IMG/VR virus record: IMGVR_UViG_3300030049_000007
DNA: 64,000 nucleotides
Source: a virus
Strand: one strand, 5' to 3'
This document shows positions 1 through 64,000 of this stretch, piece after piece (positions within the stretch are counted from its first letter, which is position 1; every line of letters starts with the position of its first letter). The translations under genes were made by a program, and so were the position numbers. The notes below the pieces were generated by a model that was not told the origin of the DNA, did no database searches, and saw only the letters and a list, made by a program, of their open reading frames with translations.

Positions 1-3000
1 CGAGGCATTATTAATGAGGTTAGCACGGTCAAGGGTGATGGAAACGCCCAGTTTTGGCAGAATCTCCAAAATGGCTTACCCATACCTAAACCTCAAGTTC
101 CATTTGTATATAAGAAATTTGAAGCAATGCTTCATGCTGCTGGTATTAATGTTAGACATGATGGTTCTAGAAAAATATTATTACCTCTAATTGATTCTCA
201 AATAGATGAATTAGCTGGAGATAACGAAATTGAATCTTTTGGTATGTTAGATCATAATTTTGAACCAATCAAAGATGGGTTGTTTGATCGTCATACAACT
301 GGTGGTTCAAATGGTGATAAATGGGCAAAAATTACATTAGCTCATCCATTAGTTAATCCAATGTATGAAAATGCTGTCAAAACCATCTTAGGTCTTAAGG
401 ACTCTGAATTTAAAACAATTATAAAATTGGAAGGTGGTCATGATAAAATTAAAGGAATGTTGGCTAATCTCAATGTTCATGAGCAGATTGATAATCTTAC
501 GGCAGGTATCAAGACTGCGCCGAAAACTAAAAAAGATAAGCTGGTTAAACAACTTAAAATTTTCAAGTCACTTGATTCACTCAAGCTCTCTCCCGTTAAC
601 GCTTATATTACTTCCGTGGTTCCGGTTGTCCCTCCTACTTTCAGACCTATCTTTGAAATTCCCGGTGGGCATGTACAAACACATAGTTTAAATAATTTAT
701 ATAGAGATTTGGGTTTAATTAATAATACTATCAAAGAGCTTGGACGTACTCCTGAATTGACAGATGCACTTTATAATTCTCTGGGTGCAATTCAGGGTGT
801 AAATAATCCAATTACTAAACAAAATGAAATTAAAGGTGTTAAGGGTGCCATTCAAATTATCACAGGATCTGGTTCACCTAAATATGGGTTCTTTCAAAAT
901 AAAACATTACGTAAACAACAGGATTTATCAGGAAGAGCAACTGCTGTATTAAATAATAATCTTAATATGGATCAAATTGCTATTCCTGAAAAAATTGCTA
1001 AAGTAATTTACAAGCCATTTGCTATTAAAGAATTAATTAAAAATGGTTATAGTTATCAAGAATCTGTAGATCATATAGATCATTTAGATAATATTGGAAA
1101 AAAGGCTGTTCAAGCTGCGATGTCAGATCGTCCAGTGTTAATGAATCGCGCTCCATCATTACATAAATTTTCAATTATGGCATTTCAGCCAACATTAACT
1201 AAAAATCTTTCTATTGAAGTTCCAGGGCTTATCGTTAAACCTTTTTCATTAGATTTTGATGGAGATACATTAGTTCTGCATGTGCCAGCTACCGAAAAAG
1301 CACGTAAAGAATCTTTTGGATTAATGCCAAGTAAGAATTTATATAATCCTAGAATGCGTACTTTAAATTATGCTCCAGATCAGGGAGCTATTCTAGGATT
1401 GCATTTACTTTCTCAAACTGAAGAAGGTTTAGTTAAGATAAATGATTTATTTCCAAAAGATATTTTGCCTATTGGTTCAAAAATTACTAAAAAGATGGTG
1501 GATAAAATACTTGCAAATTTAGCAGAAAAGTATCCAGAAAAATATAATGAAATTACTACCAAATTAAAACAAATGGGCGATACTTATGCTACTAAAGCAG
1601 GATTTTCTTTATCCTTAGCAGATCTTCCTAATAATTCTAAAGAAGTTAATAAAGAATATAAATCTGCTGTAGGTTTATTAAAATCAAAATCATTAAGCGA
1701 TGAAATTAAACTAAACGCTTTACTTAAAGCTGATAAATTTATTAAAGATAATGCATTAAATGACAAAACTAATAATTTTGTGACTATTGTAGCTTCTGGT
1801 TCTAGAGGATCGTCTGAACAGATAAAACAGATGTTATTTGCCCCTGGAGTTATGAGTGATCATAATGGAGATCCATTACTTCATCCAGTTTTAACTAATT
1901 ATTCACAAGGTATGCCCTTTAACGATTATTGGACTACTTTATATTCTGCACGTAAAGCTGCTTTAGATAAACAGTTAATGACTGCTAAACCTGGCGCTTT
2001 AAATAAAGAGGTAGTAAATACTACAATGAGTATTGTAATATCGGAAAATGATTGTGGAACTAAATTAGGTATTCCTATGAATACCGATGATAATAATCTT
2101 GTAGGAAGATATTTAACGAATGGCACATTAGTGAATAAAAGTAATATAGAATCTATACGTGATAAACATAAAGAAGTAATAGTTAGATCACCTACCACCT
2201 GTAGGGCATCACATGGGATTTGTCAGAAATGCTTTGGTATTGATGAATATGGTAAACTTCCAGATATTGGTCATAATGTTGGAATTAAATCAGCTCAAGC
2301 AGCAACAGAACCTTTAACTCAGGCAGCTATGAAAACTTTCCATATGGGTGGAACGGTTTCTGGTGGTGGTGGTGTATTTGGTGGTTTTGAACATGTCAAT
2401 AATTTTCTCGTTTCTCCAGAAACTTTTAAAGATCGAGCTACGTTATCAAAATTAGATGGAAAGATTACAAGTATAACTCCAGGGTCTGCCGGTGGTTTCC
2501 ATGTTAATGTAAATGAACAAGATCATTTTATAACTCCTGGCTCTGGTAGTCTTAAAGTTAAAGAAGGTGATAAAGTAAAGAAAGGCGATTTATTAAATAA
2601 TGGTATTCCTCATCCTAAAGAAGCTATACATCTTTTAGGTGAATTAGGTGGGCTTCATAAAATTACAGAGACTCTTCATAATATTTATAAAAATTCTGGC
2701 ATTTCTATTGATAGAAGAAATTTAGAGACAATTGTTAGAGGTATGACAGGATTTGGAATAGTAGAAGATGAAGGAACTCATAAACATTTCGTAAAGGGAG
2801 ATGTAGTACCTTTAAGTCAAATTTATGAATTTAATACAACAACTAATAAATCCTATAAATTACCTTTAAATGATGCTTTTGGAAAAAGTTTAGATGAAAA
2901 TATCGGATCTTTTAAAATTGGAAATATAGTTAATTCTAATATGATTAAATCTTTACAAAAAACACATAAAGAAATTACTGTAAAGGAAAATCCTGTAACT

Positions 3001-3198
3001 TATGAACGTACCTTACTGGGAGTACAGCAAGCACCACTTAAGTCTCACGACTGGGCTAATCAGCTTGCTTTCCGATATCTCAAACGTGGTTTGCAGGAAG
3101 GATCAACTTATGGTTATTCTTCAGATGTTCATGGATATTCTCCTATAGCTCCATTTGTTACTGGTCAAATGGAAGATGGACCAGAAGGAAGATATTAA
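1..3198 (+). CDS. rpoBC: DNA-directed RNA polymerase, RpoB C-terminus fused in frame to an RpoC (beta')-like region; 5'-truncated by the window edge
   Basis: Frame is open from nt 1 (RGIINEVSTVKGDG...PQVPFVYKKFEAMLHAAGINV, resembling the RpoB C-terminus). RpoC motifs follow: VPVVPPTFRP, GFFQNKTLRKQQDLSGRA, LMNRAPSLHK, catalytic DFDGD (1252-1266), CRASHGICQKCFG, MKTFHMGG. Confidence 0.92.
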   Translation, partial: RGIINEVSTVKGDGNAQFWQNLQNGLPIPKPQVPFVYKKFEAMLHAAGINVRHDGSRKILLPLIDSQIDELAGDNEIESFGMLDHNFEPIKDGLFDRHTTGGSNGDKWAKITLAHPLVNPMYENAVKTILGLKDSEFKTIIKLEGGHDKIKGMLANLNVHEQIDNLTAGIKTAPKTKKDKLVKQLKIFKSLDSLKLSPVNAYITSVVPVVPPTFRPIFEIPGGHVQTHSLNNLYRDLGLINNTIKELGRTPELTDALYNSLGAIQGVNNPITKQNEIKGVKGAIQIITGSGSPKYGFFQNKTLRKQQDLSGRATAVLNNNLNMDQIAIPEKIAKVIYKPFAIKELIKNGYSYQESVDHIDHLDNIGKKAVQAAMSDRPVLMNRAPSLHKFSIMAFQPTLTKNLSIEVPGLIVKPFSLDFDGDTLVLHVPATEKARKESFGLMPSKNLYNPRMRTLNYAPDQGAILGLHLLSQTEEGLVKINDLFPKDILPIGSKITKKMVDKILANLAEKYPEKYNEITTKLKQMGDTYATKAGFSLSLADLPNNSKEVNKEYKSAVGLLKSKSLSDEIKLNALLKADKFIKDNALNDKTNNFVTIVASGSRGSSEQIKQMLFAPGVMSDHNGDPLLHPVLTNYSQGMPFNDYWTTLYSARKAALDKQLMTAKPGALNKEVVNTTMSIVISENDCGTKLGIPMNTDDNNLVGRYLTNGTLVNKSNIESIRDKHKEVIVRSPTTCRASHGICQKCFGIDEYGKLPDIGHNVGIKSAQAATEPLTQAAMKTFHMGGTVSGGGGVFGGFEHVNNFLVSPETFKDRATLSKLDGKITSITPGSAGGFHVNVNEQDHFITPGSGSLKVKEGDKVKKGDLLNNGIPHPKEAIHLLGELGGLHKITETLHNIYKNSGISIDRRNLETIVRGMTGFGIVEDEGTHKHFVKGDVVPLSQIYEFNTTTNKSYKLPLNDAFGKSLDENIGSFKIGNIVNSNMIKSLQKTHKEITVKENPVTYERTLLGVQQAPLKSHDWANQLAFRYLKRGLQEGSTYGYSSDVHGYSPIAPFVTGQMEDGPEGRY

Positions 3199-3259
3199 AA
3201 TTTGGAATTCGTCATATTTTATGCGATAATGACTATACACGTAATTCTCAAATAGTTAA

Positions 3260-3290
3260 AGAAAAGCGTGTATAGTTCACACGCTTTTCT
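3260..3290. terminator. Inverted repeat, likely intrinsic terminator
   Basis: AGAAAAGCGTGT...ACACGCTTTTCT 12-bp stem just after the RNAP gene. Confidence 0.6.
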
Positions 3291-3295
3291 ATTCA

Positions 3296-3415
3296 CTAAT
3301 CAAACATTCGATCTAAAATATAGACAACAATCTTACAACTTAAATCTTCTTCAACGTCCAATATTTTATTCAACTCTAATTCTCTATATAATCCTAATAT
3401 TAAATTCTTTAACAT
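3296..3415 (-). CDS. Small hypothetical protein (39 aa, MLKNLILGLYRELELNKIL...)
   Basis: ATG-to-TAG ORF read manually; ends at the 3260-3290 hairpin. Confidence 0.35.
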   Translation of the reverse strand: MLKNLILGLYRELELNKILDVEEDLSCKIVVYILDRMFD

Positions 3416-3467
3416 TTAATTCTCGTGTAGCCAATTTCTCTAAGACATTAAATCGGAGTAGAAAGCA

Positions 3468-5207
3468 ATGTCCTTAAACGAATTATTCGTCTTAAATTCA
3501 TCCATTCGTTTATCGGCTGATATGAATAGTTGGGGCGATCAAGTTATAAGCCAACTTATTAAATCATATCCGTCGCTCTCAAGTTTGGTGGGAGAAGTTG
3601 TTTTCGCCAAGACCGATACCGTAAAAGGTAATGCATTGGGATACATTACTTTAATCGGTAAAGTTCAGAGGATTCCATTTATTGTCGATGAATATGATCT
3701 AAATCCATTAGACATATATATAGACAATGGTAAATATCTACCTCTTTCAGAAAGAGCAGTTAATAGTTTAAATTCTAGAACTTGGCCCTTTCGTCTTATA
3801 TCCCAAACAGAAAGAAATGGAATTCTTAAGACTGCTTCGTTATTCGAGAATAATGGCATTTTGAAGGCAGAGTTTGTAAAAAAGAATAAAGAAACTTTTG
3901 AAAAAATTGCTGCTGAGTTTCCAGAAATTTTAGATAACTTTACTATCCGCAATACTCAGAAGGCCAATTCTGAATTTGCAGTACGTTGTTTTATTAAAGA
4001 AGCCGCAGATGCAAAACCAATTGTGGTCCGCGATCTTATTGCTGAAGATAAAGATTATAAAATTTCAGAATTTGCTGATAAATTCGGAAAAGATTTTCTT
4101 TCTGAATTAATGAGTAAGGGTGAAGCTATTGTTTCAAATATGCCTCCTAAAGTTAGATTAGCAATTGATAGTATGGAAATTAAGGGACTTTATAAAACTT
4201 CTGAAAATAGAGAAGGTTATCTTTGGCATAATGGAACTCCAATCGTAGCCAAGAGATTTGATCATTATCGTATGTCTGATTTAAAACGATCATCTATAGC
4301 TCCCTCTATTATTATAACAGAATGTGGCAAGTATTTTCAAAATGGAACATTAACAACTAAAGATGCCGGCAACGTTCCTAAGCATAAAGATAAGGTAGCT
4401 CCACAAAATGGTGATTATGCAGTAATTACCATTGGAGATAGTTGCTTTGGTCCATTTTTTATTAATAGTATTACAAAAATGGGTGCTGATAAAATTTACA
4501 ATATTACTACTGATGAATTAAAAGTAGTAAATCTTAAGACTAGTGAAGATATTAAAACTATAGTACAGTTAGATGAGAATAATTATTTATTCTCACAGAA
4601 TGCTCAGATTTTTAAAATTCATGTATCTGATATTGAGAATCCAAAAGATTTTGTTAAATCTGCTGGTTTGAAAGTTTCAGTATCAAAGCAGTTAGATGGT
4701 AACTTCTTAATTAGTGATTCTGGAATTTCTGGAATAGATTCTAATAAACTGAAAAATTTAAAGAAGGGTGATGCTACGGTAGTTTTAATGCATTGTGGCT
4801 TATCTGAGACAGATGCTAAATATGCCCTGATGCGGGCATTAACTAATAATACTTATTCTTTTGATGCACCAGAAAAACAGAAAGTTTCCTCAGATAAAGA
4901 TGTAACCTTAGAAAAGAAGGCTGAGGAAATTGTAAGTTACTGTAATGAAAATGAAGTATTAAAAATGGCCGCTGTGAGTGGCGATAAATCTAACGTGGAT
5001 TTAGCCTTGGGACTTAATTTAATTAATTATAGTAATATTAAACGATTTAAATTAATAGTTCCAGAAATTTATACTATGTTAGATAAATTATGTAAATTAC
5101 TAATTATTAAGCGCATTAATCGTAATTTATTTAACTTAGATGATACTCAACTTTCTCAAGCCATTCGCGCTTTGGACGAGATTTCGTTTGCCCTTAATTC
5201 CTTGTGA
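3468..5207 (+). CDS. Hypothetical protein, probable virion/head protein with K-x-A motifs
   Basis: 579-aa ORF with upstream GGAG; contains LKTAS, EKIAA, IKEAA, VKSAG, EKKAE, LKMAA. Confidence 0.6.
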   Translation: MSLNELFVLNSSIRLSADMNSWGDQVISQLIKSYPSLSSLVGEVVFAKTDTVKGNALGYITLIGKVQRIPFIVDEYDLNPLDIYIDNGKYLPLSERAVNSLNSRTWPFRLISQTERNGILKTASLFENNGILKAEFVKKNKETFEKIAAEFPEILDNFTIRNTQKANSEFAVRCFIKEAADAKPIVVRDLIAEDKDYKISEFADKFGKDFLSELMSKGEAIVSNMPPKVRLAIDSMEIKGLYKTSENREGYLWHNGTPIVAKRFDHYRMSDLKRSSIAPSIIITECGKYFQNGTLTTKDAGNVPKHKDKVAPQNGDYAVITIGDSCFGPFFINSITKMGADKIYNITTDELKVVNLKTSEDIKTIVQLDENNYLFSQNAQIFKIHVSDIENPKDFVKSAGLKVSVSKQLDGNFLISDSGISGIDSNKLKNLKKGDATVVLMHCGLSETDAKYALMRALTNNTYSFDAPEKQKVSSDKDVTLEKKAEEIVSYCNENEVLKMAAVSGDKSNVDLALGLNLINYSNIKRFKLIVPEIYTMLDKLCKLLIIKRINRNLFNLDDTQLSQAIRALDEISFALNSL

Positions 5208-6031
5208 TAAATTATCCTTTCCATAAACTGCTTTTCTATCTTCTGGTAATTGCAAAATTCCGTAGGGTAGAGTATGCCAGTTTATTGAATACATACTTAC
5301 CATCTATTAAATTTGATTTCGAAGATCCTTTTGAATATATTCAGAAAATAGTCAAGGAAATTCCCTTACCTGCTGGAGTATATTCAAACAAAGAAGATCC
5401 TTCTAGTTTAATTATTTACTTAAGTAGATTTAAACTAAGAGAATTACATACAGTCTTCAATCAGGAACAATTCGAAGATATAATTTTCGATACAGATCTG
5501 AGACGTAAAATAGATGCAATGGCACTGTCTCCATCTTTTCGAAAAATTGATATTATAAGAGAATTCCCTTCTATCAATCATGAATATATTGAAATTTATT
5601 TAGATTGTTTTGCTAATTTCGACCAGATAGATAGTCGAAATATATATGTATCTAAATATATTGGTGATCCATCAGAAAGATCTTTATTAATTAAAGTATT
5701 GACTACCACATCACGAATTCACTTAAAAACCATTTTAGGTATTAGAACTAATTTAGATCCAAAGACAATTATTGAGAAATCATTAAGCGTTATGGATATG
5801 AAATCTGATTTAGCTTTAATTAATGAAGATGATGACAAATTAGAAAGATGGACTAAATTAAGAATATCTATTGCAGAGAAATTAATTAAAATGGGCGCTG
5901 GTAGTAAGACAGACCTCGATAATCTCATGGAAGCTTTAAAGGCCGAACCTGATTTTAAAGATCCAGTAATCTATACTAAAGAAGATTTAGAAAATGAATT
6001 TAGTCAAGCTAAAGATGAGTTACCTTCATAG
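5204..6031 (+). CDS. Hypothetical protein
   Basis: 275-aa ORF coupled to the previous gene by a GTGA overlap. Confidence 0.7.
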   Translation: MINYPFHKLLFYLLVIAKFRRVEYASLLNTYLPSIKFDFEDPFEYIQKIVKEIPLPAGVYSNKEDPSSLIIYLSRFKLRELHTVFNQEQFEDIIFDTDLRRKIDAMALSPSFRKIDIIREFPSINHEYIEIYLDCFANFDQIDSRNIYVSKYIGDPSERSLLIKVLTTTSRIHLKTILGIRTNLDPKTIIEKSLSVMDMKSDLALINEDDDKLERWTKLRISIAEKLIKMGAGSKTDLDNLMEALKAEPDFKDPVIYTKEDLENEFSQAKDELPS

Positions 6032-6034
6032 TGC

Positions 6035-6063
6035 TTGACATTCGGTTGCACGTCTGCTAGACT
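6035..6063 (+). promoter_or_regulatory. Sigma70-type promoter upstream of nrdJ
   Basis: TTGACA-17 nt-TAGACT. Confidence 0.65.
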
Positions 6064-6071
6064 TAAAAACA

Positions 6072-6107
6072 TCAGCCCCATCGAGTTTGAATAAACGATG
6101 GGGCTGA
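6072..6107 (+). promoter_or_regulatory. GC-rich 12-bp hairpin in the nrdJ leader
   Basis: TCAGCCCCATCG / CGATGGGGCTGA. Confidence 0.5.
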
Positions 6108-6136
6108 AATAACTATACTCAAAAATAAGTTGGAGG

Positions 6137-7183
6137 ATGTTAATGTCTGAATTTTTCGTAAGAGATTTAGATCCAGAAATGGGTACCGCAGTAGCAAATC
6201 GCACCTATTTACGCCGAGGGGAAAACTGGGGAGATTTGGCTAAGCGAGTTGCATTAGGTAACTCTTTACTAGACCCATCAGGAGAAAATGATAGATTGGA
6301 TTTAGAAAAAGCTATTTGCAATGCATCATTTCTTACTGCGGGTCGGCATCTTCAACATGGGGATGCAGACCAACCTAATCGAAACATAGAAGTTTTCACA
6401 AATTGTTCAACAGCTTGCACTTCTTTTATGGAATTTTTGTTACTTTTAAATGGTTCAGGTGTTGGACGTAATTATAGTGATGAATTTATGGTAACTGACT
6501 GGCGGAACATGCCGCATCTTTATTGCGTATTAAGTGCGGATCATCCTGATTTTGAAAGACAATATTTTAAAGATTATACTCCTAAAGTTAATGTAATTGC
6601 TTTAGAAGATGTTGAAGCTTATCCACAGAATCCAGATCTATTTCATGAAGTAGAAGATAGCCGTGAAGGATGGGCTAAAGCTTTAGAAATTTTAGAAGTT
6701 GCTGCATTTGAAAAACATCCTCATGATCATTATGTTTTTGATTTTAGTAAAATTCGTAAATACGGATCACCTATTAAAGGTATGCAGAATAGACCTGCTT
6801 CAGGACCATTACCTTTAATTTACGCTTTTAAACAAGTTGCTAAAGTTAAATATAATCAAGGAATGATGCCATGGATGCAGACAATAGTTATAGATCATTA
6901 TTTCTCAGAGGCAGTAGCGAACGGCGGAGCAAGAAGGTCTGCACGAATCGCAGTTAAATACTGGAGAGATAAAGAAATAATGAAATTTATTCATCTTAAG
7001 AGAGATAGACCAGAACTTTGGTCATCGAACGATTCTGTAGGAGTAGAAAATTTATTCTGGAAAGAAGCAAAAATTCTAGGATCAACTGCTAATAATCTTT
7101 ACTTAGAAATTACCAAAAGTGTATTTCAAGATCTTACTGGTGAACCAGGTCTTATCGCGCTTGATCAATTGACCATCAAATAA
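6137..7183 (+). CDS. nrdJ: Class II (B12-dependent, RTPR-like) ribonucleotide reductase, N-terminal part
   Basis: RTYLR, FTNC, NGSGVG, DSREGW, DFSKIR, ASGPLPL, RRSA, GEPG motifs. Confidence 0.85.
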   Translation: MLMSEFFVRDLDPEMGTAVANRTYLRRGENWGDLAKRVALGNSLLDPSGENDRLDLEKAICNASFLTAGRHLQHGDADQPNRNIEVFTNCSTACTSFMEFLLLLNGSGVGRNYSDEFMVTDWRNMPHLYCVLSADHPDFERQYFKDYTPKVNVIALEDVEAYPQNPDLFHEVEDSREGWAKALEILEVAAFEKHPHDHYVFDFSKIRKYGSPIKGMQNRPASGPLPLIYAFKQVAKVKYNQGMMPWMQTIVIDHYFSEAVANGGARRSARIAVKYWRDKEIMKFIHLKRDRPELWSSNDSVGVENLFWKEAKILGSTANNLYLEITKSVFQDLTGEPGLIALDQLTIK

Positions 7184-7197
7184 AAGGAATAATCAAT

Positions 7198-8643
7198 ATG
7201 ATTGGATCTACTAAATATCAATTATCAGAAGGTGCAAAAAAGCTTCATGAATATACATCTAATATAATTAATAAATCCAAATATCCTCATATTACTAATC
7301 CATGCGTAACTAAAGATACTCAGATTACAACTACTGATGGAATTAAATTAGTTTCTGAATTAATTGGAATCCCATTTTCCGTGAAATTTAATGGTAAAAT
7401 TTATCAATCATTAAAAGGATTCTGGTCAACAGGTAAAAGAGATATTTATAATATAACTACGAAAAATAAATCAATTAAAGCTACACCTAATCATAAATTT
7501 GGAACACATGGATATACTGGATTAGTTTGGAAAAGATTAGATGCATTTAAGGTTGGTGACTTCATTGCAACTGATGGATTAGATGAAAAAATAGTTTCAA
7601 TTACTAAATGTGATAGTGAGGAAGCTTTTGACTGTACCATTGAAGATATTCATTGCTATGTTTCTAATGGATTCTTGAGCCATAATTGTGGTGAGATCAC
7701 ATTGAAATCTGATGGCGGCTATTGTGTCATAGGGGATATCGTACCTTTTTTCTGTTCTACTTTAGATGAAGTTAAATCAACGGCAGAATTAGCTACTCGA
7801 TTTTTAATTAGAACAAATCTTATGAGTGCAATTTATTCTGATGAAGTAAAACGGACTAATCGTATCGGAATTGGAATGACATCAATTCACGAGTTTGCCT
7901 GGAAATTCTTTGGCTATGGTTTTCGTGATTTAATTGATGAGAATCTATCTCAACCATTCTGGAATTTTATTGACGAGCTACGGCAGACGGCAGAAAATGA
8001 AGCGGCCAGATACTCGCTGTCACTTAGTTTAAATATCCCACATACCGTAACCACCTTGAAGCCGAGCGGATCTATAAGTAAGCTATATAATTTAACTGAG
8101 GCAGCTCACCTTCCCTATAAACGTTATTATTTACGATGGGTTCAATTCCAAAAAGATGATCCTCTTTTAGAACAATATAAAAAAGATGGATATCCAGTAA
8201 GAGAATTAACTAGTATAGCTTCTACTAGTATTGTTGGATTTCCAACTCGTCCTCTTATTACTACTTTAGGAATGGGAGATAAATTAGTTACCGCTGCTGA
8301 AGCTACTCCAGAAGAACAGTATAAGTGGTTGATGTTATTAGAGAAATATTGGTTAGGAGAAGGAAAAAACAATCAGGTGAGCTATACTCTTTCCATACCT
8401 ACTGATAAATTCACATTAGAAGACTTTAGGGAAACGTATATTAAATATCAATCTCAAATTCGTTGTTGTACAGTATTACCAATTATTAGTGATGATACTC
8501 TTAAAACGTTATATGAATATCTTCCTAATGAGGATATATCTGAAGAAGAATTTATTGCTATTCAAAATCATATTCAGAAGAAACGGGATGTGGAATTTAG
8601 TATGGATGAGTTACAGTGTAGTTCTGGTGCATGTCCTCTCTGA
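7198..8643 (+). CDS. nrdJ: Class II ribonucleotide reductase, C-terminal part, intein-containing
   Basis: TNP[intein]CGEI, NRIGIG, TTLKPSGSISKL, C-terminal CSSGACPL; has its own AAGGA RBS. Confidence 0.85.
   Translation: MIGSTKYQLSEGAKKLHEYTSNIINKSKYPHITNPCVTKDTQITTTDGIKLVSELIGIPFSVKFNGKIYQSLKGFWSTGKRDIYNITTKNKSIKATPNHKFGTHGYTGLVWKRLDAFKVGDFIATDGLDEKIVSITKCDSEEAFDCTIEDIHCYVSNGFLSHNCGEITLKSDGGYCVIGDIVPFFCSTLDEVKSTAELATRFLIRTNLMSAIYSDEVKRTNRIGIGMTSIHEFAWKFFGYGFRDLIDENLSQPFWNFIDELRQTAENEAARYSLSLSLNIPHTVTTLKPSGSISKLYNLTEAAHLPYKRYYLRWVQFQKDDPLLEQYKKDGYPVRELTSIASTSIVGFPTRPLITTLGMGDKLVTAAEATPEEQYKWLMLLEKYWLGEGKNNQVSYTLSIPTDKFTLEDFRETYIKYQSQIRCCTVLPIISDDTLKTLYEYLPNEDISEEEFIAIQNHIQKKRDVEFSMDELQCSSGACPL
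7303..7686 (+). mobile_element. Mini-intein (128 aa, no endonuclease) at the catalytic NP/CGE site
   Basis: Starts CVTKDT, has block-B ATPNHKF, ends YVSNGFLSHN followed by Cys. Confidence 0.9.
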
Positions 8644-8663
8644 ATAAGATAATAGATAAAAGA

Positions 8664-8685
8664 AAAGCCCCATTACTGGGGCTTT
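8664..8685. terminator. Bidirectional intrinsic terminator
   Basis: AAAGCCCCA-TTAC-TGGGGCTTT between convergent genes. Confidence 0.75.
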
Positions 8686-8687
8686 AT

Positions 8688-8912
8688 TTATTTCTGGACT
8701 TTTACGAGATGATGGTCTGGATAATCAGGATCATATCCGATTCCATCATAGTATTTAAATACAGCTTCTGCTTCTTGTTCGTATTCTTGTTGTACTTCTC
8801 CTTCATACTTTAACTGATCGGAGTCTAAGCATCCTGTTCTTTTATCCCGCTCCCAATTCTCCTTTGCTAAAAGAGCGATAGCTTCCTTTAATGGAAGAAT
8901 AATCTCTTTCAT
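8688..8912 (-). CDS. Hypothetical protein
   Basis: 74-aa ORF with AGGAG RBS. Confidence 0.65.
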   Translation of the reverse strand: MKEIILPLKEAIALLAKENWERDKRTGCLDSDQLKYEGEVQQEYEQEAEAVFKYYDGIGYDPDYPDHHLVKVQK

Positions 8913-8931
8913 TTTCTTCTCCTATGAGAAA

Positions 8932-9471
8932 TTAATCCCACAAACTCTGCCAATGACGAGCCAAAAGAATTTTAGCTCGAAATGCCTTCTTGTTTAGTGG
9001 AGCAGCCCATGCATCATAAAGTTCTTTATTGAATCTAGGAGTTTCAGTTTCTTTCATTTGAAAACAACCTTCATGATCAGGAGAAGGAATCCATTCAATA
9101 GGTTCTTTACTGAAGGTACCTTCAGGAACAGTGTCTTTGTCCCGCAGTTCTTGTGAAGCTTCCAATCCATCAATAATTTCTTGAAGGATAGAATCCCATT
9201 TTTCCATACTTAAACCATTAGGATATCCATTCGTGTATTTCTTAAGATTTCGAATCATTCCCAATATTACAGATTCGAGATAAGAATCCATATCCCAACG
9301 ATCACAAGAGGCGTATCCTCTATAACCTCTTTGACAAAAATACTTAATAGTTCTCCAGTAAGTATTGGGGTTAATCCAATGCCACCAGAAACGCCAAACT
9401 GGATGATGCCAATTAATGAAAGCCCTATAACCACTAGAGCGAAGTGGGTAAAAACCTAGAGAGTAGTGCAT
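8932..9471 (-). CDS. Hypothetical phage protein (Trp-rich)
   Basis: 179-aa ORF in a minus-strand operon. Confidence 0.7.
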   Translation of the reverse strand: MHYSLGFYPLRSSGYRAFINWHHPVWRFWWHWINPNTYWRTIKYFCQRGYRGYASCDRWDMDSYLESVILGMIRNLKKYTNGYPNGLSMEKWDSILQEIIDGLEASQELRDKDTVPEGTFSKEPIEWIPSPDHEGCFQMKETETPRFNKELYDAWAAPLNKKAFRAKILLARHWQSLWD

Positions 9472-9621
9472 TTAAAATTCCTTATGAAGATGAATTCTTG
9501 TTTTGAGAAGATTTTTCAAACCAATTTTAAAAGAATTATATTTGAAATGACAAATCCAATCCTGCCAATTATAGTTATATTGGCCACAACCACACTTGAA
9601 ACGAATAAACATTTCATCTCC

Positions 9622-9813
9622 TCAAATTGTAGCATGTTTGAAAAGAAACTTTCTATCCGCATCGGTCATCCGAAAATGAATTTTCTTTGTCATTTCGAAT
9701 GCATGATCCAAAATGATCTTTCTATCCAAAGAACCGTAATGCTTTTTGCAAAAATTCATTGCACCGATAAAGTCAGGTAGATATACCTGTCCGCGATAAA
9801 TGTCATTTGACAT
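9622..9813 (-). CDS. Hypothetical protein
   Basis: 63-aa ORF with GGAGG RBS directly after promoter copy 1. Confidence 0.65.
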   Translation of the reverse strand: MSNDIYRGQVYLPDFIGAMNFCKKHYGSLDRKIILDHAFEMTKKIHFRMTDADRKFLFKHATI

Positions 9814-9821
9814 ATATTACC

Positions 9822-9858
9822 TCCATATATATTATAACAAAATAACATCAATTATTGC
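9822..9858 (-). promoter_or_regulatory. Conserved phage promoter, copy 1 (GCAA-N18-TATAATATA.ATGGA)
   Basis: Same 37-nt architecture at 39109-39145 and 50931-50967. Confidence 0.7.
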
Positions 9859-9932
9859 ATATTCAAAAAATGTGTCACACGTAACTTTCCTGTTACCACT
9901 ATCTTGACGTAAACATTCGTGCTACAATACTT

Positions 9933-11045
9933 ATGATCGTAGGAGAACCAATGGTAATTAAGAGTAAAATTAAAGATCCAGAATTAGCTAATCGTGATGA
10001 GAAAATACGTCTACTTAATCTTGATCTTAAGAAGCTACAGCGCGAAGCAGTAAATGATAGAACTATAAGATCTGAAATATTTAAATTATCTAATGTAAAA
10101 TATAAAACTCCAAAATGGCTCAATGATAAAAAGGAAATTAATAGGAACTCATCACCAGGGGTTCCTATTTTAATATTATCTGATTGGCATGGTGGTGAGG
10201 TTGTCAATCCTAAAGAAATCTATAATGTCAATAAATATAATTTAGAAATAATGGAAAAACGTGCTAAGACCTTAATTGAAACTACAGTTAACCTTTTAAA
10301 ATATAGTAACTCACTAGCACCAATCTACCCTGGAATAGTAGTTCCAATTTTAGGTGATATGATTAGTGGAGATATTCACGAAGAACTTCGAGAAAGTAAT
10401 GAACTTCCCAGTATTCCAACCGTAGTATACATGTCAAATATTTTAATAAAATGTTTAGATATTTTAATCAAAGAGTTTAATTATGTATTCGTGCCATGCG
10501 TTACGGGAAACCATGGACGTAATACATTGAAAATGCGTGCCAAACAACGTGCATATACTAGTTACGATTGGCTTCTTTATCAAATGTTAGAAAGTCATTA
10601 TTCTCTAAAATATAAAGATACAGAATCTCCAATTCAGTTTATGATTCCTCTTTCTCCAGATCAATCATTTAAAGTATATAATACAAAATTTCTTATTACT
10701 CATGGGGATACATTAGGTAAGGGTGGTGATGGGATCATCGGTGCTATGGGACCTATTATAAGGGGAGACCAAAAAACTAGAGCCCGCAATTTACAAATTG
10801 GTATACCTTATGATATTATGTTATTGGGGCATTATCATCAATTAGTTTGGCATTCTAGATTTATTTCAAATGGATCACTTGTAGGATATAATTGTTATGC
10901 TTCAAATGTTTTACGTGCTCCATTTGAACCTCCTAAGCAGGCATTATTTATTGTCCATCCGGATCATAATGTCACAATGAAAATGGATGTATTAGTAGAA
11001 CATGAAATAAAAAAGAAGACAGAATGGGTTTCCATAGCTAAATAA
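9933..11045 (+). CDS. Calcineurin-like metallophosphoesterase
   Basis: SDWH, GDMISG, GNHG, THGD, GHYH motifs. Confidence 0.85.
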   Translation: MIVGEPMVIKSKIKDPELANRDEKIRLLNLDLKKLQREAVNDRTIRSEIFKLSNVKYKTPKWLNDKKEINRNSSPGVPILILSDWHGGEVVNPKEIYNVNKYNLEIMEKRAKTLIETTVNLLKYSNSLAPIYPGIVVPILGDMISGDIHEELRESNELPSIPTVVYMSNILIKCLDILIKEFNYVFVPCVTGNHGRNTLKMRAKQRAYTSYDWLLYQMLESHYSLKYKDTESPIQFMIPLSPDQSFKVYNTKFLITHGDTLGKGGDGIIGAMGPIIRGDQKTRARNLQIGIPYDIMLLGHYHQLVWHSRFISNGSLVGYNCYASNVLRAPFEPPKQALFIVHPDHNVTMKMDVLVEHEIKKKTEWVSIAK

Positions 11046-11072
11046 AAATTGCCCCTTAATGGGGCATTTTTA
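11044..11072. terminator. Bidirectional intrinsic terminator
   Basis: TGCCCC-TTAAT-GGGGCA flanked by A and T tracts between convergent genes. Confidence 0.7.
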
Positions 11073-11339
11073 TTATTCCTGAGTAAAGATAACTTTATAG
11101 TTCTTAGGAAGAATTTCCCAGTATTCACTATCAGTTACATTTATCCAATCAGTACTAAATTTACCAACTTCCCAAGTCTCATCTTCATCAGACAAAACAA
11201 GACCAGCATTCATATTTGTAAACAATACAATATTTCCATGCTTCTTAAGACGAGCTAAAAGAGGAAACTTAATAGGTTCAACTTGAATATCATTATTTTT
11301 AAATTCAATCTTCATTTTTAGGCTTCTCCTCAGATTCAA
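11073..11339 (-). CDS. Hypothetical protein (true start may be the internal MKIEF)
   Basis: ORF track; ends at the terminator. Confidence 0.55.
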   Translation of the reverse strand: MNLRRSLKMKIEFKNNDIQVEPIKFPLLARLKKHGNIVLFTNMNAGLVLSDEDETWEVGKFSTDWINVTDSEYWEILPKNYKVIFTQE

Positions 11340-11413
11340 GAATATGTTCAGCGGTTTTTACGATAATTTCAGCCCATCTTTTAATTTCAGTTACTATTTC
11401 AGGAAAGTCCATA

Positions 11414-11761
11414 TTACCATCCTTGAACATAAATCATGGTAAGTTCGTCTTTATCTTCCATAAATTCTTCTAGAAGATTAAGTAAACTTTTTTCGAAATT
11501 ACGTTCTTCATCAAGTTCTGATCTACTTTTAAGGCATTGTATAATATTCTTTAAATAAATAAGACTATATTCCATACCTGCTGTACAATTATCTAAATCA
11601 TCGCATATAATTTCATCACATAAATATTTAAAATATTCATCTCCTATTTCGTAAGATGAAGCAAGTTCTCCACATAAATCTTCTAAACTATAAACTTCAA
11701 AATTAACTGGTTGTAACATCTGCGCATTTCTCCGAACAACAGTTCTCATCATTCTTACCAT
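11414..11761 (-). CDS. Hypothetical acidic protein (true start probably MLQPVNF)
   Basis: ORF track. Confidence 0.55.
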   Translation of the reverse strand: MVRMMRTVVRRNAQMLQPVNFEVYSLEDLCGELASSYEIGDEYFKYLCDEIICDDLDNCTAGMEYSLIYLKNIIQCLKSRSELDEERNFEKSLLNLLEEFMEDKDELTMIYVQGW

Positions 11762-12449
11762 AAACTACTTCATTTTCATTTACCTTTTTTCCACAAATTT
11801 CACAATCAACTCCAGCCTCTTTATAACAAGATGGGCAAAGCCATTGATTTTCAAATTCTTGTAATTCTGTATTTCTATAGTCTTCTTCACAACTTTCGCA
11901 ATGGCTAATTATATTATTCATACAAGTTTCACAAAATACTTTATCCATATTTTGAATATAGAAAGTTTCATCTTCATGAAATAATCCACCGCATTCATCA
12001 CATTCTTGATATTTATTAAAACAAGTTTGACACATTAACTTTCCATCAATTCTGGCCCAATCAGATTCTAATTTTATATAAGATTCAATATCTGAAGATT
12101 CATTTAAACAATAAAATCCTAAATCACCATAGATAATCTTTTCTTTTCCAGAATAATAAATTTTATTTACATCAATGGAATATTTTTCACCGCATTCTTC
12201 ACAATGACAAATTTCTACATAATCTGTTTCTGGGCCGTAAGATTTATTTGATTCAATAATAATATTACCTTCTAAGGAAGTTTCATTGTCCATATGTTCC
12301 ATAATGGACAATTCATTTTTCTTCTCGCCTAAGCAAGCAGGGCAACCGATTCCCTGCTTGATTGAGTCGGCTTCCCAAGCTGCTACGTCGCCATGGTTTA
12401 ATCCATATACATCCCATGGTTCACCACACTTGATACATTTAATATCCAT
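11703..12449 (-). CDS. Multi-CxxC zinc-ribbon protein
   Basis: Many CxxC pairs (CIKC, CPAC, CEEC, CQTC, CDEC, CETC, CESC, CPSC, CEIC). Confidence 0.7.
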   Translation of the reverse strand: MDIKCIKCGEPWDVYGLNHGDVAAWEADSIKQGIGCPACLGEKKNELSIMEHMDNETSLEGNIIIESNKSYGPETDYVEICHCEECGEKYSIDVNKIYYSGKEKIIYGDLGFYCLNESSDIESYIKLESDWARIDGKLMCQTCFNKYQECDECGGLFHEDETFYIQNMDKVFCETCMNNIISHCESCEEDYRNTELQEFENQWLCPSCYKEAGVDCEICGKKVNENEVVYGKNDENCCSEKCADVTTS

Positions 12450-12919
12450 TAGTCATATTCCATAAAAAGATCAGAAACAACAATCTTCATATTTTTAGTT
12501 TGCATGAAACAATGAGGACCAAAATCAAGTTTAAATCTAATCTTACTAAAATAATCAAATGTTAAAATTTCTTGTACAATTCTATCTTTAATCCAAACTT
12601 TTTCATTGATAGCATTTTTAATAATTTCCAATCGCGTAATCTTTTTAACATCAACTATAGGATACAATTCTTCACGTCTAATAATATAAATTTTATTAAT
12701 CACATCTTCTACGAGATCATAAATCTTTGGAATATGTTGATATTTACCATTTTCTAACGCATGTTTATAATATAAATATTTAGGATATTCTTTAGTTACT
12801 ACAATTACCTTATTGTTATTACAATCATATATTCGTGTCTTAGGACTTTCGTAGATACATCCATAATCGCAATCAAGACTGTTTGTTAGATTCTGTAAAA
12901 TACCGTTCTTGAGCTTCAT
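12449..12919 (-). CDS. Possible degenerate protein-kinase-fold protein (T7 gp0.7-like)
   Basis: HIPKIYD...REELYP...LDFGPHCFM...IVVSD pattern. Confidence 0.35.
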   Translation of the reverse strand: MKLKNGILQNLTNSLDCDYGCIYESPKTRIYDCNNNKVIVVTKEYPKYLYYKHALENGKYQHIPKIYDLVEDVINKIYIIRREELYPIVDVKKITRLEIIKNAINEKVWIKDRIVQEILTFDYFSKIRFKLDFGPHCFMQTKNMKIVVSDLFMEYD

Positions 12920-13490
12920 GAATTTCTTCCTTAATAGTTTCTACTAGTTGATCATATTCCCAAAAATAATCTGTAGATGCATCAAGTCTAACTTTAGGTT
13001 TAGATTCACAAGCCTCATAATAATGAAGAAGTTCTCGTAATGCCAAATATCCATCTTCGACAAAACTTTGCTGATCTTCAGGTGAATGTAATTTCCAATC
13101 CCATTCACCATAACCATCCATTCCTGCACCGATTTGAGATTTAAGATTATCAGATTCAAGTGTGAATTCTACATTATAATAATTATGATTAGTAATTTTT
13201 AAAGTAATTGAATCATCAAATAATCTACTTACTTCATTATAAAAAAATGATTCAATTTCATCTAAAATATATTCGTAAACATCTTTTCCAGATTTAATAT
13301 GTTTTTCAATAATGTCTCTAGCTATATCTTGACATTCGTAACTATCATCACTTAATTCATCTTTAAAATAAAGCCATTCAGTTTGACCTTCATCATCCAT
13401 TATAGCTTCATCTATTCGTTCAATTATATCTTTATCAATATTAAATAATTGAATAAAATTTTCAAAGGATTCCTTGTAATTATAGATCAT
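12873..13490 (-). CDS. Hypothetical acidic protein
   Basis: 205-aa ORF. Confidence 0.65.
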   Translation of the reverse strand: MIYNYKESFENFIQLFNIDKDIIERIDEAIMDDEGQTEWLYFKDELSDDSYECQDIARDIIEKHIKSGKDVYEYILDEIESFFYNEVSRLFDDSITLKITNHNYYNVEFTLESDNLKSQIGAGMDGYGEWDWKLHSPEDQQSFVEDGYLALRELLHYYEACESKPKVRLDASTDYFWEYDQLVETIKEEIHEAQERYFTESNKQS

Positions 13491-13492
13491 TA

Positions 13493-14236
13493 TTAATAAC
13501 CCGCTTCTTCTGCACGATAATCTCTTTTACAACTACGTTTATTAGTATTGATAGACCATGGAGAACTATATTTTAAATCTTGTTCGTAGTATTCATCAGA
13601 ATAACTTTGAGTGTAATTTACTTTGCAAACTTCTTTATCTGCATAATCACCATAACTCATATAGAAATTATGATATTCAATTGGTCCATCACAATCACTT
13701 CCACCAGTTTCATTGGTAATTTCCCAATAAGGAAATCCTTGTTCATCTAATACTAATTCAATATATAAATGTCCATAATCATGACCTTCATCAGTACGTT
13801 CATAGTAATTAATTTGCGCACTACCATGAACAAGTTCAAGAATAAAATATTGTCTATAAGCTGGAATTTTAAGAACTTCACCAGTATTCTGGTCAAAAAG
13901 AAAACGACCTTCATTATCTTGAATTGATTCATTTTCAAGATTAGTATTAAAGAAAACTTTACCATAACCATCAATGATATTAAAATGTCTATTTTCTACT
14001 GGTTCACGAATATAGAAAGATTTTGGAAATTTAAATTCAACAATTTCATATTTATCTTTTTCATTAGGAAATTCTTTTTCAAGTATCTTTTCTGTATATT
14101 CTTTATTATTGGCAAAATAATAATATCCAGCAAGACTCTCGTATAAATTATTACCAGTAGTGAATGGAAATTCTTTTTCTCCAGAATATTCGGTTGGAAA
14201 TAATTTTGTTTCTTTATTGCGAATGATGTACATCAT
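13493..14236 (-). CDS. Hypothetical protein
   Basis: 247-aa ORF. Confidence 0.65.
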   Translation of the reverse strand: MMYIIRNKETKLFPTEYSGEKEFPFTTGNNLYESLAGYYYFANNKEYTEKILEKEFPNEKDKYEIVEFKFPKSFYIREPVENRHFNIIDGYGKVFFNTNLENESIQDNEGRFLFDQNTGEVLKIPAYRQYFILELVHGSAQINYYERTDEGHDYGHLYIELVLDEQGFPYWEITNETGGSDCDGPIEYHNFYMSYGDYADKEVCKVNYTQSYSDEYYEQDLKYSSPWSINTNKRSCKRDYRAEEAGY

Positions 14237-14409
14237 GGAATATATTCAAATTTAAGTTTACCTTCTTCGGCTAGAATATTATAAATCTCTTCATTATTTT
14301 CTACATTATCAATTTCTTCACTATACATTTCCTTAAAAGTTTCACATTTTGGATAACTTTCTGGATCTAATTCAAATTCTTTAACTAGCATTACTTTGAT
14401 TTTTGGCAT
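14233..14409 (-). CDS. Small hypothetical protein (58 aa, MPKIKVMLVKEFELD...)
   Basis: Read manually; fills the gap and overlaps the next gene by ATGA. Confidence 0.6.
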   Translation of the reverse strand: MPKIKVMLVKEFELDPESYPKCETFKEMYSEEIDNVENNEEIYNILAEEGKLKFEYIP

Positions 14410-14411
14410 AT

Positions 14412-14669
14412 CTATTTATTCCTTTTATGACGATTAATAGAAGCTAACTTACGACGTTCATGTCGATTATAACTATTAAATTCAGATTGAGTCATTTCTT
14501 TACGACGAATAACCACTTCACCCTCACGCAATTCAGAGATCATTTTATTTCGAATCTCATCTTCATCTTTACCAGTATAAACTTTTTGAACAATTTCATC
14601 TTTATAGCGAGTTTCTTGCATATTAGTTTCCTCGAATTTTAATTGCGCCAGCATGACGCGGGATCCCAT
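14412..14669 (-). CDS. Hypothetical protein (likely start MQETRY)
   Basis: ORF track; C-terminal NRHERRK basic motif. Confidence 0.55.
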   Translation of the reverse strand: MGSRVMLAQLKFEETNMQETRYKDEIVQKVYTGKDEDEIRNKMISELREGEVVIRRKEMTQSEFNSYNRHERRKLASINRHKRNK

Positions 14670-15906
14670 ACTTACTTAATATCTGATAAGTAAATTCTAG
14701 ACTTAATCCAATATAATCTTGCTTATTATTCCAAATTTCTTGACGCTTTTCATGAGAAAGTTTTCCGGGTGCAATTTCAAAAGTTTTATCAAGCCATTTA
14801 ACCATGAACTTTCCAACCATACCTTGATGACTAGCTTCCCCCTCTAAAATATCTACAATCTTACCTTCTGTTGATTCTTGAGGTTTAATCTTAATCCAAT
14901 CATCACTTCTCTTAGTCCCAACAGAAGGACTATAGATATGATCAATTGTTTTCAATACCGCACCCTCATACTTTTGTTCTAGAAATTGTTGATAATAACC
15001 ATCAATTAAAGTATAGAATTGATCTTCGTTAGAAGGAGTAATTTTAAAAGATGGAATAACTCTAAAATTAATTAATGAAGGTGTATTATTAATTAACATA
15101 CAAGTTCTTTCATAAACACTTTCGTACGTTTCGGTATGATTTTTACTTAACCATTGAGTTAATTTATAACTTCCAAAGAGAGTTAAGATAGAATCTTCAA
15201 CTTGTTCAGTTTTACGTCGAATAGCTCCAACCTCTTCTAAACAAGCTCCAGATTCTACTTCACCATCCATAACAAAACAACTATCCCAAAATGCATCATT
15301 AACTTGTTTTTCAAGAATTTGCAAGGATGTAATATCTTTTCCAGTACGTGTATAAAATTTAATTCCTTGATTTGGATATTTAATTCCAATACATCTCATA
15401 CCATCAATTTTTGGCTGAATAACATATGAGTTATTAAATTTAATATTCTTTACTTTATCTAATCTTTTAGCAAACATTACTTCAAATTGTTTAATATTTA
15501 ACTTCTTACAATACTTATTCACATCTGTAGCATTAATACCAAGACGTAACTTATTGTCGAGAATATTAAGAAACATCTCAACTTCATCAGAACCATTTAA
15601 TTGATTAGCAAAATCAATACATTTCTGATTAGCTGCATTACCTCTAAGCTCTTCTGAAGATAGGATATTTAATAGGCTAAAAAGTTCTTCGTCTAACTCT
15701 TGGTTAGATTTAAATGACAATAGACCAATATCAGAAAGTCCAGAATTAATTTTATCTACAACAGCAAAAAACCTCACATCTTTATCAAAAATAATATTAA
15801 GTAATTTTGGATAAAAATCTCCTTGATTGGCAATTTCATCTAATAAATAAGCTTTATCAATCTTCTTCCCAACTTGACCGATCTGTACTAATTGTTTCAA
15901 GATCAT
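14623..15906 (-). CDS. lig: ATP-dependent DNA ligase
   Basis: QPKIDGMRC (motif I), MDGE, EGAVLK, WIKIKP, OB-fold C-terminus ending GIPRH. Confidence 0.9.
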   Translation of the reverse strand: MILKQLVQIGQVGKKIDKAYLLDEIANQGDFYPKLLNIIFDKDVRFFAVVDKINSGLSDIGLLSFKSNQELDEELFSLLNILSSEELRGNAANQKCIDFANQLNGSDEVEMFLNILDNKLRLGINATDVNKYCKKLNIKQFEVMFAKRLDKVKNIKFNNSYVIQPKIDGMRCIGIKYPNQGIKFYTRTGKDITSLQILEKQVNDAFWDSCFVMDGEVESGACLEEVGAIRRKTEQVEDSILTLFGSYKLTQWLSKNHTETYESVYERTCMLINNTPSLINFRVIPSFKITPSNEDQFYTLIDGYYQQFLEQKYEGAVLKTIDHIYSPSVGTKRSDDWIKIKPQESTEGKIVDILEGEASHQGMVGKFMVKWLDKTFEIAPGKLSHEKRQEIWNNKQDYIGLSLEFTYQILSKYGIPRHAGAIKIRGN

Positions 15907-16063
15907 CTATGTAAACTCCACAGATAGAACATCTCTCATTGAGGAAGTTCTTATCATTATTCATTATAGGAAGGTGATTACTACGCGCATGTTTAGCGCA
16001 ATAGCAGTCACCGTATTCAGGATCGTAATATCCAATTACTTTAAGTGCAATGTTTTGAGGCAT
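15857..16063 (-). CDS. Small Cys-rich hypothetical protein
   Basis: CYCAKH...CSIC. Confidence 0.5.
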   Translation of the reverse strand: MPQNIALKVIGYYDPEYGDCYCAKHARSNHLPIMNNDKNFLNERCSICGVYIDDLETISTDRSSWEED

Positions 16064-16662
16064 TTCTCAAACTCGTTATACGATTCAAACTTGAGGATTT
16101 CTGGACGATCAGGGCATTCAAAGAAAGTCTTCACGACTGTCCACTGTCCATCCGTTTCTTTGGAGATAGTAACTTTATTACTAAGATATCGTTTATTCTT
16201 TCCAATAATAATATTTTTACCCTTAACGTTTGCGATCTTAATCTCTACATCGATAATTCCAGTATTAATATGATCATAAAGATCCTTTTTGTATAACTGA
16301 TTTTCTACTTTCTGCCTATATTCAAAAGTATGAACTTCCTTAAGTTTATGCTCCGAAGATAGAATCCTCTCAATTTTTTCTTTAGTAGTACATCCACTAA
16401 TATCAATAACACCTTCAAGTAGATTTTCTTCGGATAACTTTTTAACCCCAGTAGGATGATTTGGAATTTCAATATTAATCAAATAATATTTAACCCCACG
16501 ACCCTTACCACCCTTCTTAACTTCCTGAAGATCTAATGCTGCATTAACTAACCTCTTAATATCATTAAGATTATCATCTCCAAATTCATTTCTCAGATCA
16601 TCTACACTGGCTCCAGATGTTCCATGTTTACCAAGACTTTTCAAAAGATCAGCTAACCGCAT
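16036..16662 (-). CDS. Winged-helix protein, paralogue 3
   Basis: N-terminal wHTH-like region ending GGKGRGVKYY; C-terminal domain similar to the neighbour. Confidence 0.55.
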   Translation of the reverse strand: MRLADLLKSLGKHGTSGASVDDLRNEFGDDNLNDIKRLVNAALDLQEVKKGGKGRGVKYYLINIEIPNHPTGVKKLSEENLLEGVIDISGCTTKEKIERILSSEHKLKEVHTFEYRQKVENQLYKKDLYDHINTGIIDVEIKIANVKGKNIIIGKNKRYLSNKVTISKETDGQWTVVKTFFECPDRPEILKFESYNEFEKCLKTLHLK

Positions 16663-17267
16663 TAAATTTCTCCAGAAAAAAGAATTCTTAGATATTCCCT
16701 CATATCTTCATAATCATTAAAAGTCTCTACTTCAAATGATTCAGTATGAGTATTATATTTATTAATAATAAACTTTCTTCCAATTTGTTTAATTCCCATC
16801 TTATTATAAACTGTGCGAGAGATCTTTTGACCAATTACATTCTTCTTTTTTACCTTATCATATCTTACAAAATTCTGTTCTATAACAGATCCAGATTTGA
16901 AGAATGAAACTAAATCTTTATCATCTTTTCCAAACTTCATAATATTACAAAATACACCTTCTCCAGAAACTGGTTTATCTGATTTCAAAATAGATTCCAA
17001 TTCTGAATGATCTAATGAATCTGCAAATTCTTCAACTTCCGATTCTTTCTTTGGTTCTGGTTTTACGGGCTCTATACCTTTAGCATAATATCTAGTTCCG
17101 CGCTTTTTACCTTCTGTAAAAATTTCATCATTATTAAGTCCAGATTTAATATATTGTTTCAATAAAGATTCATCTTCGAATAATTCTTTTAACTCTCCCA
17201 TTGAAGCGCCAGTTGGTTGAGTTTTCAAATATGTTACTAACTCTCTAAGACTATCCATTTTTGACAT
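16662..17267 (-). CDS. Winged-helix protein, paralogue 2
   Basis: GASMGEL...EGKKRGTRYY. Confidence 0.55.
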   Translation of the reverse strand: MSKMDSLRELVTYLKTQPTGASMGELKELFEDESLLKQYIKSGLNNDEIFTEGKKRGTRYYAKGIEPVKPEPKKESEVEEFADSLDHSELESILKSDKPVSGEGVFCNIMKFGKDDKDLVSFFKSGSVIEQNFVRYDKVKKKNVIGQKISRTVYNKMGIKQIGRKFIINKYNTHTESFEVETFNDYEDMREYLRILFSGEI

Positions 17268-18180
17268 TTGTTAGCCCATATATGAAACTAATACCATCTT
17301 TTATATTTTCAAATTTCTTAAGTTGATTTATAGTTCCATTTTTCATAAATTTAATTTGAAAAATATCATTTCTATCTAAACCAACACTAATTGCAGTTGC
17401 TTCATCGGAAATAAGAAAATTACTTAATTCATCGATACGTTCTTCTACTCTTCGTTCTTTACTTAACTCTTCCATAATACTTTCAACTTCACTACAAGAT
17501 ACTGTTTTATAAATATATTTAGAAGACTTTCTAACGCCTTCGTGATAAATCTCTTCTTCATTACAAAGTTTATTTAATACATCAATAATATCACTTCTAC
17601 TTAATTCTAATTCTTCAATTATCATTGGAATTGTTACTACTTTACGCTTTTTAATAAAATCTAAAATATCACTATAATTATTACTTGGTGTATCATTCTT
17701 ATTTTCTTTAACTTCTTCAGATTCAGAATCACCTTTACCAACTAATCTATATTTGGTCCAACGTAAAGATCCTTGTGATTCCACTTTCTTTTCTTCAATC
17801 AATTCCTTAACTGATGACAAGATGTTAGGAACTGAAACATCATCAATTCCCAACTCAGTTCTAGCCCACCACCCTGGAAACTTTTCTGACAGGTCTAGGA
17901 TGCGTTGCTTTAAATCAGAATTAGAGGTATTGAAAGTTTCAGATACTTCTACTTCTTCTTTTAAATTCATATTAGATGTATAATAGGCTCCTTTTTTATT
18001 ACCGATCATTTGAATTCTATTTTCGATACGCAAATTATTTAAGGCATAGCGCAAAACAAATTCAGGGTTATTTGGATACTTCTCAAACAAATCTTTTGTT
18101 GTAAAAGTTTCTTTTGTAGAAGCAAATTTTAATATCTTTTCTTCTAACTCAATTGGAATGTCTTTCTTTTCGATTCCCAA
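17251..18180 (-). CDS. Protein with three winged-helix-like repeats
   Basis: Repeats ending GNKKGAYY, QGSLRWTKY, EGVRKSSKY. Confidence 0.6.
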   Translation of the reverse strand: MGIEKKDIPIELEEKILKFASTKETFTTKDLFEKYPNNPEFVLRYALNNLRIENRIQMIGNKKGAYYTSNMNLKEEVEVSETFNTSNSDLKQRILDLSEKFPGWWARTELGIDDVSVPNILSSVKELIEEKKVESQGSLRWTKYRLVGKGDSESEEVKENKNDTPSNNYSDILDFIKKRKVVTIPMIIEELELSRSDIIDVLNKLCNEEEIYHEGVRKSSKYIYKTVSCSEVESIMEELSKERRVEERIDELSNFLISDEATAISVGLDRNDIFQIKFMKNGTINQLKKFENIKDGISFIYGLTNVKNG

Positions 18181-18182
18181 CT

Positions 18183-18410
18183 TTACAATTCCTCAGGAAT
18201 TAATTCCTCTTCAGTATAATATTTACCATCAACTTCATAATTAATGCTTAATACTTCGCCACAGACTTCTTCTGTTTTAGCATCTTGTTTACTAATTAAA
18301 TTCCATAATTTTTCATTATCTTCATTTAATTCTTTCAAATGATCTAAATTTTCTATTTCAAATTCAATATTTTCCGTAACATTATGCTCAAGAATCATTG
18401 TTACTTTCAT
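18183..18410 (-). CDS. Hypothetical acidic protein
   Basis: 75-aa ORF with TAATG coupling. Confidence 0.6.
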   Translation of the reverse strand: MKVTMILEHNVTENIEFEIENLDHLKELNEDNEKLWNLISKQDAKTEEVCGEVLSINYEVDGKYYTEEELIPEEL

Positions 18411-19042
18411 TATACTTCTCCAAGAATTAATTCCTTAAAATAAGGAAGTTGTTCGATTGCAGGGCAGATAACTTCACGCCATTCTGGCATTCTGTGATTA
18501 AGTCTGTCTCTATGTATGGACGCAAGACATTCATAACTAAATGATCTATTACGAGCCTGTAACCAACCTTCCGGTAAACATGACTTCAGAATTTCAATTG
18601 GAATTTCTTGTCGAGAACCATATTGAAGAACTAATGAATCAATATTCCATTTAAATTGATTAATTACATATTCGGGAGTATAATCTACAAACATATCTTT
18701 AGTAATTTCTTTAACTTCTTTTAAAAGTGTATACATGGTACTTTCAGAAGAGATATTACCCACACCAACACTATAAGTATCCAGTTCAGCCCATATAGAA
18801 CGTGGCATATTAATGTGGAACCAAGCCGTAATACCTCTACGAAATTTACTATGCACAGGACCTTGTTTAATTAATTTAGATGCAAGAGCGGCATCTTTAG
18901 GACCAAGAATTAAGTTAGTGTCATAAGGAAATTTTGCTTTTAATTCAATTCGAGAATCACCTTTTGATTTAGTTGGAAATCTCATTCCAGCGGTAGATGC
19001 TATAAAACCAGCAACTTCAATTAATTTAAATTCTACATTCAT
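18410..19042 (-). CDS. ThyX-like (flavin-dependent thymidylate synthase fold) protein
   Basis: HSKF, PRSIWAELDTY, SSEST, LPEG, RLNHRMPEW motifs of the divergent phage ThyX-like family. Confidence 0.65.
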   Translation of the reverse strand: MNVEFKLIEVAGFIASTAGMRFPTKSKGDSRIELKAKFPYDTNLILGPKDAALASKLIKQGPVHSKFRRGITAWFHINMPRSIWAELDTYSVGVGNISSESTMYTLLKEVKEITKDMFVDYTPEYVINQFKWNIDSLVLQYGSRQEIPIEILKSCLPEGWLQARNRSFSYECLASIHRDRLNHRMPEWREVICPAIEQLPYFKELILGEV

Positions 19043-19051
19043 ATCATATCC

Positions 19052-19246
19052 TTATGACAGACCAATTAAGTTATCAACTAAAATTTCTTCAAGTTCAATA
19101 TTATATAAATAATGTTCAATACAATTAATATTTTCTGTTAATAAAATTTCAGTAGGAATATTAAAATGTAATTGTAGATTACACTTAATAGATCTATTAA
19201 TATTTATAGTTTCAAGTTTATCAATTTCATATTTGATAGAATGCAT
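19052..19246 (-). CDS. Hypothetical protein
   Basis: 64-aa ORF tiling the operon. Confidence 0.5.
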   Translation of the reverse strand: MHSIKYEIDKLETININRSIKCNLQLHFNIPTEILLTENINCIEHYLYNIELEEILVDNLIGLS

Positions 19247-19247
19247 A

Positions 19248-19655
19248 TTAAAGATTTGGATTAAGTGAAATCTTATAATTCATAGCTTTATCAAATGCTG
19301 TGAAGATAGGTTCCATACAAGCACTCCAGTCAAATTCTTCAGATTGGTCTGTGTATGTATTCCCACTATCTTCATCCATATATTCATAATTAGAACATTC
19401 AATTTGCTCCGCGACAACCCCATCTAACAAAATTAATTTTTCCAAATCATTATTACCTAAAGATCCAACCACGGGAAATCGAAAACTACAATATCGATTC
19501 TTGCCATATTCATCAGGATTATTGAATCTGATATAGCAAAAATCATGATCAATTCTACTAGTCCATTTCCAGGTGTGGCCGTAGAGATTGGCACACAATA
19601 CCTGAAGTGAACCTAATGAAATAATTCTAACTTTATTTACTAACCAAGTGATCAT
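19248..19655 (-). CDS. Hypothetical protein
   Basis: 135-aa ORF. Confidence 0.6.
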   Translation of the reverse strand: MITWLVNKVRIISLGSLQVLCANLYGHTWKWTSRIDHDFCYIRFNNPDEYGKNRYCSFRFPVVGSLGNNDLEKLILLDGVVAEQIECSNYEYMDEDSGNTYTDQSEEFDWSACMEPIFTAFDKAMNYKISLNPNL

Positions 19656-19864
19656 TCTACTTTCCTTCCATCAATTTCAATCACTTTACTTATACCAGTT
19701 TTTTCATCTAATTCAAGTGTTAATTCGAATTCATCACAAGTATGACTAAACATTTTAGTAGCTTCATAAGATAAACCTATTTCAACTCCTTTATCCCATA
19801 AAGAATCATCATTACCATGAACGTAAACCTTAACTATCTTCATTATCCTCTCCATAAGTTTCAT
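19652..19864 (-). CDS. Hypothetical protein
   Basis: ORF track, ATGA overlap. Confidence 0.55.
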   Translation of the reverse strand: MKLMERIMKIVKVYVHGNDDSLWDKGVEIGLSYEATKMFSHTCDEFELTLELDEKTGISKVIEIDGRKVE

Positions 19865-20144
19865 CTAAATATTCTTTAGTTTCTTCTTCAGTTTTAAATG
19901 GACCTGACCAATCTGTACTATCAAGATAACCGGGCATTGTCAAACGACCAAACCATCCCTGTTTTGATTGATAAAGACCTAATTCTTTTGCATATTCTAT
20001 AGTAAATGGATGATAAGGATCATTATCTTCTGGACAAATCTCTTCTACAATATCCTCAAAAGACAATATACCTTGAGGTACACAAGTAATACCATTTTTA
20101 CTTTCAATAATATCAAACCAATCAAATACAATTTCTGGTATCAT
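19830..20144 (-). CDS. Hypothetical protein
   Basis: 104-aa ORF with GWFGRLTMPGYLDSTDWSGPF. Confidence 0.65.
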   Translation of the reverse strand: MIPEIVFDWFDIIESKNGITCVPQGILSFEDIVEEICPEDNDPYHPFTIEYAKELGLYQSKQGWFGRLTMPGYLDSTDWSGPFKTEEETKEYLDETYGEDNEDS

Positions 20145-20599
20145 TTACCTCTCCATGTCCCCGCAGCCTTCTGAGCCAATTCGTCAACAATTTCATTTAG
20201 AGTATTTCCATTATGTCCACGAACCCAAGTAGCTTTAACACTTTTATGTCGCTTAATTGCAGCATGTAACAATACCATTAAATCATGATTTAAACGCTTA
20301 GGATCTTTAATAAAAGAATTAATCCAGATATTAACCGAGTTGACGAGATAGGTAGCATCGGAAATAATCTCCACATGACATGGATGTTTTAGATAATTCA
20401 AACCATCGATAGCACCTTGTAGCTCCATTCGATTATTAGTTGTATTAATTATCTGTTTTGAAAAACTACTTTCTTTTTTTAATTCATAAAGTTCATATTC
20501 TGTATTATAAACTAAGTATTGAACTAAAAATGCATATCCACCTACATTACGTTTTCTAGAATATGCTCCATCTGTTATTAGTAATACTTTACTATTCAT
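20141..20599 (-). CDS. rnhA: Ribonuclease HI
   Basis: TDGA, TNNRMEL, SDATY, WVRGH, NEIVDELA. Confidence 0.92.
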   Translation of the reverse strand: MNSKVLLITDGAYSRKRNVGGYAFLVQYLVYNTEYELYELKKESSFSKQIINTTNNRMELQGAIDGLNYLKHPCHVEIISDATYLVNSVNIWINSFIKDPKRLNHDLMVLLHAAIKRHKSVKATWVRGHNGNTLNEIVDELAQKAAGTWRGK

Positions 20600-20612
20600 A
20601 TTATTCCTAAAT

Positions 20613-20641
20613 AGGTGTGTGACTTTTTAGATCACACACCT
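20613..20641. terminator. Inverted repeat or terminator
   Basis: AGGTGTGTGA / TCACACACCT 10-bp stem. Confidence 0.55.
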
Positions 20642-20649
20642 TTAGTTAT

Positions 20650-21162
20650 TTATACTTCCTTCAGACAATTATCGTAGCGTTCGAGAATTTCCTTAAGAAG
20701 TCCTTCAGTATCTTCTAAAGCAACATTCTCATAATGCCAATCGAGAATATCCTTCTGCTTAGCAATAAGATAAAACAGGATATTTTCATGATCACATTCA
20801 TAATTATGAAGAACATTAATAAATGCTTCAAGTCCAACGCGAATGCGATAATTATCTAATTCGAAATCTGCAATTACACTATTCTCACGAATATTTACTT
20901 TATAATTTTCAGTTACAAAAATATACTTATAAAGAAAACTATTACCAAAACTCTTATTAATAGCAAGAATTCGAGTAGCTTCAGGAATTTTCTTAAGACG
21001 ATCTAACTGTTCAATGCAAGTGAGAATTTCATCAGTAGAACCAATATGTTTACCTTTAAGTTCAAGAGCAAGAAAAATATTATCTTCATTAATAAAACCA
21101 GTAGTAGCAAAACTTTCATTCTTCTTAATGCGCTGTTCTAACTTGCGGTAATCGAAAGACAT
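20650..21162 (-). CDS. Hypothetical protein (start MSFDYRK)
   Basis: ORF track; start moved to the ATG that follows the stop of the DUF2829 3' fragment. Confidence 0.65.
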   Translation of the reverse strand: MSFDYRKLEQRIKKNESFATTGFINEDNIFLALELKGKHIGSTDEILTCIEQLDRLKKIPEATRILAINKSFGNSFLYKYIFVTENYKVNIRENSVIADFELDNYRIRVGLEAFINVLHNYECDHENILFYLIAKQKDILDWHYENVALEDTEGLLKEILERYDNCLKEV

Positions 21163-21164
21163 TA

Positions 21165-21246
21165 TTATACCTCGAACCAATCATCAGCAAGGATATCAGA
21201 AATAGAAGGAACCCAAGGAACACAAGATTCATCAACGGACTTAAGC
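21165..21246 (-). pseudogene. DUF2829/Tad2-like gene, 3' fragment
   Basis: Reads LKSVDESCVPWVPSISDILADDWFEV*, matching the family W.PS..D.LA.DW signature. Confidence 0.85.
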
Positions 21247-22475
21247 TTGACATCCTCCCCACGGCTAAAGCCGGGGGATTCCCTTAATTAGAGTCTTATG
21301 TCCAAGACCGACATTGAGAATATTAATAGCTGCATTCACGTCACGATCATGAAGTGTATGACAACTTTCACATTCCCATTGCCTTACGGATAAGCCGCTT
21401 AGACCTTGATGTTCGCCGATTTCTCCACAAACATTACAAGTGCGACTTGTCCAACTCTCGTTAACCTCTTTAAACTCAATACCAAGCTTAATAGCTTTAT
21501 ATGCAAGCATTGAGCGTAGCTGGGACCATCCAGCATCGAGGACAGATTTAGCCATTTTAGTTTTCGTTAACTTAGATGAAGATACATCTCCAACTATTAC
21601 CAATTTAGAATCTTTTAATATATTGTTGGCAGTTTTATGATTCCAATCTTTTCTAATATTTTTGATTTTAGCATATATTTTAGTTACTTGATGCTTCTTG
21701 TTAGCTCGTTGAGCCATTGCTAATTGTTTTTCATAATATTTAGTAATATTTTCTCTATTATATTTACGACCATCTGAAAGAGTGGCATTTGTAGATAATC
21801 CTAAATCTATACCAATTTCAGAATTACCAGTTTGTTTTTTAAAATCTACTTCAACCGCAAAGTTAATATACCAATGTCCACGAGAATCTTCATTTAAGGA
21901 TATTGTGCGAATATCTTTAGGAATCTCTCTTGTTTTCCAAAATTTAAATGTCTTACCACTAAATGTAAAAAATGCATCTTTATTAAGTTTAATGTTTTGA
22001 TTTGTACATGGAATCCATCCAAGAGATCTCCTTGATCCTTTTGAAGTTCTCCAATTAAGTTTTTGTTTTTTAAATTGATAACGTTTTGTGGTATATTCTT
22101 TACAAATCTGTTGTATAGTGGCTGAGTTTAGATTTAATTCTTTACTAGATCCTTTAGTTAAATTATTTAAATCATAATAATTTAACCATTTAGAATATTT
22201 CTTTAATTGATTGTACGAGGCTTCATTACAGTAATTCCAAACTGTATTTACTGTATTAGCCCATCTTTTTAGATGGTGACTCTTAGAGCCACCATCTTTA
22301 ATTCTGAACTTATAAGTGAGTAACAATATATCCTCTCTTGGCACCGTCCAAATAGGACATTAATGGTAGTGCCTTACCATGATTTATTTTAACACCCTTA
22401 TGAGAGAAAATGATAGTGGGCAATTTATGCCTTGTATCCCCATAGCTAAAGCTAGGGGTTTTACGGCACTATTTG
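21247..22475 (-). mobile_element. IS200/IS605-family TnpB-only (IS1341-like) element
   Basis: Left end follows TTAT and has AAAA-CCCCTAGCTTTAGCTATGGG. Right end is GAAT-CCCCCGGCTTTAGCCGTGGGG-AGGATG-TCAA. No tnpA. Confidence 0.9.
21265..22344 (-). CDS. tnpB: TnpB RNA-guided endonuclease
   Basis: TYKFRI, VWNY, GIDLG, TSRTC-CG / CESC zinc ribbon, HDRDVNAAINI. Confidence 0.93.
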   Translation of the reverse strand: MPREDILLLTYKFRIKDGGSKSHHLKRWANTVNTVWNYCNEASYNQLKKYSKWLNYYDLNNLTKGSSKELNLNSATIQQICKEYTTKRYQFKKQKLNWRTSKGSRRSLGWIPCTNQNIKLNKDAFFTFSGKTFKFWKTREIPKDIRTISLNEDSRGHWYINFAVEVDFKKQTGNSEIGIDLGLSTNATLSDGRKYNRENITKYYEKQLAMAQRANKKHQVTKIYAKIKNIRKDWNHKTANNILKDSKLVIVGDVSSSKLTKTKMAKSVLDAGWSQLRSMLAYKAIKLGIEFKEVNESWTSRTCNVCGEIGEHQGLSGLSVRQWECESCHTLHDRDVNAAINILNVGLGHKTLIKGIPRL

Positions 22476-22667
22476 ATAAGGACGGAATTTTACAATAGTT
22501 CCAGCAGGCATATTTAATGCCTTCTGAGTATTTTCATTAATAGAAATACCATCTGGATATCCTAGTTGATAAAAAGCAAATTGACCAGAACCATTCCAAC
22601 CAGAACGAGACATTCGTTTACCTTCTTTTAATAAACAAAGAGCCGTACTAAACGTCAAACAATCCAT
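22476..22667 (-). pseudogene. DUF2829/Tad2-like gene, 5' fragment
   Basis: TFSTALCLLKEGKRMSRSGWNG...FRPY, truncated by the IS left end. Confidence 0.85.
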
Positions 22668-23242
22668 TATTCATATTCTCCGAGTAAAAGCTTCGAGTAG
22701 ACGAAGGCCATAGTCTCAGTGTCACTCAATGCTCTATGGGCATTAGTATTAATGAAATTAAAATATTCAGCTAATACCTTAAGTGAATCTCCCTTAGTAG
22801 GAAGATTACTACGTCGAGATAATTGCATAGAACATTCAAATGGTGGAAGAATCATTCCATGTCCAGTTCGGATTAGGTTGAACTCCAACATCCGCTTATC
22901 GAATGCGGAGTTATGTGCCACGCATTTAATTGGTTTTACTTCTTCAACCCAATTACAGAAATCATTATATACTTCATCTCCACGGGCATTTGCCAGTTCA
23001 GAATTAGTAATACTCGTAATTTCAGTAATCTTTTCGCTAACTGGAAAACCCGGATTAATTAATTCTTCAAAAGTTTTAAACTCAATATTAAATCCATCAT
23101 AGATTGTGGCAATGGCTCCAATCTCAATGATATGTTCTTGTTTACCAAGCCCGGTCGTTTCAGTATCAATAAATAGAAGATTTCCTGTATATGGATATTT
23201 TTCATATAGCTTTTCAATAATTCCTTCGATACGTAATTCCAT
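22667..23242 (-). CDS. DEDDh 3'-5' exonuclease (DnaQ/epsilon-like)
   Basis: IDTETTG, IIEIG, AHNSAFD, HRALSD. Confidence 0.9.
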   Translation of the reverse strand: MELRIEGIIEKLYEKYPYTGNLLFIDTETTGLGKQEHIIEIGAIATIYDGFNIEFKTFEELINPGFPVSEKITEITSITNSELANARGDEVYNDFCNWVEEVKPIKCVAHNSAFDKRMLEFNLIRTGHGMILPPFECSMQLSRRSNLPTKGDSLKVLAEYFNFINTNAHRALSDTETMAFVYSKLLLGEYE

Positions 23243-23266
23243 TCTCTTAACCCTTTATAAGCAGCT

Positions 23267-23298
23267 AAAAAAAAGGGGAAATTACTTTCCCCTTTTTT
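23267..23298 (-). terminator. Intrinsic terminator
   Basis: AAAAAAAAGGGGAAA-TTAC-TTTCCCCTTTTTT after the 23316-23807 gene. Confidence 0.75.
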
Positions 23299-23315
23299 CT
23301 TAGATATTTAAATAA

Positions 23316-23807
23316 TTAAGCGTCTTCCGCAACCGCTTCATCCTCGGGTTCGGCAGTATCAGTGGCGCTATCGAAATCACGAACGTATTCCAGCTTGTAA
23401 TACGCATCGCCATTAGGACCATCCTTGAGGGGAACAGCCTCGCCACTCTTCAGCTTAACGAGCCAGTTGGTTCCGGGCTCACGACCAGTATTCGAAATAG
23501 CCTCATACTGGAAATCCTTACGCAACTTATCAGCCTTAGCGGTCAGAGTATCGTCAAGCTTAACAACTCCACCAAGAATAGCCTCGATGAGCTGCTTGGA
23601 ACGAATACTAACCACACCAGAACTCTGGCCGGCCTTACGCACTACAGAACTAATAGAACTCTGCACCTTTTCGCTGTCAGACTCATTAATGGCCTGTCCA
23701 ACGATAATAGCAAGCTTGGCTGGGTTAACGGAACCGACGAATCCACGGAAGGACTGGCCAAACTCAGTAGCGGGCTTGCGGGGGGCGCGGGTCTTAGCTT
23801 CAGACAT
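23316..23807 (-). CDS. Hypothetical, probably highly expressed protein
   Basis: 163 aa; GC-richer codons; AGGAG RBS; own terminator; basic N-terminus and acidic C-terminus. Confidence 0.7.
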   Translation of the reverse strand: MSEAKTRAPRKPATEFGQSFRGFVGSVNPAKLAIIVGQAINESDSEKVQSSISSVVRKAGQSSGVVSIRSKQLIEAILGGVVKLDDTLTAKADKLRKDFQYEAISNTGREPGTNWLVKLKSGEAVPLKDGPNGDAYYKLEYVRDFDSATDTAEPEDEAVAEDA

Positions 23808-23935
23808 TTTTCTCTCCTAGAGACGGTCAACAACGGTGCTGCCGTATGGTGTATTAGAAGTATCACACGTTTCGGATGTGACTTCAAGAAATTTCGAAAA
23901 AAAACGTATGGTGAAAATTTTTTCTGAAAAAGCGA

Positions 23936-24358
23936 CTAATCACTTGTTAATAGAAAGTTTTGAAAATCTTCTTTTGATGATGGTATTAAGTTAACCGTTA
24001 TTTCTTTATATGAAGTTTTCAACCAGTCATTATTTTTATCCTTTTCGAAATAGTTAAGAAATGATTTAATTTTATCCCGTGAAGTAGCTGACGAACTGCT
24101 AATTAACTTCACATATGTATTATAACAAAAACTAGGCTCTTTTTGCAACTTGATAATTTTATACTTAATATTAGTAATAGCTTTTAATTTATCAATTAGA
24201 TTTTCTTCAAATATAGTAGAACTATAATTATGAACTAAAATTTGCTTTGGTTTATATCTATAAATAATAATAATGTGTCCGTCTCTAAAAACTTTAATAG
24301 ATTTTTGATTTAAGGAAAGTTGAAGCAATTTCTTAAACTGGTCAATCTTTTCTTTCAC
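23936..24358 (-). CDS. Hypothetical protein
   Basis: 140-aa ORF with GTGA coupling. Confidence 0.55.
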   Translation of the reverse strand: MKEKIDQFKKLLQLSLNQKSIKVFRDGHIIIIYRYKPKQILVHNYSSTIFEENLIDKLKAITNIKYKIIKLQKEPSFCYNTYVKLISSSSATSRDKIKSFLNYFEKDKNNDWLKTSYKEITVNLIPSSKEDFQNFLLTSD

Positions 24359-25401
24359 TTAGAAAGTCCTCCAACAAAAGTTAATTGAGGACTTTTCCTC
24401 GCTACAAACATCTGATTATTTTTAGCTAACAAAATTTCAATGTAAGGAGTATTTTTAGTAAACTCTGTAGATGTAATTACACCTAGATGATCAAAAGGAA
24501 TTTTAATAGAAATACTATCTTCATTATTAAATTTAACATCTCCAACTAAGAATTCTGCACTTTGTAAATATATAAGTTTTAATGTATTTTTATCAAAAAT
24601 CATTTCTACAGATCTTACATCAACATCACTCTTTTTATGTAAACTTTGAATAATATTAAAAATAGAATTTAATTCACTAGTATTAATCTCTGCTATAATT
24701 TTATGAAATTCATTTACTTTATCTGAAATTGGTTTAATAATTGCAGACTTAGAGTTTGTTTGTGGAATATATATTTCACAATTATCATTTGAGAAAAAGA
24801 TGTGATTTTCGTTCGCATCCATTTTATCAAATGTATCAACAAATATTTTTGGAGCTACTTTAAGATTGATTTTGAAATTTGGAAGATTAGAATTTAATGG
24901 AACATAAACTACTTCATGAGGACTTGCATAGTAGATTAAATTTCCATCAAATACAATTGGATAGTTTTCAACTAAACATAATGGAACTACTGACTTTAAT
25001 CTATCAAAGAAAACTTGTTCTACATTATTCCAATTATTATGATCTTTCATTTGATAAACTTTGTCAGGAGAATCTGCTACAATTGTAAATTTATGTAAAT
25101 CAGTTTTTACATTTAATCTATAATTATCAGTATTTAGATTAAATTTAATATCTACATCTTTTGGCATACTACTGATGATAGTATAGAATTTAAATACATC
25201 TACACAAAATTCTCCTAACAATGGTGATCCGTGGTTATTTAAACTAATTTGTTTAATACCAGAATCACCATCGCAGCACCAATAAGTTATTTGCTTTTCA
25301 GTTCCCTTTATTTTTACATTTTTACATAATTCATAAGATGATTTCTCATTTGCAAATTCTTTTACTTTTTTTAAATATTTAGTTAATACACTAGCGATCA
25401 T
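24355..25401 (-). CDS. DNA polymerase III beta sliding clamp-like protein
   Basis: 348 aa; N-terminal pattern (LKKV...NVKI...GEFCVD...IISSMP) like DnaN domain I; replication context. Confidence 0.55.
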   Translation of the reverse strand: MIASVLTKYLKKVKEFANEKSSYELCKNVKIKGTEKQITYWCCDGDSGIKQISLNNHGSPLLGEFCVDVFKFYTIISSMPKDVDIKFNLNTDNYRLNVKTDLHKFTIVADSPDKVYQMKDHNNWNNVEQVFFDRLKSVVPLCLVENYPIVFDGNLIYYASPHEVVYVPLNSNLPNFKINLKVAPKIFVDTFDKMDANENHIFFSNDNCEIYIPQTNSKSAIIKPISDKVNEFHKIIAEINTSELNSIFNIIQSLHKKSDVDVRSVEMIFDKNTLKLIYLQSAEFLVGDVKFNNEDSISIKIPFDHLGVITSTEFTKNTPYIEILLAKNNQMFVARKSPQLTFVGGLSK

Positions 25402-26618
25402 AAATATTGATCCACTAACTGATCTTGAATTTCTTCTTCTAATTCTTCTACATCTTCTTCAGTTAACTTAATTGAATTAAATTTAGTATATTGAGAATTG
25501 GTTGCAATTTTAGCAATCTTCTTTTGAACATCTTCAGATAAGTTAAATTTCTTCACAATCTTCTTAACTTTAGTATTTGACATATTTAATTGTTCAAAGA
25601 TTGCACCTTCAGGAACTTCAGCTTCTTTTAAAATATCAATTAATTTTAATGTATCTTCAAATTCGATTTTATCATAACTTTGGGGACCATATTGCTCATC
25701 CTTAAATTTAATTGGACTATTATTATCAATCCAAAGTTTTAAAATCTCTTCCATATTTTTAATGCGAATAGAAGCTAGTTTATAAGCTCCAAATAATTTA
25801 ACTGCATCTTCTTCAGTATTAATTTGTTCAATCTTAGCAAAAGCATTTTTATATGCAGGACAAGTAGCTCGACTTTCGCAAAGAATACAATGTCCCCCAG
25901 CACTAGGTTCTGGAGGATTTTCTTGACTAAGAAGATTATTAAGAGCTTCAATCTCTTCAACAATCATTGGAGCGAGAGTATCTAATTCTTCTCGATAAAT
26001 ATCAAAATAATCTGAAATGAATCCATAACGAATAAAGTTAAATCTAAACTTAATTACATTCAATTCAGGATATTTCATCAAAAGAAGCAATGAGTAAATC
26101 TTACGCTGCAAAGATTTACTCATATAATCTTTAGTATAAATAGTTCTTACACTTTTATAATCATCAACATAACCAATATCACCGTCAGCATAAAAAAGAT
26201 CCACACCACCAGAAAGATATGGATTAGGATCTTCGGTAATATTTAAATCTTTATCAATTGCATATCGTGCTTCAATATCAATAAGTTCAAATTCTTTCAG
26301 AGCAGACCAGTTAAAATTAGTCTTAATATTATCTAAAATTAAAAGAGCTTCTGCAATTTGATCTTCTTGAAGTACATTAAGATATTTATATTTAATTTTA
26401 TCAAATTCAGTATAATCAGTATCAACTTTATTCTTAATACAATATTTTCCATATTCTTCTAATACATCATGAAGAACGGTTCCTAACTTTGCAAATTTAT
26501 TTTTATAACCGGGAAGCTTGAGACGATAAGTATTATAGCACCACAAGCGACATTGATGCATTGCATTAATAGCCGAATACCTAGCTCCGATTACTGCCAG
26601 ATTCGAGTTGTTTGCCAT
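25398..26618 (-). CDS. PD-(D/E)XK Cas4/RecB-like exonuclease
   Basis: YSAI..HQC, LGTVLHDVLE, GGVDL, DDYKS, Q..IY, C..C.....CP. Confidence 0.8.
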   Translation of the reverse strand: MANNSNLAVIGARYSAINAMHQCRLWCYNTYRLKLPGYKNKFAKLGTVLHDVLEEYGKYCIKNKVDTDYTEFDKIKYKYLNVLQEDQIAEALLILDNIKTNFNWSALKEFELIDIEARYAIDKDLNITEDPNPYLSGGVDLFYADGDIGYVDDYKSVRTIYTKDYMSKSLQRKIYSLLLLMKYPELNVIKFRFNFIRYGFISDYFDIYREELDTLAPMIVEEIEALNNLLSQENPPEPSAGGHCILCESRATCPAYKNAFAKIEQINTEEDAVKLFGAYKLASIRIKNMEEILKLWIDNNSPIKFKDEQYGPQSYDKIEFEDTLKLIDILKEAEVPEGAIFEQLNMSNTKVKKIVKKFNLSEDVQKKIAKIATNSQYTKFNSIKLTEEDVEELEEEIQDQLVDQYL

Positions 26619-27324
26619 TTAAATATTGCTCCACGACAGACTTCAGACCAATGATATCAAATTTATTCAGATAAAAGAATATCACAATAGCTTCTTCAAA
26701 ATTATAATCTACATGGTTATGGCACTCTAAACGAGCTATTCTCGTATAGGTGCCATATTTAGATCTTAATTTATTAACCTGTACAGTTAATCTTTTTTCT
26801 AAAGCTAATAGCTCATTAGATGGATAATGAGATTTATAACAAGTGGTAGTCTCATCTACCATAAAGAATCCGGGATATTCCTGAGACATTCTTTCTAAGC
26901 AATACTCTTCATCACAATCATAATCCGCATTTACAGCATCGATAAGATGCTGGTTTTTACTAAATCTATGAATCCAATCTAATTTTTCTTTTTTATAGAT
27001 TAATTCTATATCTTCTTCAAGATCCATTTTTTCAATTATATTATATTGAGGAAATGGATCTTCTAATTCTATATCTTCTTGATATTCTTCTAATACTACT
27101 TTTTCTTTTTTAACTTTAGGTTTAACTTCTACATAAATTAAAGTATCACAATAACATATAACTTTACCTTTATGTATACTATAAGATGGATTTACTAAAT
27201 TTGAAATAAGTATTCTTTCAGGTACCTTTAATGGAGTAATTTTTCGAAATACAATACTACATTCTTTAAAGGCTATATTATTGCATTTTATTTTTAGATT
27301 ATTGAAGGCAATGAATTTAGCCAT
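26581..27324 (-). CDS. Hypothetical protein
   Basis: 247-aa ORF. Confidence 0.6.
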   Translation of the reverse strand: MAKFIAFNNLKIKCNNIAFKECSIVFRKITPLKVPERILISNLVNPSYSIHKGKVICYCDTLIYVEVKPKVKKEKVVLEEYQEDIELEDPFPQYNIIEKMDLEEDIELIYKKEKLDWIHRFSKNQHLIDAVNADYDCDEEYCLERMSQEYPGFFMVDETTTCYKSHYPSNELLALEKRLTVQVNKLRSKYGTYTRIARLECHNHVDYNFEEAIVIFFYLNKFDIIGLKSVVEQYLNGKQLESGSNRS

Positions 27325-27340
27325 AATAATTTATCTTTCT

Positions 27341-28240
27341 CTAAAAAGAAAATTCATCAGAATCTTCAGTAATTGCTTCTTTAGGTTCATCTACAATTTC
27401 AACATCGATTGGCTTTTCACTCTTTGTAGTAGGTGGAATTTCATCATTAGAACCATCATAAGCTTCCTTTTCAGCAGCCGTAGAAAGTTCTTTCATAACC
27501 TCCTTATTTGGAAGCGCACCCATAGAAAGATGCTTTGCTTGAGCCTCCATTAAAGTTCCGATTGTGGTTCCAGCACCTTCTGCAATCTCATTATAACTAA
27601 ATGGAATCTCAAGTTCTACAGTAGGAACATTTGTGTTCTTACCACCTACACTTACCTGAACCATTACAACATGCAATCTTACTTTAAGACCAAAGAGAGT
27701 TTTACGAATTGCATAGATGTTTTGTAATGCATCGTTGATTTTGCCTATAGTCATGATGGAATGAGTGGTAAATTTAATAATTCCACCAGAGATTTTCATT
27801 TCTGGGATTATTACACTTAGCACTCCAGTTGGTTTGCAAGTATTAATGATTCCTTTATTTGTTTTAGTTAATCGAAACTCACAAGTTTTATAATTACATT
27901 CAATTTCTTTCTTATTTCCATCAGAATCAGTCCTAATTGCAGTTTCGCCATTACCACGACAATTGCATGTTGTCCCAGGATAGTTGAAAAAATCCGTGTA
28001 GAAAACTTCTTCAGGATGATGATCAATCAATACGACATCGACTAGCTTAGGCTCAATTGTACCATATTTCGCTTTGAAATATTCTTCTAATTTCTTAAAT
28101 CTTGGAGCAGTTTTAGTTTTTGGATCAAATGGATGCGTAATAATAAAATGATCTAATTTGATTGGGTAGTTTTTCTCTGCATGTCTCTCGCCTATAGCCA
28201 AACGAGCTTGGATGGTATGTTGATATATGTTAAGAGTCAA
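27341..28240 (-). CDS. Recombination-associated protein (Gp3/recombination-directionality-factor-like family), acidic tail
   Basis: RLAIGE..NYPIKLDHF, CRGNGE, C...C...CKP.G.L, C-terminal EDSDEFSF. Confidence 0.55.
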   Translation of the reverse strand: MTLNIYQHTIQARLAIGERHAEKNYPIKLDHFIITHPFDPKTKTAPRFKKLEEYFKAKYGTIEPKLVDVVLIDHHPEEVFYTDFFNYPGTTCNCRGNGETAIRTDSDGNKKEIECNYKTCEFRLTKTNKGIINTCKPTGVLSVIIPEMKISGGIIKFTTHSIMTIGKINDALQNIYAIRKTLFGLKVRLHVVMVQVSVGGKNTNVPTVELEIPFSYNEIAEGAGTTIGTLMEAQAKHLSMGALPNKEVMKELSTAAEKEAYDGSNDEIPPTTKSEKPIDVEIVDEPKEAITEDSDEFSF

Positions 28241-28241
28241 T

Positions 28242-28673
28242 CTATTCTCCTTCTATGATTAGTTGATTTATATAACTTTCTAGATTTTTATATTCAGTAT
28301 AAGGAATTATTAACAATCTAATATCTCTTTCAGCACAATATTGTTCCTTAAGATCATCGCGTTTTAACTGAGCATTAAAGGCTTCTATAGTTTTATAAAA
28401 AGTATTAGGATAAATATAATGATAATTTTGACATATTTCAATATTAGTTCTCTTGCTTAATCCAAGTTTCGTATGAGCGCATTTATCACACCAGCTATGC
28501 ATATTTCTAATAGAATGTAAATTAGCTTGCCATTTATGACCTTCTTTACATCTCCAAGACATTTTACTAATAGCATCTTTATATTCTGTAGAATCACAAA
28601 ATCCATTATTTGCTTTTGCGGCTTTTTGACAATCCAATAAAGTTAATTTTTTACTCATTTCTCTAATAACCAC
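28242..28673 (-). pseudogene. Degenerate zinc-ribbon/Vsr-like homing endonuclease with internal deletion
   Basis: WRCKEGHKW...WCDKC joined directly to HY...RDDLKEQYC...LLIIPY; the central D/E nuclease motif is absent. Confidence 0.5.
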
Positions 28674-30262
28674 CTTAAAGAAGTCTGTCTGGATTTCTGT
28701 TTATTTTGTATCGCTTCTTGTAGGACATTTTCTGATGGAGCTATAATAAGAATTTTATTTTTAGCTCTTGTAATAGCTGTATAAATTAAATTTCTATTCA
28801 AAATACTGCTCTCATTCACAAATAGAACAACTTTATTATACTCTGAGCCCTGTGATTTGTGAACCGTAATCGCATAAGATAATTCAAGCTGCCATAATAA
28901 AGAATGTGAATATTCAATAATTTTATCTTTATATTCAACTCTAATTATACTTAAATTACTATTAATAATTACACCACATTCTCCATTAGATATACCCAAA
29001 TCTTTATTATTTTTTACATGAATAACATGATCTCCGGTATGAAATCCATCAATCTTACTAGGATTTAAAATGTTCTGAGCTATCTTATTTATGATAGTCG
29101 AACCTTTTTCCTTAAGCACAGAAAGATACTGGGCATCACGCCATTCTGGGTGTTGGCAAATTTTAGATGCTATTCTTTCTAGATCCCATCTTTTAGGAAA
29201 ATAAGATAATACCTGATGGTCACTTCCGTAGACGAGATTATTACCAGCGTGAATATTATGTGCTGACTTAATGATCGATCCAGGTGATTGCCTCATGATT
29301 ATATCTAAATGGTAACTCAATCCGATCCTTGAGTCAAGAACACACTTAAGAACCTCACCTGGACCAATTGAAGGCAACTGATTTGGATCTCCGACAAGCA
29401 AAAGACAACATCCTTCACCTATTCCATTAGAAACCCATCCTGCAATCTCAGCATCAAGCATCGATGTTTCATCAATAATAACAATCTTATTTTCAATAAT
29501 ATTAACATAACCATTAGGATTAAAGAAAAAACTATGTAGAGTAGATGCGGGTATTCCACATAGTTCAGACATTCGAGAGGCCGCCTTACCAGTAGGAGCT
29601 AGTAAAACTACATTGTCAGAGCCGAAAGATTCGACTATTGCTCTAACCGTTGTAGTTTTACCAGTTCCCGGTAAGCCAGTTAAAATTACAAGTTTATTAT
29701 ACTCAAGTGCATCAACGACGTTCTTTTGGTCATTATTTAATTCTTCATATAAAAATGAATAGTCTTTCCTAAATCCTGTAAAATAACCATTTTGTTTTGC
29801 CAAGTTCTTTAACAACTCTGCAAAACTTCTCTCAGAATTATAATATTTCGAAAGAAAGTAATTGCCTTTATCGCTTACAAAAAGCAGTCCCTCATTTTGT
29901 AATGAATTGATTGCTTTTTGTTTTACATAGTCTGTGAAGTTGCAGCTTTTAATAAATGAATTTATTTGCCATTCTTTTCCATAAGTATGTCCCTGACTAG
30001 CAATACGATCGAGAGCAGCTTGTAAATAAGTTTTACCTTTTTCTACTTCATCATCTATATGAAATTTTTCTGCAAGTTGTTCACATAGCTTTAAACTAAA
30101 TCCATTTTCAATATTATAGAGACACCATGGATTCATTTTAACTAATATTAACATTCTTTCTAATTGAAGTTCGTCATAATTATCTAAAACATATAGTGGA
30201 ATTCCTAATTCTCGAAGTTGTAATTGATAATTAAATAACTTAGTCTTTAATGCTGCAATCAT
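28655..30262 (-). CDS. RecD-like SF1B helicase
   Basis: GLPGTGKTT, APTGKAA, IDETSM, GDPNQLPSI, RQ, YAITVHKSQGSEY, YTAITRA. Confidence 0.92.
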   Translation of the reverse strand: MIAALKTKLFNYQLQLRELGIPLYVLDNYDELQLERMLILVKMNPWCLYNIENGFSLKLCEQLAEKFHIDDEVEKGKTYLQAALDRIASQGHTYGKEWQINSFIKSCNFTDYVKQKAINSLQNEGLLFVSDKGNYFLSKYYNSERSFAELLKNLAKQNGYFTGFRKDYSFLYEELNNDQKNVVDALEYNKLVILTGLPGTGKTTTVRAIVESFGSDNVVLLAPTGKAASRMSELCGIPASTLHSFFFNPNGYVNIIENKIVIIDETSMLDAEIAGWVSNGIGEGCCLLLVGDPNQLPSIGPGEVLKCVLDSRIGLSYHLDIIMRQSPGSIIKSAHNIHAGNNLVYGSDHQVLSYFPKRWDLERIASKICQHPEWRDAQYLSVLKEKGSTIINKIAQNILNPSKIDGFHTGDHVIHVKNNKDLGISNGECGVIINSNLSIIRVEYKDKIIEYSHSLLWQLELSYAITVHKSQGSEYNKVVLFVNESSILNRNLIYTAITRAKNKILIIAPSENVLQEAIQNKQKSRQTSLRWLLEK

Positions 30263-30417
30263 TAGTCTTTCTTAGTTCTATTTGATCCTTGATTAGATTG
30301 TAGAGGATTTTCCAAGATTCTTTATCTAGATCAGCGTTTGATATAAGTTTTTCACATTTTTTACAACCTTCTATATTGATAGCAAGTCTTCCTATTTCTT
30401 TCCAATCATACATTTTA

Positions 30418-31101
30418 CTAAAGTCCTAAATCCTTATACTTCTTAGCTGCTTCCATAACTCTCATAGGATAAGCAAGATTAGGAACTCCAACTCGCTTAT
30501 CCTTTTTACCGTAAAGTTCATCCGTGTTCTCCTTTCCCCAGAAGTAAGAATGTAAAGTCATAGTCCAATCATCAATCTTTTCCATACCCGCTTCTATATG
30601 TCCAGCATGAAGATCTGTAAGAATAGAAATACCAATAATCGAATTCACAATAGGATCATATAGAATATTGGGATTATATTCAATACGTTCATTTCGTAAA
30701 TAAGGACGAGCATATTGAGGGAGAATTTGCATTAATCCCTTAGCATTACAACTAGAAGTAATAGAAGTGGTCCATTGACTTTCCACTTCAATCAATCCAC
30801 AAATCATAGATAATTGAATATTCCTAAGATAACATAAATCATAAATAGTATCTCGCAGTTTTACTTTCTGCTCTACAGGAATATTCATATTAGAATCAAT
30901 AACTTTCAATAATACATTCTTGCGATTACTTTCAGTATAATTAGCAAGAACCAATTGATTATTCTTATCGATCCTTTCCATTTTATTATATAGTTTCAGG
31001 CCGCCAAATACCGCTGTCCCAGCAATGGCCAGTACGATTATCGTATTAGAAATATATGGAATAAGATGATTACCAATATTAATTATTTTCTGATCAGTCA
31101 T
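30418..31101 (-). CDS. Lytic transglycosylase (SLT domain) with N-terminal transmembrane anchor
   Basis: IEVES...AKGLMQI; hydrophobic IIVLAIAGTAVFGG. Confidence 0.8.
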   Translation of the reverse strand: MTDQKIINIGNHLIPYISNTIIVLAIAGTAVFGGLKLYNKMERIDKNNQLVLANYTESNRKNVLLKVIDSNMNIPVEQKVKLRDTIYDLCYLRNIQLSMICGLIEVESQWTTSITSSCNAKGLMQILPQYARPYLRNERIEYNPNILYDPIVNSIIGISILTDLHAGHIEAGMEKIDDWTMTLHSYFWGKENTDELYGKKDKRVGVPNLAYPMRVMEAAKKYKDLGL

Positions 31102-31127
31102 TCACTATCCTCCTTAACCTTAATAAA

Positions 31128-31158
31128 TGACTGCCCTTCAGAAAGTAAAGGGCAGTCA
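31128..31158 (-). terminator. Strong hairpin just upstream of the SLT gene RBS
   Basis: TGACTGCCCTT / AAGGGCAGTCA 11-bp stem. Confidence 0.6.
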
Positions 31159-31245
31159 CTAAAACGGTTATCATAAATAATTACGGATCCGCCGGGAGAG
31201 CGCATCCAAACTTTTCCTTCTTTTTTGAATACTACGTATTCAAAA

Positions 31246-32913
31246 CTACCTGTCTTCTCCATTACAACTCTCCAATTTAAATTTGTTCATATTAAAAATA
31301 TTTAAGTTAGGAATTTTTAATTGACCAAGATCACCAACATAAGAACCGAAATACTGTATTACATTACTTTCGGCTGCATAGAAAGTAATATACTTCTCCA
31401 ATTCATTCTTATCAATAATCTCCATGCGATCTAATGTGAATAGATTGCAATTTGTAAACATATCTTTAAGAATAGCGGTGCAGATTCGGAGCTTCATACT
31501 GTCTGCTAATCTACGAATCGGCAAACCCTGAAAGAATAGGCCATCCTTAGATAATGATATTCCCTTTAATCCTATTGTCAACCTTCCAGGGATTACCTCT
31601 TTCAATAACTTATTCAGTTTCTCAAGAGAAAGATTTAATTCCTCTTGACGCTTTCTAGCTTCATCAACTCCTGTGATAGTTCCAATATCTTTAGCTAACC
31701 TAGCCTTATATAATTCATCTTTCATCTGAACTAACTTGGCTTCAGTTTCAGTAATATCAATTGGATCTGCTTCGAAAATCTCAAGTTCCTTCAAAATACT
31801 TTCAGCTCTATCAAGTTCAAGTTGTTTTCGCTTTAAGTCTTTGGCAGTTTCAATATCTTGCTTAAGCTTTTCAGATTTAGTTTTTAATTCAGTAACATTA
31901 GTAAATTTAATTTTACCATTATCAGTTAAAGTCTTTTCGGACTTTTCAAGCTTTTGTTTATAAGGTTTCATATCTGTAGTGCATTTAATCAATCCACTGA
32001 TGGGACAATTAATTTCGCCACTACTGAGTTTACTTAAAGTTGCCTTGATATTAGAAACTTCACTCCTATCCTTAGCCAGTTCTACCTCTAACGTAGAAAC
32101 TTGTTTATTAATCTCTTCTAATTCTTTAATAGAATTATCAAGATTTTCTAATACACTCTTACCATCTTCTAATTCTTTCTTAATAATTTTTACGTTTTCT
32201 TCAGTCTTAGTTTTAATATCAATATTTTTCTTACCAATATCAATTCGAATGTTTGTATCTTTAGCTTTTCGTAAATCTGCCTCGGTATTATTAACGAGAT
32301 CTTCCATAAACTTTAATTCTTCTTCGGTTACTTGTTTAATAATTTGAGCCCCAGCAGTTTTAGCATCAAAATCTTTTACAATAGCATTAACACCAGTACG
32401 TTCTTTATATAATCCATCGTAATGTTTTTGGATTGCATTAACTGGATTTTCCGCTAAATCCACTTTTTCCAATCCATATAATTTAATTTCTTCGCTAGTT
32501 AACTTCACTCGTTTACTAATAGTAGAAGAGATAAATTCGTTCAAATCTTTAGGTTTCATATTAATCATATCTGTTGGGCTAAATAGAAATGGATTATAAG
32601 TTTTATTTAAAACATCTTGAGGTTTATTAAGCGGCTTCTCATCGGGTCCATACAAATAAAGCTTACTGGATCCACCACGAGTTAAACGGCGCTCGATTCG
32701 TGACTGGTTATTTGATACCAAAATAACCTCACAGGTAGCGGTTCCATTTCTCACAAGAAACTCATCATTTCCACCAATCACAGCCCACTGAATGGCCTGT
32801 AGAATACTGCTCTTGCCCTGATGAGATTTACCCTGAAACATGTTAAATTTCTTACAATCAAACTGAATATTTTCAATTGGTCCGAAGTTATTAATAATGA
32901 CTGACTTAATCAT
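31246..32913 (-). CDS. SbcC/Rad50-like ABC ATPase with coiled coil and zinc-hook-like motif
   Basis: IINNFG, GKSHQGKSS, CPISGLIKC, LDRME. Confidence 0.82.
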   Translation of the reverse strand: MIKSVIINNFGPIENIQFDCKKFNMFQGKSHQGKSSILQAIQWAVIGGNDEFLVRNGTATCEVILVSNNQSRIERRLTRGGSSKLYLYGPDEKPLNKPQDVLNKTYNPFLFSPTDMINMKPKDLNEFISSTISKRVKLTSEEIKLYGLEKVDLAENPVNAIQKHYDGLYKERTGVNAIVKDFDAKTAGAQIIKQVTEEELKFMEDLVNNTEADLRKAKDTNIRIDIGKKNIDIKTKTEENVKIIKKELEDGKSVLENLDNSIKELEEINKQVSTLEVELAKDRSEVSNIKATLSKLSSGEINCPISGLIKCTTDMKPYKQKLEKSEKTLTDNGKIKFTNVTELKTKSEKLKQDIETAKDLKRKQLELDRAESILKELEIFEADPIDITETEAKLVQMKDELYKARLAKDIGTITGVDEARKRQEELNLSLEKLNKLLKEVIPGRLTIGLKGISLSKDGLFFQGLPIRRLADSMKLRICTAILKDMFTNCNLFTLDRMEIIDKNELEKYITFYAAESNVIQYFGSYVGDLGQLKIPNLNIFNMNKFKLESCNGEDR

Positions 32914-35900
32914 TTTTTATCCTATCATATGTATCCATTAGTTTCTCATAGTCTATAGCTATAGCGGTAATTGGTTTATTCCAATCAATTTTATTTTTAT
33001 CGTTTGGAATTGGATAATGTTTAAGTTTACCATCTGAGGTAGTTTCAATAATTCCACTTTCTTTTAAATCTTCTGTAAATTTTCCAATAATAATAGGAAG
33101 ACTATTATCAATCTGCATATTCATACATTTAATAACTGAATTAGCAGAAACAATTAAAAGTTTACGTCCACCGGGACCATTTTGAGTTGGTGGGTAAGTA
33201 ATATCCTTAATTGGATAGTTTGGAAAATTACGTTTAGGATCTTGCCATCTTTCATTATTATAAACTCTAATTCCAATAGTTTCGCTATTAATAATCTGAC
33301 ACAACATGTCAATAACTTTATAAGTTGAAGATTGTTTTTCAATACGCACAATTTGATTTTTAATCTGAGTCTTCCAATATTTTACGAATTTCTCAAAAGT
33401 TTCATCAATTTCAATACTAGTAGCAACTCCCTCGGTTTTCATAAATTCACAAATTTGTTCGAATGAACTTACTAATCTAGAAACCATATCTGATGGTCGT
33501 TCAGCATTATTTTTATTATCTTTAAGAATTTCTACAAATACATTTTTCCATTTTCTTAAAGATGTTGAATAAGGAACAATTCCACGTTTCTGAGCCCAAG
33601 CAATTAACCGTGGAGTAATACCTCTCATCAGATCTAGATTAATAATGCTATCATTATAAAAATTAATCATTTTACGATAATGAACTTCTCGTTCTGCCGA
33701 TATTTCTTTTGTGCATCTACGAATACGTAAAGTAAGCATTCGAGCGGCAATGGATTCTGGAACATTTTCATTTTCTGATTCTGAAGTAATAATGGCAGAA
33801 CAAGTTAACTTATTTCCACCCTTAATCTTCGTAGCAGAAGAATCCATTCTAGTTCTAGTAGTTCCACCATAAAGTTTATGAATGAATTTATCAAATTCAT
33901 CACTTGCCATTTCTTCAAGTTTTAAATCATCAATACAATGAGTCATATTTCCAATTTTCATTAATTGATGTTCGAGAGATAATGAAGTTCCATTCCATCC
34001 AAGTAAATCATTGCCAGCTTTAAATTTACCGAGTAAAGACATAGCCATAATAGCTGCGGTAGTTTTATATGCTCCACTCTGGCCAGCAAGATAAATTGGA
34101 AATCCATGATCGTTTTCAACAATACCAATACCTTGTAATTCTCTGGTACAGGAATCGAAAACTAAACTAATTAAACTATCAATAACATTAGAATCATGAA
34201 CATGACGTAAATCATACCAAAAAATATCTAATGCTCTCTTGTAATCTTCCTCATTTAAAACTTCTAATTCAAATGGAAGATTATTAACCACAGCATCTCT
34301 ACCGAACAAATTAACATCAAAATTTTCATTTTGTTTAATTATTCCATTAATAATAGATACTTTAGGAAATAAACAAAATAATTCAGTTTTAAAATAAGTC
34401 ATACAAAAATCTTGAAATGGTCTACCTAAACATGGAAATACATAAGATTTATTACCTACAGGAATACTACTCATTAAACTTGTAATTTTATCAAACTTAC
34501 CATTTCTAAGATCGTTGTTGTAATAAACCAAATCTGTTAAACTAGCCTTAGTAGCTAGAAAAGCTTTCATTTTCTTAAGATCAACAATATCATCTGATAT
34601 TATTTCACCAGATCCTGCACTTTTACCATTAATAACAATTTCTACGGTATAGTACTTTTCAGACGTATTATCATTATAATTGTAATAAGTTATTTCATCA
34701 TTAATTCTCATATAAAAATTAGTAGCTTTGTAATTTACTTTTGACCCATCATCATTAATTTTAGTTTCTATAATATGCCCTAAAGCATCAATTGAGAAAT
34801 TCTCAATCATAACCTCTCTTTGATGAGAGGTAATATTATTTTCAATATCTTCACTGATTGCGAACTCTCTCTTAACTAATTCTTTAAAAACTTCTCTTTG
34901 TGAATATTGTAGAATTTCAGAAATGAATAATACATATTTAACCTGAACCTCTCGTCTATTATCTTCATTTTTAATACTAGCACAAAACTTTTTAATAGCT
35001 TCAATCGCATATCTTGAGAGACTAATTTGTTCAATCGAAGATATAGTTTCCAATTGATAATCATTATATTTAAGATAATCTTCCAAATCAAATTTAGCTT
35101 TTACGTATGAGAGTTTACCCCAATCCGTAATTAATAAATCATCTGAATTCATTTCCCTAGCTACTCTAGCGCAGGTTCTTACGATCGGATGATTTTTAGG
35201 AGCTACGTCTTCATCTACCTCAGAAATATCATAATCAGGTAGATATAAAACCTTATTGATCTGATCCTTAAAGATAGTTGCAGAACCACCTTTAGATCCC
35301 ATTGCAAAAATAATATTTAATGAGTCATTAAATTTCTTTTCGAAATCAGGATCGTTACATTTTTTTAAATGTCTATATACTGCTATAGCATAAGCTACGA
35401 GATTCATTTCTCCTTCAACTAGTATGTTTCTACGAGTTTGTGGACGAAATTTAAATCTCTGACCATTATAAAAACAAACGTGACCTACAGGAATCCATTC
35501 AGCAAAATCCTTTACATCTAATTGACGAAAACGTAAACCACATAATGCTCCGTCAACATTATATAAAGGATATACTAAACCATTATCCTCTAGATCTTTT
35601 CTATATATATTAAGTTCTTTATTATCATTTCCTTTTCTTAAAATTCCCTGACCTTTAAGAATATTAAATACTACATCATACTTTGGAACAATACCTAATT
35701 TCATAGGTTTAATAAAATCTGCTTCAAATGGAATATTTCTATTTTCAAAAAATTTTACAATTCCAATAGGACGCCTAGATGGATTATTAATTAAAAAATC
35801 CATATTATTTTCACAGGCTTCCCAGACTTCTTTAATTTTAGAACCAAGATTAAAAGGTGTATGTCCAAGTTTCTCAATACCTTTTTTCTTAATATTTTCT

Positions 35901-36244
35901 GGCCATTGTACTTGAGCAAGATCACATGCCATTTGCAAGGCATGAGCAAAATTAATAGCTCCACCACATTTCTGTAATATATCAAGGACATTATAAGACT
36001 TTCCAGCCTTTTCAGATCCTTCGTTTTTATCGGTGAAATCGGTGAGAAGATTTTTATCAGGAACATAACATAAACTTGGACTATTATCTTCGCGCCAAGA
36101 GATTTTAGCTCTCGGCCTTGACTCCACTCTTACAAATTCTTCTCCAGTTAATTTTGTGTAAAGTTGATCAATCGGAATTTTTGATTTTACACTTTCCACA
36201 AATTTATTAAATTCAGAAGTTACCTTATCTTCTTCGTCTGACAC
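32906..36244 (-). CDS. DNA primase (TOPRIM)-helicase fusion (DUF927-like C-terminal ATPase)
   Basis: EDNSPS, LVEGEMN, PDYD, GQSGAYKTT, IDDL. Confidence 0.75.
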   Translation of the reverse strand: MSDEEDKVTSEFNKFVESVKSKIPIDQLYTKLTGEEFVRVESRPRAKISWREDNSPSLCYVPDKNLLTDFTDKNEGSEKAGKSYNVLDILQKCGGAINFAHALQMACDLAQVQWPENIKKKGIEKLGHTPFNLGSKIKEVWEACENNMDFLINNPSRRPIGIVKFFENRNIPFEADFIKPMKLGIVPKYDVVFNILKGQGILRKGNDNKELNIYRKDLEDNGLVYPLYNVDGALCGLRFRQLDVKDFAEWIPVGHVCFYNGQRFKFRPQTRRNILVEGEMNLVAYAIAVYRHLKKCNDPDFEKKFNDSLNIIFAMGSKGGSATIFKDQINKVLYLPDYDISEVDEDVAPKNHPIVRTCARVAREMNSDDLLITDWGKLSYVKAKFDLEDYLKYNDYQLETISSIEQISLSRYAIEAIKKFCASIKNEDNRREVQVKYVLFISEILQYSQREVFKELVKREFAISEDIENNITSHQREVMIENFSIDALGHIIETKINDDGSKVNYKATNFYMRINDEITYYNYNDNTSEKYYTVEIVINGKSAGSGEIISDDIVDLKKMKAFLATKASLTDLVYYNNDLRNGKFDKITSLMSSIPVGNKSYVFPCLGRPFQDFCMTYFKTELFCLFPKVSIINGIIKQNENFDVNLFGRDAVVNNLPFELEVLNEEDYKRALDIFWYDLRHVHDSNVIDSLISLVFDSCTRELQGIGIVENDHGFPIYLAGQSGAYKTTAAIMAMSLLGKFKAGNDLLGWNGTSLSLEHQLMKIGNMTHCIDDLKLEEMASDEFDKFIHKLYGGTTRTRMDSSATKIKGGNKLTCSAIITSESENENVPESIAARMLTLRIRRCTKEISAEREVHYRKMINFYNDSIINLDLMRGITPRLIAWAQKRGIVPYSTSLRKWKNVFVEILKDNKNNAERPSDMVSRLVSSFEQICEFMKTEGVATSIEIDETFEKFVKYWKTQIKNQIVRIEKQSSTYKVIDMLCQIINSETIGIRVYNNERWQDPKRNFPNYPIKDITYPPTQNGPGGRKLLIVSANSVIKCMNMQIDNSLPIIIGKFTEDLKESGIIETTSDGKLKHYPIPNDKNKIDWNKPITAIAIDYEKLMDTYDRIKND

Positions 36245-36255
36245 TAGGACTCCAA

Positions 36256-38016
36256 TTAAAGTGATTTTGCTTTTTCTAGATAATAATCTTTTAGGAATTT
36301 ATCAAGTTTCTTACGTGATTTTACTGCTGCCCATATTTTACTTTCAATAGTGTTTGATGTGACTAATTTATACTCAGTAACTTCTCTTGTTAAACCACGT
36401 CTATAGTTTCTATCATGCGACTGTGCATAAAACTCATAATTTTCAGTACATGAATAGTAGAATGATGCATTAGATTTTAACCACGTATGGCCGAACATGG
36501 CTGCTTGTGGCATGGCTACCATAATTCTACAACTTTTATCATTTAGCCATCTATCTAGTAATTCATTGCGTTTAGTATCATTTAAACCACCATAAATATA
36601 AGAAGCTATATCCTTATACTTATTATAGATTGTTTCGATTTCCCACCTAAAGGTTGCCCATACTATAATGTTATTGTCATCAGATTCAGCTAAGAACTTA
36701 GTAATAAAGTTATCTAATGCTTCTAGCTTAGCATTCCATGGTAAAGATACTCGATGTATCTTACCATTTTTATCTTCTACTACCGTGAACCCATTCATAA
36801 TCTGCATTAAACGAATTCTGACCGCAACTTCATGTTGAATTCTTAATTTACCATCTATTATTTCTCCATCATCTCCAAAACCTTGTACGGCACTTATATA
36901 ATCTTTCTCTATCTTTTTATAAAGCTTCATATGATCTTCATGAAGATCTACGTTTATAGTAACGAAGCTCCTAAGAGGGAGGTCGTAAACGTCTGAGCGT
37001 TTAATAAAGTAAGAAACAAGATCTATGCGCTTACGAATTTCTTGTTCTGCGTTATATCTTGGGAAATATTTCATAACTGGACCAATTGATCTTTGAGCAC
37101 CATATCTAGATTCAAATTGACTATATGAATCTCCTAGAACTGATCCTAAAGCCTTCATTTGTCCCCAGATTTGGAAAATTGAATTTGGAGCAACAGTTCC
37201 TGATGCTAGAGATATATATTTTGCATATTTACTTATTTTTATAAATGCACGAGTTCTATAAGATGAATGTCCTTTTAATGAAGAAGATTCATCATAGTAA
37301 ATTGCATCAAATTTTTGCATTTCGAAAAAATTATCTTTGATATAACTATGTTCTCCAGTTTTAGTTTTTTCAAAACACCAATTTTGCAGTTTATCATAAT
37401 TAATGAATGATATTTGACCATCGCAAAATAAATTGTCAGGATCTCGTAGATTGAATGGTTTAAAATCGGAAAATTGACGCAAATCTTTAAACCATACATT
37501 ATCATTTAATAACGATAAAGGTGCAAATACTATTGGTTTACGAATTAAACCATCATGTAATAATTTACCTAAAATGAATATACCTATTGGAGTTTTACCA
37601 GTACCTTGCTCAGCAAAACATCCAACCTTCTTTGCTTTTAATGCCCAAAGCACCATACGTTTCTGGTGCATATCAGCTTCGATTTTAGGAAATAAATAAG
37701 GGAAGCTTTGTTCCTCCCACATATCATTAATATCATCTATAGGTAAATTTTTAATACTTGCTGCATCTTTGTACAATTTAATTTCATTACGTAGATTTTC
37801 GATAATTGGTAAAACTCTGTCATCATAAATAATAGTGTGTCCAAGTTTTGTCTTATTAGTCGTAAATAAATCCGATAAATTCCATGGGGACATGTTCATA
37901 TAATAGGAACAGAATTTAGATTTAGTTTCCCATCCAAATAATGAAACGTCCGCATCGGTTTCTATTAAAAATTGATCTGGACGTTTTTCATCCATGGATA
38001 TATTTATTTTAGACAT
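36256..38016 (-). CDS. SNF2-family helicase
   Basis: EQGTGKT, DESS, SGT, FGHT, Q..DRNYRRG. Confidence 0.85.
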   Translation of the reverse strand: MSKINISMDEKRPDQFLIETDADVSLFGWETKSKFCSYYMNMSPWNLSDLFTTNKTKLGHTIIYDDRVLPIIENLRNEIKLYKDAASIKNLPIDDINDMWEEQSFPYLFPKIEADMHQKRMVLWALKAKKVGCFAEQGTGKTPIGIFILGKLLHDGLIRKPIVFAPLSLLNDNVWFKDLRQFSDFKPFNLRDPDNLFCDGQISFINYDKLQNWCFEKTKTGEHSYIKDNFFEMQKFDAIYYDESSSLKGHSSYRTRAFIKISKYAKYISLASGTVAPNSIFQIWGQMKALGSVLGDSYSQFESRYGAQRSIGPVMKYFPRYNAEQEIRKRIDLVSYFIKRSDVYDLPLRSFVTINVDLHEDHMKLYKKIEKDYISAVQGFGDDGEIIDGKLRIQHEVAVRIRLMQIMNGFTVVEDKNGKIHRVSLPWNAKLEALDNFITKFLAESDDNNIIVWATFRWEIETIYNKYKDIASYIYGGLNDTKRNELLDRWLNDKSCRIMVAMPQAAMFGHTWLKSNASFYYSCTENYEFYAQSHDRNYRRGLTREVTEYKLVTSNTIESKIWAAVKSRKKLDKFLKDYYLEKAKSL

Positions 38017-38387
38017 TCAATCCATTTCTCCCGTAAGCCTTCCCAACTAAATGGAATTGCTTTATTCCAATCTACAAATTCCTCTAAATCATAATACATT
38101 AAATATCTTATCTGTTTTTCTAAATAAAGTAACCCAATACACATAGCTCCACTTTTAGCTCGCTCCTCTAAGGTATCTAGCTGTAATTCCTTAAATGGAT
38201 AAAGGTTCCGATAGCTAAAAGTATTAATTAATTTAGCTTCAGCATATACGGGCATTGATTTATATATCGCAAAGATATCCGGCTCACCCTTCATATCGGG
38301 TTTTATTACTTTTTCTATAAACAGTAATTTTCCATACTTATCTTTTTGTTCTTTTATAAATATTTGTGATCCATTAGATTCGCTCAT
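38004..38387 (-). CDS. VRR-NUC/Holliday-junction-resolvase-like PD-(D/E)XK nuclease
   Basis: GEPDI...AEAK...LQ; start moved to MSES because the upstream ATG lies inside a terminator. Confidence 0.7.
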   Translation of the reverse strand: MSESNGSQIFIKEQKDKYGKLLFIEKVIKPDMKGEPDIFAIYKSMPVYAEAKLINTFSYRNLYPFKELQLDTLEERAKSGAMCIGLLYLEKQIRYLMYYDLEEFVDWNKAIPFSWEGLREKWIECLK

Positions 38388-38401
38388 ATACACAGTTAAA
38401 A

Positions 38402-38431
38402 AATAAAGGGTGCGTGATTGCACCCTTTATT
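38402..38431 (-). terminator. Intrinsic terminator
   Basis: AATAAAGGGTGC-GTGATT-GCACCCTTTATT. Confidence 0.7.
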
Positions 38432-38449
38432 GTAGCACGATTCTAGTTC

Positions 38450-39043
38450 TCAGGAAACAGCTACTTCCTGAAGCTCTCGGTTATTCGGTCGTTCTTCAAC
38501 TTCCTTACCGAGTTTCTTATCGAACCACTTCTTTTCAATGGGAGCAACATCCGTAGCCTGCTTCCCATAATAAAGCTTGTCGGGACGATATACCGAAGTT
38601 CGATCAAGACCGGCACAGAAAGCGTTGAACAGAATTCCATTCAACAGTTCCTTTGCGCTTTCGGAATTCTCCATTTCTGAAGATTCCACAAATTGGGCGA
38701 TATTGGTCTTTTGATTATACAGAAATCCAATTTCGAACATTTGGACTTCCATATTGATCGCATCGACCCGCTTCACCCTGATCGTTCCACCACTCATTGT
38801 AGTAGTATTGCGAACAATCTTTAATTCAAAAATTACTTCCTTGTCATTAATGTCACTGGAGCTATACTTATCGATACGTTCCTTAAGAGGTACGATGGTA
38901 AGCTGACCGCCAATGGACTTATTCGGGGTAATGACGGTTCGCAGCGTTACCGGTTCCCCATTGGGGCCAGCAATGATAACTGCTTCTCCGTGCTTCGAAG
39001 TTCCGAAGCCCCGTTCAGTAAGAAAAATGTTTTTAGAAGCCAT
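38450..39043 (-). CDS. Hypothetical protein, first gene after promoter copy 2
   Basis: 197 aa; AAGGA RBS; GC-richer codons. Confidence 0.7.
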   Translation of the reverse strand: MASKNIFLTERGFGTSKHGEAVIIAGPNGEPVTLRTVITPNKSIGGQLTIVPLKERIDKYSSSDINDKEVIFELKIVRNTTTMSGGTIRVKRVDAINMEVQMFEIGFLYNQKTNIAQFVESSEMENSESAKELLNGILFNAFCAGLDRTSVYRPDKLYYGKQATDVAPIEKKWFDKKLGKEVEERPNNRELQEVAVS

Positions 39044-39108
39044 TACAACTTCCTTTCCAAACTACTCTCAAACGAGAGATATTATGGTGAATAGCGATAT
39101 GCATTCAC

Positions 39109-39145
39109 TCCATATATATTATAACAAAAAAGTGGCTTGTTTTGC
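39109..39145 (-). promoter_or_regulatory. Conserved phage promoter, copy 2
   Basis: GCAA-N18-TATAATATATATGGA; overlaps the 3' end of the HNH gene. Confidence 0.7.
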
Positions 39146-40054
39146 GCGGTTATTTAAATAATCTTCAATCCATGGTTCAATTATATTTTTAACTATTTGA
39201 TCATATTCTTCTTGAATATCTTTTGGAACATAACGCATTGATGTTAAGAGCTGTAATTCTTTTTGAACTTCTTTATTCAGTTCACATCTACCATTTCCAT
39301 TATGGGCATCTTTCCTATGGCATTCTTCACATAATGTAATTAAATTATTAATATCATAAACCGAATAAAAATCTTCTTTTTTATCAAATTTAAAATCAGA
39401 GTTTAATTTTATTGGAACTATATGATGCATGTTAAAATACATATTTTTATTACCATAACATAAATTACATGTATAATTATCTAATTTAAAAATTAATTGT
39501 TTAATAGGATTACATATACCCATTCTCAAAGAGTTATTTAAATCGGTTAATCTTATTCCTCCATTTTCTAAACGAATTCTTTCATCTCTTGCTTTTTTAG
39601 CGGCAATCATATTGTTATATTGAGAACATTTACATGATTTAGTTTTACTATTAATTACATCTCGTGGTTTTGTTTGAAATATTTGATTACATTTTGGACA
39701 TAATACATTCCAATAATCCATACCAGAATCTTTTTCTGGAATAACCGGATCAATTATTTTAAGATTATTTTCAGATATATAATTTCTATAATTTATTTTT
39801 TTAGTTCCTATACTAAGACCATTATTATTTTCAATTTGTTTATTCATTCTTATAGTTGATGCTTCTCGTCTATAACATCCACAAGAAACAGTTTTTCCTC
39901 GTTTAACTTCAGAAGGTTGAGTGATAAAAATTTTTCCACAAAAACATTTAAGATACCACATATCGTGGCCTCCAAGTTTTGTTTCATCATAAGGTTTTAT
40001 TACTTCACAATTATGATATACTTGACCCTGCCAATCGTTGGGATGTCTAGACAT
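39119..40054 (-). CDS. HNH homing endonuclease with repeated zinc-binding modules
   Basis: CFCG..SCGC, CPKC..SCKC, DNYTCNLC, HHIVP, NLITLCEECH. Confidence 0.85.
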   Translation of the reverse strand: MSRHPNDWQGQVYHNCEVIKPYDETKLGGHDMWYLKCFCGKIFITQPSEVKRGKTVSCGCYRREASTIRMNKQIENNNGLSIGTKKINYRNYISENNLKIIDPVIPEKDSGMDYWNVLCPKCNQIFQTKPRDVINSKTKSCKCSQYNNMIAAKKARDERIRLENGGIRLTDLNNSLRMGICNPIKQLIFKLDNYTCNLCYGNKNMYFNMHHIVPIKLNSDFKFDKKEDFYSVYDINNLITLCEECHRKDAHNGNGRCELNKEVQKELQLLTSMRYVPKDIQEEYDQIVKNIIEPWIEDYLNNRAKQATFLL

Positions 40055-40095
40055 TTTTCACTCTCCATAAAAAATGGTATCATAAGGAATGACAC

Positions 40096-41673
40096 GTGTC
40101 AATTAAAATTTCAAATTCAGACTTCATACAAAAAGTTATGAGACTTGATGGAAGGTTATGGAGATTTGTAGATAGACCATATATTTTTCCAATTATAAAT
40201 AATCAAGCCAAAAGAACTCTTCTGCTTGCAGCTAGACAGACTGAAAAATCTACTACAATGAGTGGAAATCAAATTGCTAATGCATGTTTAAATCCATATA
40301 CTAGTTCATTGTATGTTGCACCTACATTCAAGCAAAGTGGGGTCTACTCACGTAAGAAAATAGATGAAATATTTGAAACATCTCAACTTTTAAATAAAAC
40401 TTTTTATCCGGGAGTCAAAGGTTTTAGAATAGAAGAAAAGCGTTTAAAAAACCTATCCACTTTATATTTTCGATCTGCATTTCACGATGCAGATAGCATT
40501 CGGGGATTGACGATCGATTATCAGTATCATGATGAGATACAAGACCAGTTAGAAAATGTGGCACCGATAATCGAAGCTTGTTCTCAGAAACGTAAAAATG
40601 CCAAATATATGTATGCTGGAACTCCTAAAACTCTAGATAATAATATACAAAAAAAATGGGAAAAATCTTCACAGAATGAATGGCATGTAAAATGTATGCA
40701 TTGTGGATATTATAATAAATTAGGAATAGAAGTTGTATTATTAGACAAGCCAGGTTTATGGTGTAGAAAATGTAAAAAAGAAATTCATACCAGATATGGA
40801 TGTTGGGTATCTGCACAACAGTCTGAAATTCAAGGGTTTAGGTTACCTTATATTATTCTTCCAACTGAAGATATTGATTGGAGGGATTTGTATTTTAAAA
40901 TGCGCAATTTTGACACAGGCGCATTAATGAATGAAACTTTTGGCGAATCCTACGACAACGGCCAAAAACCCCTATCCAGAGATCAGTTAATATCATCTTG
41001 CAGTCTAGATAGACCCATGTGGAACATAATGCCAACCAGTATTTCAGGTGTAGAATTATATGCTGGAATAGATTGGGGTGGTGGTAATACTGGATTTACA
41101 ATTTTAACAATTGGATATTTTGATACCATTGCTAATAAATTTAAAATTATCTTTGCCAAAAGATATATTGGTAGAGAAGCAGAACCTGAGAACTTAGTAT
41201 TTTCTATTACTAAAACTTTAATGGATTTTCATGTTTCATTTGTTGGAGCAGACTTTGGATTTGGTTTTGATTTAAATTCGAGAATGCGTGGATTATTACC
41301 TAAGCATGTTGTATATGTAACCTATAGACATAGTATTATTAAAAAAGCTTTAGCATGGGATGACCAAGGTAATACTTATGTGACTAATAGAACTGAAGTT
41401 ATGACAGATTTATTTAATGCTATTAAAAGTAAAAAAGTAGAACCTTATCAATGGTCAGAATTCGAAGATATTGGAAAAGATTATTGTAATATTAATTCTG
41501 AATATTCTGATAGATTAAGACAGATGAGATATATTCATAGTCAACCCGATGATGCGTTTCATAGTCTTTTATATGCACGACTCACCTGGATGAAACGTAC
41601 TGATCAGATAATTAGTACGCGATTGGATCCAGGTGACTCTGATGTTAGTGTGAATATGAACGAAAATGATTGA
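40096..41673 (+). CDS. terL: Terminase large subunit (GpA-like)
   Basis: ARQTEKST, DEIQD, AGTP, CMHC/CRKC, GIDWG, PDDAFHS. Confidence 0.88.
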   Translation: MSIKISNSDFIQKVMRLDGRLWRFVDRPYIFPIINNQAKRTLLLAARQTEKSTTMSGNQIANACLNPYTSSLYVAPTFKQSGVYSRKKIDEIFETSQLLNKTFYPGVKGFRIEEKRLKNLSTLYFRSAFHDADSIRGLTIDYQYHDEIQDQLENVAPIIEACSQKRKNAKYMYAGTPKTLDNNIQKKWEKSSQNEWHVKCMHCGYYNKLGIEVVLLDKPGLWCRKCKKEIHTRYGCWVSAQQSEIQGFRLPYIILPTEDIDWRDLYFKMRNFDTGALMNETFGESYDNGQKPLSRDQLISSCSLDRPMWNIMPTSISGVELYAGIDWGGGNTGFTILTIGYFDTIANKFKIIFAKRYIGREAEPENLVFSITKTLMDFHVSFVGADFGFGFDLNSRMRGLLPKHVVYVTYRHSIIKKALAWDDQGNTYVTNRTEVMTDLFNAIKSKKVEPYQWSEFEDIGKDYCNINSEYSDRLRQMRYIHSQPDDAFHSLLYARLTWMKRTDQIISTRLDPGDSDVSVNMNEND

Positions 41674-41698
41674 CACTAGACGAATTTGTTGAGACAAT
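41670..41698 (+). promoter_or_regulatory. Possible sigma70-like promoter for the head cluster
   Basis: TTGACA-17 nt-GACAAT. Confidence 0.4.
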
Positions 41699-41712
41699 AA
41701 AAGTATCTTGAA

Positions 41713-42924
41713 TTGGACCCTCCTATGGATTTAGAACTTACAGCAAATAAAATAGCTTCGAAATATCTCAAGTCAAACGTAGATATGAATGAATCTATAG
41801 CTAAGTATGCTGCTGAAAATAAGTTAAATATTGAGCAAACTAAAAGATTAGTAGAAGAGTCCAATAAAACTTGTTATTTACAGAAATTTGCATCTACTGG
41901 TGATCAGATTTTTGATGTAGCACAATTTAATATAGTTAAAGAAAAAATCGGTTTATTAGATAAAGTAGAAAAAACTGCTGCTATTAAATTTACGGAATAT
42001 AGTGATTTAGAAAAAGTAGCAGAAGAAAATCAGGTTGATACTCTTGAATATCAACTTGCTATTGATAAATGTAGAAAAGAAATTGGAGAAGAATTAACTA
42101 AAGTAGCTTCTTATTATAGACGTTTAGTTTATGAAAATCCTTCTTTAGAAAAGTTAGCTTATAGTGAAGTTCCCGCATTAAAGAAAGATATGGATAAAAT
42201 TGCTCATAAAGAAAAAGTAATTGACTATTTAGTTGAAAAACGTGCGGGAATCATTTCTGGTTTAGCTGGTGGAGCATTAAAAGGTTCTGCTAAAGTAGTT
42301 GGTAAGGTTGGTGGTTATGTTGCCGAAGCTCCAATTAAAAGAGGCTTAATGCCGGCTAGTTATATTGGATCATTTAAGGAGGGGATGAAAAAAGTGCCTG
42401 ATAGTACTGGTAAATTTATTATGAATAAAGCCGCTGAAGTTACTAAAGAAGCTGGCGTATTTGATAAGGTTATACAAGCATTAGGTGAAAATTTAGTTCC
42501 AGCTTTAGCGTTAGGTTCTGTTGGAGTAGGTATTGCTGCTGCTAGAGGCGCTGGTGGTATCGTTTCAAGAATGATGCAGGAACGACAGTTAAATGATTCA
42601 TTTAATACAATTGCTAAAGCTAATGCTGATATTCGTAATATTCCTAATGCTAGAGATTATTTTGATGTAATTGCGCGGCATAGTCCTTCTTTAGCTTTAG
42701 ATCCAATGGTTGCCCCATCATTAATTCGTCAATTCGATACATTTAATGGAGTTGATGTTAATACAGTTGGTAAACTTCGTGAAATTCAGGATCGTGGCAG
42801 TAGAAATGATAGTCCTTCTATTTTAGACATGGCTGGTAGTTTCACTAAGGGATTTGATGCATTTAAAAAGAAAGATGTTAAACCCGTTGTAGTAAATACT
42901 TATTATAATGGCAAACCTGAATAG
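41713..42924 (+). CDS. Head-associated protein with many K-x-A motifs and hydrophobic segments (likely start ATG 41725)
   Basis: About 11 K-x-A motifs; LVPALALGSVGVGIAAARGAGG. Confidence 0.65.
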   Translation: MDPPMDLELTANKIASKYLKSNVDMNESIAKYAAENKLNIEQTKRLVEESNKTCYLQKFASTGDQIFDVAQFNIVKEKIGLLDKVEKTAAIKFTEYSDLEKVAEENQVDTLEYQLAIDKCRKEIGEELTKVASYYRRLVYENPSLEKLAYSEVPALKKDMDKIAHKEKVIDYLVEKRAGIISGLAGGALKGSAKVVGKVGGYVAEAPIKRGLMPASYIGSFKEGMKKVPDSTGKFIMNKAAEVTKEAGVFDKVIQALGENLVPALALGSVGVGIAAARGAGGIVSRMMQERQLNDSFNTIAKANADIRNIPNARDYFDVIARHSPSLALDPMVAPSLIRQFDTFNGVDVNTVGKLREIQDRGSRNDSPSILDMAGSFTKGFDAFKKKDVKPVVVNTYYNGKPE

Positions 42925-42954
42925 TAACCAAACTCACACATAGGAGACATTTAA

Positions 42955-43632
42955 ATGTCGAAGCTTTTAATTGATAAACTCACTGAAGAAGTAGAAAAGA
43001 CAGCTTCTGAAGTTGAAAAGACTGCCGAGGAACAGGCCCTTGAAAAGGTAGCTGGTGAAATTGGCGTTCTGGATGATTCGCGTTCTCTGATTGCTATTGG
43101 CGAGGAAATGTATAAGATCGCTGAAGAGTTAGAGAATGATAATCTGAAAGCTCTTGCTGCTGATACTTATCAGCTTGGCGAAAGAATGGGAGCTTGCCTT
43201 ACCAAGACTGCTTCTGAAGATGGTTCAGCTTTAGAAGAAGCTCTTGACATTGCTGAAGATATGAATAAGATCGCTTCAGTTTATGCTGAGATTGCTGATG
43301 AGGTTAAGGAAGACGAAACTCTTAATAAGATGGCTGAAACTCTTATTAATATTTCCAATGAACTTACTGAAGAGGCCAATGAGGTTCATACTCAGTTAGA
43401 TAAGATGGCTGAGGAAGAAGTAGAGAAGGATGCTAGTGCTAAAGATAAGGCTAAGGAATATGCTGAGAAAGCCAAAGAAGCTGGTAAGAAAGCCGGTGAT
43501 TATGCTGGTCAGAAAGCTAGTGCTTTAAAGGCTTTAATTAAAGCTCATCCTAAAGCCGCAATGGGTGCTGGCGGTGCCGCTGCCGCTTTAGCTGCTCTTG
43601 GTTATGGAGCTAAGAAACTTCACGATAAGTAA
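42955..43632 (+). CDS. Acidic scaffold-like protein with K-x-A repeats and a Gly/Ala-rich C-terminal helix
   Basis: EKTAS, EKTAE, EKVAG, YKIAE, TKTAS, NKIAS, NKMAE, DKMAE, EKDAS; AGGAG RBS. Confidence 0.7.
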   Translation: MSKLLIDKLTEEVEKTASEVEKTAEEQALEKVAGEIGVLDDSRSLIAIGEEMYKIAEELENDNLKALAADTYQLGERMGACLTKTASEDGSALEEALDIAEDMNKIASVYAEIADEVKEDETLNKMAETLINISNELTEEANEVHTQLDKMAEEEVEKDASAKDKAKEYAEKAKEAGKKAGDYAGQKASALKALIKAHPKAAMGAGGAAAALAALGYGAKKLHDK

Positions 43633-43640
43633 TAATTACG

Positions 43641-43670
43641 GAAATGCCTAGTCTATTTGATAGGCATTTC
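43641..43670 (+). promoter_or_regulatory. Perfect 10-bp intergenic hairpin
   Basis: GAAATGCCTA / TAGGCATTTC. Confidence 0.5.
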
Positions 43671-43694
43671 AGCAATTATTATCTAGAGGATCAC

Positions 43695-44042
43695 ATGAGT
43701 TTAATTAAATTAGCTATGCGAACTGGTAAAGCTATTAGAGGTTTATTTAGTGCCGTAGAAGCTGATGTTAAAAATTCTAGAAATGCAACTAAAAAAGCTA
43801 TTCAGGGCGCTTATGAAGGTGCCAAGAATGGTGATTTAGGTGCTGCTTATTTAAAACAACGTAAAATGAATAGTGATTTAGGTAAGAAGATTCGTAAATT
43901 AAGAGATCAGATTAAAGGTCATGAATCTGAAATTAAATCTCATAAATTAAAAGAAAAGATTATCGGTGGAGTTGGATTAGGAACTACCATTGGCGCTGGA
44001 AGTCTAGCTTTTCGTCATAAAAAGAATGTGGAGAAATTATAA
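43695..44042 (+). CDS. Small basic protein with MSLIKLA leader (putative internal virion protein)
   Basis: GAGGA RBS before ATG 43695; C-terminal IIGGVGLGTTIGAGSLAF. Confidence 0.7.
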   Translation: MSLIKLAMRTGKAIRGLFSAVEADVKNSRNATKKAIQGAYEGAKNGDLGAAYLKQRKMNSDLGKKIRKLRDQIKGHESEIKSHKLKEKIIGGVGLGTTIGAGSLAFRHKKNVEKL

Positions 44043-44317
44043 TGTCTATCGTAAAACTTGCTTTTAATCTTTCAGGGATTAAAGATGCAGTAGTTAATGC
44101 TGCTAAAGGTACTGCTATTAAATCTGAGGCTCATCGCCTTGAGAATAGTACCTTAACTTCATTACGCAGACTTCCTACTGCTGCTGATAAACTTAAACAT
44201 TTTGCTACTACTAAATCTGGCTTAAAATCTTTAGCTCCTAGTGCTGCTCTTTATGGAGGGGCTGCTTTAGGTGTTGGCGCTGCGGCAAAAGCTTTAACTG
44301 GCAAAAAGAATGATTAA
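44042..44317 (+). CDS. Small basic protein with MSIVKLA leader
   Basis: C-terminal AALYGGAALGVGAAAKAL. Confidence 0.7.
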   Translation: MSIVKLAFNLSGIKDAVVNAAKGTAIKSEAHRLENSTLTSLRRLPTAADKLKHFATTKSGLKSLAPSAALYGGAALGVGAAAKALTGKKND

Positions 44318-44663
44318 AGAAATTGCATTAAAATATGATGATTTAGGATTATTTAAACTTGCATCTATTCTTGAAAAAGATGGTGCGGTTAATCCTATGC
44401 AGATGGCCATTAGTAAGACTATGAATCCTGAACAGGGATTACATTATAATCTTGCTACCGATGCTGCCGCTGCTGCTAAAAAAGATCCTTCTAAATTAGG
44501 ATTAATGAGACAGCGTTTACAGGGATTAAAAAAGACTGGACCGTTAAGATTAGATGATGCTGTTAAATCTGGCATTGTTAATTCCTTAAAGAAACCTACT
44601 CCTATAGCAGAAGTTATTCCATTTGCTAATAAACTTAAATCTATGGCTTTAAAAGTGAAATAA
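44310..44663 (+). CDS. Small basic putative internal virion protein
   Basis: FKLAS motif; operon position. Confidence 0.6.
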   Translation: MIKEIALKYDDLGLFKLASILEKDGAVNPMQMAISKTMNPEQGLHYNLATDAAAAAKKDPSKLGLMRQRLQGLKKTGPLRLDDAVKSGIVNSLKKPTPIAEVIPFANKLKSMALKVK

Positions 44664-44664
44664 T

Positions 44665-44880
44665 ATGAGTTTAATTAAATTAGCATTTAAAGACTCAAAA
44701 GAATTAGATAGTGAATATATAGATAATAGATGGCTTGGAAGACGGGCAAGAGGTAAGTTATTAACTTATCCATTAGCTGCATTTGGAATGTTACCTGCTC
44801 CATTACTTGGACATTACTTAGATCATAGACGTAAAGAGAAAGATTTTATGAATCATCCTGAAAAATTTAAAAAGAAATAA
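44665..44880 (+). CDS. Small basic protein with MSLIKLA leader
   Basis: Hydrophobic LLTYPLAAFGMLPAPLLG. Confidence 0.7.
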   Translation: MSLIKLAFKDSKELDSEYIDNRWLGRRARGKLLTYPLAAFGMLPAPLLGHYLDHRRKEKDFMNHPEKFKKK

Positions 44881-44882
44881 TA

Positions 44883-46607
44883 ATGTATAAATTAATAGAA
44901 TCATCAAATATTCCAGAAGATCAACAAATATCTATCTCATTAGAAGATAGATATGAAAATGATTTTATTAAAACTGCTTCTAAAAGAGATTTACCAAAAG
45001 AAGTTGATGAGGCTATTAAAAATTTAAAACGTAAAAAAGATCATAGCTATATGTTAGTAACTGCTATGGGTGATGGTGAAACATGGTCTGATAATAAAAA
45101 TCATGATTATTTTCCATATGATTCATTGTTAGGATTACAAAATACTCCTGTTTGGAATGAAGTCTCACCTAAAGATGAAAGATTAAATAATAGAATAAAA
45201 GCTAAGTTACGTTATCAAACATTTAGTGACGCTGGCTGGTTTCATCATCATCATAACAAACCAGAGCGTGGAGATCAAATTTATGGTGAGGTTCCAAATG
45301 CTATTTGGAATCCAAAAATGCATACAGTACTTCTTATTATTGGAGTAGATAATAAAAAAGATCCTGAAACTGCTGAAATGATTAAAAGAAATCAATTAGT
45401 TGCAGTTTCTATGGGAGCTAAACTTCCATGGGATCGTTGTTCTATTTGTCATCAACATAATACTTCTATTATGAAATATTGTCCTCATCTTAAATTTCAA
45501 ATGGGTAAAATTTTAGATGATGGTCGTAAAATTTATGCTGAAAATTTATTTCCTAGATTTTTTGATATTAGTAAAGTAAATCGACCTGCATTTTTAGCCG
45601 GTATGCAATTAGAAAAAGTTGCTAGTACAGATTTTGAATTTAGTTTAGATCTTGCTGATTATTATGATATTGGACAATTTGATAAAGAGGCAGAAGAAAT
45701 AGAAAAACATTCTACCATTTACAAAGAAATGCCAACTCATATTGAAGGTGCAATAGCTAAAGTATGTAATACTGAAAGAGATCTTCCACATAAATTAATG
45801 GAAGAATTAGCTAAACTTAAACCTTCTGAAGCTTGGGGTGCTTTAACTCATGCCGGTATTATTGCTAAGCCAAATGAGTTTGCTTATATTTTATTAAAGA
45901 ATTCTAATCGTGATGATTTAGCTCAAGAATTTTATCATACTAAAGCAGTAATTAAAAATCCTGACGTAAAAGGATTAGATGAAGAATTGCATTCTTTAGC
46001 TGATATTGATATTACACATAAAGCCGTTAAATTATCTAATGAAATTCCTACTCATATATTAGATGAAAGATCTATTGGATGTGTTGGAGATAGAATTTAC
46101 AATACTGAAAAAGGTTTACGTAAAGAAGCCGAAATAACTAGAACTATAGGTCTTGGATCTATTCTTTCTGCATTATATTTATTATATCGTAATAACGCTG
46201 AAAGTAAATTTAGCGCTTATGGTTTATTAGGTTCTGGTATTTCTCAAATGATTAGAGACAATAAAGAGTCTGATAAATATATTAGTAATAATCCATTTAC
46301 TAATGAAGAGTTAAATAAACAAGCTGCCGCAGTTCCTGGTTTCTGGAATTCAGGCAAAGGATTATTAACTAAAGGAGCTATTGGTTTTGCAGCTCCATAT
46401 ATTGCTAGTGCCCACTACCAAAATAAAATGCAACAAGGATATCCTGTTGGAGTTTTAGGTAGAACTATTGCTAACAACCCTGGTAAAATGGGAATTGTTG
46501 GTGCCGCAATGGGAATGGCTGGTGCAAAGAATAGTTATAAAGCTATTAAGAATGTATCTAATGATTTAACAACTGGCGTAAGCAAAATTTTTAAGGATAA
46601 AAAATAA
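44883..46607 (+). CDS. Prohead (capsid maturation) protease with zinc insertion and long C-terminal extension
   Basis: NKNHD.F, HHHHNK, VSMG, CSIC...CPH, FFDISKV..PA, an HK97/assemblin-fold protease pattern; upstream of scaffold and MCP. Confidence 0.72.
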   Translation: MYKLIESSNIPEDQQISISLEDRYENDFIKTASKRDLPKEVDEAIKNLKRKKDHSYMLVTAMGDGETWSDNKNHDYFPYDSLLGLQNTPVWNEVSPKDERLNNRIKAKLRYQTFSDAGWFHHHHNKPERGDQIYGEVPNAIWNPKMHTVLLIIGVDNKKDPETAEMIKRNQLVAVSMGAKLPWDRCSICHQHNTSIMKYCPHLKFQMGKILDDGRKIYAENLFPRFFDISKVNRPAFLAGMQLEKVASTDFEFSLDLADYYDIGQFDKEAEEIEKHSTIYKEMPTHIEGAIAKVCNTERDLPHKLMEELAKLKPSEAWGALTHAGIIAKPNEFAYILLKNSNRDDLAQEFYHTKAVIKNPDVKGLDEELHSLADIDITHKAVKLSNEIPTHILDERSIGCVGDRIYNTEKGLRKEAEITRTIGLGSILSALYLLYRNNAESKFSAYGLLGSGISQMIRDNKESDKYISNNPFTNEELNKQAAAVPGFWNSGKGLLTKGAIGFAAPYIASAHYQNKMQQGYPVGVLGRTIANNPGKMGIVGAAMGMAGAKNSYKAIKNVSNDLTTGVSKIFKDKK

Positions 46608-47179
46608 TGGATCTCAAAGAATTTATAGAAAAAACAGAGCCAGAGGTCTTGCAAAAACTCGCGTCTGAAGCTCAAGATGAAATGGTTAATAAAGTAATAG
46701 ATGCTATCTTTCCTTTGTTAGAAAAGACCGCAAATTATACAGCACAGCTTGTCTTAGAAAAGATTGCCGAAGAATTATCTGAAAAGAAAGAACCTAAAGA
46801 AGAAAAGGAAGAGGTTGAAAATACCGATAATCCTAATGAGGAAAGTGCAGAACAAGCTGCTGTAGAAGATGAAAATGTTAAAATAGATAGTACTCCTGCT
46901 ACTGGTAATAAAACTAATGAAACTATGGACCCAACTAATACTCCAGGTGGTATGCGGGCTCAGGATATTAAAAATGCGGTAAGTGAAGCTTGCGAGGCTG
47001 GTCAATCTAATAAAATTATTCCATTTGTTAAAGCTGTAGGTGAACAATATCCTGATGCTATTCAGGAATTAATTAAAATGGTTAAAGTAGAATTACAAGC
47101 TGCTTTTTTAAATAAATCTATTGATGAGGAAACTGCTACTGCTCTTTCCGATGAATTAAATGCGATGGTGGGAGCTTAA
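46607..47179 (+). CDS. Acidic scaffold-like protein
   Basis: QKLAS, EKTAN, EKIAE; lies between protease and MCP. Confidence 0.55.
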   Translation: MDLKEFIEKTEPEVLQKLASEAQDEMVNKVIDAIFPLLEKTANYTAQLVLEKIAEELSEKKEPKEEKEEVENTDNPNEESAEQAAVEDENVKIDSTPATGNKTNETMDPTNTPGGMRAQDIKNAVSEACEAGQSNKIIPFVKAVGEQYPDAIQELIKMVKVELQAAFLNKSIDEETATALSDELNAMVGA

Positions 47180-47584
47180 ATGAGTGATAGTTTTATTGAT
47201 AAACTTTTAGCAGAAGCCGAATCTGAGATTGGTTCGGATTTAGAAAAGTCAGCTAATGATGAAAATGGTGCGCCCGATGCTCCATCTAATCAGGAACAGG
47301 GTGGTGGTGATATTTTAACTACTGCTCAAGCCTTTTTACAGAAAGTAGAACAGTTTAAAGCTGCTTTATCTCAGGGTGGGACTCCAGCAGAAGGTGATCC
47401 TAATGCGCAGCCTAATCAGGAAGATCAACCTGCCGAAGCTGCCGCTGCTCAAGCTGTAGGAGCTACTACTTCTGGTAATAGCACAGTAATGATTCAAAGA
47501 CCTGATGGAACGCAAATTAAATTAGCCTCTTTAGCTTCGTTAGTTTCGGCTAGAGGATCTAAACTTTTTAAAGAGGTAAATTAA
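47180..47584 (+). CDS. Acidic low-complexity head-assembly protein
   Basis: EKSAN, IKLAS. Confidence 0.55.
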   Translation: MSDSFIDKLLAEAESEIGSDLEKSANDENGAPDAPSNQEQGGGDILTTAQAFLQKVEQFKAALSQGGTPAEGDPNAQPNQEDQPAEAAAAQAVGATTSGNSTVMIQRPDGTQIKLASLASLVSARGSKLFKEVN

Positions 47585-47585
47585 A

Positions 47586-47969
47586 ATGGACCCAGTTCAG
47601 CAAGGTCAATCAGATCCGCTTCAGGATGCTTTACAGCTTTTAGATGAATCTGCTGCTATTATTCAAGAATTAACTGCTCAGATTCAGTCTAAGGGAAAAG
47701 ACGAAGATATGTCCAAGAAAGCGGAGGAAGTGGCCGTTAAATTAGGCGTGTCTTTTAATCAGGCTTCTGATATGATTAAGACTGCGAGCGAATCAGGTGA
47801 AAGTATCGATGCCATGGTAAAAATGGCCTCTATTATGAGACAGAATAGATCTTTTGGTTCCGTATATACAGAAGAAAAAGTAATTCCAATTTCAGGCTCT
47901 AAAGCAATTGATTCATTCATGGAAAAGCAAGCTGCGTTAATGGGTGAATTAGGACTTGACGAAAATTAA
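47586..47969 (+). CDS. Putative scaffolding protein
   Basis: Helical; SKKAE, IKTAS, VKMAS, EKQAA. Confidence 0.55.
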   Translation: MDPVQQGQSDPLQDALQLLDESAAIIQELTAQIQSKGKDEDMSKKAEEVAVKLGVSFNQASDMIKTASESGESIDAMVKMASIMRQNRSFGSVYTEEKVIPISGSKAIDSFMEKQAALMGELGLDEN

Positions 47970-47994
47970 CCATTATATCAAGGAGATATAAAAT

Positions 47995-48429
47995 ATGTTT
48001 AACATTCTCAGTGGCCTTCAGGAAGGTTCTCACTCAGTAATGATCACTAGCCGTTCTGGCCCCGCCGGACTGGTTAAAGGTACGGTTGTTCAGTTAACTG
48101 GTACTTCTAATACTATTGCTAAATCTGATAATAGCACCGTAGGTCTTGGATCTTCAATTGGTTTCATCTTTGAAGATCTGTTAAGTCAGACTTCCGGTTC
48201 TTATACCGTAGTTTATGGTGTCATGGAAGCTGAAACTGATCAGGTTTCTGGATCACCTGCCATTGGTTCTTATCTTAAGCCTGGCACTGGTGCTACTGCC
48301 GGTTTACTTATTGCAGCTAGTCTTCCTGGCGATGCTAATTTGGTTAAAGGTCAGGTAGCTGATAGTTACAGCATTGCTAATGATGCTCAGGGTATTAGCA
48401 CTTCGGTTTATCGTATCGTAACCTTTTAA
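47995..48429 (+). CDS. Capsid decoration/cement-like protein
   Basis: 144 aa, Gly/Ser/Thr-rich beta pattern, immediately before the MCP; strong RBS. Confidence 0.55.
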   Translation: MFNILSGLQEGSHSVMITSRSGPAGLVKGTVVQLTGTSNTIAKSDNSTVGLGSSIGFIFEDLLSQTSGSYTVVYGVMEAETDQVSGSPAIGSYLKPGTGATAGLLIAASLPGDANLVKGQVADSYSIANDAQGISTSVYRIVTF

Positions 48430-48462
48430 GATAAATTAAAAATTAAATAGGAGATTTTAATT

Positions 48463-49383
48463 ATGAGTAATATGATGGCTTCCCAGCTTTGGGATGTATT
48501 TACCGGAAAATCAGCTTCCGGTATGGAGAAGGTAGCCGCTCTTACTGAGGATTTTATTCGTGATCGCCTTCGTGAGACTAGCGTATTAAATCGCGCTATT
48601 CCTCCTGTAGTACTTACCGAAGCACAGATTGAACGTAATACTACTAATGACTGGCCTCTGAAGCGCGTTGAGATTGAGCCCGATTCTAAGGCTTTCACTC
48701 TTGGCTTCCGTGGTAAGGGTTCTGCTAACTTTATGGAAGGCAGAAAGTATGAAGTTTACTTTACCAAGATTGAAACTCAGCACTTTAAGAAGACCCGTGA
48801 AGAATTAATGACAATGCGTTATCCTCTTATGGATGTTGTGAATAACAACTTCGTACTGGATATGCAGGAACAGCTTGATGCTCTCTTTAAGATTAGACTT
48901 GATGCTTCCGTAGCCGCTTCCGGTAATACCTCTGCTGCTACTGCTGGTGCCGTAAAAGATAACTTTAAGAATGCAGTTATTACAGCGGTTCGTCAGGTGC
49001 TTGGTAAACGGCGTAGAGTTGCTCGCCTTATTATGACAGAATCAACTTGGCTGGACCTGGCTAAGCTCGAACCTGATAAGATTGGTTATGAGAATGTTGG
49101 ACGTATTGCGCTGAATGGCGTTGCTGCGGAAAAGACATTCTTAGGTTATGAAGTTATCACTTCGATTAACTCCACTACCGCTAATAGCGTATGGCCTGAT
49201 GATAGTATCTATGCCATTGCAATGCCTGAATTTTTAGGTTCTAACTTTATCCTGGGTGATGTTCAACAGGAAATGAAGCGTGAAGCTAATATTCTCGAAT
49301 GGTATTCATGGGCTGATCAGGGTGCTGAAATTGGTAACGTTGCCTCAGTTGCTAAGGTTACTGGTATTGCCTCTCTCACTTAA
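48463..49383 (+). CDS. Major capsid protein (probable HK97 fold)
   Basis: 306 aa; strong AGGAG RBS; biased codons; canonical position after protease, scaffold and decoration genes. Confidence 0.72.
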   Translation: MSNMMASQLWDVFTGKSASGMEKVAALTEDFIRDRLRETSVLNRAIPPVVLTEAQIERNTTNDWPLKRVEIEPDSKAFTLGFRGKGSANFMEGRKYEVYFTKIETQHFKKTREELMTMRYPLMDVVNNNFVLDMQEQLDALFKIRLDASVAASGNTSAATAGAVKDNFKNAVITAVRQVLGKRRRVARLIMTESTWLDLAKLEPDKIGYENVGRIALNGVAAEKTFLGYEVITSINSTTANSVWPDDSIYAIAMPEFLGSNFILGDVQQEMKREANILEWYSWADQGAEIGNVASVAKVTGIASLT

Positions 49384-49396
49384 ATAGGAGTTACAT

Positions 49397-49768
49397 ATGT
49401 CGTATGTCAAAGCTTTGTTTGGTCATATTACTGGAGAAGGTCTTTCGTTAAAAGAGGGGCAGATTGGATTTATTGAAGATAGTAAAAAGCATATCTTAAA
49501 TGATCTAGTTAAACGCGGTCTCGTTATTGTTAAAGATTCTCATGAAGAGGCTGAAGCTTTTAAGTTTATTTCTCGTCAGGAATTATTTAATAAAAGTTAC
49601 AAATCTTTAAATCCTCCTGAAGGCGAAAATGCTCCTGTTAGTTTAATTGATTGGGAAAATACTCAACCTACTATTATTAATGGAATCCCATCTAATTATA
49701 TTGTTGAAGAGCCTAAGAAAGAAGTTAAAAAAGTAGTAACTCCTCCTTCTTCAGATGATAAAAAGTAA
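49397..49768 (+). CDS. Hypothetical head-associated protein
   Basis: AGGAG RBS; follows the MCP. Confidence 0.6.
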   Translation: MSYVKALFGHITGEGLSLKEGQIGFIEDSKKHILNDLVKRGLVIVKDSHEEAEAFKFISRQELFNKSYKSLNPPEGENAPVSLIDWENTQPTIINGIPSNYIVEEPKKEVKKVVTPPSSDDKK

Positions 49769-49782
49769 ATTGTTATAATATG

Positions 49783-49820
49783 AAACAACTAAAAACCGCT
49801 TCTAGCGGTTTTTGTTGTTT
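49783..49820 (+). terminator. Intrinsic terminator
   Basis: AAAAACCGCT-TCT-AGCGGTTTTT. Confidence 0.75.
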
Positions 49821-49849
49821 TATGATATAATCAGATAGAGGTAACTCAC

Positions 49850-50686
49850 ATGATTAATCCACCCCAGACCTTTCCAAATGGTCAAATGACTCCACAAATT
49901 TTAATTAATCTTATTCGCATGTTTCTTCGAGATAAACCTAAATTAAATGCTTTAATTAAAAAAGAAGAAACAGATGATGATGAAATTAAATTAGCTATTA
50001 ATATGGCTATTAGTGATTGGAATAGCACTCCACCACTTTTAACTCACGTTGGATTAACTAATTTTCCAGTTATGGATTGGTTAATTGTGGCAAGTGCTAT
50101 GTTTATTTTGCAGTCTGCTGGTGTATTACAATATAGAAATGAATTGCAATTTAATGATAGTGGTATTACTACTAGTCCATGGACGAAGGGTCCAGCTTAT
50201 ATGGGCGTAGCTGGTATGTGGGCTCAATTAGTAGAAAAGAAAAAATATGAATTTAAACTTGCAATTAATTATGGTCGTACATTTGGTATTGTTAAAAGTG
50301 CTGAATATATGCTTTGGGATTACTCAGGACTTTATACTGGTCCAGACTATTTAACCGCTACAGGAACCTCCTCTATGTCTGCCGTCCCTGGTGGTATTCT
50401 AGGCCCGAATGGTCCCAGCGGTAGACCCCAGACCCCCCAGAAAACCGACCCATTTGTATTTGTAATGAGCAATTGGACCCTCGATCCGGTGAATAATCGT
50501 TACGTGATAAATTTCTATCACAATTTAAATTCAGATGTAGATGTTAGAATTACAGATCCAGTTACCGGAACTGATTTACGAAATAAAGTTAATATTGTTT
50601 TTCAGAATAAGAATGTATTATTTATTTGGGTTCCGATAGTACCTGATACTCGAATGGAAGGCCAGATGATTGCATTTAAACTTTAA
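49850..50686 (+). CDS. Head-tail adaptor/connector-like protein
   Basis: IRMFLRD...TDDDEIKLAINMAISDWN helical adaptor pattern; position. Confidence 0.55.
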   Translation: MINPPQTFPNGQMTPQILINLIRMFLRDKPKLNALIKKEETDDDEIKLAINMAISDWNSTPPLLTHVGLTNFPVMDWLIVASAMFILQSAGVLQYRNELQFNDSGITTSPWTKGPAYMGVAGMWAQLVEKKKYEFKLAINYGRTFGIVKSAEYMLWDYSGLYTGPDYLTATGTSSMSAVPGGILGPNGPSGRPQTPQKTDPFVFVMSNWTLDPVNNRYVINFYHNLNSDVDVRITDPVTGTDLRNKVNIVFQNKNVLFIWVPIVPDTRMEGQMIAFKL

Positions 50687-50702
50687 TTAATAGTTAAAAA
50701 AT

Positions 50703-50726
50703 AAAGCCCCGGTTAAGGGGCTTTTT
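50703..50726. terminator. Bidirectional terminator
   Basis: AAAGCCCC-GGTTAA-GGGGCTTT. Confidence 0.75.
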
Positions 50727-50727
50727 A

Positions 50728-50919
50728 TTATTTAGTTTCTAAAAGAACTGAATCTAAATCTGGCCATATCTTATCTGGGCGTTTACTCAATTCAATTAAT
50801 ATATCATGGGATATTTTAGGTCTTTTAAAAATAACTAATTCTTTTCTATTAATCCAATAAATTCTACCAAAAATTAATACTAAAGAAGAAAACCAGATTA
50901 TTATAATTATATACCACAT
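50728..50919 (-). CDS. Small membrane protein
   Basis: N-terminal hydrophobic helix; follows promoter copy 3. Confidence 0.6.
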   Translation of the reverse strand: MWYIIIIIWFSSLVLIFGRIYWINRKELVIFKRPKISHDILIELSKRPDKIWPDLDSVLLETK

Positions 50920-50930
50920 ATTATATTACT

Positions 50931-50967
50931 TCCATTTATATTATAACAAAATTATTCTAATAATTGC
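50931..50967 (-). promoter_or_regulatory. Conserved phage promoter, copy 3
   Basis: GCAA-N18-TATAATATAAATGGA. Confidence 0.7.
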
Positions 50968-50974
50968 AGATAAT

Positions 50975-51001
50975 AAAAAAGACCTCAATAAGAGGTCTTT
51001 T
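50975..51001 (-). terminator. Intrinsic terminator of the tail operon
   Basis: AAAAGACCTC-AATAA-GAGGTCTTTT. Confidence 0.7.
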
Positions 51002-51023
51002 ATATTTAAGATATAATCTATAA

Positions 51024-51743
51024 TTAAGATGAAGAAGTTCCCGTACCCTTTACCGGAACTAAACGATCGAATGCAAAACTAATACCTTCAACCATAATCA
51101 ACTGTCCAGCAGATTGATTAAAGTTATGAGAATTGATTTTAACTCCTTCTGCATAAATTCCACCTACTGCATGATTAGCTATGTCTTGCATATAAATACA
51201 GATTCCGAAGGGTGTGCGAAGCCTAATGTCCCACATTGACATCCACAAATTCGTATTTGAATCTGCCTGCATTACCTTATCAGGATTGCTAGTAATATTA
51301 CTCCATGCATTAGCAACGTACGTCTGTGCAGTTCCTGAGTCAGTCATCATACCAGTAATACCAATTGATGTTAAGTTTCCATTATCATCATAGATATTAC
51401 CATAACAAGAACGAGCTAATGATGGTCCGTTATATACAAGACGTGACATTGAGCCACCACCAACTGGAGTGCCATTTAAAATATGCACTCTCATTGATCC
51501 AATCTCAGGTAATCGTTGCTGTGGAATCTGTTGACTAATTGCAATATTTGGAGTTAAACCAATTCTAACTACATCAAAAGCGGCAGTAGCCTTAGCTGGT
51601 CCAAAAGCAATAAGTGTAGATTCAGCAGCAATAAACAATCCAGGGGTGGCCATATTTTCATCTAACTGGACGAAGTTCTCTTTCCAACTCCAAGTTGAAG
51701 TGCCATCCCCAGATCCTAAAACATCAGCAATAGAAAGAGTCAT
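51024..51743 (-). CDS. Putative tail tube protein
   Basis: Follows the sheath genes; IG..NIAISQ...EIGS and C-terminal EGV.I....FN.SA....VEGISFAF tube-like pattern. Confidence 0.6.
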   Translation of the reverse strand: MTLSIADVLGSGDGTSTWSWKENFVQLDENMATPGLFIAAESTLIAFGPAKATAAFDVVRIGLTPNIAISQQIPQQRLPEIGSMRVHILNGTPVGGGSMSRLVYNGPSLARSCYGNIYDDNGNLTSIGITGMMTDSGTAQTYVANAWSNITSNPDKVMQADSNTNLWMSMWDIRLRTPFGICIYMQDIANHAVGGIYAEGVKINSHNFNQSAGQLIMVEGISFAFDRLVPVKGTGTSSS

Positions 51744-51755
51744 ATCTAATCCTTT

Positions 51756-52778
51756 TTAATTAACGTAAAGCAGAATATTTACAAAGTTTGCAGGATATCC
51801 AATTTCGACAGTTACGGAAATTTCAATAGTACCTACAGTAAGATCGGTATTAGCACCATCTAAATTAGCGCGAAGAGTTGGCGTAGCATAACTAATAATC
51901 AAAGCACCACAATAAGCAGATTTATTAGACTGAGCACTATACATATATAAATCAAGTACTGAAGCTATCTGGGTAAGTAAGTCCTGATTAATATTATACT
52001 TACCGATATAAGGTTTGGTAGATGAGTATAAGTCTAACGAAAGTTTATCTACTGCTTTAGTAATACTGAATTCTTGTTCCTGAATAGAAACCGTACTAGT
52101 TGTTTTCTGATGACGACTATAGATATTGCCACCTGGAGTATCTTGTACTAAAACGAAAACTCCATTTTCGCTAAGTTTATTTAACTGAGTAGGTGTAAAA
52201 TAAGTATTTGAATAAAGTAATTTATAAGGTCCACCAAAACCTAAATTGGTAAATGATTGCTGTGCGGGGTAAGTTGCCATAGCAGCAGCGGTACAAGCAG
52301 CAAGAGCAGATCCGTTCACGGTTTCAGTTAAAGCTGAATCCCAATATGCTTCTGGAGGCCAAATATAAAGAACGCGTTTTGAAGCATAAGAAGAAGCTGT
52401 AGCTGCAATAGAAGTTACTTGTTCATCTTTGGTAAGATAATGTATAACTTGATAAGTGAAAGTATCACCAGTTCCTAATGCTAAATTATACTGGGCAGAC
52501 TGTGAAGAATCTGTAATTCCAACTCCATTTACATATGGAATGGCCTTTAAAGAAGTCTCACTTGTAACTTCGCTTACTAAAATAGAATCGTAAGCAAAAA
52601 CTGCTACATTTGGTGTAGCTCCTACTGATAATAATTTACCACTAACTAATGGATTTCCTGAATTAGTAGTAGTGTAGGCAGTATTAGTTACACTTATCGT
52701 AGCTACGGTATCGCCAATCTTAACACCAGCAGTGAGAAATCCTGTTCCAGTTATAACTAATGGTTGTAATGCAGTCAT
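51756..52778 (-). CDS. Tail sheath protein, C-terminal half
   Basis: KRVLYIWP, LAAC.AA, QLNKLSENGVFVL, EFSITKAVD, YIGK, IEISVTVEIGYPANFVNI. Confidence 0.7.
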   Translation of the reverse strand: MTALQPLVITGTGFLTAGVKIGDTVATISVTNTAYTTTNSGNPLVSGKLLSVGATPNVAVFAYDSILVSEVTSETSLKAIPYVNGVGITDSSQSAQYNLALGTGDTFTYQVIHYLTKDEQVTSIAATASSYASKRVLYIWPPEAYWDSALTETVNGSALAACTAAAMATYPAQQSFTNLGFGGPYKLLYSNTYFTPTQLNKLSENGVFVLVQDTPGGNIYSRHQKTTSTVSIQEQEFSITKAVDKLSLDLYSSTKPYIGKYNINQDLLTQIASVLDLYMYSAQSNKSAYCGALIISYATPTLRANLDGANTDLTVGTIEISVTVEIGYPANFVNILLYVN

Positions 52779-52794
52779 TTATGTATCTCCTAAT

Positions 52795-53763
52795 TTAGCT
52801 ATGAGTATAAGTTTCTGAAACCAATATAGAAGATACTGGTAAAGTTGCATTAAGTAAGGTCGCTCTAAAATAACTAGAAGCTGGTTCTGACATTGTAGTA
52901 ACATGAGCGGCATAGGCTTCTGCTACATTTGTACTATTACTTAAAGGAACTAGTAAATAGATATCCTGTCTAGTAGATAAGTCACTTAATGCCGTTATGT
53001 AAGAAGTGTCAGTTTCGTCAGTTAAGATATAAGCTAAAGTTTCTGATCCACCATTAGCGGTAGGAGCAACGGTTCCTAAATAGAAACCCAATGGATTACT
53101 AATCGTTACATCCATATCTACTTTTAAATCATCAAGATTAGTTACATCGTAAAAACCAGTAAGATCTTTTCTAAGGGCTATATAAGAAATATAAGGTGTT
53201 CCAGCTATAATATTATAAGTACCATATTCAAGAGAAGTAAAAGTAAATGAAGATGAGGCATAAGAAGCTCCTCCAATTATAGCAGTTACATTTCCAACAC
53301 TTCTTTGAATTGTAAAGGCGTCAGCTATTGCAGCGGGATATGAAATAATTTCATTAATAGTAGCCACATCGCCATTGATTGATTTAATTGTATAACTACC
53401 ATGAGTAAGAGTATTAAATATGATGGAATCACCAGCTACGGCATTTAAGAACGAACCTGTCGTTCCCTGAATAATATTTCCACTAGCAACTAAGGCCGAT
53501 CCAGTAACGGCACTTGTTCCGATCTGCACATATGCATTATTAATAGTAATTGCAATACTGGAAGTTTTAATAATAGCAGATAAAGCTAACCCTGGATAAA
53601 CTATAGTTGCACTAGTTATTGGAAAAGTTAAATTAATAGGTGAGTTAGTTACTACCTGATTAATTGATCCAACGAAACAAGGTAACATAGAACTATTAGC
53701 CAGATTCTGACTAGAACGAAGTAAAATCTGAGTAACAGAAACGCCGGGTAATGTATAAGTCAT
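52795..53763 (-). CDS. Tail sheath protein, N-terminal half
   Basis: MTYTLPGVSVTQ start; YITALSDL...IYLLVPL...AHVTTMS. Confidence 0.65.
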   Translation of the reverse strand: MTYTLPGVSVTQILLRSSQNLANSSMLPCFVGSINQVVTNSPINLTFPITSATIVYPGLALSAIIKTSSIAITINNAYVQIGTSAVTGSALVASGNIIQGTTGSFLNAVAGDSIIFNTLTHGSYTIKSINGDVATINEIISYPAAIADAFTIQRSVGNVTAIIGGASYASSSFTFTSLEYGTYNIIAGTPYISYIALRKDLTGFYDVTNLDDLKVDMDVTISNPLGFYLGTVAPTANGGSETLAYILTDETDTSYITALSDLSTRQDIYLLVPLSNSTNVAEAYAAHVTTMSEPASSYFRATLLNATLPVSSILVSETYTHS

Positions 53764-53772
53764 ATTAAAATC

Positions 53773-54441
53773 CTATTCAATATTTAAAGCAGTTGAGCCA
53801 TTAAGTTTAAGTTGAATGTTAGTTAATTTATCTTTACTCAGCAATCTAGCAATGTAAGATCTTTCCATTTGAATCTGTAATATAGTAGAAGCTGTAAAAG
53901 ATGTGTTACCCTTCTCAAATATTTGCGGTGCAGTATTTGTTACAGTTCCCTGCACTTGAAGTCCCAAATCTCTATAAGATCTAAGATCTAAAGAAATAAA
54001 AGAAGTTACCATTGCACTTAAAGCTTCTGCTTCCAAATCACTCTCTGATATACATTCTACCACAATTGGGAAAGAAACATAATCCTTATATGCAGTTTTT
54101 TCATTAGTTCTACTTACCGAAAAAACTCTACCTTGACCCAAAGTACCATTTGCTCCATTTATTAAATTTCCTCTATATATTAATGCTGCTGGTCTTTTAT
54201 TTCTATATTTTTCTTCCCATTGAAATTTAGTTCCAATCCATAAAGATTGATATGACTCTTCTTTATTGGTATCGTCACTATATAATATATAACCTAAATC
54301 TTTATTTATAGAAAACATCTCTTGTAAATAAAGAATAGTAGCAGTTACACCATAATAACCCGGATTAAAATTCTTACTATATAAAAATTGTTTATAATCC
54401 ACAGGAGATTCTCCAGTCTCTTCTAAAGATATTAAATTCAT
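53773..54441 (-). CDS. Putative tail terminator/completion protein
   Basis: Lies upstream of the sheath; KRPAALIYRG. Confidence 0.45.
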   Translation of the reverse strand: MNLISLEETGESPVDYKQFLYSKNFNPGYYGVTATILYLQEMFSINKDLGYILYSDDTNKEESYQSLWIGTKFQWEEKYRNKRPAALIYRGNLINGANGTLGQGRVFSVSRTNEKTAYKDYVSFPIVVECISESDLEAEALSAMVTSFISLDLRSYRDLGLQVQGTVTNTAPQIFEKGNTSFTASTILQIQMERSYIARLLSKDKLTNIQLKLNGSTALNIE

Positions 54442-55222
54442 CTAATGTATAAGCTGTAATATCTATAGGAAGTAATTGAGCTGGATTATCTGCTCTTAAT
54501 TGTGTCATGTTTAATATTTGACGTACCGTATTACTACTGATAGATGTAGGAACTATTCTATCAATTTTATATCGCTGAGAAGGTTTCTTTAAAAATGCCA
54601 AAATATCATCAGCAGCAATTAATACTTCGTTAGATGTCCATGCCGATAAAGCTACAGCTTCAGATACTCCATAATCGGTTTTATCTATTTGAATTGGTTG
54701 CTGATCGGTATTTATATATATTTTTACTGGAGCAAAATAACCTCCAACAAACGTTGTACCGAAACAAACAGGACATTTTGGAAGAATTGATTTTTTCTGA
54801 ACTTTATCATAGCATAAAGTACAACGATCACCAAATTTTCTTCTAGCAAAATGTAAACATTCTTGACCAAATCTTTTTAAATATAATATTTCTTGTTCAG
54901 AAATGTAATCGCTAATAAAATTATCAGCTTCATTAAATAAACAAAGATTATCAGAATAAAATACAGCATCTGAATCTATATCTACCGCTTTTACTCTATA
55001 AAAAATTCTTTGATCTATCATACCTCTTTGCGTTACTGTGTCTACAAATCCAAAAGCATAAATTGGATCTGTATATAAATCAGTCCATGGACCTAATTCG
55101 CCTTCCGAAATCTGAACTATATATCCAAAATGAGATACGGTTTCCTTACTCTCTGGTTCTATATTCCAATAAAGAGTTGTTGCTGCATATGTTAAATTTT
55201 TGCATTCAAGATATATGAGCAT
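54392..55222 (-). CDS. Putative neck/head-closure protein with FN3-like N-terminus and zinc finger
   Basis: FYRVKAVD; CTLC...CPVCFGTTFVGGY. Confidence 0.5.
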   Translation of the reverse strand: MLIYLECKNLTYAATTLYWNIEPESKETVSHFGYIVQISEGELGPWTDLYTDPIYAFGFVDTVTQRGMIDQRIFYRVKAVDIDSDAVFYSDNLCLFNEADNFISDYISEQEILYLKRFGQECLHFARRKFGDRCTLCYDKVQKKSILPKCPVCFGTTFVGGYFAPVKIYINTDQQPIQIDKTDYGVSEAVALSAWTSNEVLIAADDILAFLKKPSQRYKIDRIVPTSISSNTVRQILNMTQLRADNPAQLLPIDITAYTLDEFNIFRRDWRISCGL

Positions 55223-55670
55223 CTAATTCTCTTACTAAAAGATCATTCAACTGCTTTCCAACTTTAGCAGTATGTTGCTTAATAAAATCCATATCACCCA
55301 TTAAAGCTGGATAATACTTAGTAAACATTAAATCTAAACTATTAAGTTTATTAGCTGAATCTAGTTCACCAATAAAACTTGCATTAAGTGATTCGAATTT
55401 ACCAATACGATCTCTGATAAATTCTGTAGCAAAATCAAAAAATCTAGGATTACGAAACGCGGGAGGAAGATGTTTTAAATGAATAACCAAAGCATTATCC
55501 AATGGTCTGATTACTGATTCAAATAAAAAACAAGTCATTTGATCTGAAAATAATTCTGGCATACTATTTGAATCAATTGGATTTTCTGTAAACTTCTTCA
55601 TTAATTCTTGGTCACGTTCTGTAATTTTATTCTGACCAGCTTTTAATCTTAGATCTGACAATGACGACAT
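55206..55670 (-). CDS. Hypothetical protein
   Basis: 154-aa ORF with RBS. Confidence 0.6.
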   Translation of the reverse strand: MSSLSDLRLKAGQNKITERDQELMKKFTENPIDSNSMPELFSDQMTCFLFESVIRPLDNALVIHLKHLPPAFRNPRFFDFATEFIRDRIGKFESLNASFIGELDSANKLNSLDLMFTKYYPALMGDMDFIKQHTAKVGKQLNDLLVRELDAHIS

Positions 55671-55679
55671 TTCATTCTC

Positions 55680-56138
55680 CTATTTCTTTACATTCTTATC
55701 GTTAGGCATATATTGATTTAATAAAGAACCATCTAATACATTCTTATCATTTATTTTATAATAAATGACTATACGATAAAACATTGGATTTTCTTTATCT
55801 TTAGTTGTAAATTCTCCAATATAACATAACTTAATTTCTTTAGCCCAATCCTTATTTATTAAATCATCATATTCGTCTAAGTGAATTCTAGAAATAATCT
55901 CACCAAAAAAACTAAATTTCTTTTTTAATTTCTTTTCTTCTAAATCAGTAATATCGCTATACTGAAAAATAATAAAAGGATTGCCAAACATATCTAATCT
56001 AATATCATTATCAACTATATGATATTTATGATTATTATTAGCAATCTTATCTAAAAGTAATACATATTCACCTAATTCATCAGTATTAGTTAATTCAAAA
56101 TATTCGGAATGAGATTTTACGACTGGCGTTTTTTCCAT
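55680..56138 (-). CDS. Hypothetical protein
   Basis: 152-aa ORF. Confidence 0.6.
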   Translation of the reverse strand: MEKTPVVKSHSEYFELTNTDELGEYVLLLDKIANNNHKYHIVDNDIRLDMFGNPFIIFQYSDITDLEEKKLKKKFSFFGEIISRIHLDEYDDLINKDWAKEIKLCYIGEFTTKDKENPMFYRIVIYYKINDKNVLDGSLLNQYMPNDKNVKK

Positions 56139-56944
56139 GGACCCAAATCCCTTACGTTAGTATTCATTAACTTCTGCCAATTATCGAATCTGGCTATACG
56201 ACGCGCTCTGGCTTCAGGAGTTGACATTAAGCGATCTGCTAATATATGTTTTCCAATTAATTTATTATAAAAAGGTTTATTAGCAGCCTCTAATTGAGAT
56301 CTCCAATAATTATCTTTAAAATATTCTTTATGAATTTTAGGCATCATAGATAATTTACCATGTGTAAAATTCATCATTTTCTTAACAGATCCACCTAATG
56401 CGCCACCAATTAATCCACCTTTAGCCATACCTTTTAATTTTTCATGCTCATTATCTCCCTGAGTATATCCAATAGCGGCACCACTAATAGTTCCTAAATG
56501 AGCGGTTGGAACTTTCTTAGCTACACTTAAAAATTTATGAGCATCATTACCTAAATTAATCATTCCCTCAATATTTTTAATTTTAAATTGACCATCATCT
56601 GAAATGGAATGTTTTAATATACTTTTAGCAATTCTATTAGTTCCCGTGGGAACATTATGAATATCTTCTAATGCATTAATTCCCATACGTCCAAACTGTC
56701 CAAGTAATGCACCATCTATAAAAGCGCCTCTTAAAGTAGTTGAGTCTTGAACTAATCCTTTTCTTATATTAGCTTCAGCTTGTGCTACTCCAGCTAAAGC
56801 TGATCTTTGTATAATATTTTTTCTAATAGGACCATTAGTTCTAGACATCATAAATTTTAATGGATTCCCAGATCTAGCTGCTCTCATACTATAAAAACTA
56901 GGGAATAAACTACCCGGATTAAATGCTAATTTTATTAAACTCAT
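56117..56944 (-). CDS. Basic protein with MSLIKLA leader and glycine-zipper segments
   Basis: LGTISGAAIGY...GMAKGGLIGGALGG; coupled to the portal gene. Confidence 0.7.
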   Translation of the reverse strand: MSLIKLAFNPGSLFPSFYSMRAARSGNPLKFMMSRTNGPIRKNIIQRSALAGVAQAEANIRKGLVQDSTTLRGAFIDGALLGQFGRMGINALEDIHNVPTGTNRIAKSILKHSISDDGQFKIKNIEGMINLGNDAHKFLSVAKKVPTAHLGTISGAAIGYTQGDNEHEKLKGMAKGGLIGGALGGSVKKMMNFTHGKLSMMPKIHKEYFKDNYWRSQLEAANKPFYNKLIGKHILADRLMSTPEARARRIARFDNWQKLMNTNVRDLGPWKKRQS

Positions 56945-58764
56945 ACCTTCGCCTTTTCGGGAGTAGATTTTGGACCTTTAACTTCAGGTAATGGATCTGC
57001 TGAAACCCCATTTAATTCTGCCATAACTTTCATATAAACTTCTGGATCTTTAGCTTGCAAATTTCTTAATTCTTTTTGTCTATCAGCATAAGATAAATCT
57101 TTAAATTTATTCACAAATCCACGAGTAGTTGTAGCCATAAATCCATCACCTATATTAGATTGAGCAGATTGAGTTTCTTGACCTTGTAATAATTGTGTTC
57201 TTAAATTAACATCAACTTGACCTTCATTAGTAACTTGAGAAACTTCTTTATTAACTTCAGCAGCAGCCAATTGTCTAGCTGCTTGAATTCTCTCAAGGAA
57301 GGGTTTATCATCTTCCATTTGCTTAGCTTCATCGGCAATATTAATACCAACTTGAGCCAAAGCTGTACTTTCACTAATACGACCCTGCGCACCAAGATTT
57401 GAAAGCATTTGAATTTGCTGAATATCATCAGCCATTTTAAATGGTTTAAGTTTAACACTACTTGGAGCTTGCTTATTGGTCATACGTGCTAAATAACGTA
57501 CTAAAAATCTAATAAATGTATTTTGTTTATTAATATAATATAAAAATAAATTCTCTAACATACGTAAAGAAATATTAGATCCGCTCCAAGTCATACCACC
57601 ATAAATTAATTCTGGTGGAATTCCTAATTGAGTAAGAATTCTACGATCCTGTAATTCAATTTCTTCCCGTAAAGACATAGCTTTTCCTTGGCCACCCAAA
57701 GCCTGATAGCCAACAGGAAAAGGAACAACTCCAATTTCATTGGGATCATTTTGCTGTCTCTTTAATTGAGTAGCTACAATACCCATCCATGCAGCACCAT
57801 CAATTTTACTTAACGGATCAGTGCCACTAGACGACGTTGGAAATATAAATCTATTAGGAAGAAAATGATCTGAAGCAATACATTCCTGAGCCTTACGTAA
57901 AATAAAACTCATAAATAAATCGTTCCATGCTGAGAAGAAAAATGGTTTTGATAATCCTTCCCATTCTGGTTCTGTAATGCCTTCATGCTGATAATGAAAA
58001 GTTAATTCAGCAGGTAATTCTATTACTGGATTAATTGGATTTTGTTTGCAAGCTAATATGAAAGTTTCTGGAACATTAGCTACTACAAATTTATCACCCT
58101 TCATAATTGGTTTAGAATATTTATCTTCGATACGATAATAAATTTTCTTTTTACCAGCAATACCTAAATCTCTTACTTTAATAAACTGAACAGGCCATCT
58201 CTGAATTCTAATATTTTTAATGAATTCATCGCCTTCTAACAATTCATCTTTAACCTTCATTACACCTTGAAATTTACAATTTTTATTAGAACATTTAGCT
58301 AGAAATTTATAATCCCTAAATTGCCATTCAAATTTACGATCTTCATCAGTAATACAATGTGCTTTATAAGTATTACAATCAGGACAAGCTAAATAACGTT
58401 TAAATGGAGGAACTATAGATACTATAGCATTTCCAAAAGTATAATAATCTTTTCCATTTTTAACTAATTCATCTTGAATACATAATTCATCATTAAGTAA
58501 TTTAGACCAATAATTTTTATCTTCTCCAATATCATTATCTACTACCACGGGAGTAATAGGATATCGTGACATAGTATCGGTAATACGATCTAAAAGACCA
58601 GAAGATTCGTTTAAAACAATAGCCCATTTAAAAATTTCATTTAAAGTCTTTGGTCTTTGAAGATGTAATAAATTATAAAATCTTTGAGGATACTGCAAGC
58701 CGTTCATTGGATAACGACGACCAGTCTCCGGTGCTACTACTGATGTTGTAGATACATTAGTCAT
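56941..58764 (-). CDS. Portal protein
   Basis: 607 aa; DYYTFGNAIV, ILTQLGIPPELIYGG, ISESTAL; Gln-rich C-terminus. Confidence 0.72.
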   Translation of the reverse strand: MTNVSTTSVVAPETGRRYPMNGLQYPQRFYNLLHLQRPKTLNEIFKWAIVLNESSGLLDRITDTMSRYPITPVVVDNDIGEDKNYWSKLLNDELCIQDELVKNGKDYYTFGNAIVSIVPPFKRYLACPDCNTYKAHCITDEDRKFEWQFRDYKFLAKCSNKNCKFQGVMKVKDELLEGDEFIKNIRIQRWPVQFIKVRDLGIAGKKKIYYRIEDKYSKPIMKGDKFVVANVPETFILACKQNPINPVIELPAELTFHYQHEGITEPEWEGLSKPFFFSAWNDLFMSFILRKAQECIASDHFLPNRFIFPTSSSGTDPLSKIDGAAWMGIVATQLKRQQNDPNEIGVVPFPVGYQALGGQGKAMSLREEIELQDRRILTQLGIPPELIYGGMTWSGSNISLRMLENLFLYYINKQNTFIRFLVRYLARMTNKQAPSSVKLKPFKMADDIQQIQMLSNLGAQGRISESTALAQVGINIADEAKQMEDDKPFLERIQAARQLAAAEVNKEVSQVTNEGQVDVNLRTQLLQGQETQSAQSNIGDGFMATTTRGFVNKFKDLSYADRQKELRNLQAKDPEVYMKVMAELNGVSADPLPEVKGPKSTPEKAKV

Positions 58765-59185
58765 TTAAATATCTTTCAACAGCCTTATGTTTTAAATCTT
58801 GCATTTTTTGTTGATCTATATCTAATTTAACTTCGTTTGATATTTCATCTAATTCATCTTGTGCGAATTTTAAAATATCAGGAAGTTGGCACCAACCTTC
58901 TTCAAAAGCAATTTCTGCTATATACTTCTTTACTTCACGATGCCAGTTCTGTTCACCTAATAGTTTAACAGCTTTAGCTATGTGAAGTATAGTAGAAGGT
59001 TCGAGAATATCTATGTTGGGTTTAAATCCATTTAGTACATAAACTAATTTTTCAAAAGTAAATACATTACCTAATATTCCAGGGTTGGATTTAAGTGCTT
59101 GAAGTGCAAAAATCTTTTCAAGCTGATTTTCATATAACCGGCCATCATTAAGTAAGACGATTGTGTCATTCTCTAAGTTATTCAT
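58757..59185 (-). CDS. Hypothetical protein
   Basis: 142-aa ORF coupled to the portal gene. Confidence 0.6.
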   Translation of the reverse strand: MNNLENDTIVLLNDGRLYENQLEKIFALQALKSNPGILGNVFTFEKLVYVLNGFKPNIDILEPSTILHIAKAVKLLGEQNWHREVKKYIAEIAFEEGWCQLPDILKFAQDELDEISNEVKLDIDQQKMQDLKHKAVERYLND

Positions 59186-60104
59186 TTATCTTACGAATCA
59201 CAATTACACGAATGTTAGGATTAATTTCACGTAAAGCATCCACTGGATTACTCTTTAATTTGTCCAAGACTTTATCTTCAAGAATATCTTTTAAAGAATT
59301 AAAGTCAAATTTATTTATTTTATGTAAAGGAAGTGATTCTTCTCCAATATTAACATTTTCATTAGCGTTAGTTTCAAATGGAGTCAATAAACCAGCGTAA
59401 GGATCTTCCAATTCGTTATCATAAAATTTATGTAAACCAGTTCTATGATCGAATATACCTAAAGCTTTAGCTACTAATTCTGGAATATGTGATTCTGATT
59501 CTTCCTGCATTTTAAGTAAGTGAGTCCGTTCTGGAGCATCGCTTTTAAAATATTTCATACGATCGGCAAATGCATGTCCATAATTTTTCTTAAAGTGATC
59601 GCCAGCATATCTATATACTGAATCATGCAAAGAAGACTGTTTACCTAACGAATGAGCATGATGTAAAATTTCTTTAGCCTTCTCCCTACGTTCCTCTATA
59701 GGATATCGTTTATGATTATCAATAAATTTGTTTAATTCAATAGATAAAGAATGTAAAGCATCTAAATCATCTTCCTCAGAAGCAGTTTTGGAAAATTCAA
59801 CTTCTGGTAATTCAAAAGTTTTATAAGCATCACTAATTCGATCTCTAATTTCAGAAACTTCACGTTCGTCAAATTCATGTGCAAATTTTTCAAAATAAGC
59901 ATTACTAAACCATGTATGTTCAGGAGTATGAATTGGAAAATATCTATTAATACCATCAGAGTAAGCAAAACAACCATCTGCTAATTTTTCTAAATTTTCA
60001 GATACAATATTATCTTCTGCTACCTTAATAAACTCTGGCATTGCTTCATTAATAGCACCAATTCTATATCTACCTAATTGATCATGAATATGGTCAGTAA
60101 ACAT
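59178..60104 (-). CDS. Hypothetical virion protein with K-x-A motifs
   Basis: IKVAE, EKLAD, EKFAH, SKTAS. Confidence 0.6.
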   Translation of the reverse strand: MFTDHIHDQLGRYRIGAINEAMPEFIKVAEDNIVSENLEKLADGCFAYSDGINRYFPIHTPEHTWFSNAYFEKFAHEFDEREVSEIRDRISDAYKTFELPEVEFSKTASEEDDLDALHSLSIELNKFIDNHKRYPIEERREKAKEILHHAHSLGKQSSLHDSVYRYAGDHFKKNYGHAFADRMKYFKSDAPERTHLLKMQEESESHIPELVAKALGIFDHRTGLHKFYDNELEDPYAGLLTPFETNANENVNIGEESLPLHKINKFDFNSLKDILEDKVLDKLKSNPVDALREINPNIRVIVIRKINE

Positions 60105-60114
60105 TTTATGTCCT

Positions 60115-61290
60115 TTACAGAGAAACTACCGCTAAATCAAAACCATCATAAACTGGAGCGTTATATTGATTAGTATTAGTTGTATCTAATTTAACACTTA
60201 TAATATCACCAGCATTTACATAAATAGGTGAACTTACTTGAATTCTAGGTTCTAAGGTCATATTCGTATTATCTGTATCTATTGAAATTTGAGTAGATTG
60301 AATGTATATAGAATTAATCTGTATACTAACCTTAATAGTTAAAAGACCAGAGTAATGTTTGGATAAGTTAATTCCAACACTTCCAAATGCTATACCTAAG
60401 AAACTTTTAACGGCCACAAAACCATTTGAAGTAACTGTTATATATTCTCCAGAATTAGCACTTTTTGATATAGATCCATCTAAATATATTGTACTATTTG
60501 TCAATCTTGCATAAAATTTATCAGTAGCAGTGGCAATAGCATTTGTTACATAATTTACATTTACAATATTATCGCCATTAGAAACTATACCATCATATCT
60601 AACATCTGTATTAGCGCCAAATGCCCATGTTAAATAATTAAAAGTATATGAATATTCAGATCCAAGGGTACCAGCTACTGAATCTCCATTACGTTGAATA
60701 GCATTCTGGGCTCGTACCATTACTGGATTAACTGATTTTTGAACAAATGATATATTTACAATATCATTTGGTTGAGACATTCTACCATAATGTTGAAATG
60801 TACTACCTTGAATTACTGAACCATTAAAAATATTACCATTTAAAATACCAAAATTAAAATCACCAGTTAGTACTTCTTTAGTGGCATTTTTTACTATAGC
60901 ATAAATAACATTAGAGTAAGATCCAGTTAATGCTGGACTTACTGTAATAACCGTATCACTAGTGACTGCTGTAATATAAGTAGTTTCAGAACCTATTCTA
61001 ATTCCGTTTCCAGTTTGAGTTTCGGCTGTAAATAAAGTACCAGTTCCAGTAACCGTAACTCCATCAGTTGAAACAGAACTAATAATACCAGATCCTACTT
61101 TAGTCACCACGGTAGAACCATCTTGCATGGCTGACGTAAGATCTACTTTCTCACTTAAGGCTTCATATATAGCTGTTATATTTTCTTTAATATTAGAAAC
61201 TTGACTACATAAAAAATGCAATTGATCCATTGCAGATTTTATATCGCCAATCTTAATTTTTTCTATAGCTGATATTGACTTTAAATCCAT
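60115..61290 (-). CDS. Tail fibre/spike-like structural protein
   Basis: VTGTGTLFT module; repeated DIVNISFV/NIVNVNYV; beta-rich C-terminus. Confidence 0.55.
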   Translation of the reverse strand: MDLKSISAIEKIKIGDIKSAMDQLHFLCSQVSNIKENITAIYEALSEKVDLTSAMQDGSTVVTKVGSGIISSVSTDGVTVTGTGTLFTAETQTGNGIRIGSETTYITAVTSDTVITVSPALTGSYSNVIYAIVKNATKEVLTGDFNFGILNGNIFNGSVIQGSTFQHYGRMSQPNDIVNISFVQKSVNPVMVRAQNAIQRNGDSVAGTLGSEYSYTFNYLTWAFGANTDVRYDGIVSNGDNIVNVNYVTNAIATATDKFYARLTNSTIYLDGSISKSANSGEYITVTSNGFVAVKSFLGIAFGSVGINLSKHYSGLLTIKVSIQINSIYIQSTQISIDTDNTNMTLEPRIQVSSPIYVNAGDIISVKLDTTNTNQYNAPVYDGFDLAVVSL

Positions 61291-61328
61291 GTTTTCGCTC
61301 TAAGCATATTGTAGCACTAAATTTTTAC

Positions 61329-62330
61329 TTACACAAGCTTTTTGATTGTGATGTATCTAGGATATCCTATTGTACGAGTGTCGTTTCCAACAACTTCCAT
61401 AATATTACTAGTTGCAGTTAATGATACGTTAGTACTAGTAATATCAAAAATCGTATTAGAATAAATAGGTAAACTATTTAAAGTAAATACTATTGTAGAA
61501 TATCCAGTATAAGCAATTGGATATATACCACTATAATAAGAATAACCTACTATTTCATAAGTTCCCGTATTATTGAAAGTTATATTTCCATTACCTAATA
61601 TAGTAACCCAACTTGTAGATCCGGAAGTTGATAATGTAGTTACTGTAGTTCCGTCTACTGAAACTGATATATATCCAGCATATGGAGAAGTTCCAGCAGC
61701 ACCTTGAGGAATAGTAAAATTTAATACTGCTGCACTAGAAGATCCTGAATTAGTAATAATAACACTAGATCCTGCTGCACCAGTAGTTACAGTTCCTAAA
61801 GCTACCGTTGCTGCTGCACCATTTGTACCTTGAGGAATAGCAAAATTGAACACAGCCGCATTCGAAGTACCTGAATTAGTAACTGTTACCGAAGACCCAG
61901 CACTTAAAGTTGTTACGGTACCAATTCCAATAGTTGCCGCTGCACCAGGATCTCCTGCATACACTGTATTACTATTACTTAAATAATTAACCATTGTCTG
62001 GAAATTAACAACTTCAGTACCATCCGATTGATCAAATGGTAATGTTTTTAAATATTGTAATGTACAACCAGAATTAAAAACAAATTGTCTTACTTCCGTG
62101 TCTGTAGTATCTGAATTTCCAAAAGTTGTAGATATACTTATAATTTGAGATAAACGACTATCGGTCTCTTGATTAATGACTGAATAAGTATTAAATTTTG
62201 ATAATAAATCTGCATATAAAAGATATGTAGATTCAGCAGAAGTATTAACGAATCTAACTGCATCGTAAATAGCTTTATAATATAATGTATTATTATCAAA
62301 ACTTTTTATATCTGTCATGCTATTGTCCAT
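61329..62330 (-). CDS. Tail fibre-like protein with 42-aa repeats
   Basis: Two copies of GAAAT...GTVTT..AGSSV..TNSG.S.AAV.NF.IPQG. Confidence 0.65.
   Translation of the reverse strand: MDNSMTDIKSFDNNTLYYKAIYDAVRFVNTSAESTYLLYADLLSKFNTYSVINQETDSRLSQIISISTTFGNSDTTDTEVRQFVFNSGCTLQYLKTLPFDQSDGTEVVNFQTMVNYLSNSNTVYAGDPGAAATIGIGTVTTLSAGSSVTVTNSGTSNAAVFNFAIPQGTNGAAATVALGTVTTGAAGSSVIITNSGSSSAAVLNFTIPQGAAGTSPYAGYISVSVDGTTVTTLSTSGSTSWVTILGNGNITFNNTGTYEIVGYSYYSGIYPIAYTGYSTIVFTLNSLPIYSNTIFDITSTNVSLTATSNIMEVVGNDTRTIGYPRYITIKKLV
61702..61950 (-). repeat. Imperfect 126-nt tandem repeat (2 units) in the fibre gene
   Basis: CCTTGAGGAATAG at 61702 and 61828. Confidence 0.7.
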
Positions 62331-63304
62331 CCAGTTATAGTATTTGTCTGATAATATTTATAATCAGATAAAATATTATCAGGATCAGTAGCTATAACAT
62401 CTGAAGATAAAGTGCTATTATAATCTAAAAGATAAGGTATACTATAAATAGTAGGAGTTAAAGATCTATTTAATGTGATTGTTCCTAAATTATAAACAAG
62501 ATTACCAGAACCATCTATAGCATTTACTGTAAAACCACTAATTAAACTAACCGTTTCTGTGGTTAAAGTTGTATAAATTCCACTTCTTAATTGCAATCTA
62601 TTTAGTGTATAATTTGCATAAGTATAGGAAATAATAATATTCTGAGTTCTTGGTCTAGAAGTATTTCCGTATGTTGTAGTGATTGTTGCTACTTGACCGC
62701 TAGTATTATAAGTTACTGTAGAAGTAGATGATTCATAACTAGAACCTGCTGCTATAGCAAAATCAATAATATCATTCAGATATTTTTCTTTATATGAATA
62801 ATATTTAATATAATTATAAGCTTGATTTAAACCTGTTAATGCAGATTGAAGTAATGATCTTAATTTATTATTTAAAGGAAGTGAACTAAGGCTTGACTTA
62901 TTATCTAAGTCTGCTACTAATAAAGAAGAGTTTGTAGTATTAGTCCAATTAGTATCACTATAATTATTTGCATAATTTACTATTACTGACAATGTATAAG
63001 TGCTAGCATCAGCACCAGTAATGGTTAACGTATAGGTGTTACCAAAATGAACACTAGTAATTGGTTGATTAAATGTTAAAGTTAATACACAAACTTTACC
63101 ATCTATACTAGTTGCTAATATTGGCGTAAATGGTAAAGTGGTATCAGTATTAGCAGATACCGTTACTGTAAAAGAAGTTAAAGCGGTAGAATTACTTCTT
63201 TGATCTATAGTTAAATTACTAGTAAGAGTATTATTACTACTTCCACCAATAGTTAAACCAGAAGCATCTAATAATAAACCAGTTTCTAAGAAAGCTAAGG
63301 ACAT
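62315..63304 (-). CDS. Thr/Ser-rich structural protein
   Basis: 329 aa, beta-rich, in the tail/baseplate region. Confidence 0.55.
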   Translation of the reverse strand: MSLAFLETGLLLDASGLTIGGSSNNTLTSNLTIDQRSNSTALTSFTVTVSANTDTTLPFTPILATSIDGKVCVLTLTFNQPITSVHFGNTYTLTITGADASTYTLSVIVNYANNYSDTNWTNTTNSSLLVADLDNKSSLSSLPLNNKLRSLLQSALTGLNQAYNYIKYYSYKEKYLNDIIDFAIAAGSSYESSTSTVTYNTSGQVATITTTYGNTSRPRTQNIIISYTYANYTLNRLQLRSGIYTTLTTETVSLISGFTVNAIDGSGNLVYNLGTITLNRSLTPTIYSIPYLLDYNSTLSSDVIATDPDNILSDYKYYQTNTITGWTIA

Positions 63305-63331
63305 ACTTCAATCTCCACATAATAATCAGAT

Positions 63332-63718
63332 TTATCGTCTATTTCTGTGTACATAGTATCCAGATCCTTCTAAGTAAAATTCAGTAATAAGAAATCTAGT
63401 TACTTCTTCATTTTTCATAATTCCAAATAATTCAAGATTTCTAATTCTTTCCTCATATGAAGGATTGAGTGTCATGTTAGCTGTATCTTCTTTTTTAAAT
63501 TTAACTTCGATAATATAATTAGAATATTTATCTGGATTATCTGAAAATACTTTAATATCATTTGTGCTAAATTTTTTCTCTATTAAAACAGTTCCGTAAC
63601 CTTCAGTTACAGCACAAATAAATTCGTTATATACGGTTAAGTCAATAGGATTTTTTTGTAAAATATTATCATATACTTTAAATCTAACTGACTTATCAGT
63701 TCCTTTAATTAATATCAT
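63332..63718 (-). CDS. BppU-like Ig-fold structural protein
   Basis: IKGTD..VRF.V....PIDLT...F.KEDT pattern. Confidence 0.45.
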   Translation of the reverse strand: MILIKGTDKSVRFKVYDNILQKNPIDLTVYNEFICAVTEGYGTVLIEKKFSTNDIKVFSDNPDKYSNYIIEVKFKKEDTANMTLNPSYEERIRNLELFGIMKNEEVTRFLITEFYLEGSGYYVHRNRR

Positions 63719-63719
63719 A

Positions 63720-63935
63720 TTAATATCTCGGAAGTAATCTTTTTAAAGTTACTAAGAAATTATCAAATTTAGAAAAATCACTAGTAGAGTATTTATGCAA
63801 TAATTTCTTGTTTAATTCTTCTTCTATCTCAAAGTTGAAATTAAACTTTCCATCATTGGTTCTAGTGGGCGTATCTAATAGTTTATAATCTTTTAGCATT
63901 AGATATGCGGCATATCCTAAATTTGATACAATCAT
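63720..63935 (-). CDS. DUF5659-like small protein
   Basis: SNLGYAAYL...FNF pattern. Confidence 0.45.
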   Translation of the reverse strand: MIVSNLGYAAYLMLKDYKLLDTPTRTNDGKFNFNFEIEEELNKKLLHKYSTSDFSKFDNFLVTLKRLLPRY

Positions 63936-64000
63936 GATATCACCTACGATGGATTATATATTATGTATTTAGAAGTTAAAGGTTTAAATCTATTTAAAAA

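Follow-up and report, generated by a model that had tools for sequence, protein, structure and literature searches.

To our knowledge, no cellular multisubunit RNA polymerase can do without an alpha-type platform joining its two large subunits. In the RpoBC proteins of Helicobacter and Wolbachia, beta is joined head-to-tail to beta'; these are housekeeping enzymes of ~2,900 aa that assemble with alpha2 and omega, and such cellular fusions show that the beta C-terminus and the beta' N-terminus lie close enough to each other in the assembled enzyme.

Several groups of phages encode polymerases that differ in how these two parts are arranged. The phiKZ- and AR9-like jumbo phages have relatives of beta and beta' that function in the absence of alpha and omega; the virion contains one of their two sets, and no sigma-70-type factor is known for these polymerases (PMC7598289). 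The enzymes of crAss-like phages, YonO and the tape-measure-fused enzyme of P23-45 (PMC10770324) hold both catalytic barrels in one phage polypeptide, but they are too divergent for cellular beta/beta' profiles and most bacterial domains are missing from them. Metagenomic tailed phages of the mReC type (Weinheimer & Aylward 2020, PMC7481178) have beta and beta' that cellular profiles do recognise, and their polymerases branch apart from the bacterial enzymes. In the rows of the mReC table that were consulted, beta and beta' are two proteins, of ~1000 and 905 aa or of ~1360 and 1005 aa, and that article speaks of fusion solely for crAss-like phages (PMC7481178). Finally, the article on phage Arash calls its Gp206 just 'beta', with no mention of a fusion (PMC10585845; OQ632216.1).

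In this work we analysed a 64,000-nt stretch of viral DNA, hereafter the window, which corresponds to positions 26366-90365 of the 157,395-bp virus record IMGVR_UViG_3300030049_000007, from an uncultured tailed phage. Its first 3,198 nt are very probably the 3' half of the gene for a single-chain core RNA polymerase, which together with a sigma factor of the phage would form a self-contained holoenzyme. Compared with the cellular RpoBC proteins, the phage protein is ~30% shorter, lacks the zinc ribbon, has no phage-encoded alpha or omega and resides in a phage genome. Whereas the phiKZ/AR9-type phages divide beta and beta' each into two or more polypeptides and carry two sets, the window phage has one chain, one set and a clear sigma-70-family protein. 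Its polymerase shares the one-polypeptide arrangement with the crAss-like, YonO and P23-45 enzymes but, unlike them, matches bacterial beta and beta' from end to end. The likeness to mReC phages extends to recognition by cellular profiles and, in small trees lacking mReC sequences, to a branch apart from bacteria. However, mReC phages have a PF07068 capsid and a PF03237 terminase (PMC7481178), whereas the window phage has an HK97-like capsid protein (with a sub-threshold match only to PF05065) and a terminase of the gpA type (PF05876, with PF03237 below cut-off). We found no description in the literature of a fused beta-beta' in the family of the window phage.

Extent of the gene and the beta-beta' junction

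The window features of the polymerase gene described here all lie on the + strand. The initial annotation had found no stop codon from nt 1, and frame 1 is indeed open from the first nucleotide to a TAA at 3196-3198, comprising the last 1,065 codons of the gene and its stop. Beyond the 5' end of the window it continues without a stop for 930 further codons, back to a GTG/ATG pair at record positions 23576/23579 with AAGGG just before it; no stop/start pair intervenes, and the Rpb2 domains lie in frame. Counted from the ATG, which precedes the window by 2,787 nt, the gene occupies record positions 23579-29563. The database copy of the protein has 1,994 aa from this ATG and the frame is continuous over ~1,994-1,995 codons. 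No convincing terminator was seen on the + strand after the gene.

The first ~50 codons of the window had been read as the C-terminus of RpoB running straight into RpoC, and both parts of this reading agree with the alignments. By BLASTP, phage residues 756-981 correspond to residues 1050-1337 of the 1,342 of Salmonella RpoB (E 7e-15). This alignment takes in the EVSTVKGD...AAGINV stretch and ends 5 residues short of the RpoB end; the C-terminal end of the beta module, residues 931-981 (window 1-153 by translation), which finishes in AAGINV, pairs with RpoB 1289-1337. Pfam places Rpb2_3, Rpb2_6 and then Rpb1_1 to Rpb1_5 in one chain, with 135 bits for Rpb2_6, and the beta motif ALRHGNKGV, containing the characteristic RHGNKG, is found at residues 773-781. 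The profiles expected for such a fusion were borne out for Rpb2_6 and for Rpb1_1 to Rpb1_5 but not for Rpb2_7, which gives no score on the whole polymerase protein, so that BLASTP and the fold match are the basis for assigning the beta C-terminus.

Immediately after the beta module, BLASTP and the multiple alignment find beta' from about residue 15 (E. coli numbering). Between them lies a connector of about six residues, RHDGSR (residues 982-987, window 154-171), delimited by aligning the protein with three phage relatives and with the N-termini of three bacterial beta' chains; it takes the place of ~5 residues at the beta C-terminus and ~14 at the beta' N-terminus. The beta C-terminus and the beta' N-terminus are continuous in one ORF, as in RpoBC fusions. 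A complete bacterial-type beta (residues 1-981) is linked by this connector to a complete beta' (residues 988-1995). AlphaFold models of the two halves have pLDDT values of 86.7 and, for the beta' half, 89.3. Foldseek matches them to solved structures of full-length Thermus beta (TMq 0.75 over ~1,120 columns) and of a full-length Firmicute beta' (TMq 0.76), so that the predicted fold covers both subunits end to end, from lobes and flap to clamp, bridge helix and trigger loop. Frame, Pfam order, BLASTP, fold and the phage hallmark genes of the genome (large terminase, head protease and major head protein) all agree with the initial annotation in describing a compact, single-chain, bacterial-type RNA polymerase of a tailed phage.

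Features kept and lost in beta'

The beta' module (residues 988-1995, window 172-3195) is recognised by Pfam Rpb1_1 to Rpb1_5, by phmmer against solved beta' chains (E 5e-82) and in the model. Its catalytic Mg-binding motif DFDGD (D1348, D1350 and D1352; window 1252-1266) was located by translation and family alignments, in which the three Asp are invariant and the preceding Asn position varies; in the window protein the context is SLDFDGD (window 1246-1266) and not NADFDGD, Asn being replaced by Ser. The bridge helix region (residues 1574-1606, window 1930-2028) aligns by BLASTP with RpoC 767-805, and the trigger-loop region (residues 1693-1730, window 2287-2400) was assigned likewise from BLASTP and translation. 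The second zinc site of beta' is retained: Cys1615, Cys1664, Cys1671 and Cys1674 (window 2053-2232) align by BLASTP with E. coli C814/C888/C895/C898 and are invariant in the family alignment.

In contrast to these retained elements, the N-terminal zinc-binding domain is gone. Alignment with three bacterial beta' places its deletion at DGLFDRH|TTGGSNGDKW (window 277-330), where ~32 residues with the four Cys of the zinc ribbon are cleanly missing between nt 288 and 289, and no Cys stands at this site in any of the 22 relatives displayed. The SI3 insertion of proteobacterial beta' is absent too, the BLASTP alignment stopping at TFHMGG and restarting past the SI3 position. The clamp coiled-coil (residues 1153-1195, window 667-795), which aligns by BLASTP with RpoC 260-309 and has helices at model residues 260-278 and 282-296, is ~14 residues shorter than its E. 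coli counterpart. In short, this beta' keeps the DFDGD Mg site, bridge helix, trigger loop and second zinc site, and does without the N-terminal zinc ribbon and SI3.

Sigma factor and partner subunits

The polymerase operon is headed by a rightward gene for a sigma-70-family protein of 232 aa (record 18681-19379). It scores above cut-off for Pfam Sigma70_r3 (32 bits), and a profile of its family matches RpoS, SigA and RpoD across regions 2 to 4 (E 1.7e-19). In close relatives the gene likewise precedes the polymerase, and the protein is homologous to Arash gp10 (E 2e-17). In a predicted complex of sigma with polymerase residues 985-1419, ipSAE was 0.72 against 0.00 for the best control, at least 45% of the contacts agreed between runs and the partner pLDDT was at least 72. 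The ipSAE mark is met by 58 of 80 solved complexes and by 2 of 110 mismatched pairs, counts that apply only roughly here, since we used alignments of our own. The predicted interface comprises residues of the clamp coiled-coil, a predicted docking site for sigma region 2. Since sigma/beta' complexes have already been solved, this result speaks for likeness to them and not for binding.

Pfam models for alpha (PF01000, PF01193) and omega (PF01192) have no match in the phage genome, while all 14 control genomes match at the same Pfam sensitivity; PF01000 has no match in five distant relatives either. The phage enzyme could borrow alpha and omega from its host. A search of the phage genome for a polymerase paralogue gave none, the gene being single. 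With its polymerase in one chain, its own sigma and neither alpha nor omega, the phage looks as if it carried a two-gene transcription machine.

Distribution of the fused form

Rather than being a peculiarity of the window phage, the fusion is the usual arrangement in a very large family of phages. Relatives are encoded in at least 539 IMG/VR stretches, and more than 120 protein clusters of ~2,000 aa keep the fused form. Among the relatives we saw five split arrangements, and in all five the beta-beta' junction is covalent. One locus, L174, was considered as a truly unfused relative and rejected, as its second ORF, which begins at a position corresponding to residue 914, includes the junction. 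Relatives of the L174 type carry a candidate split intein. A search of IMG/VR with query P0154 for unfused relatives of the published type found none.

The cultured phage Arash and the Vibrio phages D69, D181 and D148 have polymerases homologous over their full length to that of the window phage, at 30-31% identity (97% query coverage in D69), and the sigma factor and large terminase of Arash-like phages are homologous to those of the window phage as well. The genes beside the polymerase differ between them. Whereas the chain of the window phage is continuous, the gene in these four phages is divided near residue 1400, giving a 1,527-aa beta plus N-terminal beta' and a ~607-aa C-terminal beta'. 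The two pieces lie 0.6-4.7 kb apart, with a homing endonuclease between them in D181 and D148. Arash Gp206 spans residues 22-1399 of the window protein and has the junction inside one polypeptide.

Two small trees, built from phage and bacterial sequences with no archaeal or eukaryotic outgroup and no published mReC sequence, separate phage from bacterial polymerases with support 100. One of them contains 16 bacterial rpoBC pairs, with Campylobacter among them but neither Helicobacter nor Wolbachia; in this tree the window polymerase clusters with the phage sequences, away from all the bacterial pairs, and the Campylobacter pair falls among the bacteria.

Alternative explanations

It could be argued that beta and beta' are two adjacent genes which only appear joined, through an error in sequencing or assembly or because a stop codon was missed, the more so as the rows consulted in the table of the published mReC clade give the two as separate proteins. 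This is extremely improbable and already refuted in practice. The identical 1,994-aa protein is called in 61 blocks of independent assemblies, so a local error of assembly or sequencing does not account for the fusion. The connector region has no gaps in 96 fused relatives and is conserved among them down to 33% identity, pLDDT exceeds 90 across the junction in the model, and a single frame of 1,900 codons or more is open in 75 of the 80 best IMG/VR loci, in-frame TGA being the sole interruption in 3 others. A genuine chain might still be a relic, or have a changed function, such as acting on other substrates or as a decoy that sequesters host factors. The deleted zinc ribbon, the shortened clamp helices and the SLDFDGD of the subclade of the window protein would fit this, the Asn position being S, G, T or C in many family members; because the zinc ribbon is missing and this Asn is Ser, an altered or reduced activity is possible. 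However, we regard a relic or decoy as improbable, since the three catalytic Asp, the beta RHGNKGV, bridge helix, trigger loop and second zinc site are conserved family-wide, and sigma always accompanies the polymerase (in 5 of 5 distant relatives checked, E 1e-58 to 1e-79). Moreover, the 6-kb frame is open at 30-80% identity across hundreds of genomes, which indicates purifying selection on the whole enzyme.

Given a functional polymerase, two views of its timing have to be weighed. The Arash virion proteome suggests packaging: Gp206 was the most detected protein by mass spectrometry, and Gp216 and the sigma Gp10 were also detected, both polymerase pieces and sigma at very high spectral counts (PMC10585845). 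The same preparation held 116 proteins, including ribonucleotide reductases and ligases, and its authors raised the matter of carry-over (PMC10585845). By analogy, the enzyme and sigma of the window phage may be synthesised late, packaged into the capsid and delivered by injection so as to initiate early transcription, to which we would give only slightly less than an even chance. Somewhat more tentatively, the fused chain and sigma might be co-packaged and injected with the DNA as a ready-made two-polypeptide sigma-70-type holoenzyme, which would make the host polymerase dispensable, the beta-beta' link being an adaptation for refolding after ejection without an alpha platform; the intact junction in all five split variants fits such an adaptation. 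It is also conceivable, with a probability we would likewise set below even, that the host polymerase transcribes the sigma-polymerase operon early and the phage holoenzyme takes over middle/late transcription, like T7 or the phiKZ-like non-virion enzymes. Ahead of the operon, at record 18633, stands an extended -10 element, TTTGATATAATAAT, that a host sigma-70 enzyme would be able to use without a -35, the operon adjoins ribonucleotide reductase genes and is ~37 kb from the terminase, protease and capsid genes, and there is one polymerase gene here, while known phages with a multisubunit virion enzyme carry two sets (PMC7598289). Besides the Arash spectral counts, synthesis after infection has against it that two small ORFs of the operon start with an MSLVKLA N-terminal tag, which elsewhere appears to mark head-region ORFs.

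Proposed mechanism and significance

Whether carried in the virion or made after infection, the enzyme would work as follows. The two double-psi barrels of the single chain would fold together into the active centre, as in cellular enzymes, with the covalent beta-beta' link probably taking the place of both the alpha dimer as assembly platform and omega as chaperone. The 232-aa sigma would recognise promoters, docking on the shortened clamp coiled-coil as predicted by the complex, and polymerase and sigma may then act as a self-contained holoenzyme on sigma-70-like, extended -10 promoters of the phage genome.

If a full bacterial architecture in one chain of ~2,000 residues needs only a 232-aa sigma, the limit of the requirement for alpha would be shown directly. 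Such an enzyme would offer synthetic biology a compact polymerase programmable by sigma, and would single out a large group of phages with genomes of 150-200 kb. If it is injected, these phages would escape control directed at the host polymerase.

Genome context and promoters

In the genome of the window phage the polymerase is not adjacent to head genes, which counts against packaging. An upstream ORF of 561 aa was considered as the counterpart of the Arash or D69 portal and rejected for want of similarity, so that an argument from a position next to the portal fails for this genome. A promoter common to the whole family was also rejected, since the exact core TGTTATAATAT is absent in five distant relatives, including Arash and D69. 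The full motif was found in the two closest relatives; with this distribution the promoters are silent on which polymerase reads them. Those found are sigma-70-like, and a host holoenzyme could equally read them; one copy of the class-I promoter lies at window 9839 on the minus strand. An assignment of the host from matches to 'genomes' was dropped, there being no host signal because the matching contigs are phage-sized and spread over MAGs of many unrelated phyla.

Directly downstream of the polymerase, an ORF of 579 aa (window 3468-5207, + strand), conserved at this position in relatives, may encode an accessory protein. It has no Pfam or PHROG match and gave nothing usable from Atlas. In 23 related loci tblastn finds matches to it on the downstream side of the polymerase, and it shows weak collinear similarity to the ORF that follows the polymerase of Vibrio phage D69.

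The polymerase gene and its product

The bacterial-type RNA polymerase encoded at the start of the window is real, conserved and single-chain. As the initial annotation had read it, frame 1 is open from nt 1, and the only stop is the TAA at 3196-3198. The window corresponds to positions 26366-90365 of a 157,395-bp IMG/VR virus record in which 127 bp are repeated at both ends, the usual sign of a circular assembly. Upstream of the window the frame continues for 930 further open codons to a GTG-ATG at record 23576/23579, with AAGGG in front; taking the ATG at 23579 as the start, the gene has 1,994 codons. The database protein P0002 has the same 1,994 amino acids, and the identical call is found in 61 blocks of independent assemblies, so the fusion is not a local error.

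Within this one chain, Pfam finds Rpb2_3 (residues 344-406) and Rpb2_6 (residues 611-909), followed by the full series Rpb1_1 to Rpb1_5 (residues 1100-1717 and beyond), in agreement with the beta-beta' fusion proposed earlier. The beta C-terminus indeed runs into beta': the match to Salmonella RpoB extends to beta residue 1337 of 1342, which is phage residue 981 (...AAGINV). Aligned to the N-termini of three bacterial beta' sequences, the chain passes through some six connecting residues (RHDGSR) into beta', which resumes at the strand-helix element near E. coli residue 15 (KILLPLIDSQ... versus IKIALASPDM...). Only about 5 residues of beta and 14 of beta' are lost at the junction; with so short a connector, the fusion is almost seamless. 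In the same alignment, about 32 residues forming the N-terminal zinc ribbon of beta', with its four Cys, are cleanly deleted. The clamp coiled-coil falls about 14 residues short of its E. coli counterpart, and comparison with bacterial beta' shows that the SI3 insertion is absent.

At the sequence level, the chain carries a complete beta and a complete beta' with intact active-centre residues; D1348/D1350/D1352, the zinc site Cys1615/1664/1671/1674 and the RHGNKGV of beta are invariant across the family. Window 1246-1251 encodes Ser-Leu before DFDGD, Ser replacing the Asn of NADFDGD. At this position, which corresponds to Asn458 of E. coli beta', members of the window phage's subclade have S, G, T or C, and about half of the 96 relatives compared have Asn. 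Since Asn458 contacts the sugar of the incoming nucleotide, the Ser found here may alter substrate choice.

Models of residues 2-1012 (mean pLDDT 86.7, pTM 0.79) and 900-1995 (mean pLDDT 89.3, pTM 0.86) were each built from a 50-sequence alignment, and in the latter the junction is a hairpin plus helix with pLDDT >90. Foldseek places the beta half on full-length Thermus beta (TMq 0.75) and the beta' half on full-length Firmicutes beta' (TMq 0.76); thus, in the models, both halves are complete, compact bacterial-type subunits. The record is that of a tailed phage and also encodes a large terminase, head maturation protease, major head protein, helicases and ligase. Domains, fold and these phage genes together bear out the idea of a compact single-chain enzyme in such a phage.

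A widespread family with split forms

The fused polymerase is common in metagenomes and has cultured relatives. In a word-indexed search, more than 120 clusters of 1,974-2,080 aa showed this domain order and longer forms bore inteins; IMG/VR contains at least 539 matching stretches. Among the best 80 loci, 75 read through 1,900 codons or more in a single open frame, and three of the remaining five are interrupted by in-frame TGA only, with no TAA or TAG (L072:3959-10024, 11 TGA; L090:4001-9958, 4; L088:3983-10045, 1). As TGA is the sole interruption, these loci look recoded, which suggests that some phages of the family read TGA as a residue. Phage-sized contigs (32-183 kb; L094-L104) with the fused polymerase also occur in deposited MAGs of Desulfatibacillum, Dependentiae, Anaerolineales, Leptolyngbyaceae, Thermoguttaceae, Myxococcales and Aenigmatarchaeota; these placements are most likely binning errors and not host assignments.

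The junction is gap-free in relatives down to 33% identity, and each of five split arrangements holds it within one polypeptide. The cultured Salmonella phage Arash and Vibrio phage D69 divide the protein into residues 1-1399 and the rest; in other relatives a middle piece covers 454-1401, or the cut falls near 1072, where an SNF2 helicase separates the pieces, or near 914 (L174:8001-13233; P0146, P0148, P0150). In L174, a 224-kb relative, the 'beta' ORF ends at the equivalent of residue ~914 with a tail of ~115 aa starting C-F-x-G-D-T-E-V; the polymerase ORF that follows places ~42 aa of leader ahead of Ser914 and covers the junction. Such tails and leaders score 14-15 bits with the Pfam intein model, below threshold; the arrangement resembles a natural split intein, whose action would link the chain again. 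Intein and LAGLIDADG domains lie inside the polymerase of many relatives of 2,400-3,000 aa (P0037, P0046, P0055, P0065, P0073, P0106 and others), and a homing endonuclease separates the two polymerase pieces of Vibrio phages D181 and D148. Selfish elements apparently target the gene often.

Phylogenies (FastTree, 43 rows, 1,907 columns; IQ-TREE quick, beta only, 52 rows, 936 columns) give full support to a division between all phage sequences and the 16 bacterial rpoBC pairs, and split forms are scattered among fused ones. Both trees are small, lack an outgroup and include long branches, and the order of events cannot be read from them.

Relation to known phage polymerases

The multisubunit-RNAP-encoding Caudovirales (mReC) carry bacterial-type beta and beta' (PMC7481178). 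In the table rows examined these are two separate proteins, in contrast to the one chain found here, and capsid and terminase families also differ; the text brings up fusion only for crAss-like phages. Several mReC contigs list two polymerase sets, 'a' and 'b', in Supplementary Data 2 (PMC7481178). The 'beta' lengths listed there (~1000-1050 or ~1360 aa) would fit cuts off the canonical beta/beta' boundary, as in the related locus L175 and in Arash, whose Gp206 and Gp216 are annotated as 'beta' and 'beta'' (PMC10585845). We found no description of the fused family in the full-text literature, whose coverage is incomplete, so that absence is not proven. By sequence criteria, the enzyme is a fused, apparently sigma-paired variant of the known phage multisubunit polymerases, free of alpha and omega at the Pfam level.

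Sigma partner, promoters and the operon

The genome has one polymerase gene, and Pfam finds no alpha (PF01000, PF01193), no omega (PF01192) and no sigma region 2 or 4 in it, while control genomes match. A 232-aa sigma-70-family ORF (record 18681-19379) with Sigma70_r3 above the Pfam cut-off is the first gene of the rightward operon containing the polymerase. It has 1,099 relatives in a 50%-representative library, its family profile matches RpoS, SigA and RpoD across regions 2 to 4 (E 1.7e-19), and the Arash 'sigma' Gp10 is a homologue. In close relatives the sigma gene sits upstream of that for the polymerase, and all five distant near-complete relatives checked have a homologue and likewise no alpha.

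The complex predicted for this sigma and residues 985-1419 passes, with an ipSAE of 0.72 (best control 0.00). This mark is reached by 58 of the 80 solved complexes and 2 of the 110 mismatched pairs, counts that apply here approximately, since our own alignments were used. Runs agree in at least 45% of contacts with partner pLDDT of at least 72, and the predicted interface is the classical one of sigma region 2 with the clamp helices. As sigma/beta' complexes have already been solved, this shows likeness and not binding. A review of jumbo phages stresses that the way phage multisubunit polymerases assemble in the absence of alpha is still unsolved (PMC7598289). Here the covalent beta-beta' link would substitute for the alpha platform, and sigma docked on the clamp helices would guide the polymerase to promoters of the phage.

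A promoter-like element, tGCAAA-N14-TTTTGTTATAATATAtATGgAG, occurs in seventeen nearly identical copies, all on the minus strand, at window 9839, 24127, 39126 and 50948 and, in 13 more copies, at record 18665 and 102955-138121, most of them before small genes at 102-138 kb. The two closest relatives also carry the strict motif, and its exact core was not found in five distant ones. Other promoters are of the TTGACA/TGnTAnAAT type, and an extended -10 element precedes the sigma gene. All these elements are sigma-70-like and thus uninformative on which enzyme reads them.

Packaging of the enzyme with sigma and injection into the host has, in our view, somewhat less than an even chance; in mass spectrometry of Arash virions, Gp206 was the most detected protein, and Gp216 and Gp10 were present as well (PMC10585845). 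The same list has 116 'virion' proteins and its authors concede possible carry-over (PMC10585845). A non-virion polymerase with a middle or late role is nearly as probable as packaging. Ten ORFs begin M-S/G-L/I-I/V-K-L-A/S, two of them inside the sigma-polymerase operon (record 19756-20097 and 23267-23566, the latter directly before the polymerase gene) and others in the head region (window 43644-44880, 56117-56944). The two operon ORFs are small and share the N-terminal tag MSLVKLA with head-region ORFs; the polymerase itself is without this tag.

Directly 3' of the polymerase gene, a 579-aa ORF (window 3468-5207) with no family match occupies the same position in 23 related loci. Its N-terminal ~100 aa are conserved even in distant ones, and it weakly and collinearly matches the ORF that follows the D69 polymerase gene. 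Further along, the ribonucleotide reductase large subunit is encoded by two adjacent ORFs (window 6137-7183, 348 aa; 7198-8643, 481 aa), both phrog_367. In the closest relative, L010, tblastn recovers the second reductase part as three pieces spread across 3.4 kb, suggesting that elements have inserted there.

Follow-up and report, generated by a model that had tools for sequence, protein, structure and literature searches.

A TnpB-only IS200/IS605-type element splits a Tad2-like gene in an uncultured phage and has a matching target in the intact allele of sister phages

Introduction

In IS608, cleavage at the left end falls 3' of the tetranucleotide TTAC, which precedes the left palindrome by ~19 nt; the right end is cleaved after TCAA, 10 nt 3' of the right palindrome (PMC3201880). 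The two cleavage sites are read by tetranucleotides located just 5' of each palindrome, the left one being AAAG (PMC3201880).

Homing by TnpB is known for bacterial excision sites and for plasmid copies (PMC11758364 and PMC11870625, as cited in PMC13565253). According to that source, TnpB cuts empty sites and spares occupied ones. In restorative homing (Meers 2023, PMC11758364) and in the plasmid drive by IS605 (Mears 2025, PMC11870625), the guide is templated beyond the right end of the element and the target-adjacent motif (TAM) is the target motif of the transposon. The empty site offers both TAM and target, and the occupied site is immune. The locus analyzed here would share these features. 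It differs from both systems in that its empty site is the wild-type allele of another phage and not an excision product, and in that any copying would take place between co-infecting viruses.

Phages also harbor free-standing and intron-borne homing endonucleases, exemplified by SegF and I-TevI of T4-like phages, and nuclease genes have been found at the boundaries of genetic exchange between phages (Barth et al. 2023, PMC10448857). Our locus resembles these systems in showing an occupied/empty polymorphism between closely related phages, a target that exists in the empty allele only, and a haplotype boundary beside the nuclease element. In contrast to the T4-like endonucleases, which recognize DNA as proteins and reside between genes or in a self-splicing intron, the element described here would recognize its target through RNA and destroys the gene in which it resides. 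Carriage of tnpB by phages has precedents, one being cyanophage A-1(L) (bioRxiv 10.64898/2026.02.14.705889). In the literature searched we found no report of TnpB homing between phages or other viruses; TnpB and Tad2 are named together in a review.

Here we describe a TnpB element within a Tad2-like gene of a large phage, together with the uninterrupted allele from sister phages. Homing or drive by this element is plausible.

Results

A TnpB element divides a Tad2-like gene

The DNA analyzed is a stretch of 64,000 nt (the window) from the AT-rich genome of an uncultured phage. The virus record comprises 157,395 bp and has direct repeats at its termini. Between ~19 and 26 kb of the window, every gene lies on the minus strand. 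A blastn search of INPHARED for close relatives returned chance matches of 39 nt only, and no relative was found when viral contigs were scanned with the neighboring exonuclease protein alone.

A sequence-only reading of the window had described a Tad2-like gene interrupted by a TnpB element with IS605-type ends, with the 5' and 3' halves of the gene on either side. Both statements are borne out by the protein domains of the element, by its paired end hairpins and by the finding that each gene half matches PF11195 on its own. The features of the locus are listed in Table 1. The 5' part of the gene resembles the beginning of a DUF2829/Tad2 protein and aligns with profile positions 2-62 of 73 (E 9e-10). 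The 3' part encodes LKSVDES...DDWFEV, lacks a start codon and aligns with positions 46-73 in a six-frame search of the genome (E 4e-7). Both matches are over the Pfam cut-off. The reading frame of the 5' part enters the element, where it meets a stop codon at 22463-22461 after 4 codons, resulting in an ORF (22667..22461) with a 68-aa product, P0001. The base at 21246 leaves the 3' part out of frame with the 5' part.

Table 1. Coordinates of the features of the TnpB locus (window positions)
Feature	Position	Strand	Remarks
Inserted IS200/IS605-type element	21247..22475	-	1229 bp; tnpB is the sole gene; absent from the empty-site loci L335-L338
TTAT target tetranucleotide, presumed TAM, at left end	22476..22479	-	Foot of left hairpin 17 nt farther 3'
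Left-end subterminal hairpin	22438..22458	-	4+4 bp stem, bulged T, TTTA loop (DNA fold)
Right-end subterminal hairpin	about 21256..21278	-	Followed by GGATGTCAA; element end at 21247
Guide-templating flank, equal to target in intact allele	21222..21246	-	Starts with GCTTAAGTCC
Tad2-like gene, 5' part	22476..22667	-	64 codons, from ATG at 22667 to TAT at 22478-22476; ends ...FRPY
Tad2-like gene, 3' part	21165..21245	-	26 codons and TAA stop at 21167-21165
Presumed omega-RNA scaffold, 3' part	21247..21342	-	RNAalifold, 35 family members
tnpB ORF	21265..22344	-	359 aa; start from ORF lister, GTG at 22344
Haplotype breakpoint	21204..21205	.	L009 and L334 identical to window to 42 nt past right end

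When aligned with intact relatives, the two halves of the Tad2-like gene fit end to end with exactly two residues absent. An intact protein of 92 aa, P0129, was retrieved from the 90% cluster of the best intact match. It consists, residue for residue, of the N-terminal half, the dipeptide LM and the C-terminal half: the 5' part of the window gene is identical to residues 1-64 of P0129 and the 3' part to residues 67-92. Since sister phages carry the uninterrupted gene with this product, the split gene is not a chance arrangement. A six-frame search of the 157-kb genome revealed no second Tad2-like gene. The Tad2 gene of the window is a pseudogene, and the genome contains no intact translatable copy.

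A profile built from the intact relatives aligned end to end with solved Tad2 proteins, with E values of ~1e-22 for ModTad2 (9EIB) and Tad2 (8V3E), 3e-19 for HgmTad2/AcrIIA7 (8KBI) and 1.6e-15 for SPO1 gp34.65 (8SME). The likeness of the intact allele family to the Tad2 anti-Thoeris sponges includes the GWNG and W...D-LA-DW segments; in contrast, the gene in the window is split after residue 64 and frameshifted. Judged by these matches, the intact gene is a member of the Tad2 (PF11195) family with a putative sponge function.

The ends of the element are of the IS608 type

The element is delimited by the empty-site contigs L335-L338, whose flanks align as far as 22475 on one side and resume at 21246 on the other. 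Read along the coding strand, the left end shows TTAT, followed by 17 nt that end in AAAA, and then the hairpin. The AAAA (22462-22459) occupies the place of the left guide tetranucleotide of IS608. The right hairpin has the same design as the left one (4+4 bp stem, bulged T, TTTA loop), with different, compensating bases in the stem. It encodes the last residues of TnpB and the stop codon, and the element terminates with GTCAA.

Comparison with relatives of the element supports these boundaries. The motif GGAATCCCC-stem-GGGGAGGA(T/C)GTCAA recurs at dozens of loci in phages and bacteria, encoding relatives that are 40-53% identical. In a multi-copy Sphaerotilus genome the copies diverge exactly after GTCAA, and on the left their likeness ends just before TGAC, which occupies the target position 17 nt 5' of the hairpin. 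A relative with 81% identity (L332) shares the right hairpin and GTCAA and has a different flank. Two relatives with 64% identity (L339 and L340) have no recognizable left hairpin and hence provide no information on the TAM. IS608-style pairing of the 4 nt before the left hairpin with the target follows an irregular pattern among the family members, in which positions one and four often pair, and is used here as a positional argument only.

The element thus combines subterminal palindromes at both ends, insertion 3' of TTAT and absence of a target duplication, all features of the IS200/IS605 family. With IS608 and ISDra2 it further shares the bulge in the hairpins, a right end cut after TCAA ~10 nt 3' of the hairpin and the orientation of tnpB, which reads toward the right end. 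It differs from them in its target, which is TTAT and not TTAC or TTGAT, in its residence in a large phage and in the lack of tnpA, both in the element and in the genome: a search of the 157-kb genome for the Y1 transposase TnpA (PF01797) gave no match, while the controls matched. The element is a non-autonomous, TnpB-only member of the IS200/IS605 family and is present as a single copy in the 157-kb genome. Also in contrast to IS608 and ISDra2, its base composition has drifted to that of the phage, with a GC content of 33% (21% at third codon positions); its bacterial relatives are GC-rich. The lineage has therefore long resided in AT-rich genomes.

The leader preceding tnpB (window 22345-22400, minus strand) contains a hairpin, ATGGTA...TACCAT, and the ribosome site AGAGAGGA. 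Both are conserved with the 81% identical relative (L332:10-70), and the leader may contain the promoter of the element or contribute to its regulation.

The TnpB protein and its putative omega RNA are conserved

The ORF in Table 1 begins with the GTG codon chosen by the ORF lister. The TTG codon at 22326, which is located behind AGAGAGGA and aligns with the ATG of L332, is the likelier start on sequence grounds and would result in a protein of ~353 aa. TnpB contains the domains PF07282 (E 5.8e-24) and PF01385 (E 5.9e-11), matches the structures of ISDra2 TnpB (8EXA and 8H1J; E 1.7e-20) and is full length in comparison with 35 homologues. Across 36 homologues, residues D180, E296 and D335 and the four-cysteine zinc finger (CxxC...CxxC) are invariant or nearly so. 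The canonical RuvC-II position is occupied by an invariant glycine (G252), followed by Asp or Asn, and the invariant E296 is found 44 residues past this position, in the motif N-E-S-(W/F). For clades with a rearranged RuvC-II, an alternative glutamate has been modelled into the active site (PMC10691335). The TnpB of the window has the sequence pattern of these clades and is accordingly of the relocated-glutamate type; TnpBs of this type are predicted from modelling to be active. Compared to ISDra2 TnpB, it is shorter (about 353-359 aa) and has Gly-Asp/Asn where the RuvC-II glutamate is expected.

Comparison with the 81% identical relative, which resides at another site, yielded a dS of 1.10, a dN of 0.14 and a dN/dS ratio of 0.13, indicating that tnpB is under purifying selection. 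Based on its full length, the conserved RuvC and zinc finger residues and this ratio, TnpB is probably active. The C-terminus of the protein, K-G-I-P-R/L-L (window 21265-21285, minus strand), is conserved as well. It is encoded by the right-end hairpin, and this conservation at the protein level reflects the structure of the DNA or RNA.

We next analyzed the 3' end of the element for a conserved RNA structure, aligning the terminal 230 nt of the window element with those of its relatives (35 members in total). The consensus fold contains a stem of six pairs (21309-21304 with 21297-21292), with 10-21 double compensatory changes at every pair, as well as the right hairpin. In addition, 21342-21339, in the region of the D335 codon, pair over a long range with 21252-21249 (TGTC). 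In this fold 95.9% of the alignment cells are paired, as compared to 78.9% in shuffled alignments. The covariation score is 0.495, versus 0.18 for the shuffles and at most 0.14 for slid partners, and changes on both sides were observed at 12 pairs. Binding of the transposase does not require a stem within the coding sequence, which therefore points to an RNA, as expected of omega RNA. From the alignment, a conserved omega-RNA-like structure overlaps the 3' end of tnpB and ends at the right end of the element, with the transcript itself being putative.

The intact allele of sister phages contains TTAT and a perfect guide match

The sequence-only reading had further proposed that the guide derives from the DNA beyond the right end, and that an empty-site allele should be sought in related phages. 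The flank was located and begins with GCTTAAGTCCGTTG. It occurs once in the window, at its own place, where it is preceded directly by GTCAA and not by TTAT. The empty-site allele was found as well. The DNA encoding P0129 is present on four contigs (L335-L338), one of them 92 kb in length, which are syntenic with the window and overall 98-99% identical to it (99.4% upstream and 98.2% downstream of the element). In these contigs the gene reads CCTTATCTTAT, followed at the insertion point by GCTTAAGTCCGTTGATGAATCTTGT. The second TTAT of this sequence is followed by a stretch that matches the right flank of the element at 25 of 25 positions. Thus, the guide flank is preceded by TTAT in the intact allele and by GTCAA in the occupied allele, the arrangement in which the empty site would be cut and the occupied site spared. 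We infer from its position and from the family comparisons that TTAT is the TAM of this TnpB.

When contigs from metagenomes and viruses were scanned with the Tad2 alignment, the relatives recovered did not exceed 58% identity, and an empty site was not among them. Distant intact alleles differ from the guide within its first 10 positions. The allele of L004, a 173-kb relative, matches at 18 of 25 nt; in P0002 and P0130, the Ser and Glu of the P0129-type allele are replaced by Thr and Gly. Judging by these differences, the distant alleles probably escape the predicted targeting.

The target predicted by the sequence-only reading thus exists in the sister phages. One point is to be corrected: the occupied allele lacks 5 nt (CTTAT) at the joint and is out of frame. 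Joining TTAT to the base after GTCAA produces ...CCT TAT GCT TAA, a +1 frameshift (...PYA stop). With CTTAT missing, excision of the element cannot restore Tad2. At the insertion point L004 contains CCTTATCTTATG. This sequence and the 5 unaccounted nucleotides predicted an ancestor with two TTATs, and L335-L338 then showed both.

Two differences between the window and the sister contigs were noted at some distance from the element. A segment of ~184 nt with an ORF of 63-70 aa (window 19652-19864, minus strand), located between the genes for a 104-aa and a 135-aa protein, is missing from the empty-allele sister L335 (L335:5589-5609). It represents a second presence/absence polymorphism, 1.4 kb from the TnpB element. 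The 135-aa gene (window 19248-19655, minus strand) is 84% identical between the window and L335-L337, with the surrounding genes at 94-99%, and forms a local hot spot of divergence or exchange.

Occupied alleles share one upstream haplotype and differ downstream

Index entries for the truncated product P0001 cover 66 sample blocks, compared to 7 for the intact P0129; occupied and empty alleles come from different samples. Five occupied contigs have a common upstream haplotype, with 0 differences over 3.2 kb, and several are 100% identical over 6.2 kb. Fixed substitutions separate the occupied from the empty haplotype, beginning 246 nt upstream of the element. Given the single upstream haplotype, the higher count of the occupied allele could be the result of a clonal bloom or a sampling effect.

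Downstream of the element a different pattern was observed. The window and L006 carry the haplotype of the empty contigs (~0.7% different). L009 and L334 (an independent 954-bp contig from another project) are ~10% divergent from nt 43 past the right end onward. Their changes in the C-terminal half of Tad2 are conservative (I to V, I to V and F to V), as if this divergent stretch had evolved within a working gene. A protein search with P0129 detected no intact allele of the divergent 'B' haplotype. Given one break in ~4 kb of comparable flank, the probability that it falls no more than 43 nt from the element is ~1%. The break is located 20-25 nt past the expected cut site, with the donor on the side of the element. 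This is the trace expected of break-induced recombination following cleavage by TnpB and is suggestive in this respect. It is similar to the exchange boundaries reported for homing endonucleases of phages (PMC10448857). However, the breakpoint is a single event observed in two contigs and could also reflect ordinary phage mosaicism or strain switching by the assembler.

The TnpB family is widely distributed. In IMG/VR viral contigs, >500 stretches encode relatives of the window TnpB, indicating that the family is common in phages. Many near-identical copies of the same family are present in a Sphaerotilus metagenome-assembled genome (MAG; L113-L133) and in a proteobacterial MAG (L099-L107), and the family is therefore actively mobile in those bacteria. 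Tad2-like flanks were found at none of the other loci of the family (162 loci), nor at any of 80 loci retrieved after the viral-contig scan; thus, Tad2 is not a recurrent target. On the contig encoding P0037, a TnpB relative with 63% identity adjoins a SNF2 helicase gene and a gene with an AcrVA2-like domain, another case in this family of proximity to a putative anti-defence gene.

Discussion

We lean, without strong conviction, towards a course of events in which a host TnpA inserted the element and guide-directed cutting, followed by recombinational copying between co-infecting phages, has acted since. TnpA supplied by the host would have inserted the element 3' of the second TTAT, between ...CCTTATCTTAT and G... 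of the intact gene. Together with the first base of the element, this insertion would have created a TTATC-TTATC tandem, one unit of which was later lost by slippage. Alternatively, the 5 nt may have been lost at the right joint after insertion behind the first TTAT, which is possible, but no direct repeat is present there that would favor such a loss. Transcription through tnpB would generate an omega RNA with a scaffold ending in GTCAA (21247) and a guide copied from the flank. Upon co-infection, TnpB and this RNA would recognize TTAT and the guide match in the intact allele and cut it, sparing the occupied allele, in which TTAT is replaced by GTCAA. Recombinational repair templated by the occupied genome would then copy the element into the cut allele. 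In this manner the element would persist and spread with no need for a transposase, carrying the loss of Tad2 along. Only tentatively would we extend this model of guide-directed copying to a natural RNA-guided gene drive between co-infecting phages, spreading an irreversible knock-out of Tad2 despite any cost.

An alternative history would be a dead-end insertion, with the host TnpA dropping the element once and TnpB playing no role in its persistence. The occupied allele would then be common as a consequence of a strain bloom, or with Tad2 loss being neutral or useful in the current hosts. Such an event would explain why all occupied contigs have one upstream haplotype, in part without any difference over 6.2 kb, and it fits with the origin of empty and occupied alleles from different samples. 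We nevertheless consider it rather unlikely, given that the element has retained an intact tnpB under purifying selection along with its two ends and the RNA fold, that guide and TTAT find a perfect match in the sister allele, and that the occupied allele exists on two backgrounds which split 43 nt from the element.

We regard it as improbable that TnpB serves mainly as a weapon, cutting intact-tad2 phages during co-infection and lowering their yield with little copying of the element. The target logic would be identical to that of homing, and an intron endonuclease acting in this way between phages is cited in PMC13565253. However, with flanks that are 98-99% identical, repair from the occupied genome should be easy, and the recombinant seen in L009 and L334 resembles repair rather than loss. 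Finally, splicing of the insert from the mRNA as in an IStron, with Tad2 still being made, is hardly credible: the 5' junction follows a U with a G at 21246, and TnpB-bearing IStrons exist (PMC13565253), but the Rfam search gave no group I intron (Intron_gpI) match at E values up to 5 and no family match for the RNA of the element, leading us to drop this reading, and in addition the left non-coding part comprises only ~130 nt before tnpB, splicing at the element ends would cause a frameshift or the loss of two conserved residues, and the ends are typical DNA hairpins of the IS608 type.

The homing of TnpB, its drive on plasmids and its presence in phages are already known; the value of the present locus is that of a clean natural test case. 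Homing between co-infecting phages, the reading we favor, can be addressed at this locus with a natural pair of occupied and empty alleles in phages that are 98-99% identical, allowing one to test whether TnpB spreads like the homing endonucleases. The locus offers a candidate TAM, a perfect target of 25 nt, no confounding transposase and a possible recombination scar. The protein, a small TnpB (~353 aa) with relocated glutamate and an apparently T-rich TAM, may also be of interest to those collecting compact nucleases.

In conclusion, a selfish element can remove a counter-defence gene from a phage. Host immunity may thus not be the only force shaping the anti-defence repertoires of phages, with intragenomic parasites contributing as well.

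What the first reader, a model, noticed from the sequence alone, without database searches (positions are those of the whole stretch)
41713..49383. Module-wide hydrophobic-x-K-x-A motif: a candidate new prohead-protease cleavage code
Seen: K-x-A, usually followed by S/A/E/G, occurs about 11 times in 41713-42924 and at least 9 times in 42955-43632. It occurs 5 times in the protease, where it brackets the catalytic domain (IKTAS, EKVAS). There are 2-4 copies in each scaffold-like gene, copies in the MCP N-terminus (GKSAS, EKVAA), and further copies in 3468-5207 and 59178-60104. It is scarce in tail genes. Known: T4 gp21 and phiKZ gp175 cut many head proteins at short motifs ending in Glu. Inference: this protease cuts after K-x-A, shredding acidic propeptides and releasing mature domains from polyproteins.
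Basis: partly seen in the sequence, partly recalled or inferred. Interest (0 to 1): 0.85.

Follow-up and report, generated by a model that had tools for sequence, protein, structure and literature searches.

The report
Lys-x-Ala cut-site code of head protease
The head-assembly proteins of this uncultured 157-kb phage and of its distant relatives carry a conserved hydrophobic-x-Lys-x-Ala tag. It is most likely where the phage's T4-type capsid protease cuts, which differs from the "cut after glutamate" rule of all studied relatives, but no cut has been shown yet.

Summary
Observation confirmed. The motif [LIVMF]-x-K-x-A-[S/A/E/G] occurs 37 times in nine head-associated proteins. About 2.2 copies are expected after local shuffling, and the reversed motif occurs 3 times. 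Genome-wide, 36 of 52 copies lie in seven genes.

K.A is the top pattern in an unbiased scan of this phage, Vibrio phage D69 and Salmonella phage Arash (MCP about 25% identical). The same scan on T4 returns I.E and L.E, the known gp21 cut motif. A more distant jumbo phage (Dickeya JA29) shows no K.A enrichment.

Motif copies bracket the protease catalytic domain (T4 gp21/herpes assemblin fold; H123 and S176 invariant). They lie 5-9 residues upstream of the conserved MCP N-arm in seven phages. They are far better conserved than other Lys/Ala residues. Nine unrelated proteins start with the heptapeptide MSL(I/V)KLA.

The best reading is a recognition and cleavage code of the phage's own prohead protease. 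The cut is probably after Ala; a cut after Lys is not excluded. No cleavage has been measured.

The scan reached the same reading earlier on another genome (e1-5688984). I found no publication describing it. It is a new variant of a known kind and can be tested directly in Arash or D69.

The parts
44883..46607 (+). Prohead protease, 574 aa. The catalytic domain spans about residues 33-247. It is followed by a linker, a helical domain (285-409) and a hydrophobic helical C-terminus.
   Evidence: It matches phrog_18299, head maturation protease, at E 3e-11. The AF2 catalytic domain has pLDDT above 90. The best fold matches are T4 gp21 5jbl (Z 9.3) and VZV protease 1vzv (Z 9.1). H123 and S176 are invariant in 52 homologues. 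No Pfam family matches.
44964..44981 (+). Site FIKTAS (residues 28-33): inferred N-terminal autocleavage site of the protease.
   Evidence: K30 and A32 are at least 90% conserved. The motif is present in 73 of 77 homologues and in 134 of 141 further cluster representatives. It lies at the junction between a disordered N-terminus and the folded domain.
45609..45626 (+). Site LEKVAS (residues 243-248): inferred C-terminal release site of the catalytic domain.
   Evidence: K245 and A247 are at least 90% conserved. The motif is present in 71 of 77 homologues, and the next residue varies freely. Phage G gp19 also has it. It ends the last strand before a disordered linker. A weak hhalign alignment places it within 2 residues of the I-T-E186 motif of T4 gp21.
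45678..46328 (+). Three further canonical sites in the protease C-terminal extension: FDKEAE (266-271), LRKEAE (412-417) and LNKQAA (477-482).
   Evidence: Sites 268 and 479 lie in segments with pLDDT below 50. Site 414 lies in a loop between domains. They are kept in 52, 38 and 46 of 77 homologues.
41713..42924 (+). 403-aa head protein. Ten canonical motif copies lie in its N-terminal two thirds, ahead of a conserved C-terminal domain. The true start is probably the ATG at 41725.
   Evidence: K.A occurs 11 times against 4.3 expected, and the strict motif 8 times against 0.4. It is homologous to the motif-rich D69 and Arash gp220 proteins. Motif positions are kept across orthologues while the spacers vary.
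42955..43632 (+). 225-aa acidic scaffold-like protein with 9 canonical copies.
   Evidence: The strict motif occurs 9 times against 0.47 expected. Motif K and A are 78% and 83% conserved, against 26% and 35% for other K and A in the same protein.
43695..44880 (+). Four small basic proteins. 43695-44042, 44042-44317 and 44665-44880 each start with MSL(I/V)KLA or MSIVKLA. 44310-44663 carries LFKLAS at residues 14-19.
   Evidence: Found in the start-codon scan of the genome. The leaders are kept in sister phages.
46607..47969 (+). Three scaffold-like acidic proteins (190, 134 and 127 aa) with 3-4 K.A copies each.
   Evidence: Counts are. In orthologue alignments the motifs are conserved islands in otherwise divergent sequence.
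48463..49383 (+). HK97-fold major capsid protein. The canonical site MEKVAA (residues 21-26, nt 48523-48540) precedes the N-arm.
   Evidence: It matches phrog_2522, with a weak Pfam Phage_capsid hit. All seven clade MCPs carry x-x-K-x-A 5-9 residues upstream of the conserved (F/Y)xRxxLRE N-arm motif, six of them with an aliphatic or aromatic residue at or next to position -2.
3468..5207 (+). 579-aa multi-domain protein of unknown fold, next to the RNA polymerase gene. It has six canonical sites at K121, K146, K177, K397, K483 and K499.
   Evidence: The canonical sites are invariant or nearly so in 25 homologues with 55% mean identity. The three non-canonical K.A copies drift. In the AF2 model, two sites lie inside low-confidence linkers and two more within 3-8 residues of one. 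No portal or other known fold was found.
59178..60104 (-). 308-aa protein beside the portal gene, with four canonical sites in its first 110 residues.
   Evidence: K and A are kept in 33-35 of 35 homologues with 57% mean identity. There is a weak DUF6582 match. The first three sites lie inside a conserved domain, so they may not be accessible.
56117..56944 (-). 275-aa protein downstream of the portal gene that starts with MSLIKLA.
56941..58764 (-). Portal protein. It serves as a negative control because it shows no motif enrichment.
   Evidence: tblastn with the Arash portal gp204 hits here at E 8e-57. K.A occurs 3 times against 2.9 expected, and there is no strict copy.

Best explanation
Hydrophobic-x-Lys-x-Ala, usually followed by Ser, Ala, Glu or Gly, is the recognition and cleavage motif of this phage clade's own prohead protease. 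The protease is a Ser/His enzyme of the T4 gp21 / herpes assemblin fold.

Inferred sequence of events inside the assembled prohead:
- The protease frees its catalytic domain by cutting at residues 28-33 and 243-248.
- It trims about 25 residues from the capsid protein.
- It chops the acidic scaffold-like proteins and the N-terminal part of the 403-aa protein into short peptides that can leave the shell.
- It separates the domains of packaged proteins such as 3468-5207.

A minimal form of the tag, the N-terminal heptapeptide MSL(I/V)KLA, marks at least nine otherwise unrelated proteins. By analogy with the T4 capsid-targeting sequence, it probably both loads them into the prohead and is then removed.

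I favour a cut after Ala (P5 hydrophobic, P3 Lys, P1 Ala, P1' small) about 2:1 over a cut after Lys.

Shown here: the motif, its enrichment, its conservation, its placement and the protease fold. Inferred: that cutting occurs, which bond is cut, and the loading role.

The confidence given is for 'cleavage code of the phage's own protease', whichever of the two bonds is cut.
For: 1. Enrichment is directional and independent of composition. Pooled over nine phages there are 183 copies against 10.3 expected. Lys is not replaceable by Arg, and Ala is not replaceable by Gly or Ser.

2. A blind scan of all gapped dipeptides ranks K.A first in this phage, D69 and Arash. The same scan on the T4 head module ranks I.E first and L.E second, which is the experimentally known gp21 motif (PMC5694885).

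3. The motif tracks the protease clade. It is present in six further phages whose proteases are 25-38% identical. It is absent from Dickeya phage JA29, whose protease is more distant and has Lys instead of the clade's invariant Met after the catalytic Ser.

4. Placement fits cleavage. Copies sit at both ends of the catalytic domain and in disordered linkers. T4 gp21 likewise carries its own motif at both ends (LIE9 and ITE186 in the sequence). A copy also sits at a fixed distance before the MCP N-arm in seven phages.

5. There is purifying selection. Motif K and A are 77% and 79% conserved against 48% and 45% for other K and A (p 1e-6 and 4e-8). Canonical copies are invariant while non-canonical copies drift.

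6. The shared MSL(I/V)KLA leaders stop being conserved exactly at Ala.

7. Position +1 is small in 62% of copies and hydrophobic in only 6%. This resembles the P1' Ser preference of SPN3US gp245 (PMC10052503) and, from my own recollection, the herpes assemblin A|S sites.
Against: No cleavage has been measured for any member. The Arash virion proteome paper reports no processing analysis (PMC10585845).

The register is ambiguous. The constrained window runs from -4 to +2 around Lys, which is symmetric about a Lys|x bond. Hydrophobic-x-Lys would also mirror T4's L/I-x-Glu.

In the nine leaders the residue after Ala is mostly bulky and hydrophobic, unlike at internal sites.

Three of the four sites in 59178-60104 and site K177 in 3468-5207 lie in well-conserved or confidently folded regions, where a protease might not reach them.

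The match to T4 gp21 rests on fold (Z 9.3) and a weak profile alignment (E 0.37). It does not rest on a Pfam hit.
Confidence: 0.75

Rival explanations
1. The same protease reads the same motif but cuts after Lys (hydrophobic-x-Lys | x-Ala-Ser). This would be a charge-reversed copy of the T4 rule L/I-x-Glu|. It is a variant nested within the best explanation, not an independent alternative.
For: P3 hydrophobic with a charged P1 matches the T4 register (PMC5694885). Positional constraints span -4 to +2 around Lys, which is symmetric about a Lys|x bond. Lys is as strictly required as Ala.
Against: Leader conservation stops at Ala, not at Lys. A strict Ala at P2' together with a small, non-hydrophobic residue at P3' would be an unusual prime-side requirement. 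The clade has an invariant Met next to the catalytic Ser, where JA29 has Lys and T4 has Arg two residues on. That suggests a hydrophobic pocket rather than an acidic one, but this is inference from an alignment only.
Confidence: 0.25
2. The motif is a docking or capsid-targeting short linear motif that binds the shell interior, scaffold core or protease and is not cut. It would work like an encapsulin cargo-loading peptide or the targeting half of the T4 CTS.
For: The identical 7-residue leader occurs on nine unrelated proteins. Many copies per scaffold protein could give multivalent binding. Some copies lie in folded, conserved regions.
Against: A docking role does not explain why copies bracket the protease catalytic domain and sit in disordered linkers. 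It also does not explain the fixed position before the MCP N-arm. The T4 control shows that a true cleavage motif produces exactly this statistical signature. Targeting and cleavage are coupled in T4, so the two roles are not exclusive.
Confidence: 0.15
3. The sites are cut by a host protease or by another phage enzyme, not by the prohead protease.
For: From memory, there is a precedent: staphylococcal phage 80alpha uses a host protease for capsid and scaffold processing. This was not checked here.
Against: The motif is kept in phages of very different hosts (Salmonella, Vibrio, peat and other metagenomes) and always alongside this protease family, which carries the motif at its own domain borders. 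It is absent where the protease is of a different clade.
Confidence: 0.05
4. The motif is a by-product of the composition or helical periodicity of Lys/Ala/Glu-rich coiled-coil proteins and has no specific function.
For: The richest proteins are acidic, Ala- and Lys-rich and largely helical.
Against: Local block shuffles give 2.2 expected copies against 37 observed, and the reversed motif occurs 3 times. There are strict requirements at -2, K, A and +1. Positions are conserved across 25-70% identity.
Confidence: 0.02

Closest known systems
Phage T4 prohead core system: gp21 protease (MEROPS S77), scaffold gp22, gp67/gp68, and internal proteins with a capsid-targeting sequence
   Same: Same protease fold (5jbl, Z 9.3). 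The His and Ser align. In both, the enzyme's own motif flanks the catalytic domain, the scaffold is saturated with the motif, a short N-terminal MCP piece carries it, and short N-terminal leaders end in it. The statistical signature is the same.
   Different: T4 cuts after Glu in L/I-x-E, whereas here the motif is hydrophobic-x-K-x-A. The Pfam S77 model does not match. The protease carries a Cys-rich insert and a roughly 330-residue C-terminal extension. The leader is 7 residues rather than 10.
Giant-phage proteases phiKZ gp175 and SPN3US gp245
   Same: Many head and ejection proteins are processed, propeptides hold multiple motif copies, the protease auto-cleaves at its C-terminus, and P1' prefers Ser (PMC5694885, PMC10052503).
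   Different: Their motif is S/A/G-x-E or A-x-E with a cut after Glu. The SPN3US portal is cleaved, whereas the portal here shows no motif enrichment.
Herpesvirus assemblin (MEROPS S21), release and maturation sites
   Same: Fold match to VZV protease (Z 9.1). From established knowledge recalled here, not tested: assemblin cuts Ala|Ser, and its release site lies at the C-terminal end of the catalytic domain, like LEKVA|S.
   Different: Assemblin has a Ser-His-His triad and hydrophobic P3/P4 residues, with no required Lys at P3 or hydrophobic residue at P5. The host range and the rest of the assembly system also differ.
Earlier finding of this scan, e1-5688984 (a ~177-kb phage, Lys-x-Ala code)
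   Same: Same motif and same reading, reached on other DNA.
   Different: It is a different genome. It is an AI note, not a publication. The tests reported here were run independently of it.

Membership tests
T4 gp21-type prohead core protease (MEROPS S77 / Pfam Peptidase_S77) | Assemblin-like fold of the catalytic domain | tested here: met
   AF2 model with pLDDT above 90 over residues 40-240. Best PDB match is 5jbl_A: Z 9.3, rmsd 3.0, 127 residues aligned.
T4 gp21-type prohead core protease (MEROPS S77 / Pfam Peptidase_S77) | Conserved catalytic His and Ser | tested here: met
   H123 and S176 are invariant in 52 homologues. They align with T4 H85 and S140 in a weak hhalign alignment and in MAFFT.
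T4 gp21-type prohead core protease (MEROPS S77 / Pfam Peptidase_S77) | Match to the curated sequence model | tested here: not met
   No Pfam family matches the whole protein at E up to 0.01 or the catalytic domain at E up to 10. Only PHROG 18299 matches.
T4 gp21-type prohead core protease (MEROPS S77 / Pfam Peptidase_S77) | Cleavage after Glu in (L/I or S/A/G)-x-E | tested here: not met
   No x.E pattern appears among the enriched patterns of the head module, where K.A ranks first. This is inferred from motif statistics, not from measured cuts.
T4 gp21-type prohead core protease (MEROPS S77 / Pfam Peptidase_S77) | Gene lies in the head module among scaffold and MCP genes | tested here: met
   Gene order is terminase, motif-rich proteins, protease, scaffold-like proteins, MCP. 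The same order holds in D69, Arash and loci L007-L013.
Herpesvirus assemblin (MEROPS S21) | Ser-His-His triad and Ala|Ser cleavage | not testable with these tools
   The fold match to 1vzv is Z 9.1. The third catalytic residue and the scissile bond cannot be read from the available outputs.
T4-type capsid-targeting sequence | Short shared N-terminal leader that ends in the protease motif, on otherwise unrelated proteins | tested here: met
   Nine ORFs start with MSL(I/V)KLA, and conservation stops at Ala. Sister phages keep the leader. Packaging and removal were not tested.

The most novel reading that the evidence does not exclude
The tag serves two roles across a very large, almost wholly uncultured phage clade. 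The profile search found 4776 clusters at 50% identity. In this reading, a five- to seven-residue hydrophobic-x-K-x-A leader is enough to load any protein into the prohead, by docking in the protease or scaffold core, and is then cut off after Ala. T4-type prohead proteases would then have switched from an acidic P1 to a herpes-like Ala|Ser rule. The clade would also offer a minimal, portable capsid-packaging tag and a sequence-only way to read out the injected cargo of thousands of unknown phages.
Probability: 0.3. Interest if true: 0.72.

Novelty: new variant of a known kind. Interest (0 to 1): 0.6.

Why it matters
Every prohead protease of the T4/phiKZ type studied so far cuts after glutamate. 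A conserved Lys-x-Ala code would be the first re-tuned specificity in that group.

The code would allow mature virion proteins, disposable propeptides and packaged or injected cargo to be predicted from sequence alone in a clade seen almost only in metagenomes. Two cultured members, Salmonella phage Arash and Vibrio phage D69, make it testable with routine proteomics.

There is also a practical warning. Tryptic digests cut at the motif's Lys and will hide or blur these sites.

Tried and rejected
- Foldseek of the whole protease model against the PDB gave nothing significant. The fold appeared only with VIA-align.
- An HMM search of the protease profile against PDB sequences found nothing.
- I tested whether 3468-5207 is the portal. 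Atlas, BFVD and VIA-align gave no portal match, and only generic helical bundles for its C-terminus. The true portal is 56941-58764.
- The 561-aa ORF upstream of the RNA polymerase gene is not the portal either.
- The Arash paper and its supplement hold no peptide-level or processing data.
- The phage G multi-omics paper gives no cleavage sites.
- Five literature searches found no description of a K-x-A prohead protease motif. The library lacks most subscription journals, so this is not proof of absence.
The Met-versus-Lys/Arg contrast next to the catalytic Ser is therefore only a lead.

Full report
**What the region is.** The window comes from a 157-kb uncultured phage genome. Region 40096-50686 is a head module. 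Its gene order is:
- large terminase;
- a 403-aa and a 225-aa protein with no family match;
- several small basic proteins;
- a 574-aa protein matching PHROG 18299, 'head maturation protease' (E 3e-11);
- three acidic scaffold-like proteins;
- a 144-aa protein;
- an HK97-type major capsid protein (MCP).

A second head cluster lies on the minus strand. tblastn with the annotated portal of Salmonella phage Arash hits 56941-58764 at E 8e-57. This places 59178-60104 and 56117-56944 beside the portal rather than among tail genes.

Listing the contexts shows a sharper motif: [LIVMF]-x-K-x-A followed by S, A, E or G.
- Genome-wide there are 52 copies against 13.5 expected, and 36 of them lie in seven genes.
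- With shuffling inside 25-residue blocks, which keeps local composition, nine proteins hold 37 copies against 2.2 expected. The maximum in 1000 shuffles was 8.
- The reversed motif, which has identical composition, occurs 3 times.
- A logo from 287 K.A instances in seven phages carries information only from -2 to +2: L/M/F/I at -2, a bias to E at -1, K, a beta-branched or acidic x, A, then S > A/E > G.
- Pooled over nine phages there are 183 strict copies against 10.3 expected. Arg does not replace Lys, and Gly or Ser does not replace Ala.
- Pro is excluded from -3 to +1, basic residues are depleted on both sides, and hydrophobic residues are depleted at +1.

**A blind test with controls.** I scanned all gapped and ungapped residue pairs for enrichment in the head-module proteins.
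- K.A ranks first in this phage, in Vibrio phage D69 and in Salmonella phage Arash (z above 5), and fourth in Bacillus phage G.
- The same scan on T4 genes 20-24 and inh ranks I.E first and L.E second. That is the experimentally established gp21 motif (PMC5694885). T4 gp22 has 16 copies against 5.7 expected and gp21 has 7 against 2.6, so the statistic does find true protease motifs.
- As a negative control, Dickeya jumbo phage JA29 has a protease that aligns only over the core. It shows no K.A enrichment (z 0.1) and a slight A.E/S.E excess.

**The motif follows the protease clade.** D69 and Arash share protease, MCP and 403-aa-protein homologues with the window at only 25-35% identity. The same syntenic proteins are nonetheless motif-rich. 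Four metagenomic phages whose proteases are 25-38% identical behave the same way. A profile search of 1.84 billion cluster representatives finds 4776 relatives at E up to 1e-3 and 2461 at 1e-30. Among the 141 new best hits, 134 carry hydrophobic-x-K-x-A within the first 70 residues. They average 5.9 copies against 1.4 expected.

**Placement.** In 77 protease homologues the motif is present at the site equivalent to K30 in 73 and at K245 in 71, while the residue after Ala varies widely. K30, A32, K245 and A247 are at least 90% conserved, and H123 and S176 are invariant.

The AF2 model has a confident catalytic domain (about residues 35-247). Low-confidence segments are 1-33, 248-281 and 447-486. 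Sites K30, K245, K268 and K479 lie at or within those segments, and K414 lies in an inter-domain loop. The non-conserved K497 copy sits inside a helix.

The domain's best PDB matches are T4 gp21 (Z 9.3) and VZV protease (Z 9.1). The T4 gp21 sequence itself carries L-I-E9 and I-T-E186 at its two ends. A weak profile alignment puts LEKVA|S within two residues of I-T-E186 and aligns His and Ser correctly.

All seven clade MCPs carry x-x-K-x-A 5-9 residues upstream of the conserved (F/Y)xRxxLRE N-arm motif. Six of them have an aliphatic or aromatic residue at or next to position -2.

**Selection.**
- In five-way orthologue alignments (38-70% identity), the motifs are conserved islands between spacers that change in sequence and length.
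- Motif Lys and Ala are 77% and 79% conserved, against 48% and 45% for other Lys and Ala in the same proteins (p 1e-6 and 4e-8).
- In 3468-5207 the six canonical sites are invariant or nearly so in 25 homologues with 55% mean identity. The three non-canonical K.A copies drift.
- In 59178-60104 all four sites are kept in 33-35 of 35 homologues.

**Shared leaders.** Nine ORFs of the genome start with M-S-L-(I/V)-K-L-A and are otherwise unrelated. Four of them lie in the window: 43695, 44042, 44665 and 56117. Sister phages keep the leader, or a six-residue form M-I-(I/V)-K-L-A. This parallels the T4 capsid-targeting sequence, a 10-residue leader that is enough for packaging and is removed by gp21 (PMC9026906).

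**Mechanism and its limits.** The best reading is that this is the cleavage code of the clade's own protease. It would act in auto-release of the catalytic domain, MCP trimming, scaffold shredding and separation of cargo domains.

Which bond is cut is not settled. A cut after Ala is favoured by three points:
- Leader conservation stops at Ala.
- Position +1 prefers small, non-hydrophobic residues, like the P1' Ser preference of SPN3US gp245 (PMC10052503).
- An invariant Met follows the catalytic Ser, where JA29 has Lys and T4 has Arg two residues on. This is inference only.

A cut after Lys would mirror T4's hydrophobic-x-Glu and fits the symmetric constraint window. The leaders also have bulky residues after Ala, unlike internal sites.

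Some copies may be inaccessible. Three of the four sites in 59178-60104 and K177 in 3468-5207 lie in conserved or confidently folded regions. No cut has been measured in any member. The Arash proteome study used trypsin and did not analyse processing.

**Novelty.** The papers I could search describe only Glu-ending motifs for T4, phiKZ, 201phi2-1 and SPN3US, and none mentions K-x-A. An earlier agent of this scan reached the same reading on another genome (e1-5688984). That is not independent evidence, and the tests reported here are my own. I rate the finding a new variant of a known kind.

Noticed in passing
window 43695-44042, 44042-44317, 44665-44880, 56117-56944(-). Outside the window, in window coordinates: -6609..-6268, -3098..-2799, 84224-84967, 85834-86163, 126910-127791: Nine otherwise unrelated ORFs start with the same heptapeptide, MSL(I/V)KLA. 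The residue after Ala varies. Sister phages keep the leader. It is a candidate minimal capsid-targeting tag.
   Followed up: partly
window 45438-45494 (protease residues 186-204): A Cys-rich insert (C-S-I-C ... C-x-H) follows the catalytic Ser. C186, C189 and C200 are conserved. Phage G gp19 and Dickeya JA29 share the insert, and T4 gp21 lacks it. It looks like a zinc ribbon.
   Followed up: partly
protease homologues P0062, P0075, P0077, P0078, P0080 and many of P0124-P0247: Many homologues are 800-1450 aa long and match the profile in two or three separated stretches. Some carry intein or Hint Pfam domains. Inteins therefore appear to interrupt this protease gene often.
   Followed up: no
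window 6137-7183 and 7198-8643: Two adjacent ORFs match the N-terminal (profile 34-321) and C-terminal (381-695) parts of the same ribonucleotide reductase PHROG. The gene appears to be split.
   Followed up: no
window 41713-41727: The listed TTG start of the 403-aa protein is probably wrong. Orthologues begin at the Met that corresponds to the ATG at 41725.
   Followed up: partly
L008 2566-5493: The large terminase of this relative is 975 aa, against about 525 aa elsewhere. This suggests an inserted element such as an intein.
   Followed up: no
window 1-3198 (part of a 1995-aa ORF, genome 23576-29563): A very large RNA polymerase beta-like protein. Its Arash counterparts are among the most abundant virion proteins (PMC10585845). 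It shows no strict motif copy, so if it is packaged it is probably not processed.
   Followed up: no

What the first reader, a model, noticed from the sequence alone, without database searches (positions are those of the whole stretch)
43695..56944. Shared 7-residue leader MS(L/I)(I/V)KLA on four otherwise dissimilar basic proteins: putative capsid-targeting tag
Seen: MSLIKLAM (43695), MSIVKLAF (44042), MSLIKLAF (44665) and MSLIKLAF (56944, minus, in the portal operon). Three share near-identical DNA, ATGAGTTTAAT(T/A)AAATTAGC, and the sequences diverge after the tag. Known: T4 internal proteins use a cleavable 10-aa capsid-targeting sequence. Inference: a modular tag ending in the K-x-A site loads interchangeable cargo into the head for injection, which could be used for protein packaging.
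Basis: partly seen in the sequence, partly recalled or inferred. Interest (0 to 1): 0.8.

Follow-up and report, generated by a model that had tools for sequence, protein, structure and literature searches.

The report
Clip-off head-loading tag on phage proteins
An uncultured 157-kb phage starts 13 unrelated small basic proteins with the same 7-residue tag, MSLIKLA, which ends in the predicted cutting motif of its head-maturation protease; it is most likely a new, non-T4 version of the "load into the capsid, then clip off" signal, but no experiment shows this yet.

Summary
All four leaders lie exactly where stated. The complete 157,395-bp genome has 13 such proteins, against about 0.002 expected by chance.

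Conservation stops right after Ala7. Fifty-one tagged proteins from this phage and its relatives fall into 39 unrelated groups. Orthologues down to 32% identity keep M1, K5 and A7.

The last five tag residues fit a motif, hydrophobic-x-K-x-A. This motif:
- is 10-17 times enriched in the acidic scaffold-like proteins around a T4 gp21/herpesvirus-assemblin-fold protease;
- brackets the protease domain in 16-17 of 19 homologues;
- ends the capsid protein's N-terminal extension in every relative examined, including cultured Salmonella phage Arash and Vibrio phage D69.

Three tagged genes fill a variable slot just upstream of the protease gene. The fourth overlaps the stop codon of a fold-confirmed portal gene.

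Best reading: a protease-clipped propeptide that marks head-internal cargo, working like the T4 capsid-targeting sequence. It differs in cut motif (Ala, not Glu, at P1), in length and in phage family.

Cleavage, encapsidation and injection are all inferred. The tag could be a cleavage site only.

This scan has found similar tags before on other DNA, mostly in T4-like phages with x-E motifs.

The parts
43695..44042 (+). Tagged gene 1, 115 aa, pI about 10. The tag MSLIKLA is coded by 43695-43715. C-terminal Gly-rich hydrophobic stretch plus basic tail.
44042..44317 (+). Tagged gene 2, 91 aa, pI 10.3. The tag MSIVKLA is coded by 44042-44062 with different codons (TCT, ATC, GTA, CTT). C-terminal Gly/Ala-rich stretch plus basic tail.
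   Evidence: orthologues in L006 and L009
44310..44663 (+). Basic 117-aa protein conserved just upstream of the protease. It has a longer N-terminal extension that ends LFKLA before Ser19.
44665..44880 (+). Tagged gene 3, 71 aa, pI 9.9. The tag MSLIKLA is coded by 44665-44685.
44883..46607 (+). Prohead maturation protease, 574 aa. The gp21/assemblin-fold domain spans about residues 50-248. Invariant His123 and Ser176. K-x-A motifs sit at residues 30-32 and 245-247 in disordered borders.
   Evidence: phrog_18299 E 3.4e-11; T4 gp21 5jbl_A Z 9.1, rmsd 3.0, 127 aligned, and VZV protease Z 8.4
42955..43632 (+). Acidic (pI 4.6) scaffold-like protein, 225 aa, with 9 hydrophobic-x-K-x-A motifs (40 per 1000 aa). 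It ends in a Gly/Ala-rich stretch plus basic tail.
41713..42924 (+). 403-aa head-module protein with 10 motif copies (24.8 per 1000 aa).
46607..47969 (+). Three acidic head-module proteins (190, 134 and 127 aa; pI 4.2-4.4) rich in the motif.
48463..49383 (+). Major capsid protein, 306 aa. Its N-terminal extension ends MEKVA at residue 25 (coded up to 48537). The same arrangement occurs in all relatives examined.
   Evidence: phrog_2522; 25.7% identity to the Arash major capsid protein
56117..56944 (-). Tagged gene 4, 275 aa, pI 10.4. The tag is coded by 56944-56924. Contains a glycine-zipper domain at residues 151-191.
   Evidence: PF13488 26.4 bits against a cut-off of 25; orthologue alignment A2
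56941..58764 (-). Portal protein, 607 aa. Its stop codon overlaps the start of tagged gene 4.
   Evidence: model pLDDT 74.6; Foldseek portal hits
59178..60104 (-). 308-aa protein in the portal operon with four motif copies in its first 110 residues.
40096..41673 (+). Large terminase, which heads the head module.
   Evidence: phrog_675 E 2e-55

Best explanation
MSLIKLA is a short N-terminal propeptide. Its last five residues (L-I-K-L-A) present the recognition motif of the phage's own gp21/assemblin-type prohead protease, which is predicted to cut after the Ala of hydrophobic-x-K-x-A.

Proteins carrying the tag are co-assembled into the prohead interior with the acidic scaffold-like proteins and the protease. 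When the protease fires, it removes the tag, trims the capsid protein and degrades the scaffold. This leaves a variable set of small, very basic proteins, often with glycine zippers, in the DNA-filled head. They are presumably released with the DNA.

Shown here by computation:
- the tag, its sharp boundary, and its modularity and purifying selection;
- the motif's concentration in head proteins and at the protease's domain borders;
- the protease fold;
- the position of the tagged genes in the head and portal operons.

Inferred: cleavage itself, encapsidation, that the tag rather than another part does the targeting, and ejection.
For: 1. Thirteen tagged proteins against about 0.002 expected. 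A sister phage fragment has 12 matches against 0 in the control.
2. Information content is about 3.6-4.3 bits at positions 1-7 and about 0.4-1.0 at positions 8-16, across 39 unrelated groups.
3. Orthologues of the 275-aa protein down to 32% identity keep M1, K5 and A7 invariant. An indel-rich variable stretch follows.
4. Codons vary (33 distinct 21-mers among 51), so selection acts on the peptide.
5. Motif density is 2.4 per 1000 aa genome-wide but 16-40 in four head-module proteins next to the protease gene.
6. The motif ends the capsid protein's N-terminal extension in this phage, in L011-L016, in Arash and in Vibrio phage D69.
7. The motif brackets the protease domain in 16-17 of 19 homologues, in segments of pLDDT below 50.
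8. The protease has the T4 gp21 fold (Z 9.1).
9. Distant relatives have different leaders that still end K-x-A: MLVKIA, MIVKLA, MFIHGFQKLA, MDKVA, MFKSA. These sit mostly on small basic glycine-zipper proteins in the head module.
10. The slot between the scaffold-like gene and the protease gene holds 2-4 different tagged genes in each relative.
11. Tagged gene 4 overlaps the stop of a fold-confirmed portal gene.
12. Five of 13 tagged proteins share a C-terminal Gly/Ala-rich stretch plus basic tail with the scaffold-like protein (Fisher p 8e-6).
Against: - There are no proteomic or biochemical data for this phage.
- The only particle proteome in the family (Arash) lists 116 proteins, including ribonucleotide reductases. 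Its 'coverage' column reads 100% for proteins with only 2 unique peptides. It can therefore show neither location nor N-terminal trimming.
- The leader is more constrained than the internal sites: Ser2, Ile/Val at P4, Leu at P2, and a variable, often hydrophobic P1'. Internal sites favour Glu/Asn/Asp at P4 and Ser/Glu/Ala at P1'. So the two may not be read by the same site.
- Seven residues (five in D69) leave little room for a targeting determinant separate from the cut site. In T4 the two were mapped to different residues of a 10-mer.
- S-L-I-K-L also fits the ClpX N-motif-1 pattern.
- Gly-zipper hydrophobic stretches could mean these are membrane proteins of the infected cell rather than capsid contents.
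Confidence: 0.6

Rival explanations
1. Cleavage-only propeptide. The prohead protease removes the tag, but the tag does not address the protein. Targeting comes from other parts, for example the C-terminal Gly/Ala-rich stretch plus basic tail shared with the scaffold-like protein, or charge attraction to acidic scaffold or DNA. The tag would serve as a safety catch or maturation switch.
For: - The C-terminal module is shared by 5 of 13 tagged proteins and by the scaffold-like protein, but by only 2 of the other 236 proteins.
- In Vibrio phage D69 the leader is only M-x-K-x-A, with no room for a separate address.
Against: - Eight tagged proteins lack the C-terminal module, including the 247-aa and 293-aa ones.
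- Ser2, Leu3, Ile4 and Leu6 are conserved far beyond what the internal sites need. This points to an extra binding role.
Confidence: 0.22
2. Host-protease degron. After Met removal, S-L-I-K-L mimics the ClpX N-motif-1 (polar, hydrophobic, hydrophobic, basic, hydrophobic). Free copies of these basic, possibly membrane-active proteins would then be degraded by ClpXP. The tag would have nothing to do with the capsid.
For: - N-motif-1 examples STAKL (Dps), TNTAKI (lambda O) and TIKV (GapA) are listed in PMC9775585 Table 2.
- Ser2 is conserved in 34 of 39 groups, which permits Met excision (own knowledge).
Against: - It does not explain the invariant Ala7 and the sharp boundary after it.
- It does not explain the same K-x-A inside the scaffold-like proteins, the capsid protein and the protease borders.
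- It does not explain leaders of 10-11 residues ending K-x-A in relatives.
- It does not explain the placement of the tagged genes in the head and portal operons.
Confidence: 0.07
3. A DNA- or RNA-level feature: an AT-rich translation-start enhancer, or a short recombination handle that moves gene cassettes, with no role for the peptide.
For: - Three of the four window copies share 19-20 of 20 nt.
- Codon 2 is AGT in 8 of 10 Ser-tagged genes, against 27% genome-wide usage (binomial p 7e-4).
- Cargo genes change locus between relatives.
Against: - Synonymous codons vary at every position: 33 distinct 21-mers among 51, with Leu coded by TTA, CTA, CTT, CTC, CTG and TTG.
- Conservation is at the amino-acid level and stops at a codon boundary that coincides with the protease motif.
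- A DNA handle may coexist with the peptide role.
Confidence: 0.05

Closest known systems
Phage T4 capsid targeting sequence (CTS) of internal proteins IPI, IPII, IPIII and Alt, removed by prohead protease gp21; and the polymorphic CTS-bearing basic proteins of other T-even phages (PMC9026906)
   Same: - A short N-terminal propeptide is shared by otherwise unrelated, basic, poorly conserved proteins.
- It ends in the prohead protease's motif, which also occurs in the scaffold and capsid proteins.
- The protease has the same fold.
- The cargo set varies between related phages.
   Different: - There is no sequence similarity to MKTYQEFIAE.
- The tag is 7 residues, not 10-19.
- The predicted cut is after Ala with Lys at P3, not after Glu in (L/I)-x-E.
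- The phage belongs to the Arash-like family with a single-chain RNA polymerase, not to T4-like phages (capsid protein 25.7% identical to Arash).
- There are 13 cargo genes per genome, many with glycine zippers.
- Function is not shown experimentally.
Propeptides of phiKZ and SPN3US giant-phage head proteins, cut by gp175/gp245 at (S/A/G)-x-E or A-x-E (PMC10052503)
   Same: - A gp21-type protease processes many head and ejection proteins and itself.
- Several motif copies occur within the propeptides.
- The protease is detectably similar to those of jumbo phages of Erwinia and Dickeya and to phage G gp19.
   Different: Those cleavages are described there only as producing N-terminal propeptide regions, some holding several motif copies. 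No short tag shared by unrelated proteins is reported, and P1 is Glu.
Encapsulin cargo-loading peptides (own knowledge, not tested here)
   Same: A short conserved peptide on diverse cargo directs it into an HK97-fold shell.
   Different: These peptides are usually C-terminal, are not removed by a protease, and bind the shell protein directly. No sequence relation.
ClpX N-motif-1 degrons (PMC9775585 Table 2)
   Same: The pattern polar, hydrophobic, hydrophobic, Lys, hydrophobic at the extreme N-terminus.
   Different: A degron needs no Ala at position 7 and does not recur inside head proteins.

Membership tests
T4-type capsid targeting sequence system | One short N-terminal peptide shared by otherwise unrelated proteins of one phage | tested here: met
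   13 proteins in the genome. No similarity after the tag. 39 unrelated groups across relatives.
T4-type capsid targeting sequence system | The peptide ends in the motif that also marks the capsid protein, the scaffold proteins and the protease itself | tested here: met
   Hydrophobic-x-K-x-A occurs in the tag, in the capsid protein N-terminal extension, in the acidic scaffold-like proteins and at the protease domain borders. That the motif is a cut site is inferred.
T4-type capsid targeting sequence system | gp21/assemblin-fold prohead protease encoded by the phage | tested here: met
   5jbl_A Z 9.1, rmsd 3.0, 127 residues; 1vzv_A Z 8.4. phrog_18299. Invariant His123 and Ser176.
T4-type capsid targeting sequence system | Cleavage after Glu in (L/I)-x-E, and similarity to MKTYQEFIAE | tested here: not met
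   The tag contains no Glu. The recurrent motif has Lys at P3 and Ala at P1. So this is an analogue, not a member of the T4 sequence family.
T4-type capsid targeting sequence system | The tag is necessary and sufficient for encapsidation and is removed in the head | not testable with these tools
   Needs virion N-terminomics and reporter fusions. The Arash proteome cannot resolve it.
T4-type capsid targeting sequence system | Cargo are small basic proteins whose set differs between related phages | tested here: met
   pI 9.6-10.4 for all 13. The slot upstream of the protease has different content in L006-L012.
Glycine zipper domain (Pfam PF13488) | Score above the curated cut-off | tested here: met
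   275-aa protein scores 26.4 bits against a cut-off of 25, residues 151-191. The 99-aa protein scores 16.1 bits, below the cut-off.
ClpX N-motif-1 degron | N-terminal polar, hydrophobic, hydrophobic, basic, hydrophobic | tested here: inconclusive
   The pattern fits. ClpXP dependence cannot be tested, and the host is unknown.
Shared tag read by a radical-SAM maturase (raised by an earlier finding) | A radical-SAM enzyme encoded with the tagged genes | tested here: not met
   No PF04055 match in the complete genome. The control search hit 14 of 14 genomes.

The most novel reading that the evidence does not exclude
The tag is a true portable capsid address, the shortest known (7 residues; 5 in cultured Vibrio phage relatives). 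It works because the cargo's N-terminus docks in the substrate groove of the still-inactive protease, or on the scaffold core. A whole uncultured phage family uses it, together with a C-terminal Gly/Ala-rich plus basic module shared with the scaffold, to load dozens of interchangeable glycine-zipper effectors for delivery with the DNA. The protease would have a specificity (Lys at P3, Ala at P1) not described for any prohead protease I could find.
Probability: 0.35. Interest if true: 0.75.

Novelty: new variant of a known kind. Interest (0 to 1): 0.6.

Why it matters
- It would take the T4 "tag, load, clip" principle beyond T4-like phages, into a large and almost unstudied family: the Arash-like phages that carry their own RNA polymerase.
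- It predicts a new prohead-protease specificity, K-x-A.
- It gives a simple sequence rule for listing the proteins a phage of this family probably carries in its head. Such proteins are prime candidates for early-acting or anti-defence factors.
- The rule can be tested at once in cultured relatives (Salmonella phage Arash, Vibrio phage D69). A 5-7-residue packaging tag would be a handy tool for loading proteins into phage heads.

Tried and rejected
- Pfam and PHROGs on all 12 tagged proteins that were scanned gave nothing beyond glycine zippers.
- The ESM Atlas on the 275-aa protein gave only glycine-zipper leads below 0.9.
- Foldseek against the PDB with the whole protease model gave no hit at E <= 0.001. 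The VIA-align wide search was needed. A profile search of PDB sequences found nothing for the protease or the portal.
- Arash was scanned for a uniform short leader over about 96 kb (two stretches of the genome). None was found, only longer N-terminal extensions ending K-x-A. The 50-95 kb stretch was fetched but not scanned, and the rest of Arash was not fetched.
- Phage G: the protease has K-x-A at its borders, but the capsid protein N-terminus does not.
- No paper holds MSLIKLA or its variants.
- Radical-SAM maturase reading: rejected, no such gene.
- Host Prp-type cleavage, as for Staphylococcus phage 80alpha capsid and scaffold leaders (own knowledge): rejected. The motif differs, and the K-x-A system also occurs in phages of Salmonella and Vibrio.
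- Sec, Tat, lipoprotein or prepilin signal: rejected on sight. The tag has no hydrophobic core of signal length, no Cys and no G-F-T-L-I-E type site.
- About ten metagenome hits to the 20-nt word were set aside as likely chance or non-phage contexts.
Full report
OBSERVATION

The 20-nt word shared by three of them occurs 3 times in the window against 0.11 expected. At the first site the longest ORF starts at 43644, but the ATG at 43695 has a GAGGA 7 nt upstream, so the tagged form is the likely product.

The window is part of a complete 157,395-bp phage genome (31.7% G+C) with direct terminal repeats. Across that genome, twelve ORFs start M-x-[LI]-[IV]-K-L-A and one starts MGLVKLSA. Composition predicts about 0.002 at gene starts. 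All thirteen have pI 9.6-10.4, while only 15% of the phage's proteins reach pI 9.5. After trimming the tag they show no significant similarity to each other. None matches a Pfam or PHROG family except glycine zippers.

THE TAG IS A DISCRETE, SELECTED PEPTIDE MODULE

A sister phage fragment of 112 kb has 12 matches to a degenerate pattern for the tag and none to the control pattern. Its copies use many synonymous codons.

From this phage and related contigs I collected 51 tagged proteins, which form 39 unrelated groups. Information content is about 3.6-4.3 bits at positions 1-7 and 0.4-1.0 bits at positions 8-16. Positions 1 and 3-7 were part of the search pattern. Position 2 (Ser in 34 of 39) and the drop after position 7 were not.

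Orthologues of the 275-aa protein down to 32% identity keep M1, K5 and A7 invariant and S2 and L3 in at least 90%. An indel-rich, variable stretch follows directly.

One constraint at the DNA level remains. Codon 2 is AGT in 8 of 10 cases against 27% genome-wide usage.

WHAT THE TAG ENDS IN

The motif hydrophobic-x-K-x-A occurs at 2.4 per 1000 residues genome-wide. In four proteins next to the gene at 44883-46607 its density is 24.8, 40, 15.8 and 31.5. Most of these copies read like L-E-K-[TVI]-A followed by Ser, Glu or Ala. Three of those four proteins are strongly acidic (pI 4.3-4.6); the 403-aa one has pI 8.6.

The gene at 44883 is a prohead protease. It matches phrog_18299. It is similar to the proteases of Vibrio phages D69, D181 and D148, of Arash, of phage G and of jumbo phages of Erwinia and Dickeya. 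Its model's best structural matches are T4 gp21 (Z 9.1, rmsd 3.0, 127 residues) and the varicella-zoster virus protease (Z 8.4). His123 and Ser176 are invariant in 19 homologues.

The motif sits at residues 30-32 and 245-247 of the protease. These lie in the disordered segments on either side of the folded domain, and the motif is kept at both places in 16-17 of 19 homologues down to 26% identity.

The major capsid protein (48463-49383) has M-E-K-V-A ending at residue 25. Every relative examined has K-x-A at the matching place: L011-L016, Arash, D69.

This is the pattern that (L/I)-x-E shows in T4 and A-x-E in SPN3US. I therefore take K-x-A to be the protease's site. That is an inference; nothing here shows cleavage.

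THE TAG ACROSS THE FAMILY

Relatives with at least 60% protease identity carry MSLIKLA on many different proteins.

More distant clades have other leaders that still end in K-x-A:
- MLVKIA and MIVKLA in L012;
- MFIHGFQKLA and M-SFRDGFDKTA in L014;
- MDKVA and MFKSA in cultured Vibrio phage D69.

These leaders mostly sit on small basic proteins with glycine-rich stretches, encoded in the head module. In the roughly 96 kb scanned, Arash has no uniform short leader, only longer extensions such as that of Gp224, which end K-S-A.

So the family-wide constant is K-x-A near the N-terminus. The extra conservation of Ser2, Leu3, Ile4 and Leu6 is specific to this clade.

GENE CONTEXT

Three tagged genes, plus a conserved basic gene with an 18-residue extension ending L-F-K-L-A, fill the gap between the acidic scaffold-like gene and the protease gene. 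In relatives this gap holds 2-4 basic, mostly tagged genes (none tagged in L011) that differ in number, size and identity. One of them, in L010, is the orthologue of a gene that lies 40 kb away in this genome.

The fourth tagged gene starts on the stop codon of the 607-aa gene. I confirmed that gene as the portal by folding it (pLDDT 74.6) and searching the PDB: the top hits are all portals, with E down to 5.7e-9.

The other tagged genes lie among tail and virion-enzyme genes.

A SECOND SHARED MODULE

Five of the 13 tagged proteins end in a Gly/Ala-rich uncharged stretch followed by a basic tail. So does the acidic scaffold-like protein. Only two other proteins in the genome do (Fisher p 8e-6). 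By eye, similar stretches also occur in the C-terminal part of the protease and in scaffold-like proteins of relatives. This module may be the part that binds the core or shell, which keeps the cleavage-only rival alive.

MECHANISM

The most likely mechanism is as follows. Tagged proteins enter the assembling prohead with the scaffold core and the protease. The protease then cuts after Ala7. The basic mature proteins stay with the DNA.

This matches how the T4 CTS is described: 10-19-residue propeptides that bind the core and are removed by gp21, borne by basic, poorly conserved proteins (PMC9026906).

It is not a member of the T4 sequence family. The motif, the length and the phage lineage all differ.

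RIVALS

- Cleavage only, with targeting done by another part of the protein.
- A ClpX N-motif-1 degron, which S-L-I-K-L resembles (PMC9775585). This does not explain Ala7, the internal copies or the longer leaders.
- A purely DNA- or RNA-level role, which the synonymous variation contradicts.
- A radical-SAM maturase tag, raised by an earlier finding of this scan. This is excluded: the genome has no such gene.

LIMITS

No virion data exist for this phage. The Arash particle proteome detects Gp224, the protease and the scaffold-like proteins. However, it lists 116 proteins, and its coverage column shows 100% for proteins with two peptides. It cannot show location or trimming.

EARLIER WORK IN THIS SCAN

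The scan has reported similar tags on other DNA, mainly in T4-like phages with x-E motifs. The same tag was also noted in two other windows of this genome.

Noticed in passing
window 44883-44900; L015:10001-10030: The protease's own N-terminus is conserved as M-[YI]-K-[LV], with Lys3 in at least 90% of 19 homologues. In L015 it reads MSLVKLIH, almost the cargo tag. The protease may use a tag-like N-terminus for its own incorporation.
   Followed up: partly
window 3468-5207: A 579-aa protein just after the RNA polymerase gene has six hydrophobic-x-K-x-A motifs. It is weakly similar (E 6e-4) to Arash Gp218, an abundant particle protein. It may be another protease substrate.
   Followed up: partly
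window 42955-43632 and the tagged genes at 43695 and 44042: A C-terminal Gly/Ala-rich uncharged stretch plus basic tail is shared by the acidic scaffold-like protein and 5 of 13 tagged proteins (8 of 250 proteins in all). It is a candidate core- or shell-binding module.
   Followed up: partly
L021:3054-3203 (genome 112053-112202) and genome 117091-117543 (-): Near-tags: a 49-aa ORF starts MSLIKLC, and a 150-aa ORF on the other strand starts MSLIKY. They may be decayed or variant tags.
   Followed up: no
L021:3772-4032 (genome 112771-113031, - strand): An 86-aa ORF begins with a long Met-Ala dipeptide repeat (MAMAMA...).
   Followed up: no
window 56941-58764 and 44883-46607: Both the portal (Cys127, 130, 158, 163 in at least 90%) and the protease (Cys186 invariant; Cys189 and Cys200 in at least 90%) carry conserved cysteine clusters that look like zinc-ribbon insertions.
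   Followed up: no
genome-wide tag codon 2: Ser2 is coded by AGT in 8 of 10 tagged genes against 27% genome-wide usage (p 7e-4), and by AGT or AGC in 9 of 10 in the sister phage. So ATGAG at the start is itself favoured.
   Followed up: partly
L020:4268-4567 (genome 23267-23566): A tagged 99-aa gene ends 10 nt before the start of the 1995-aa single-chain RNA polymerase gene. In Arash the polymerase subunits are the most abundant proteins of the particle preparation (PMC10585845).
   Followed up: no
PMC10585845 Table 2: The 'coverage' column gives 100% for proteins identified by only 2 unique peptides, so it is probably not sequence coverage. The list of 116 'structural' proteins includes ribonucleotide reductases and RNA ligases.
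   Followed up: partly
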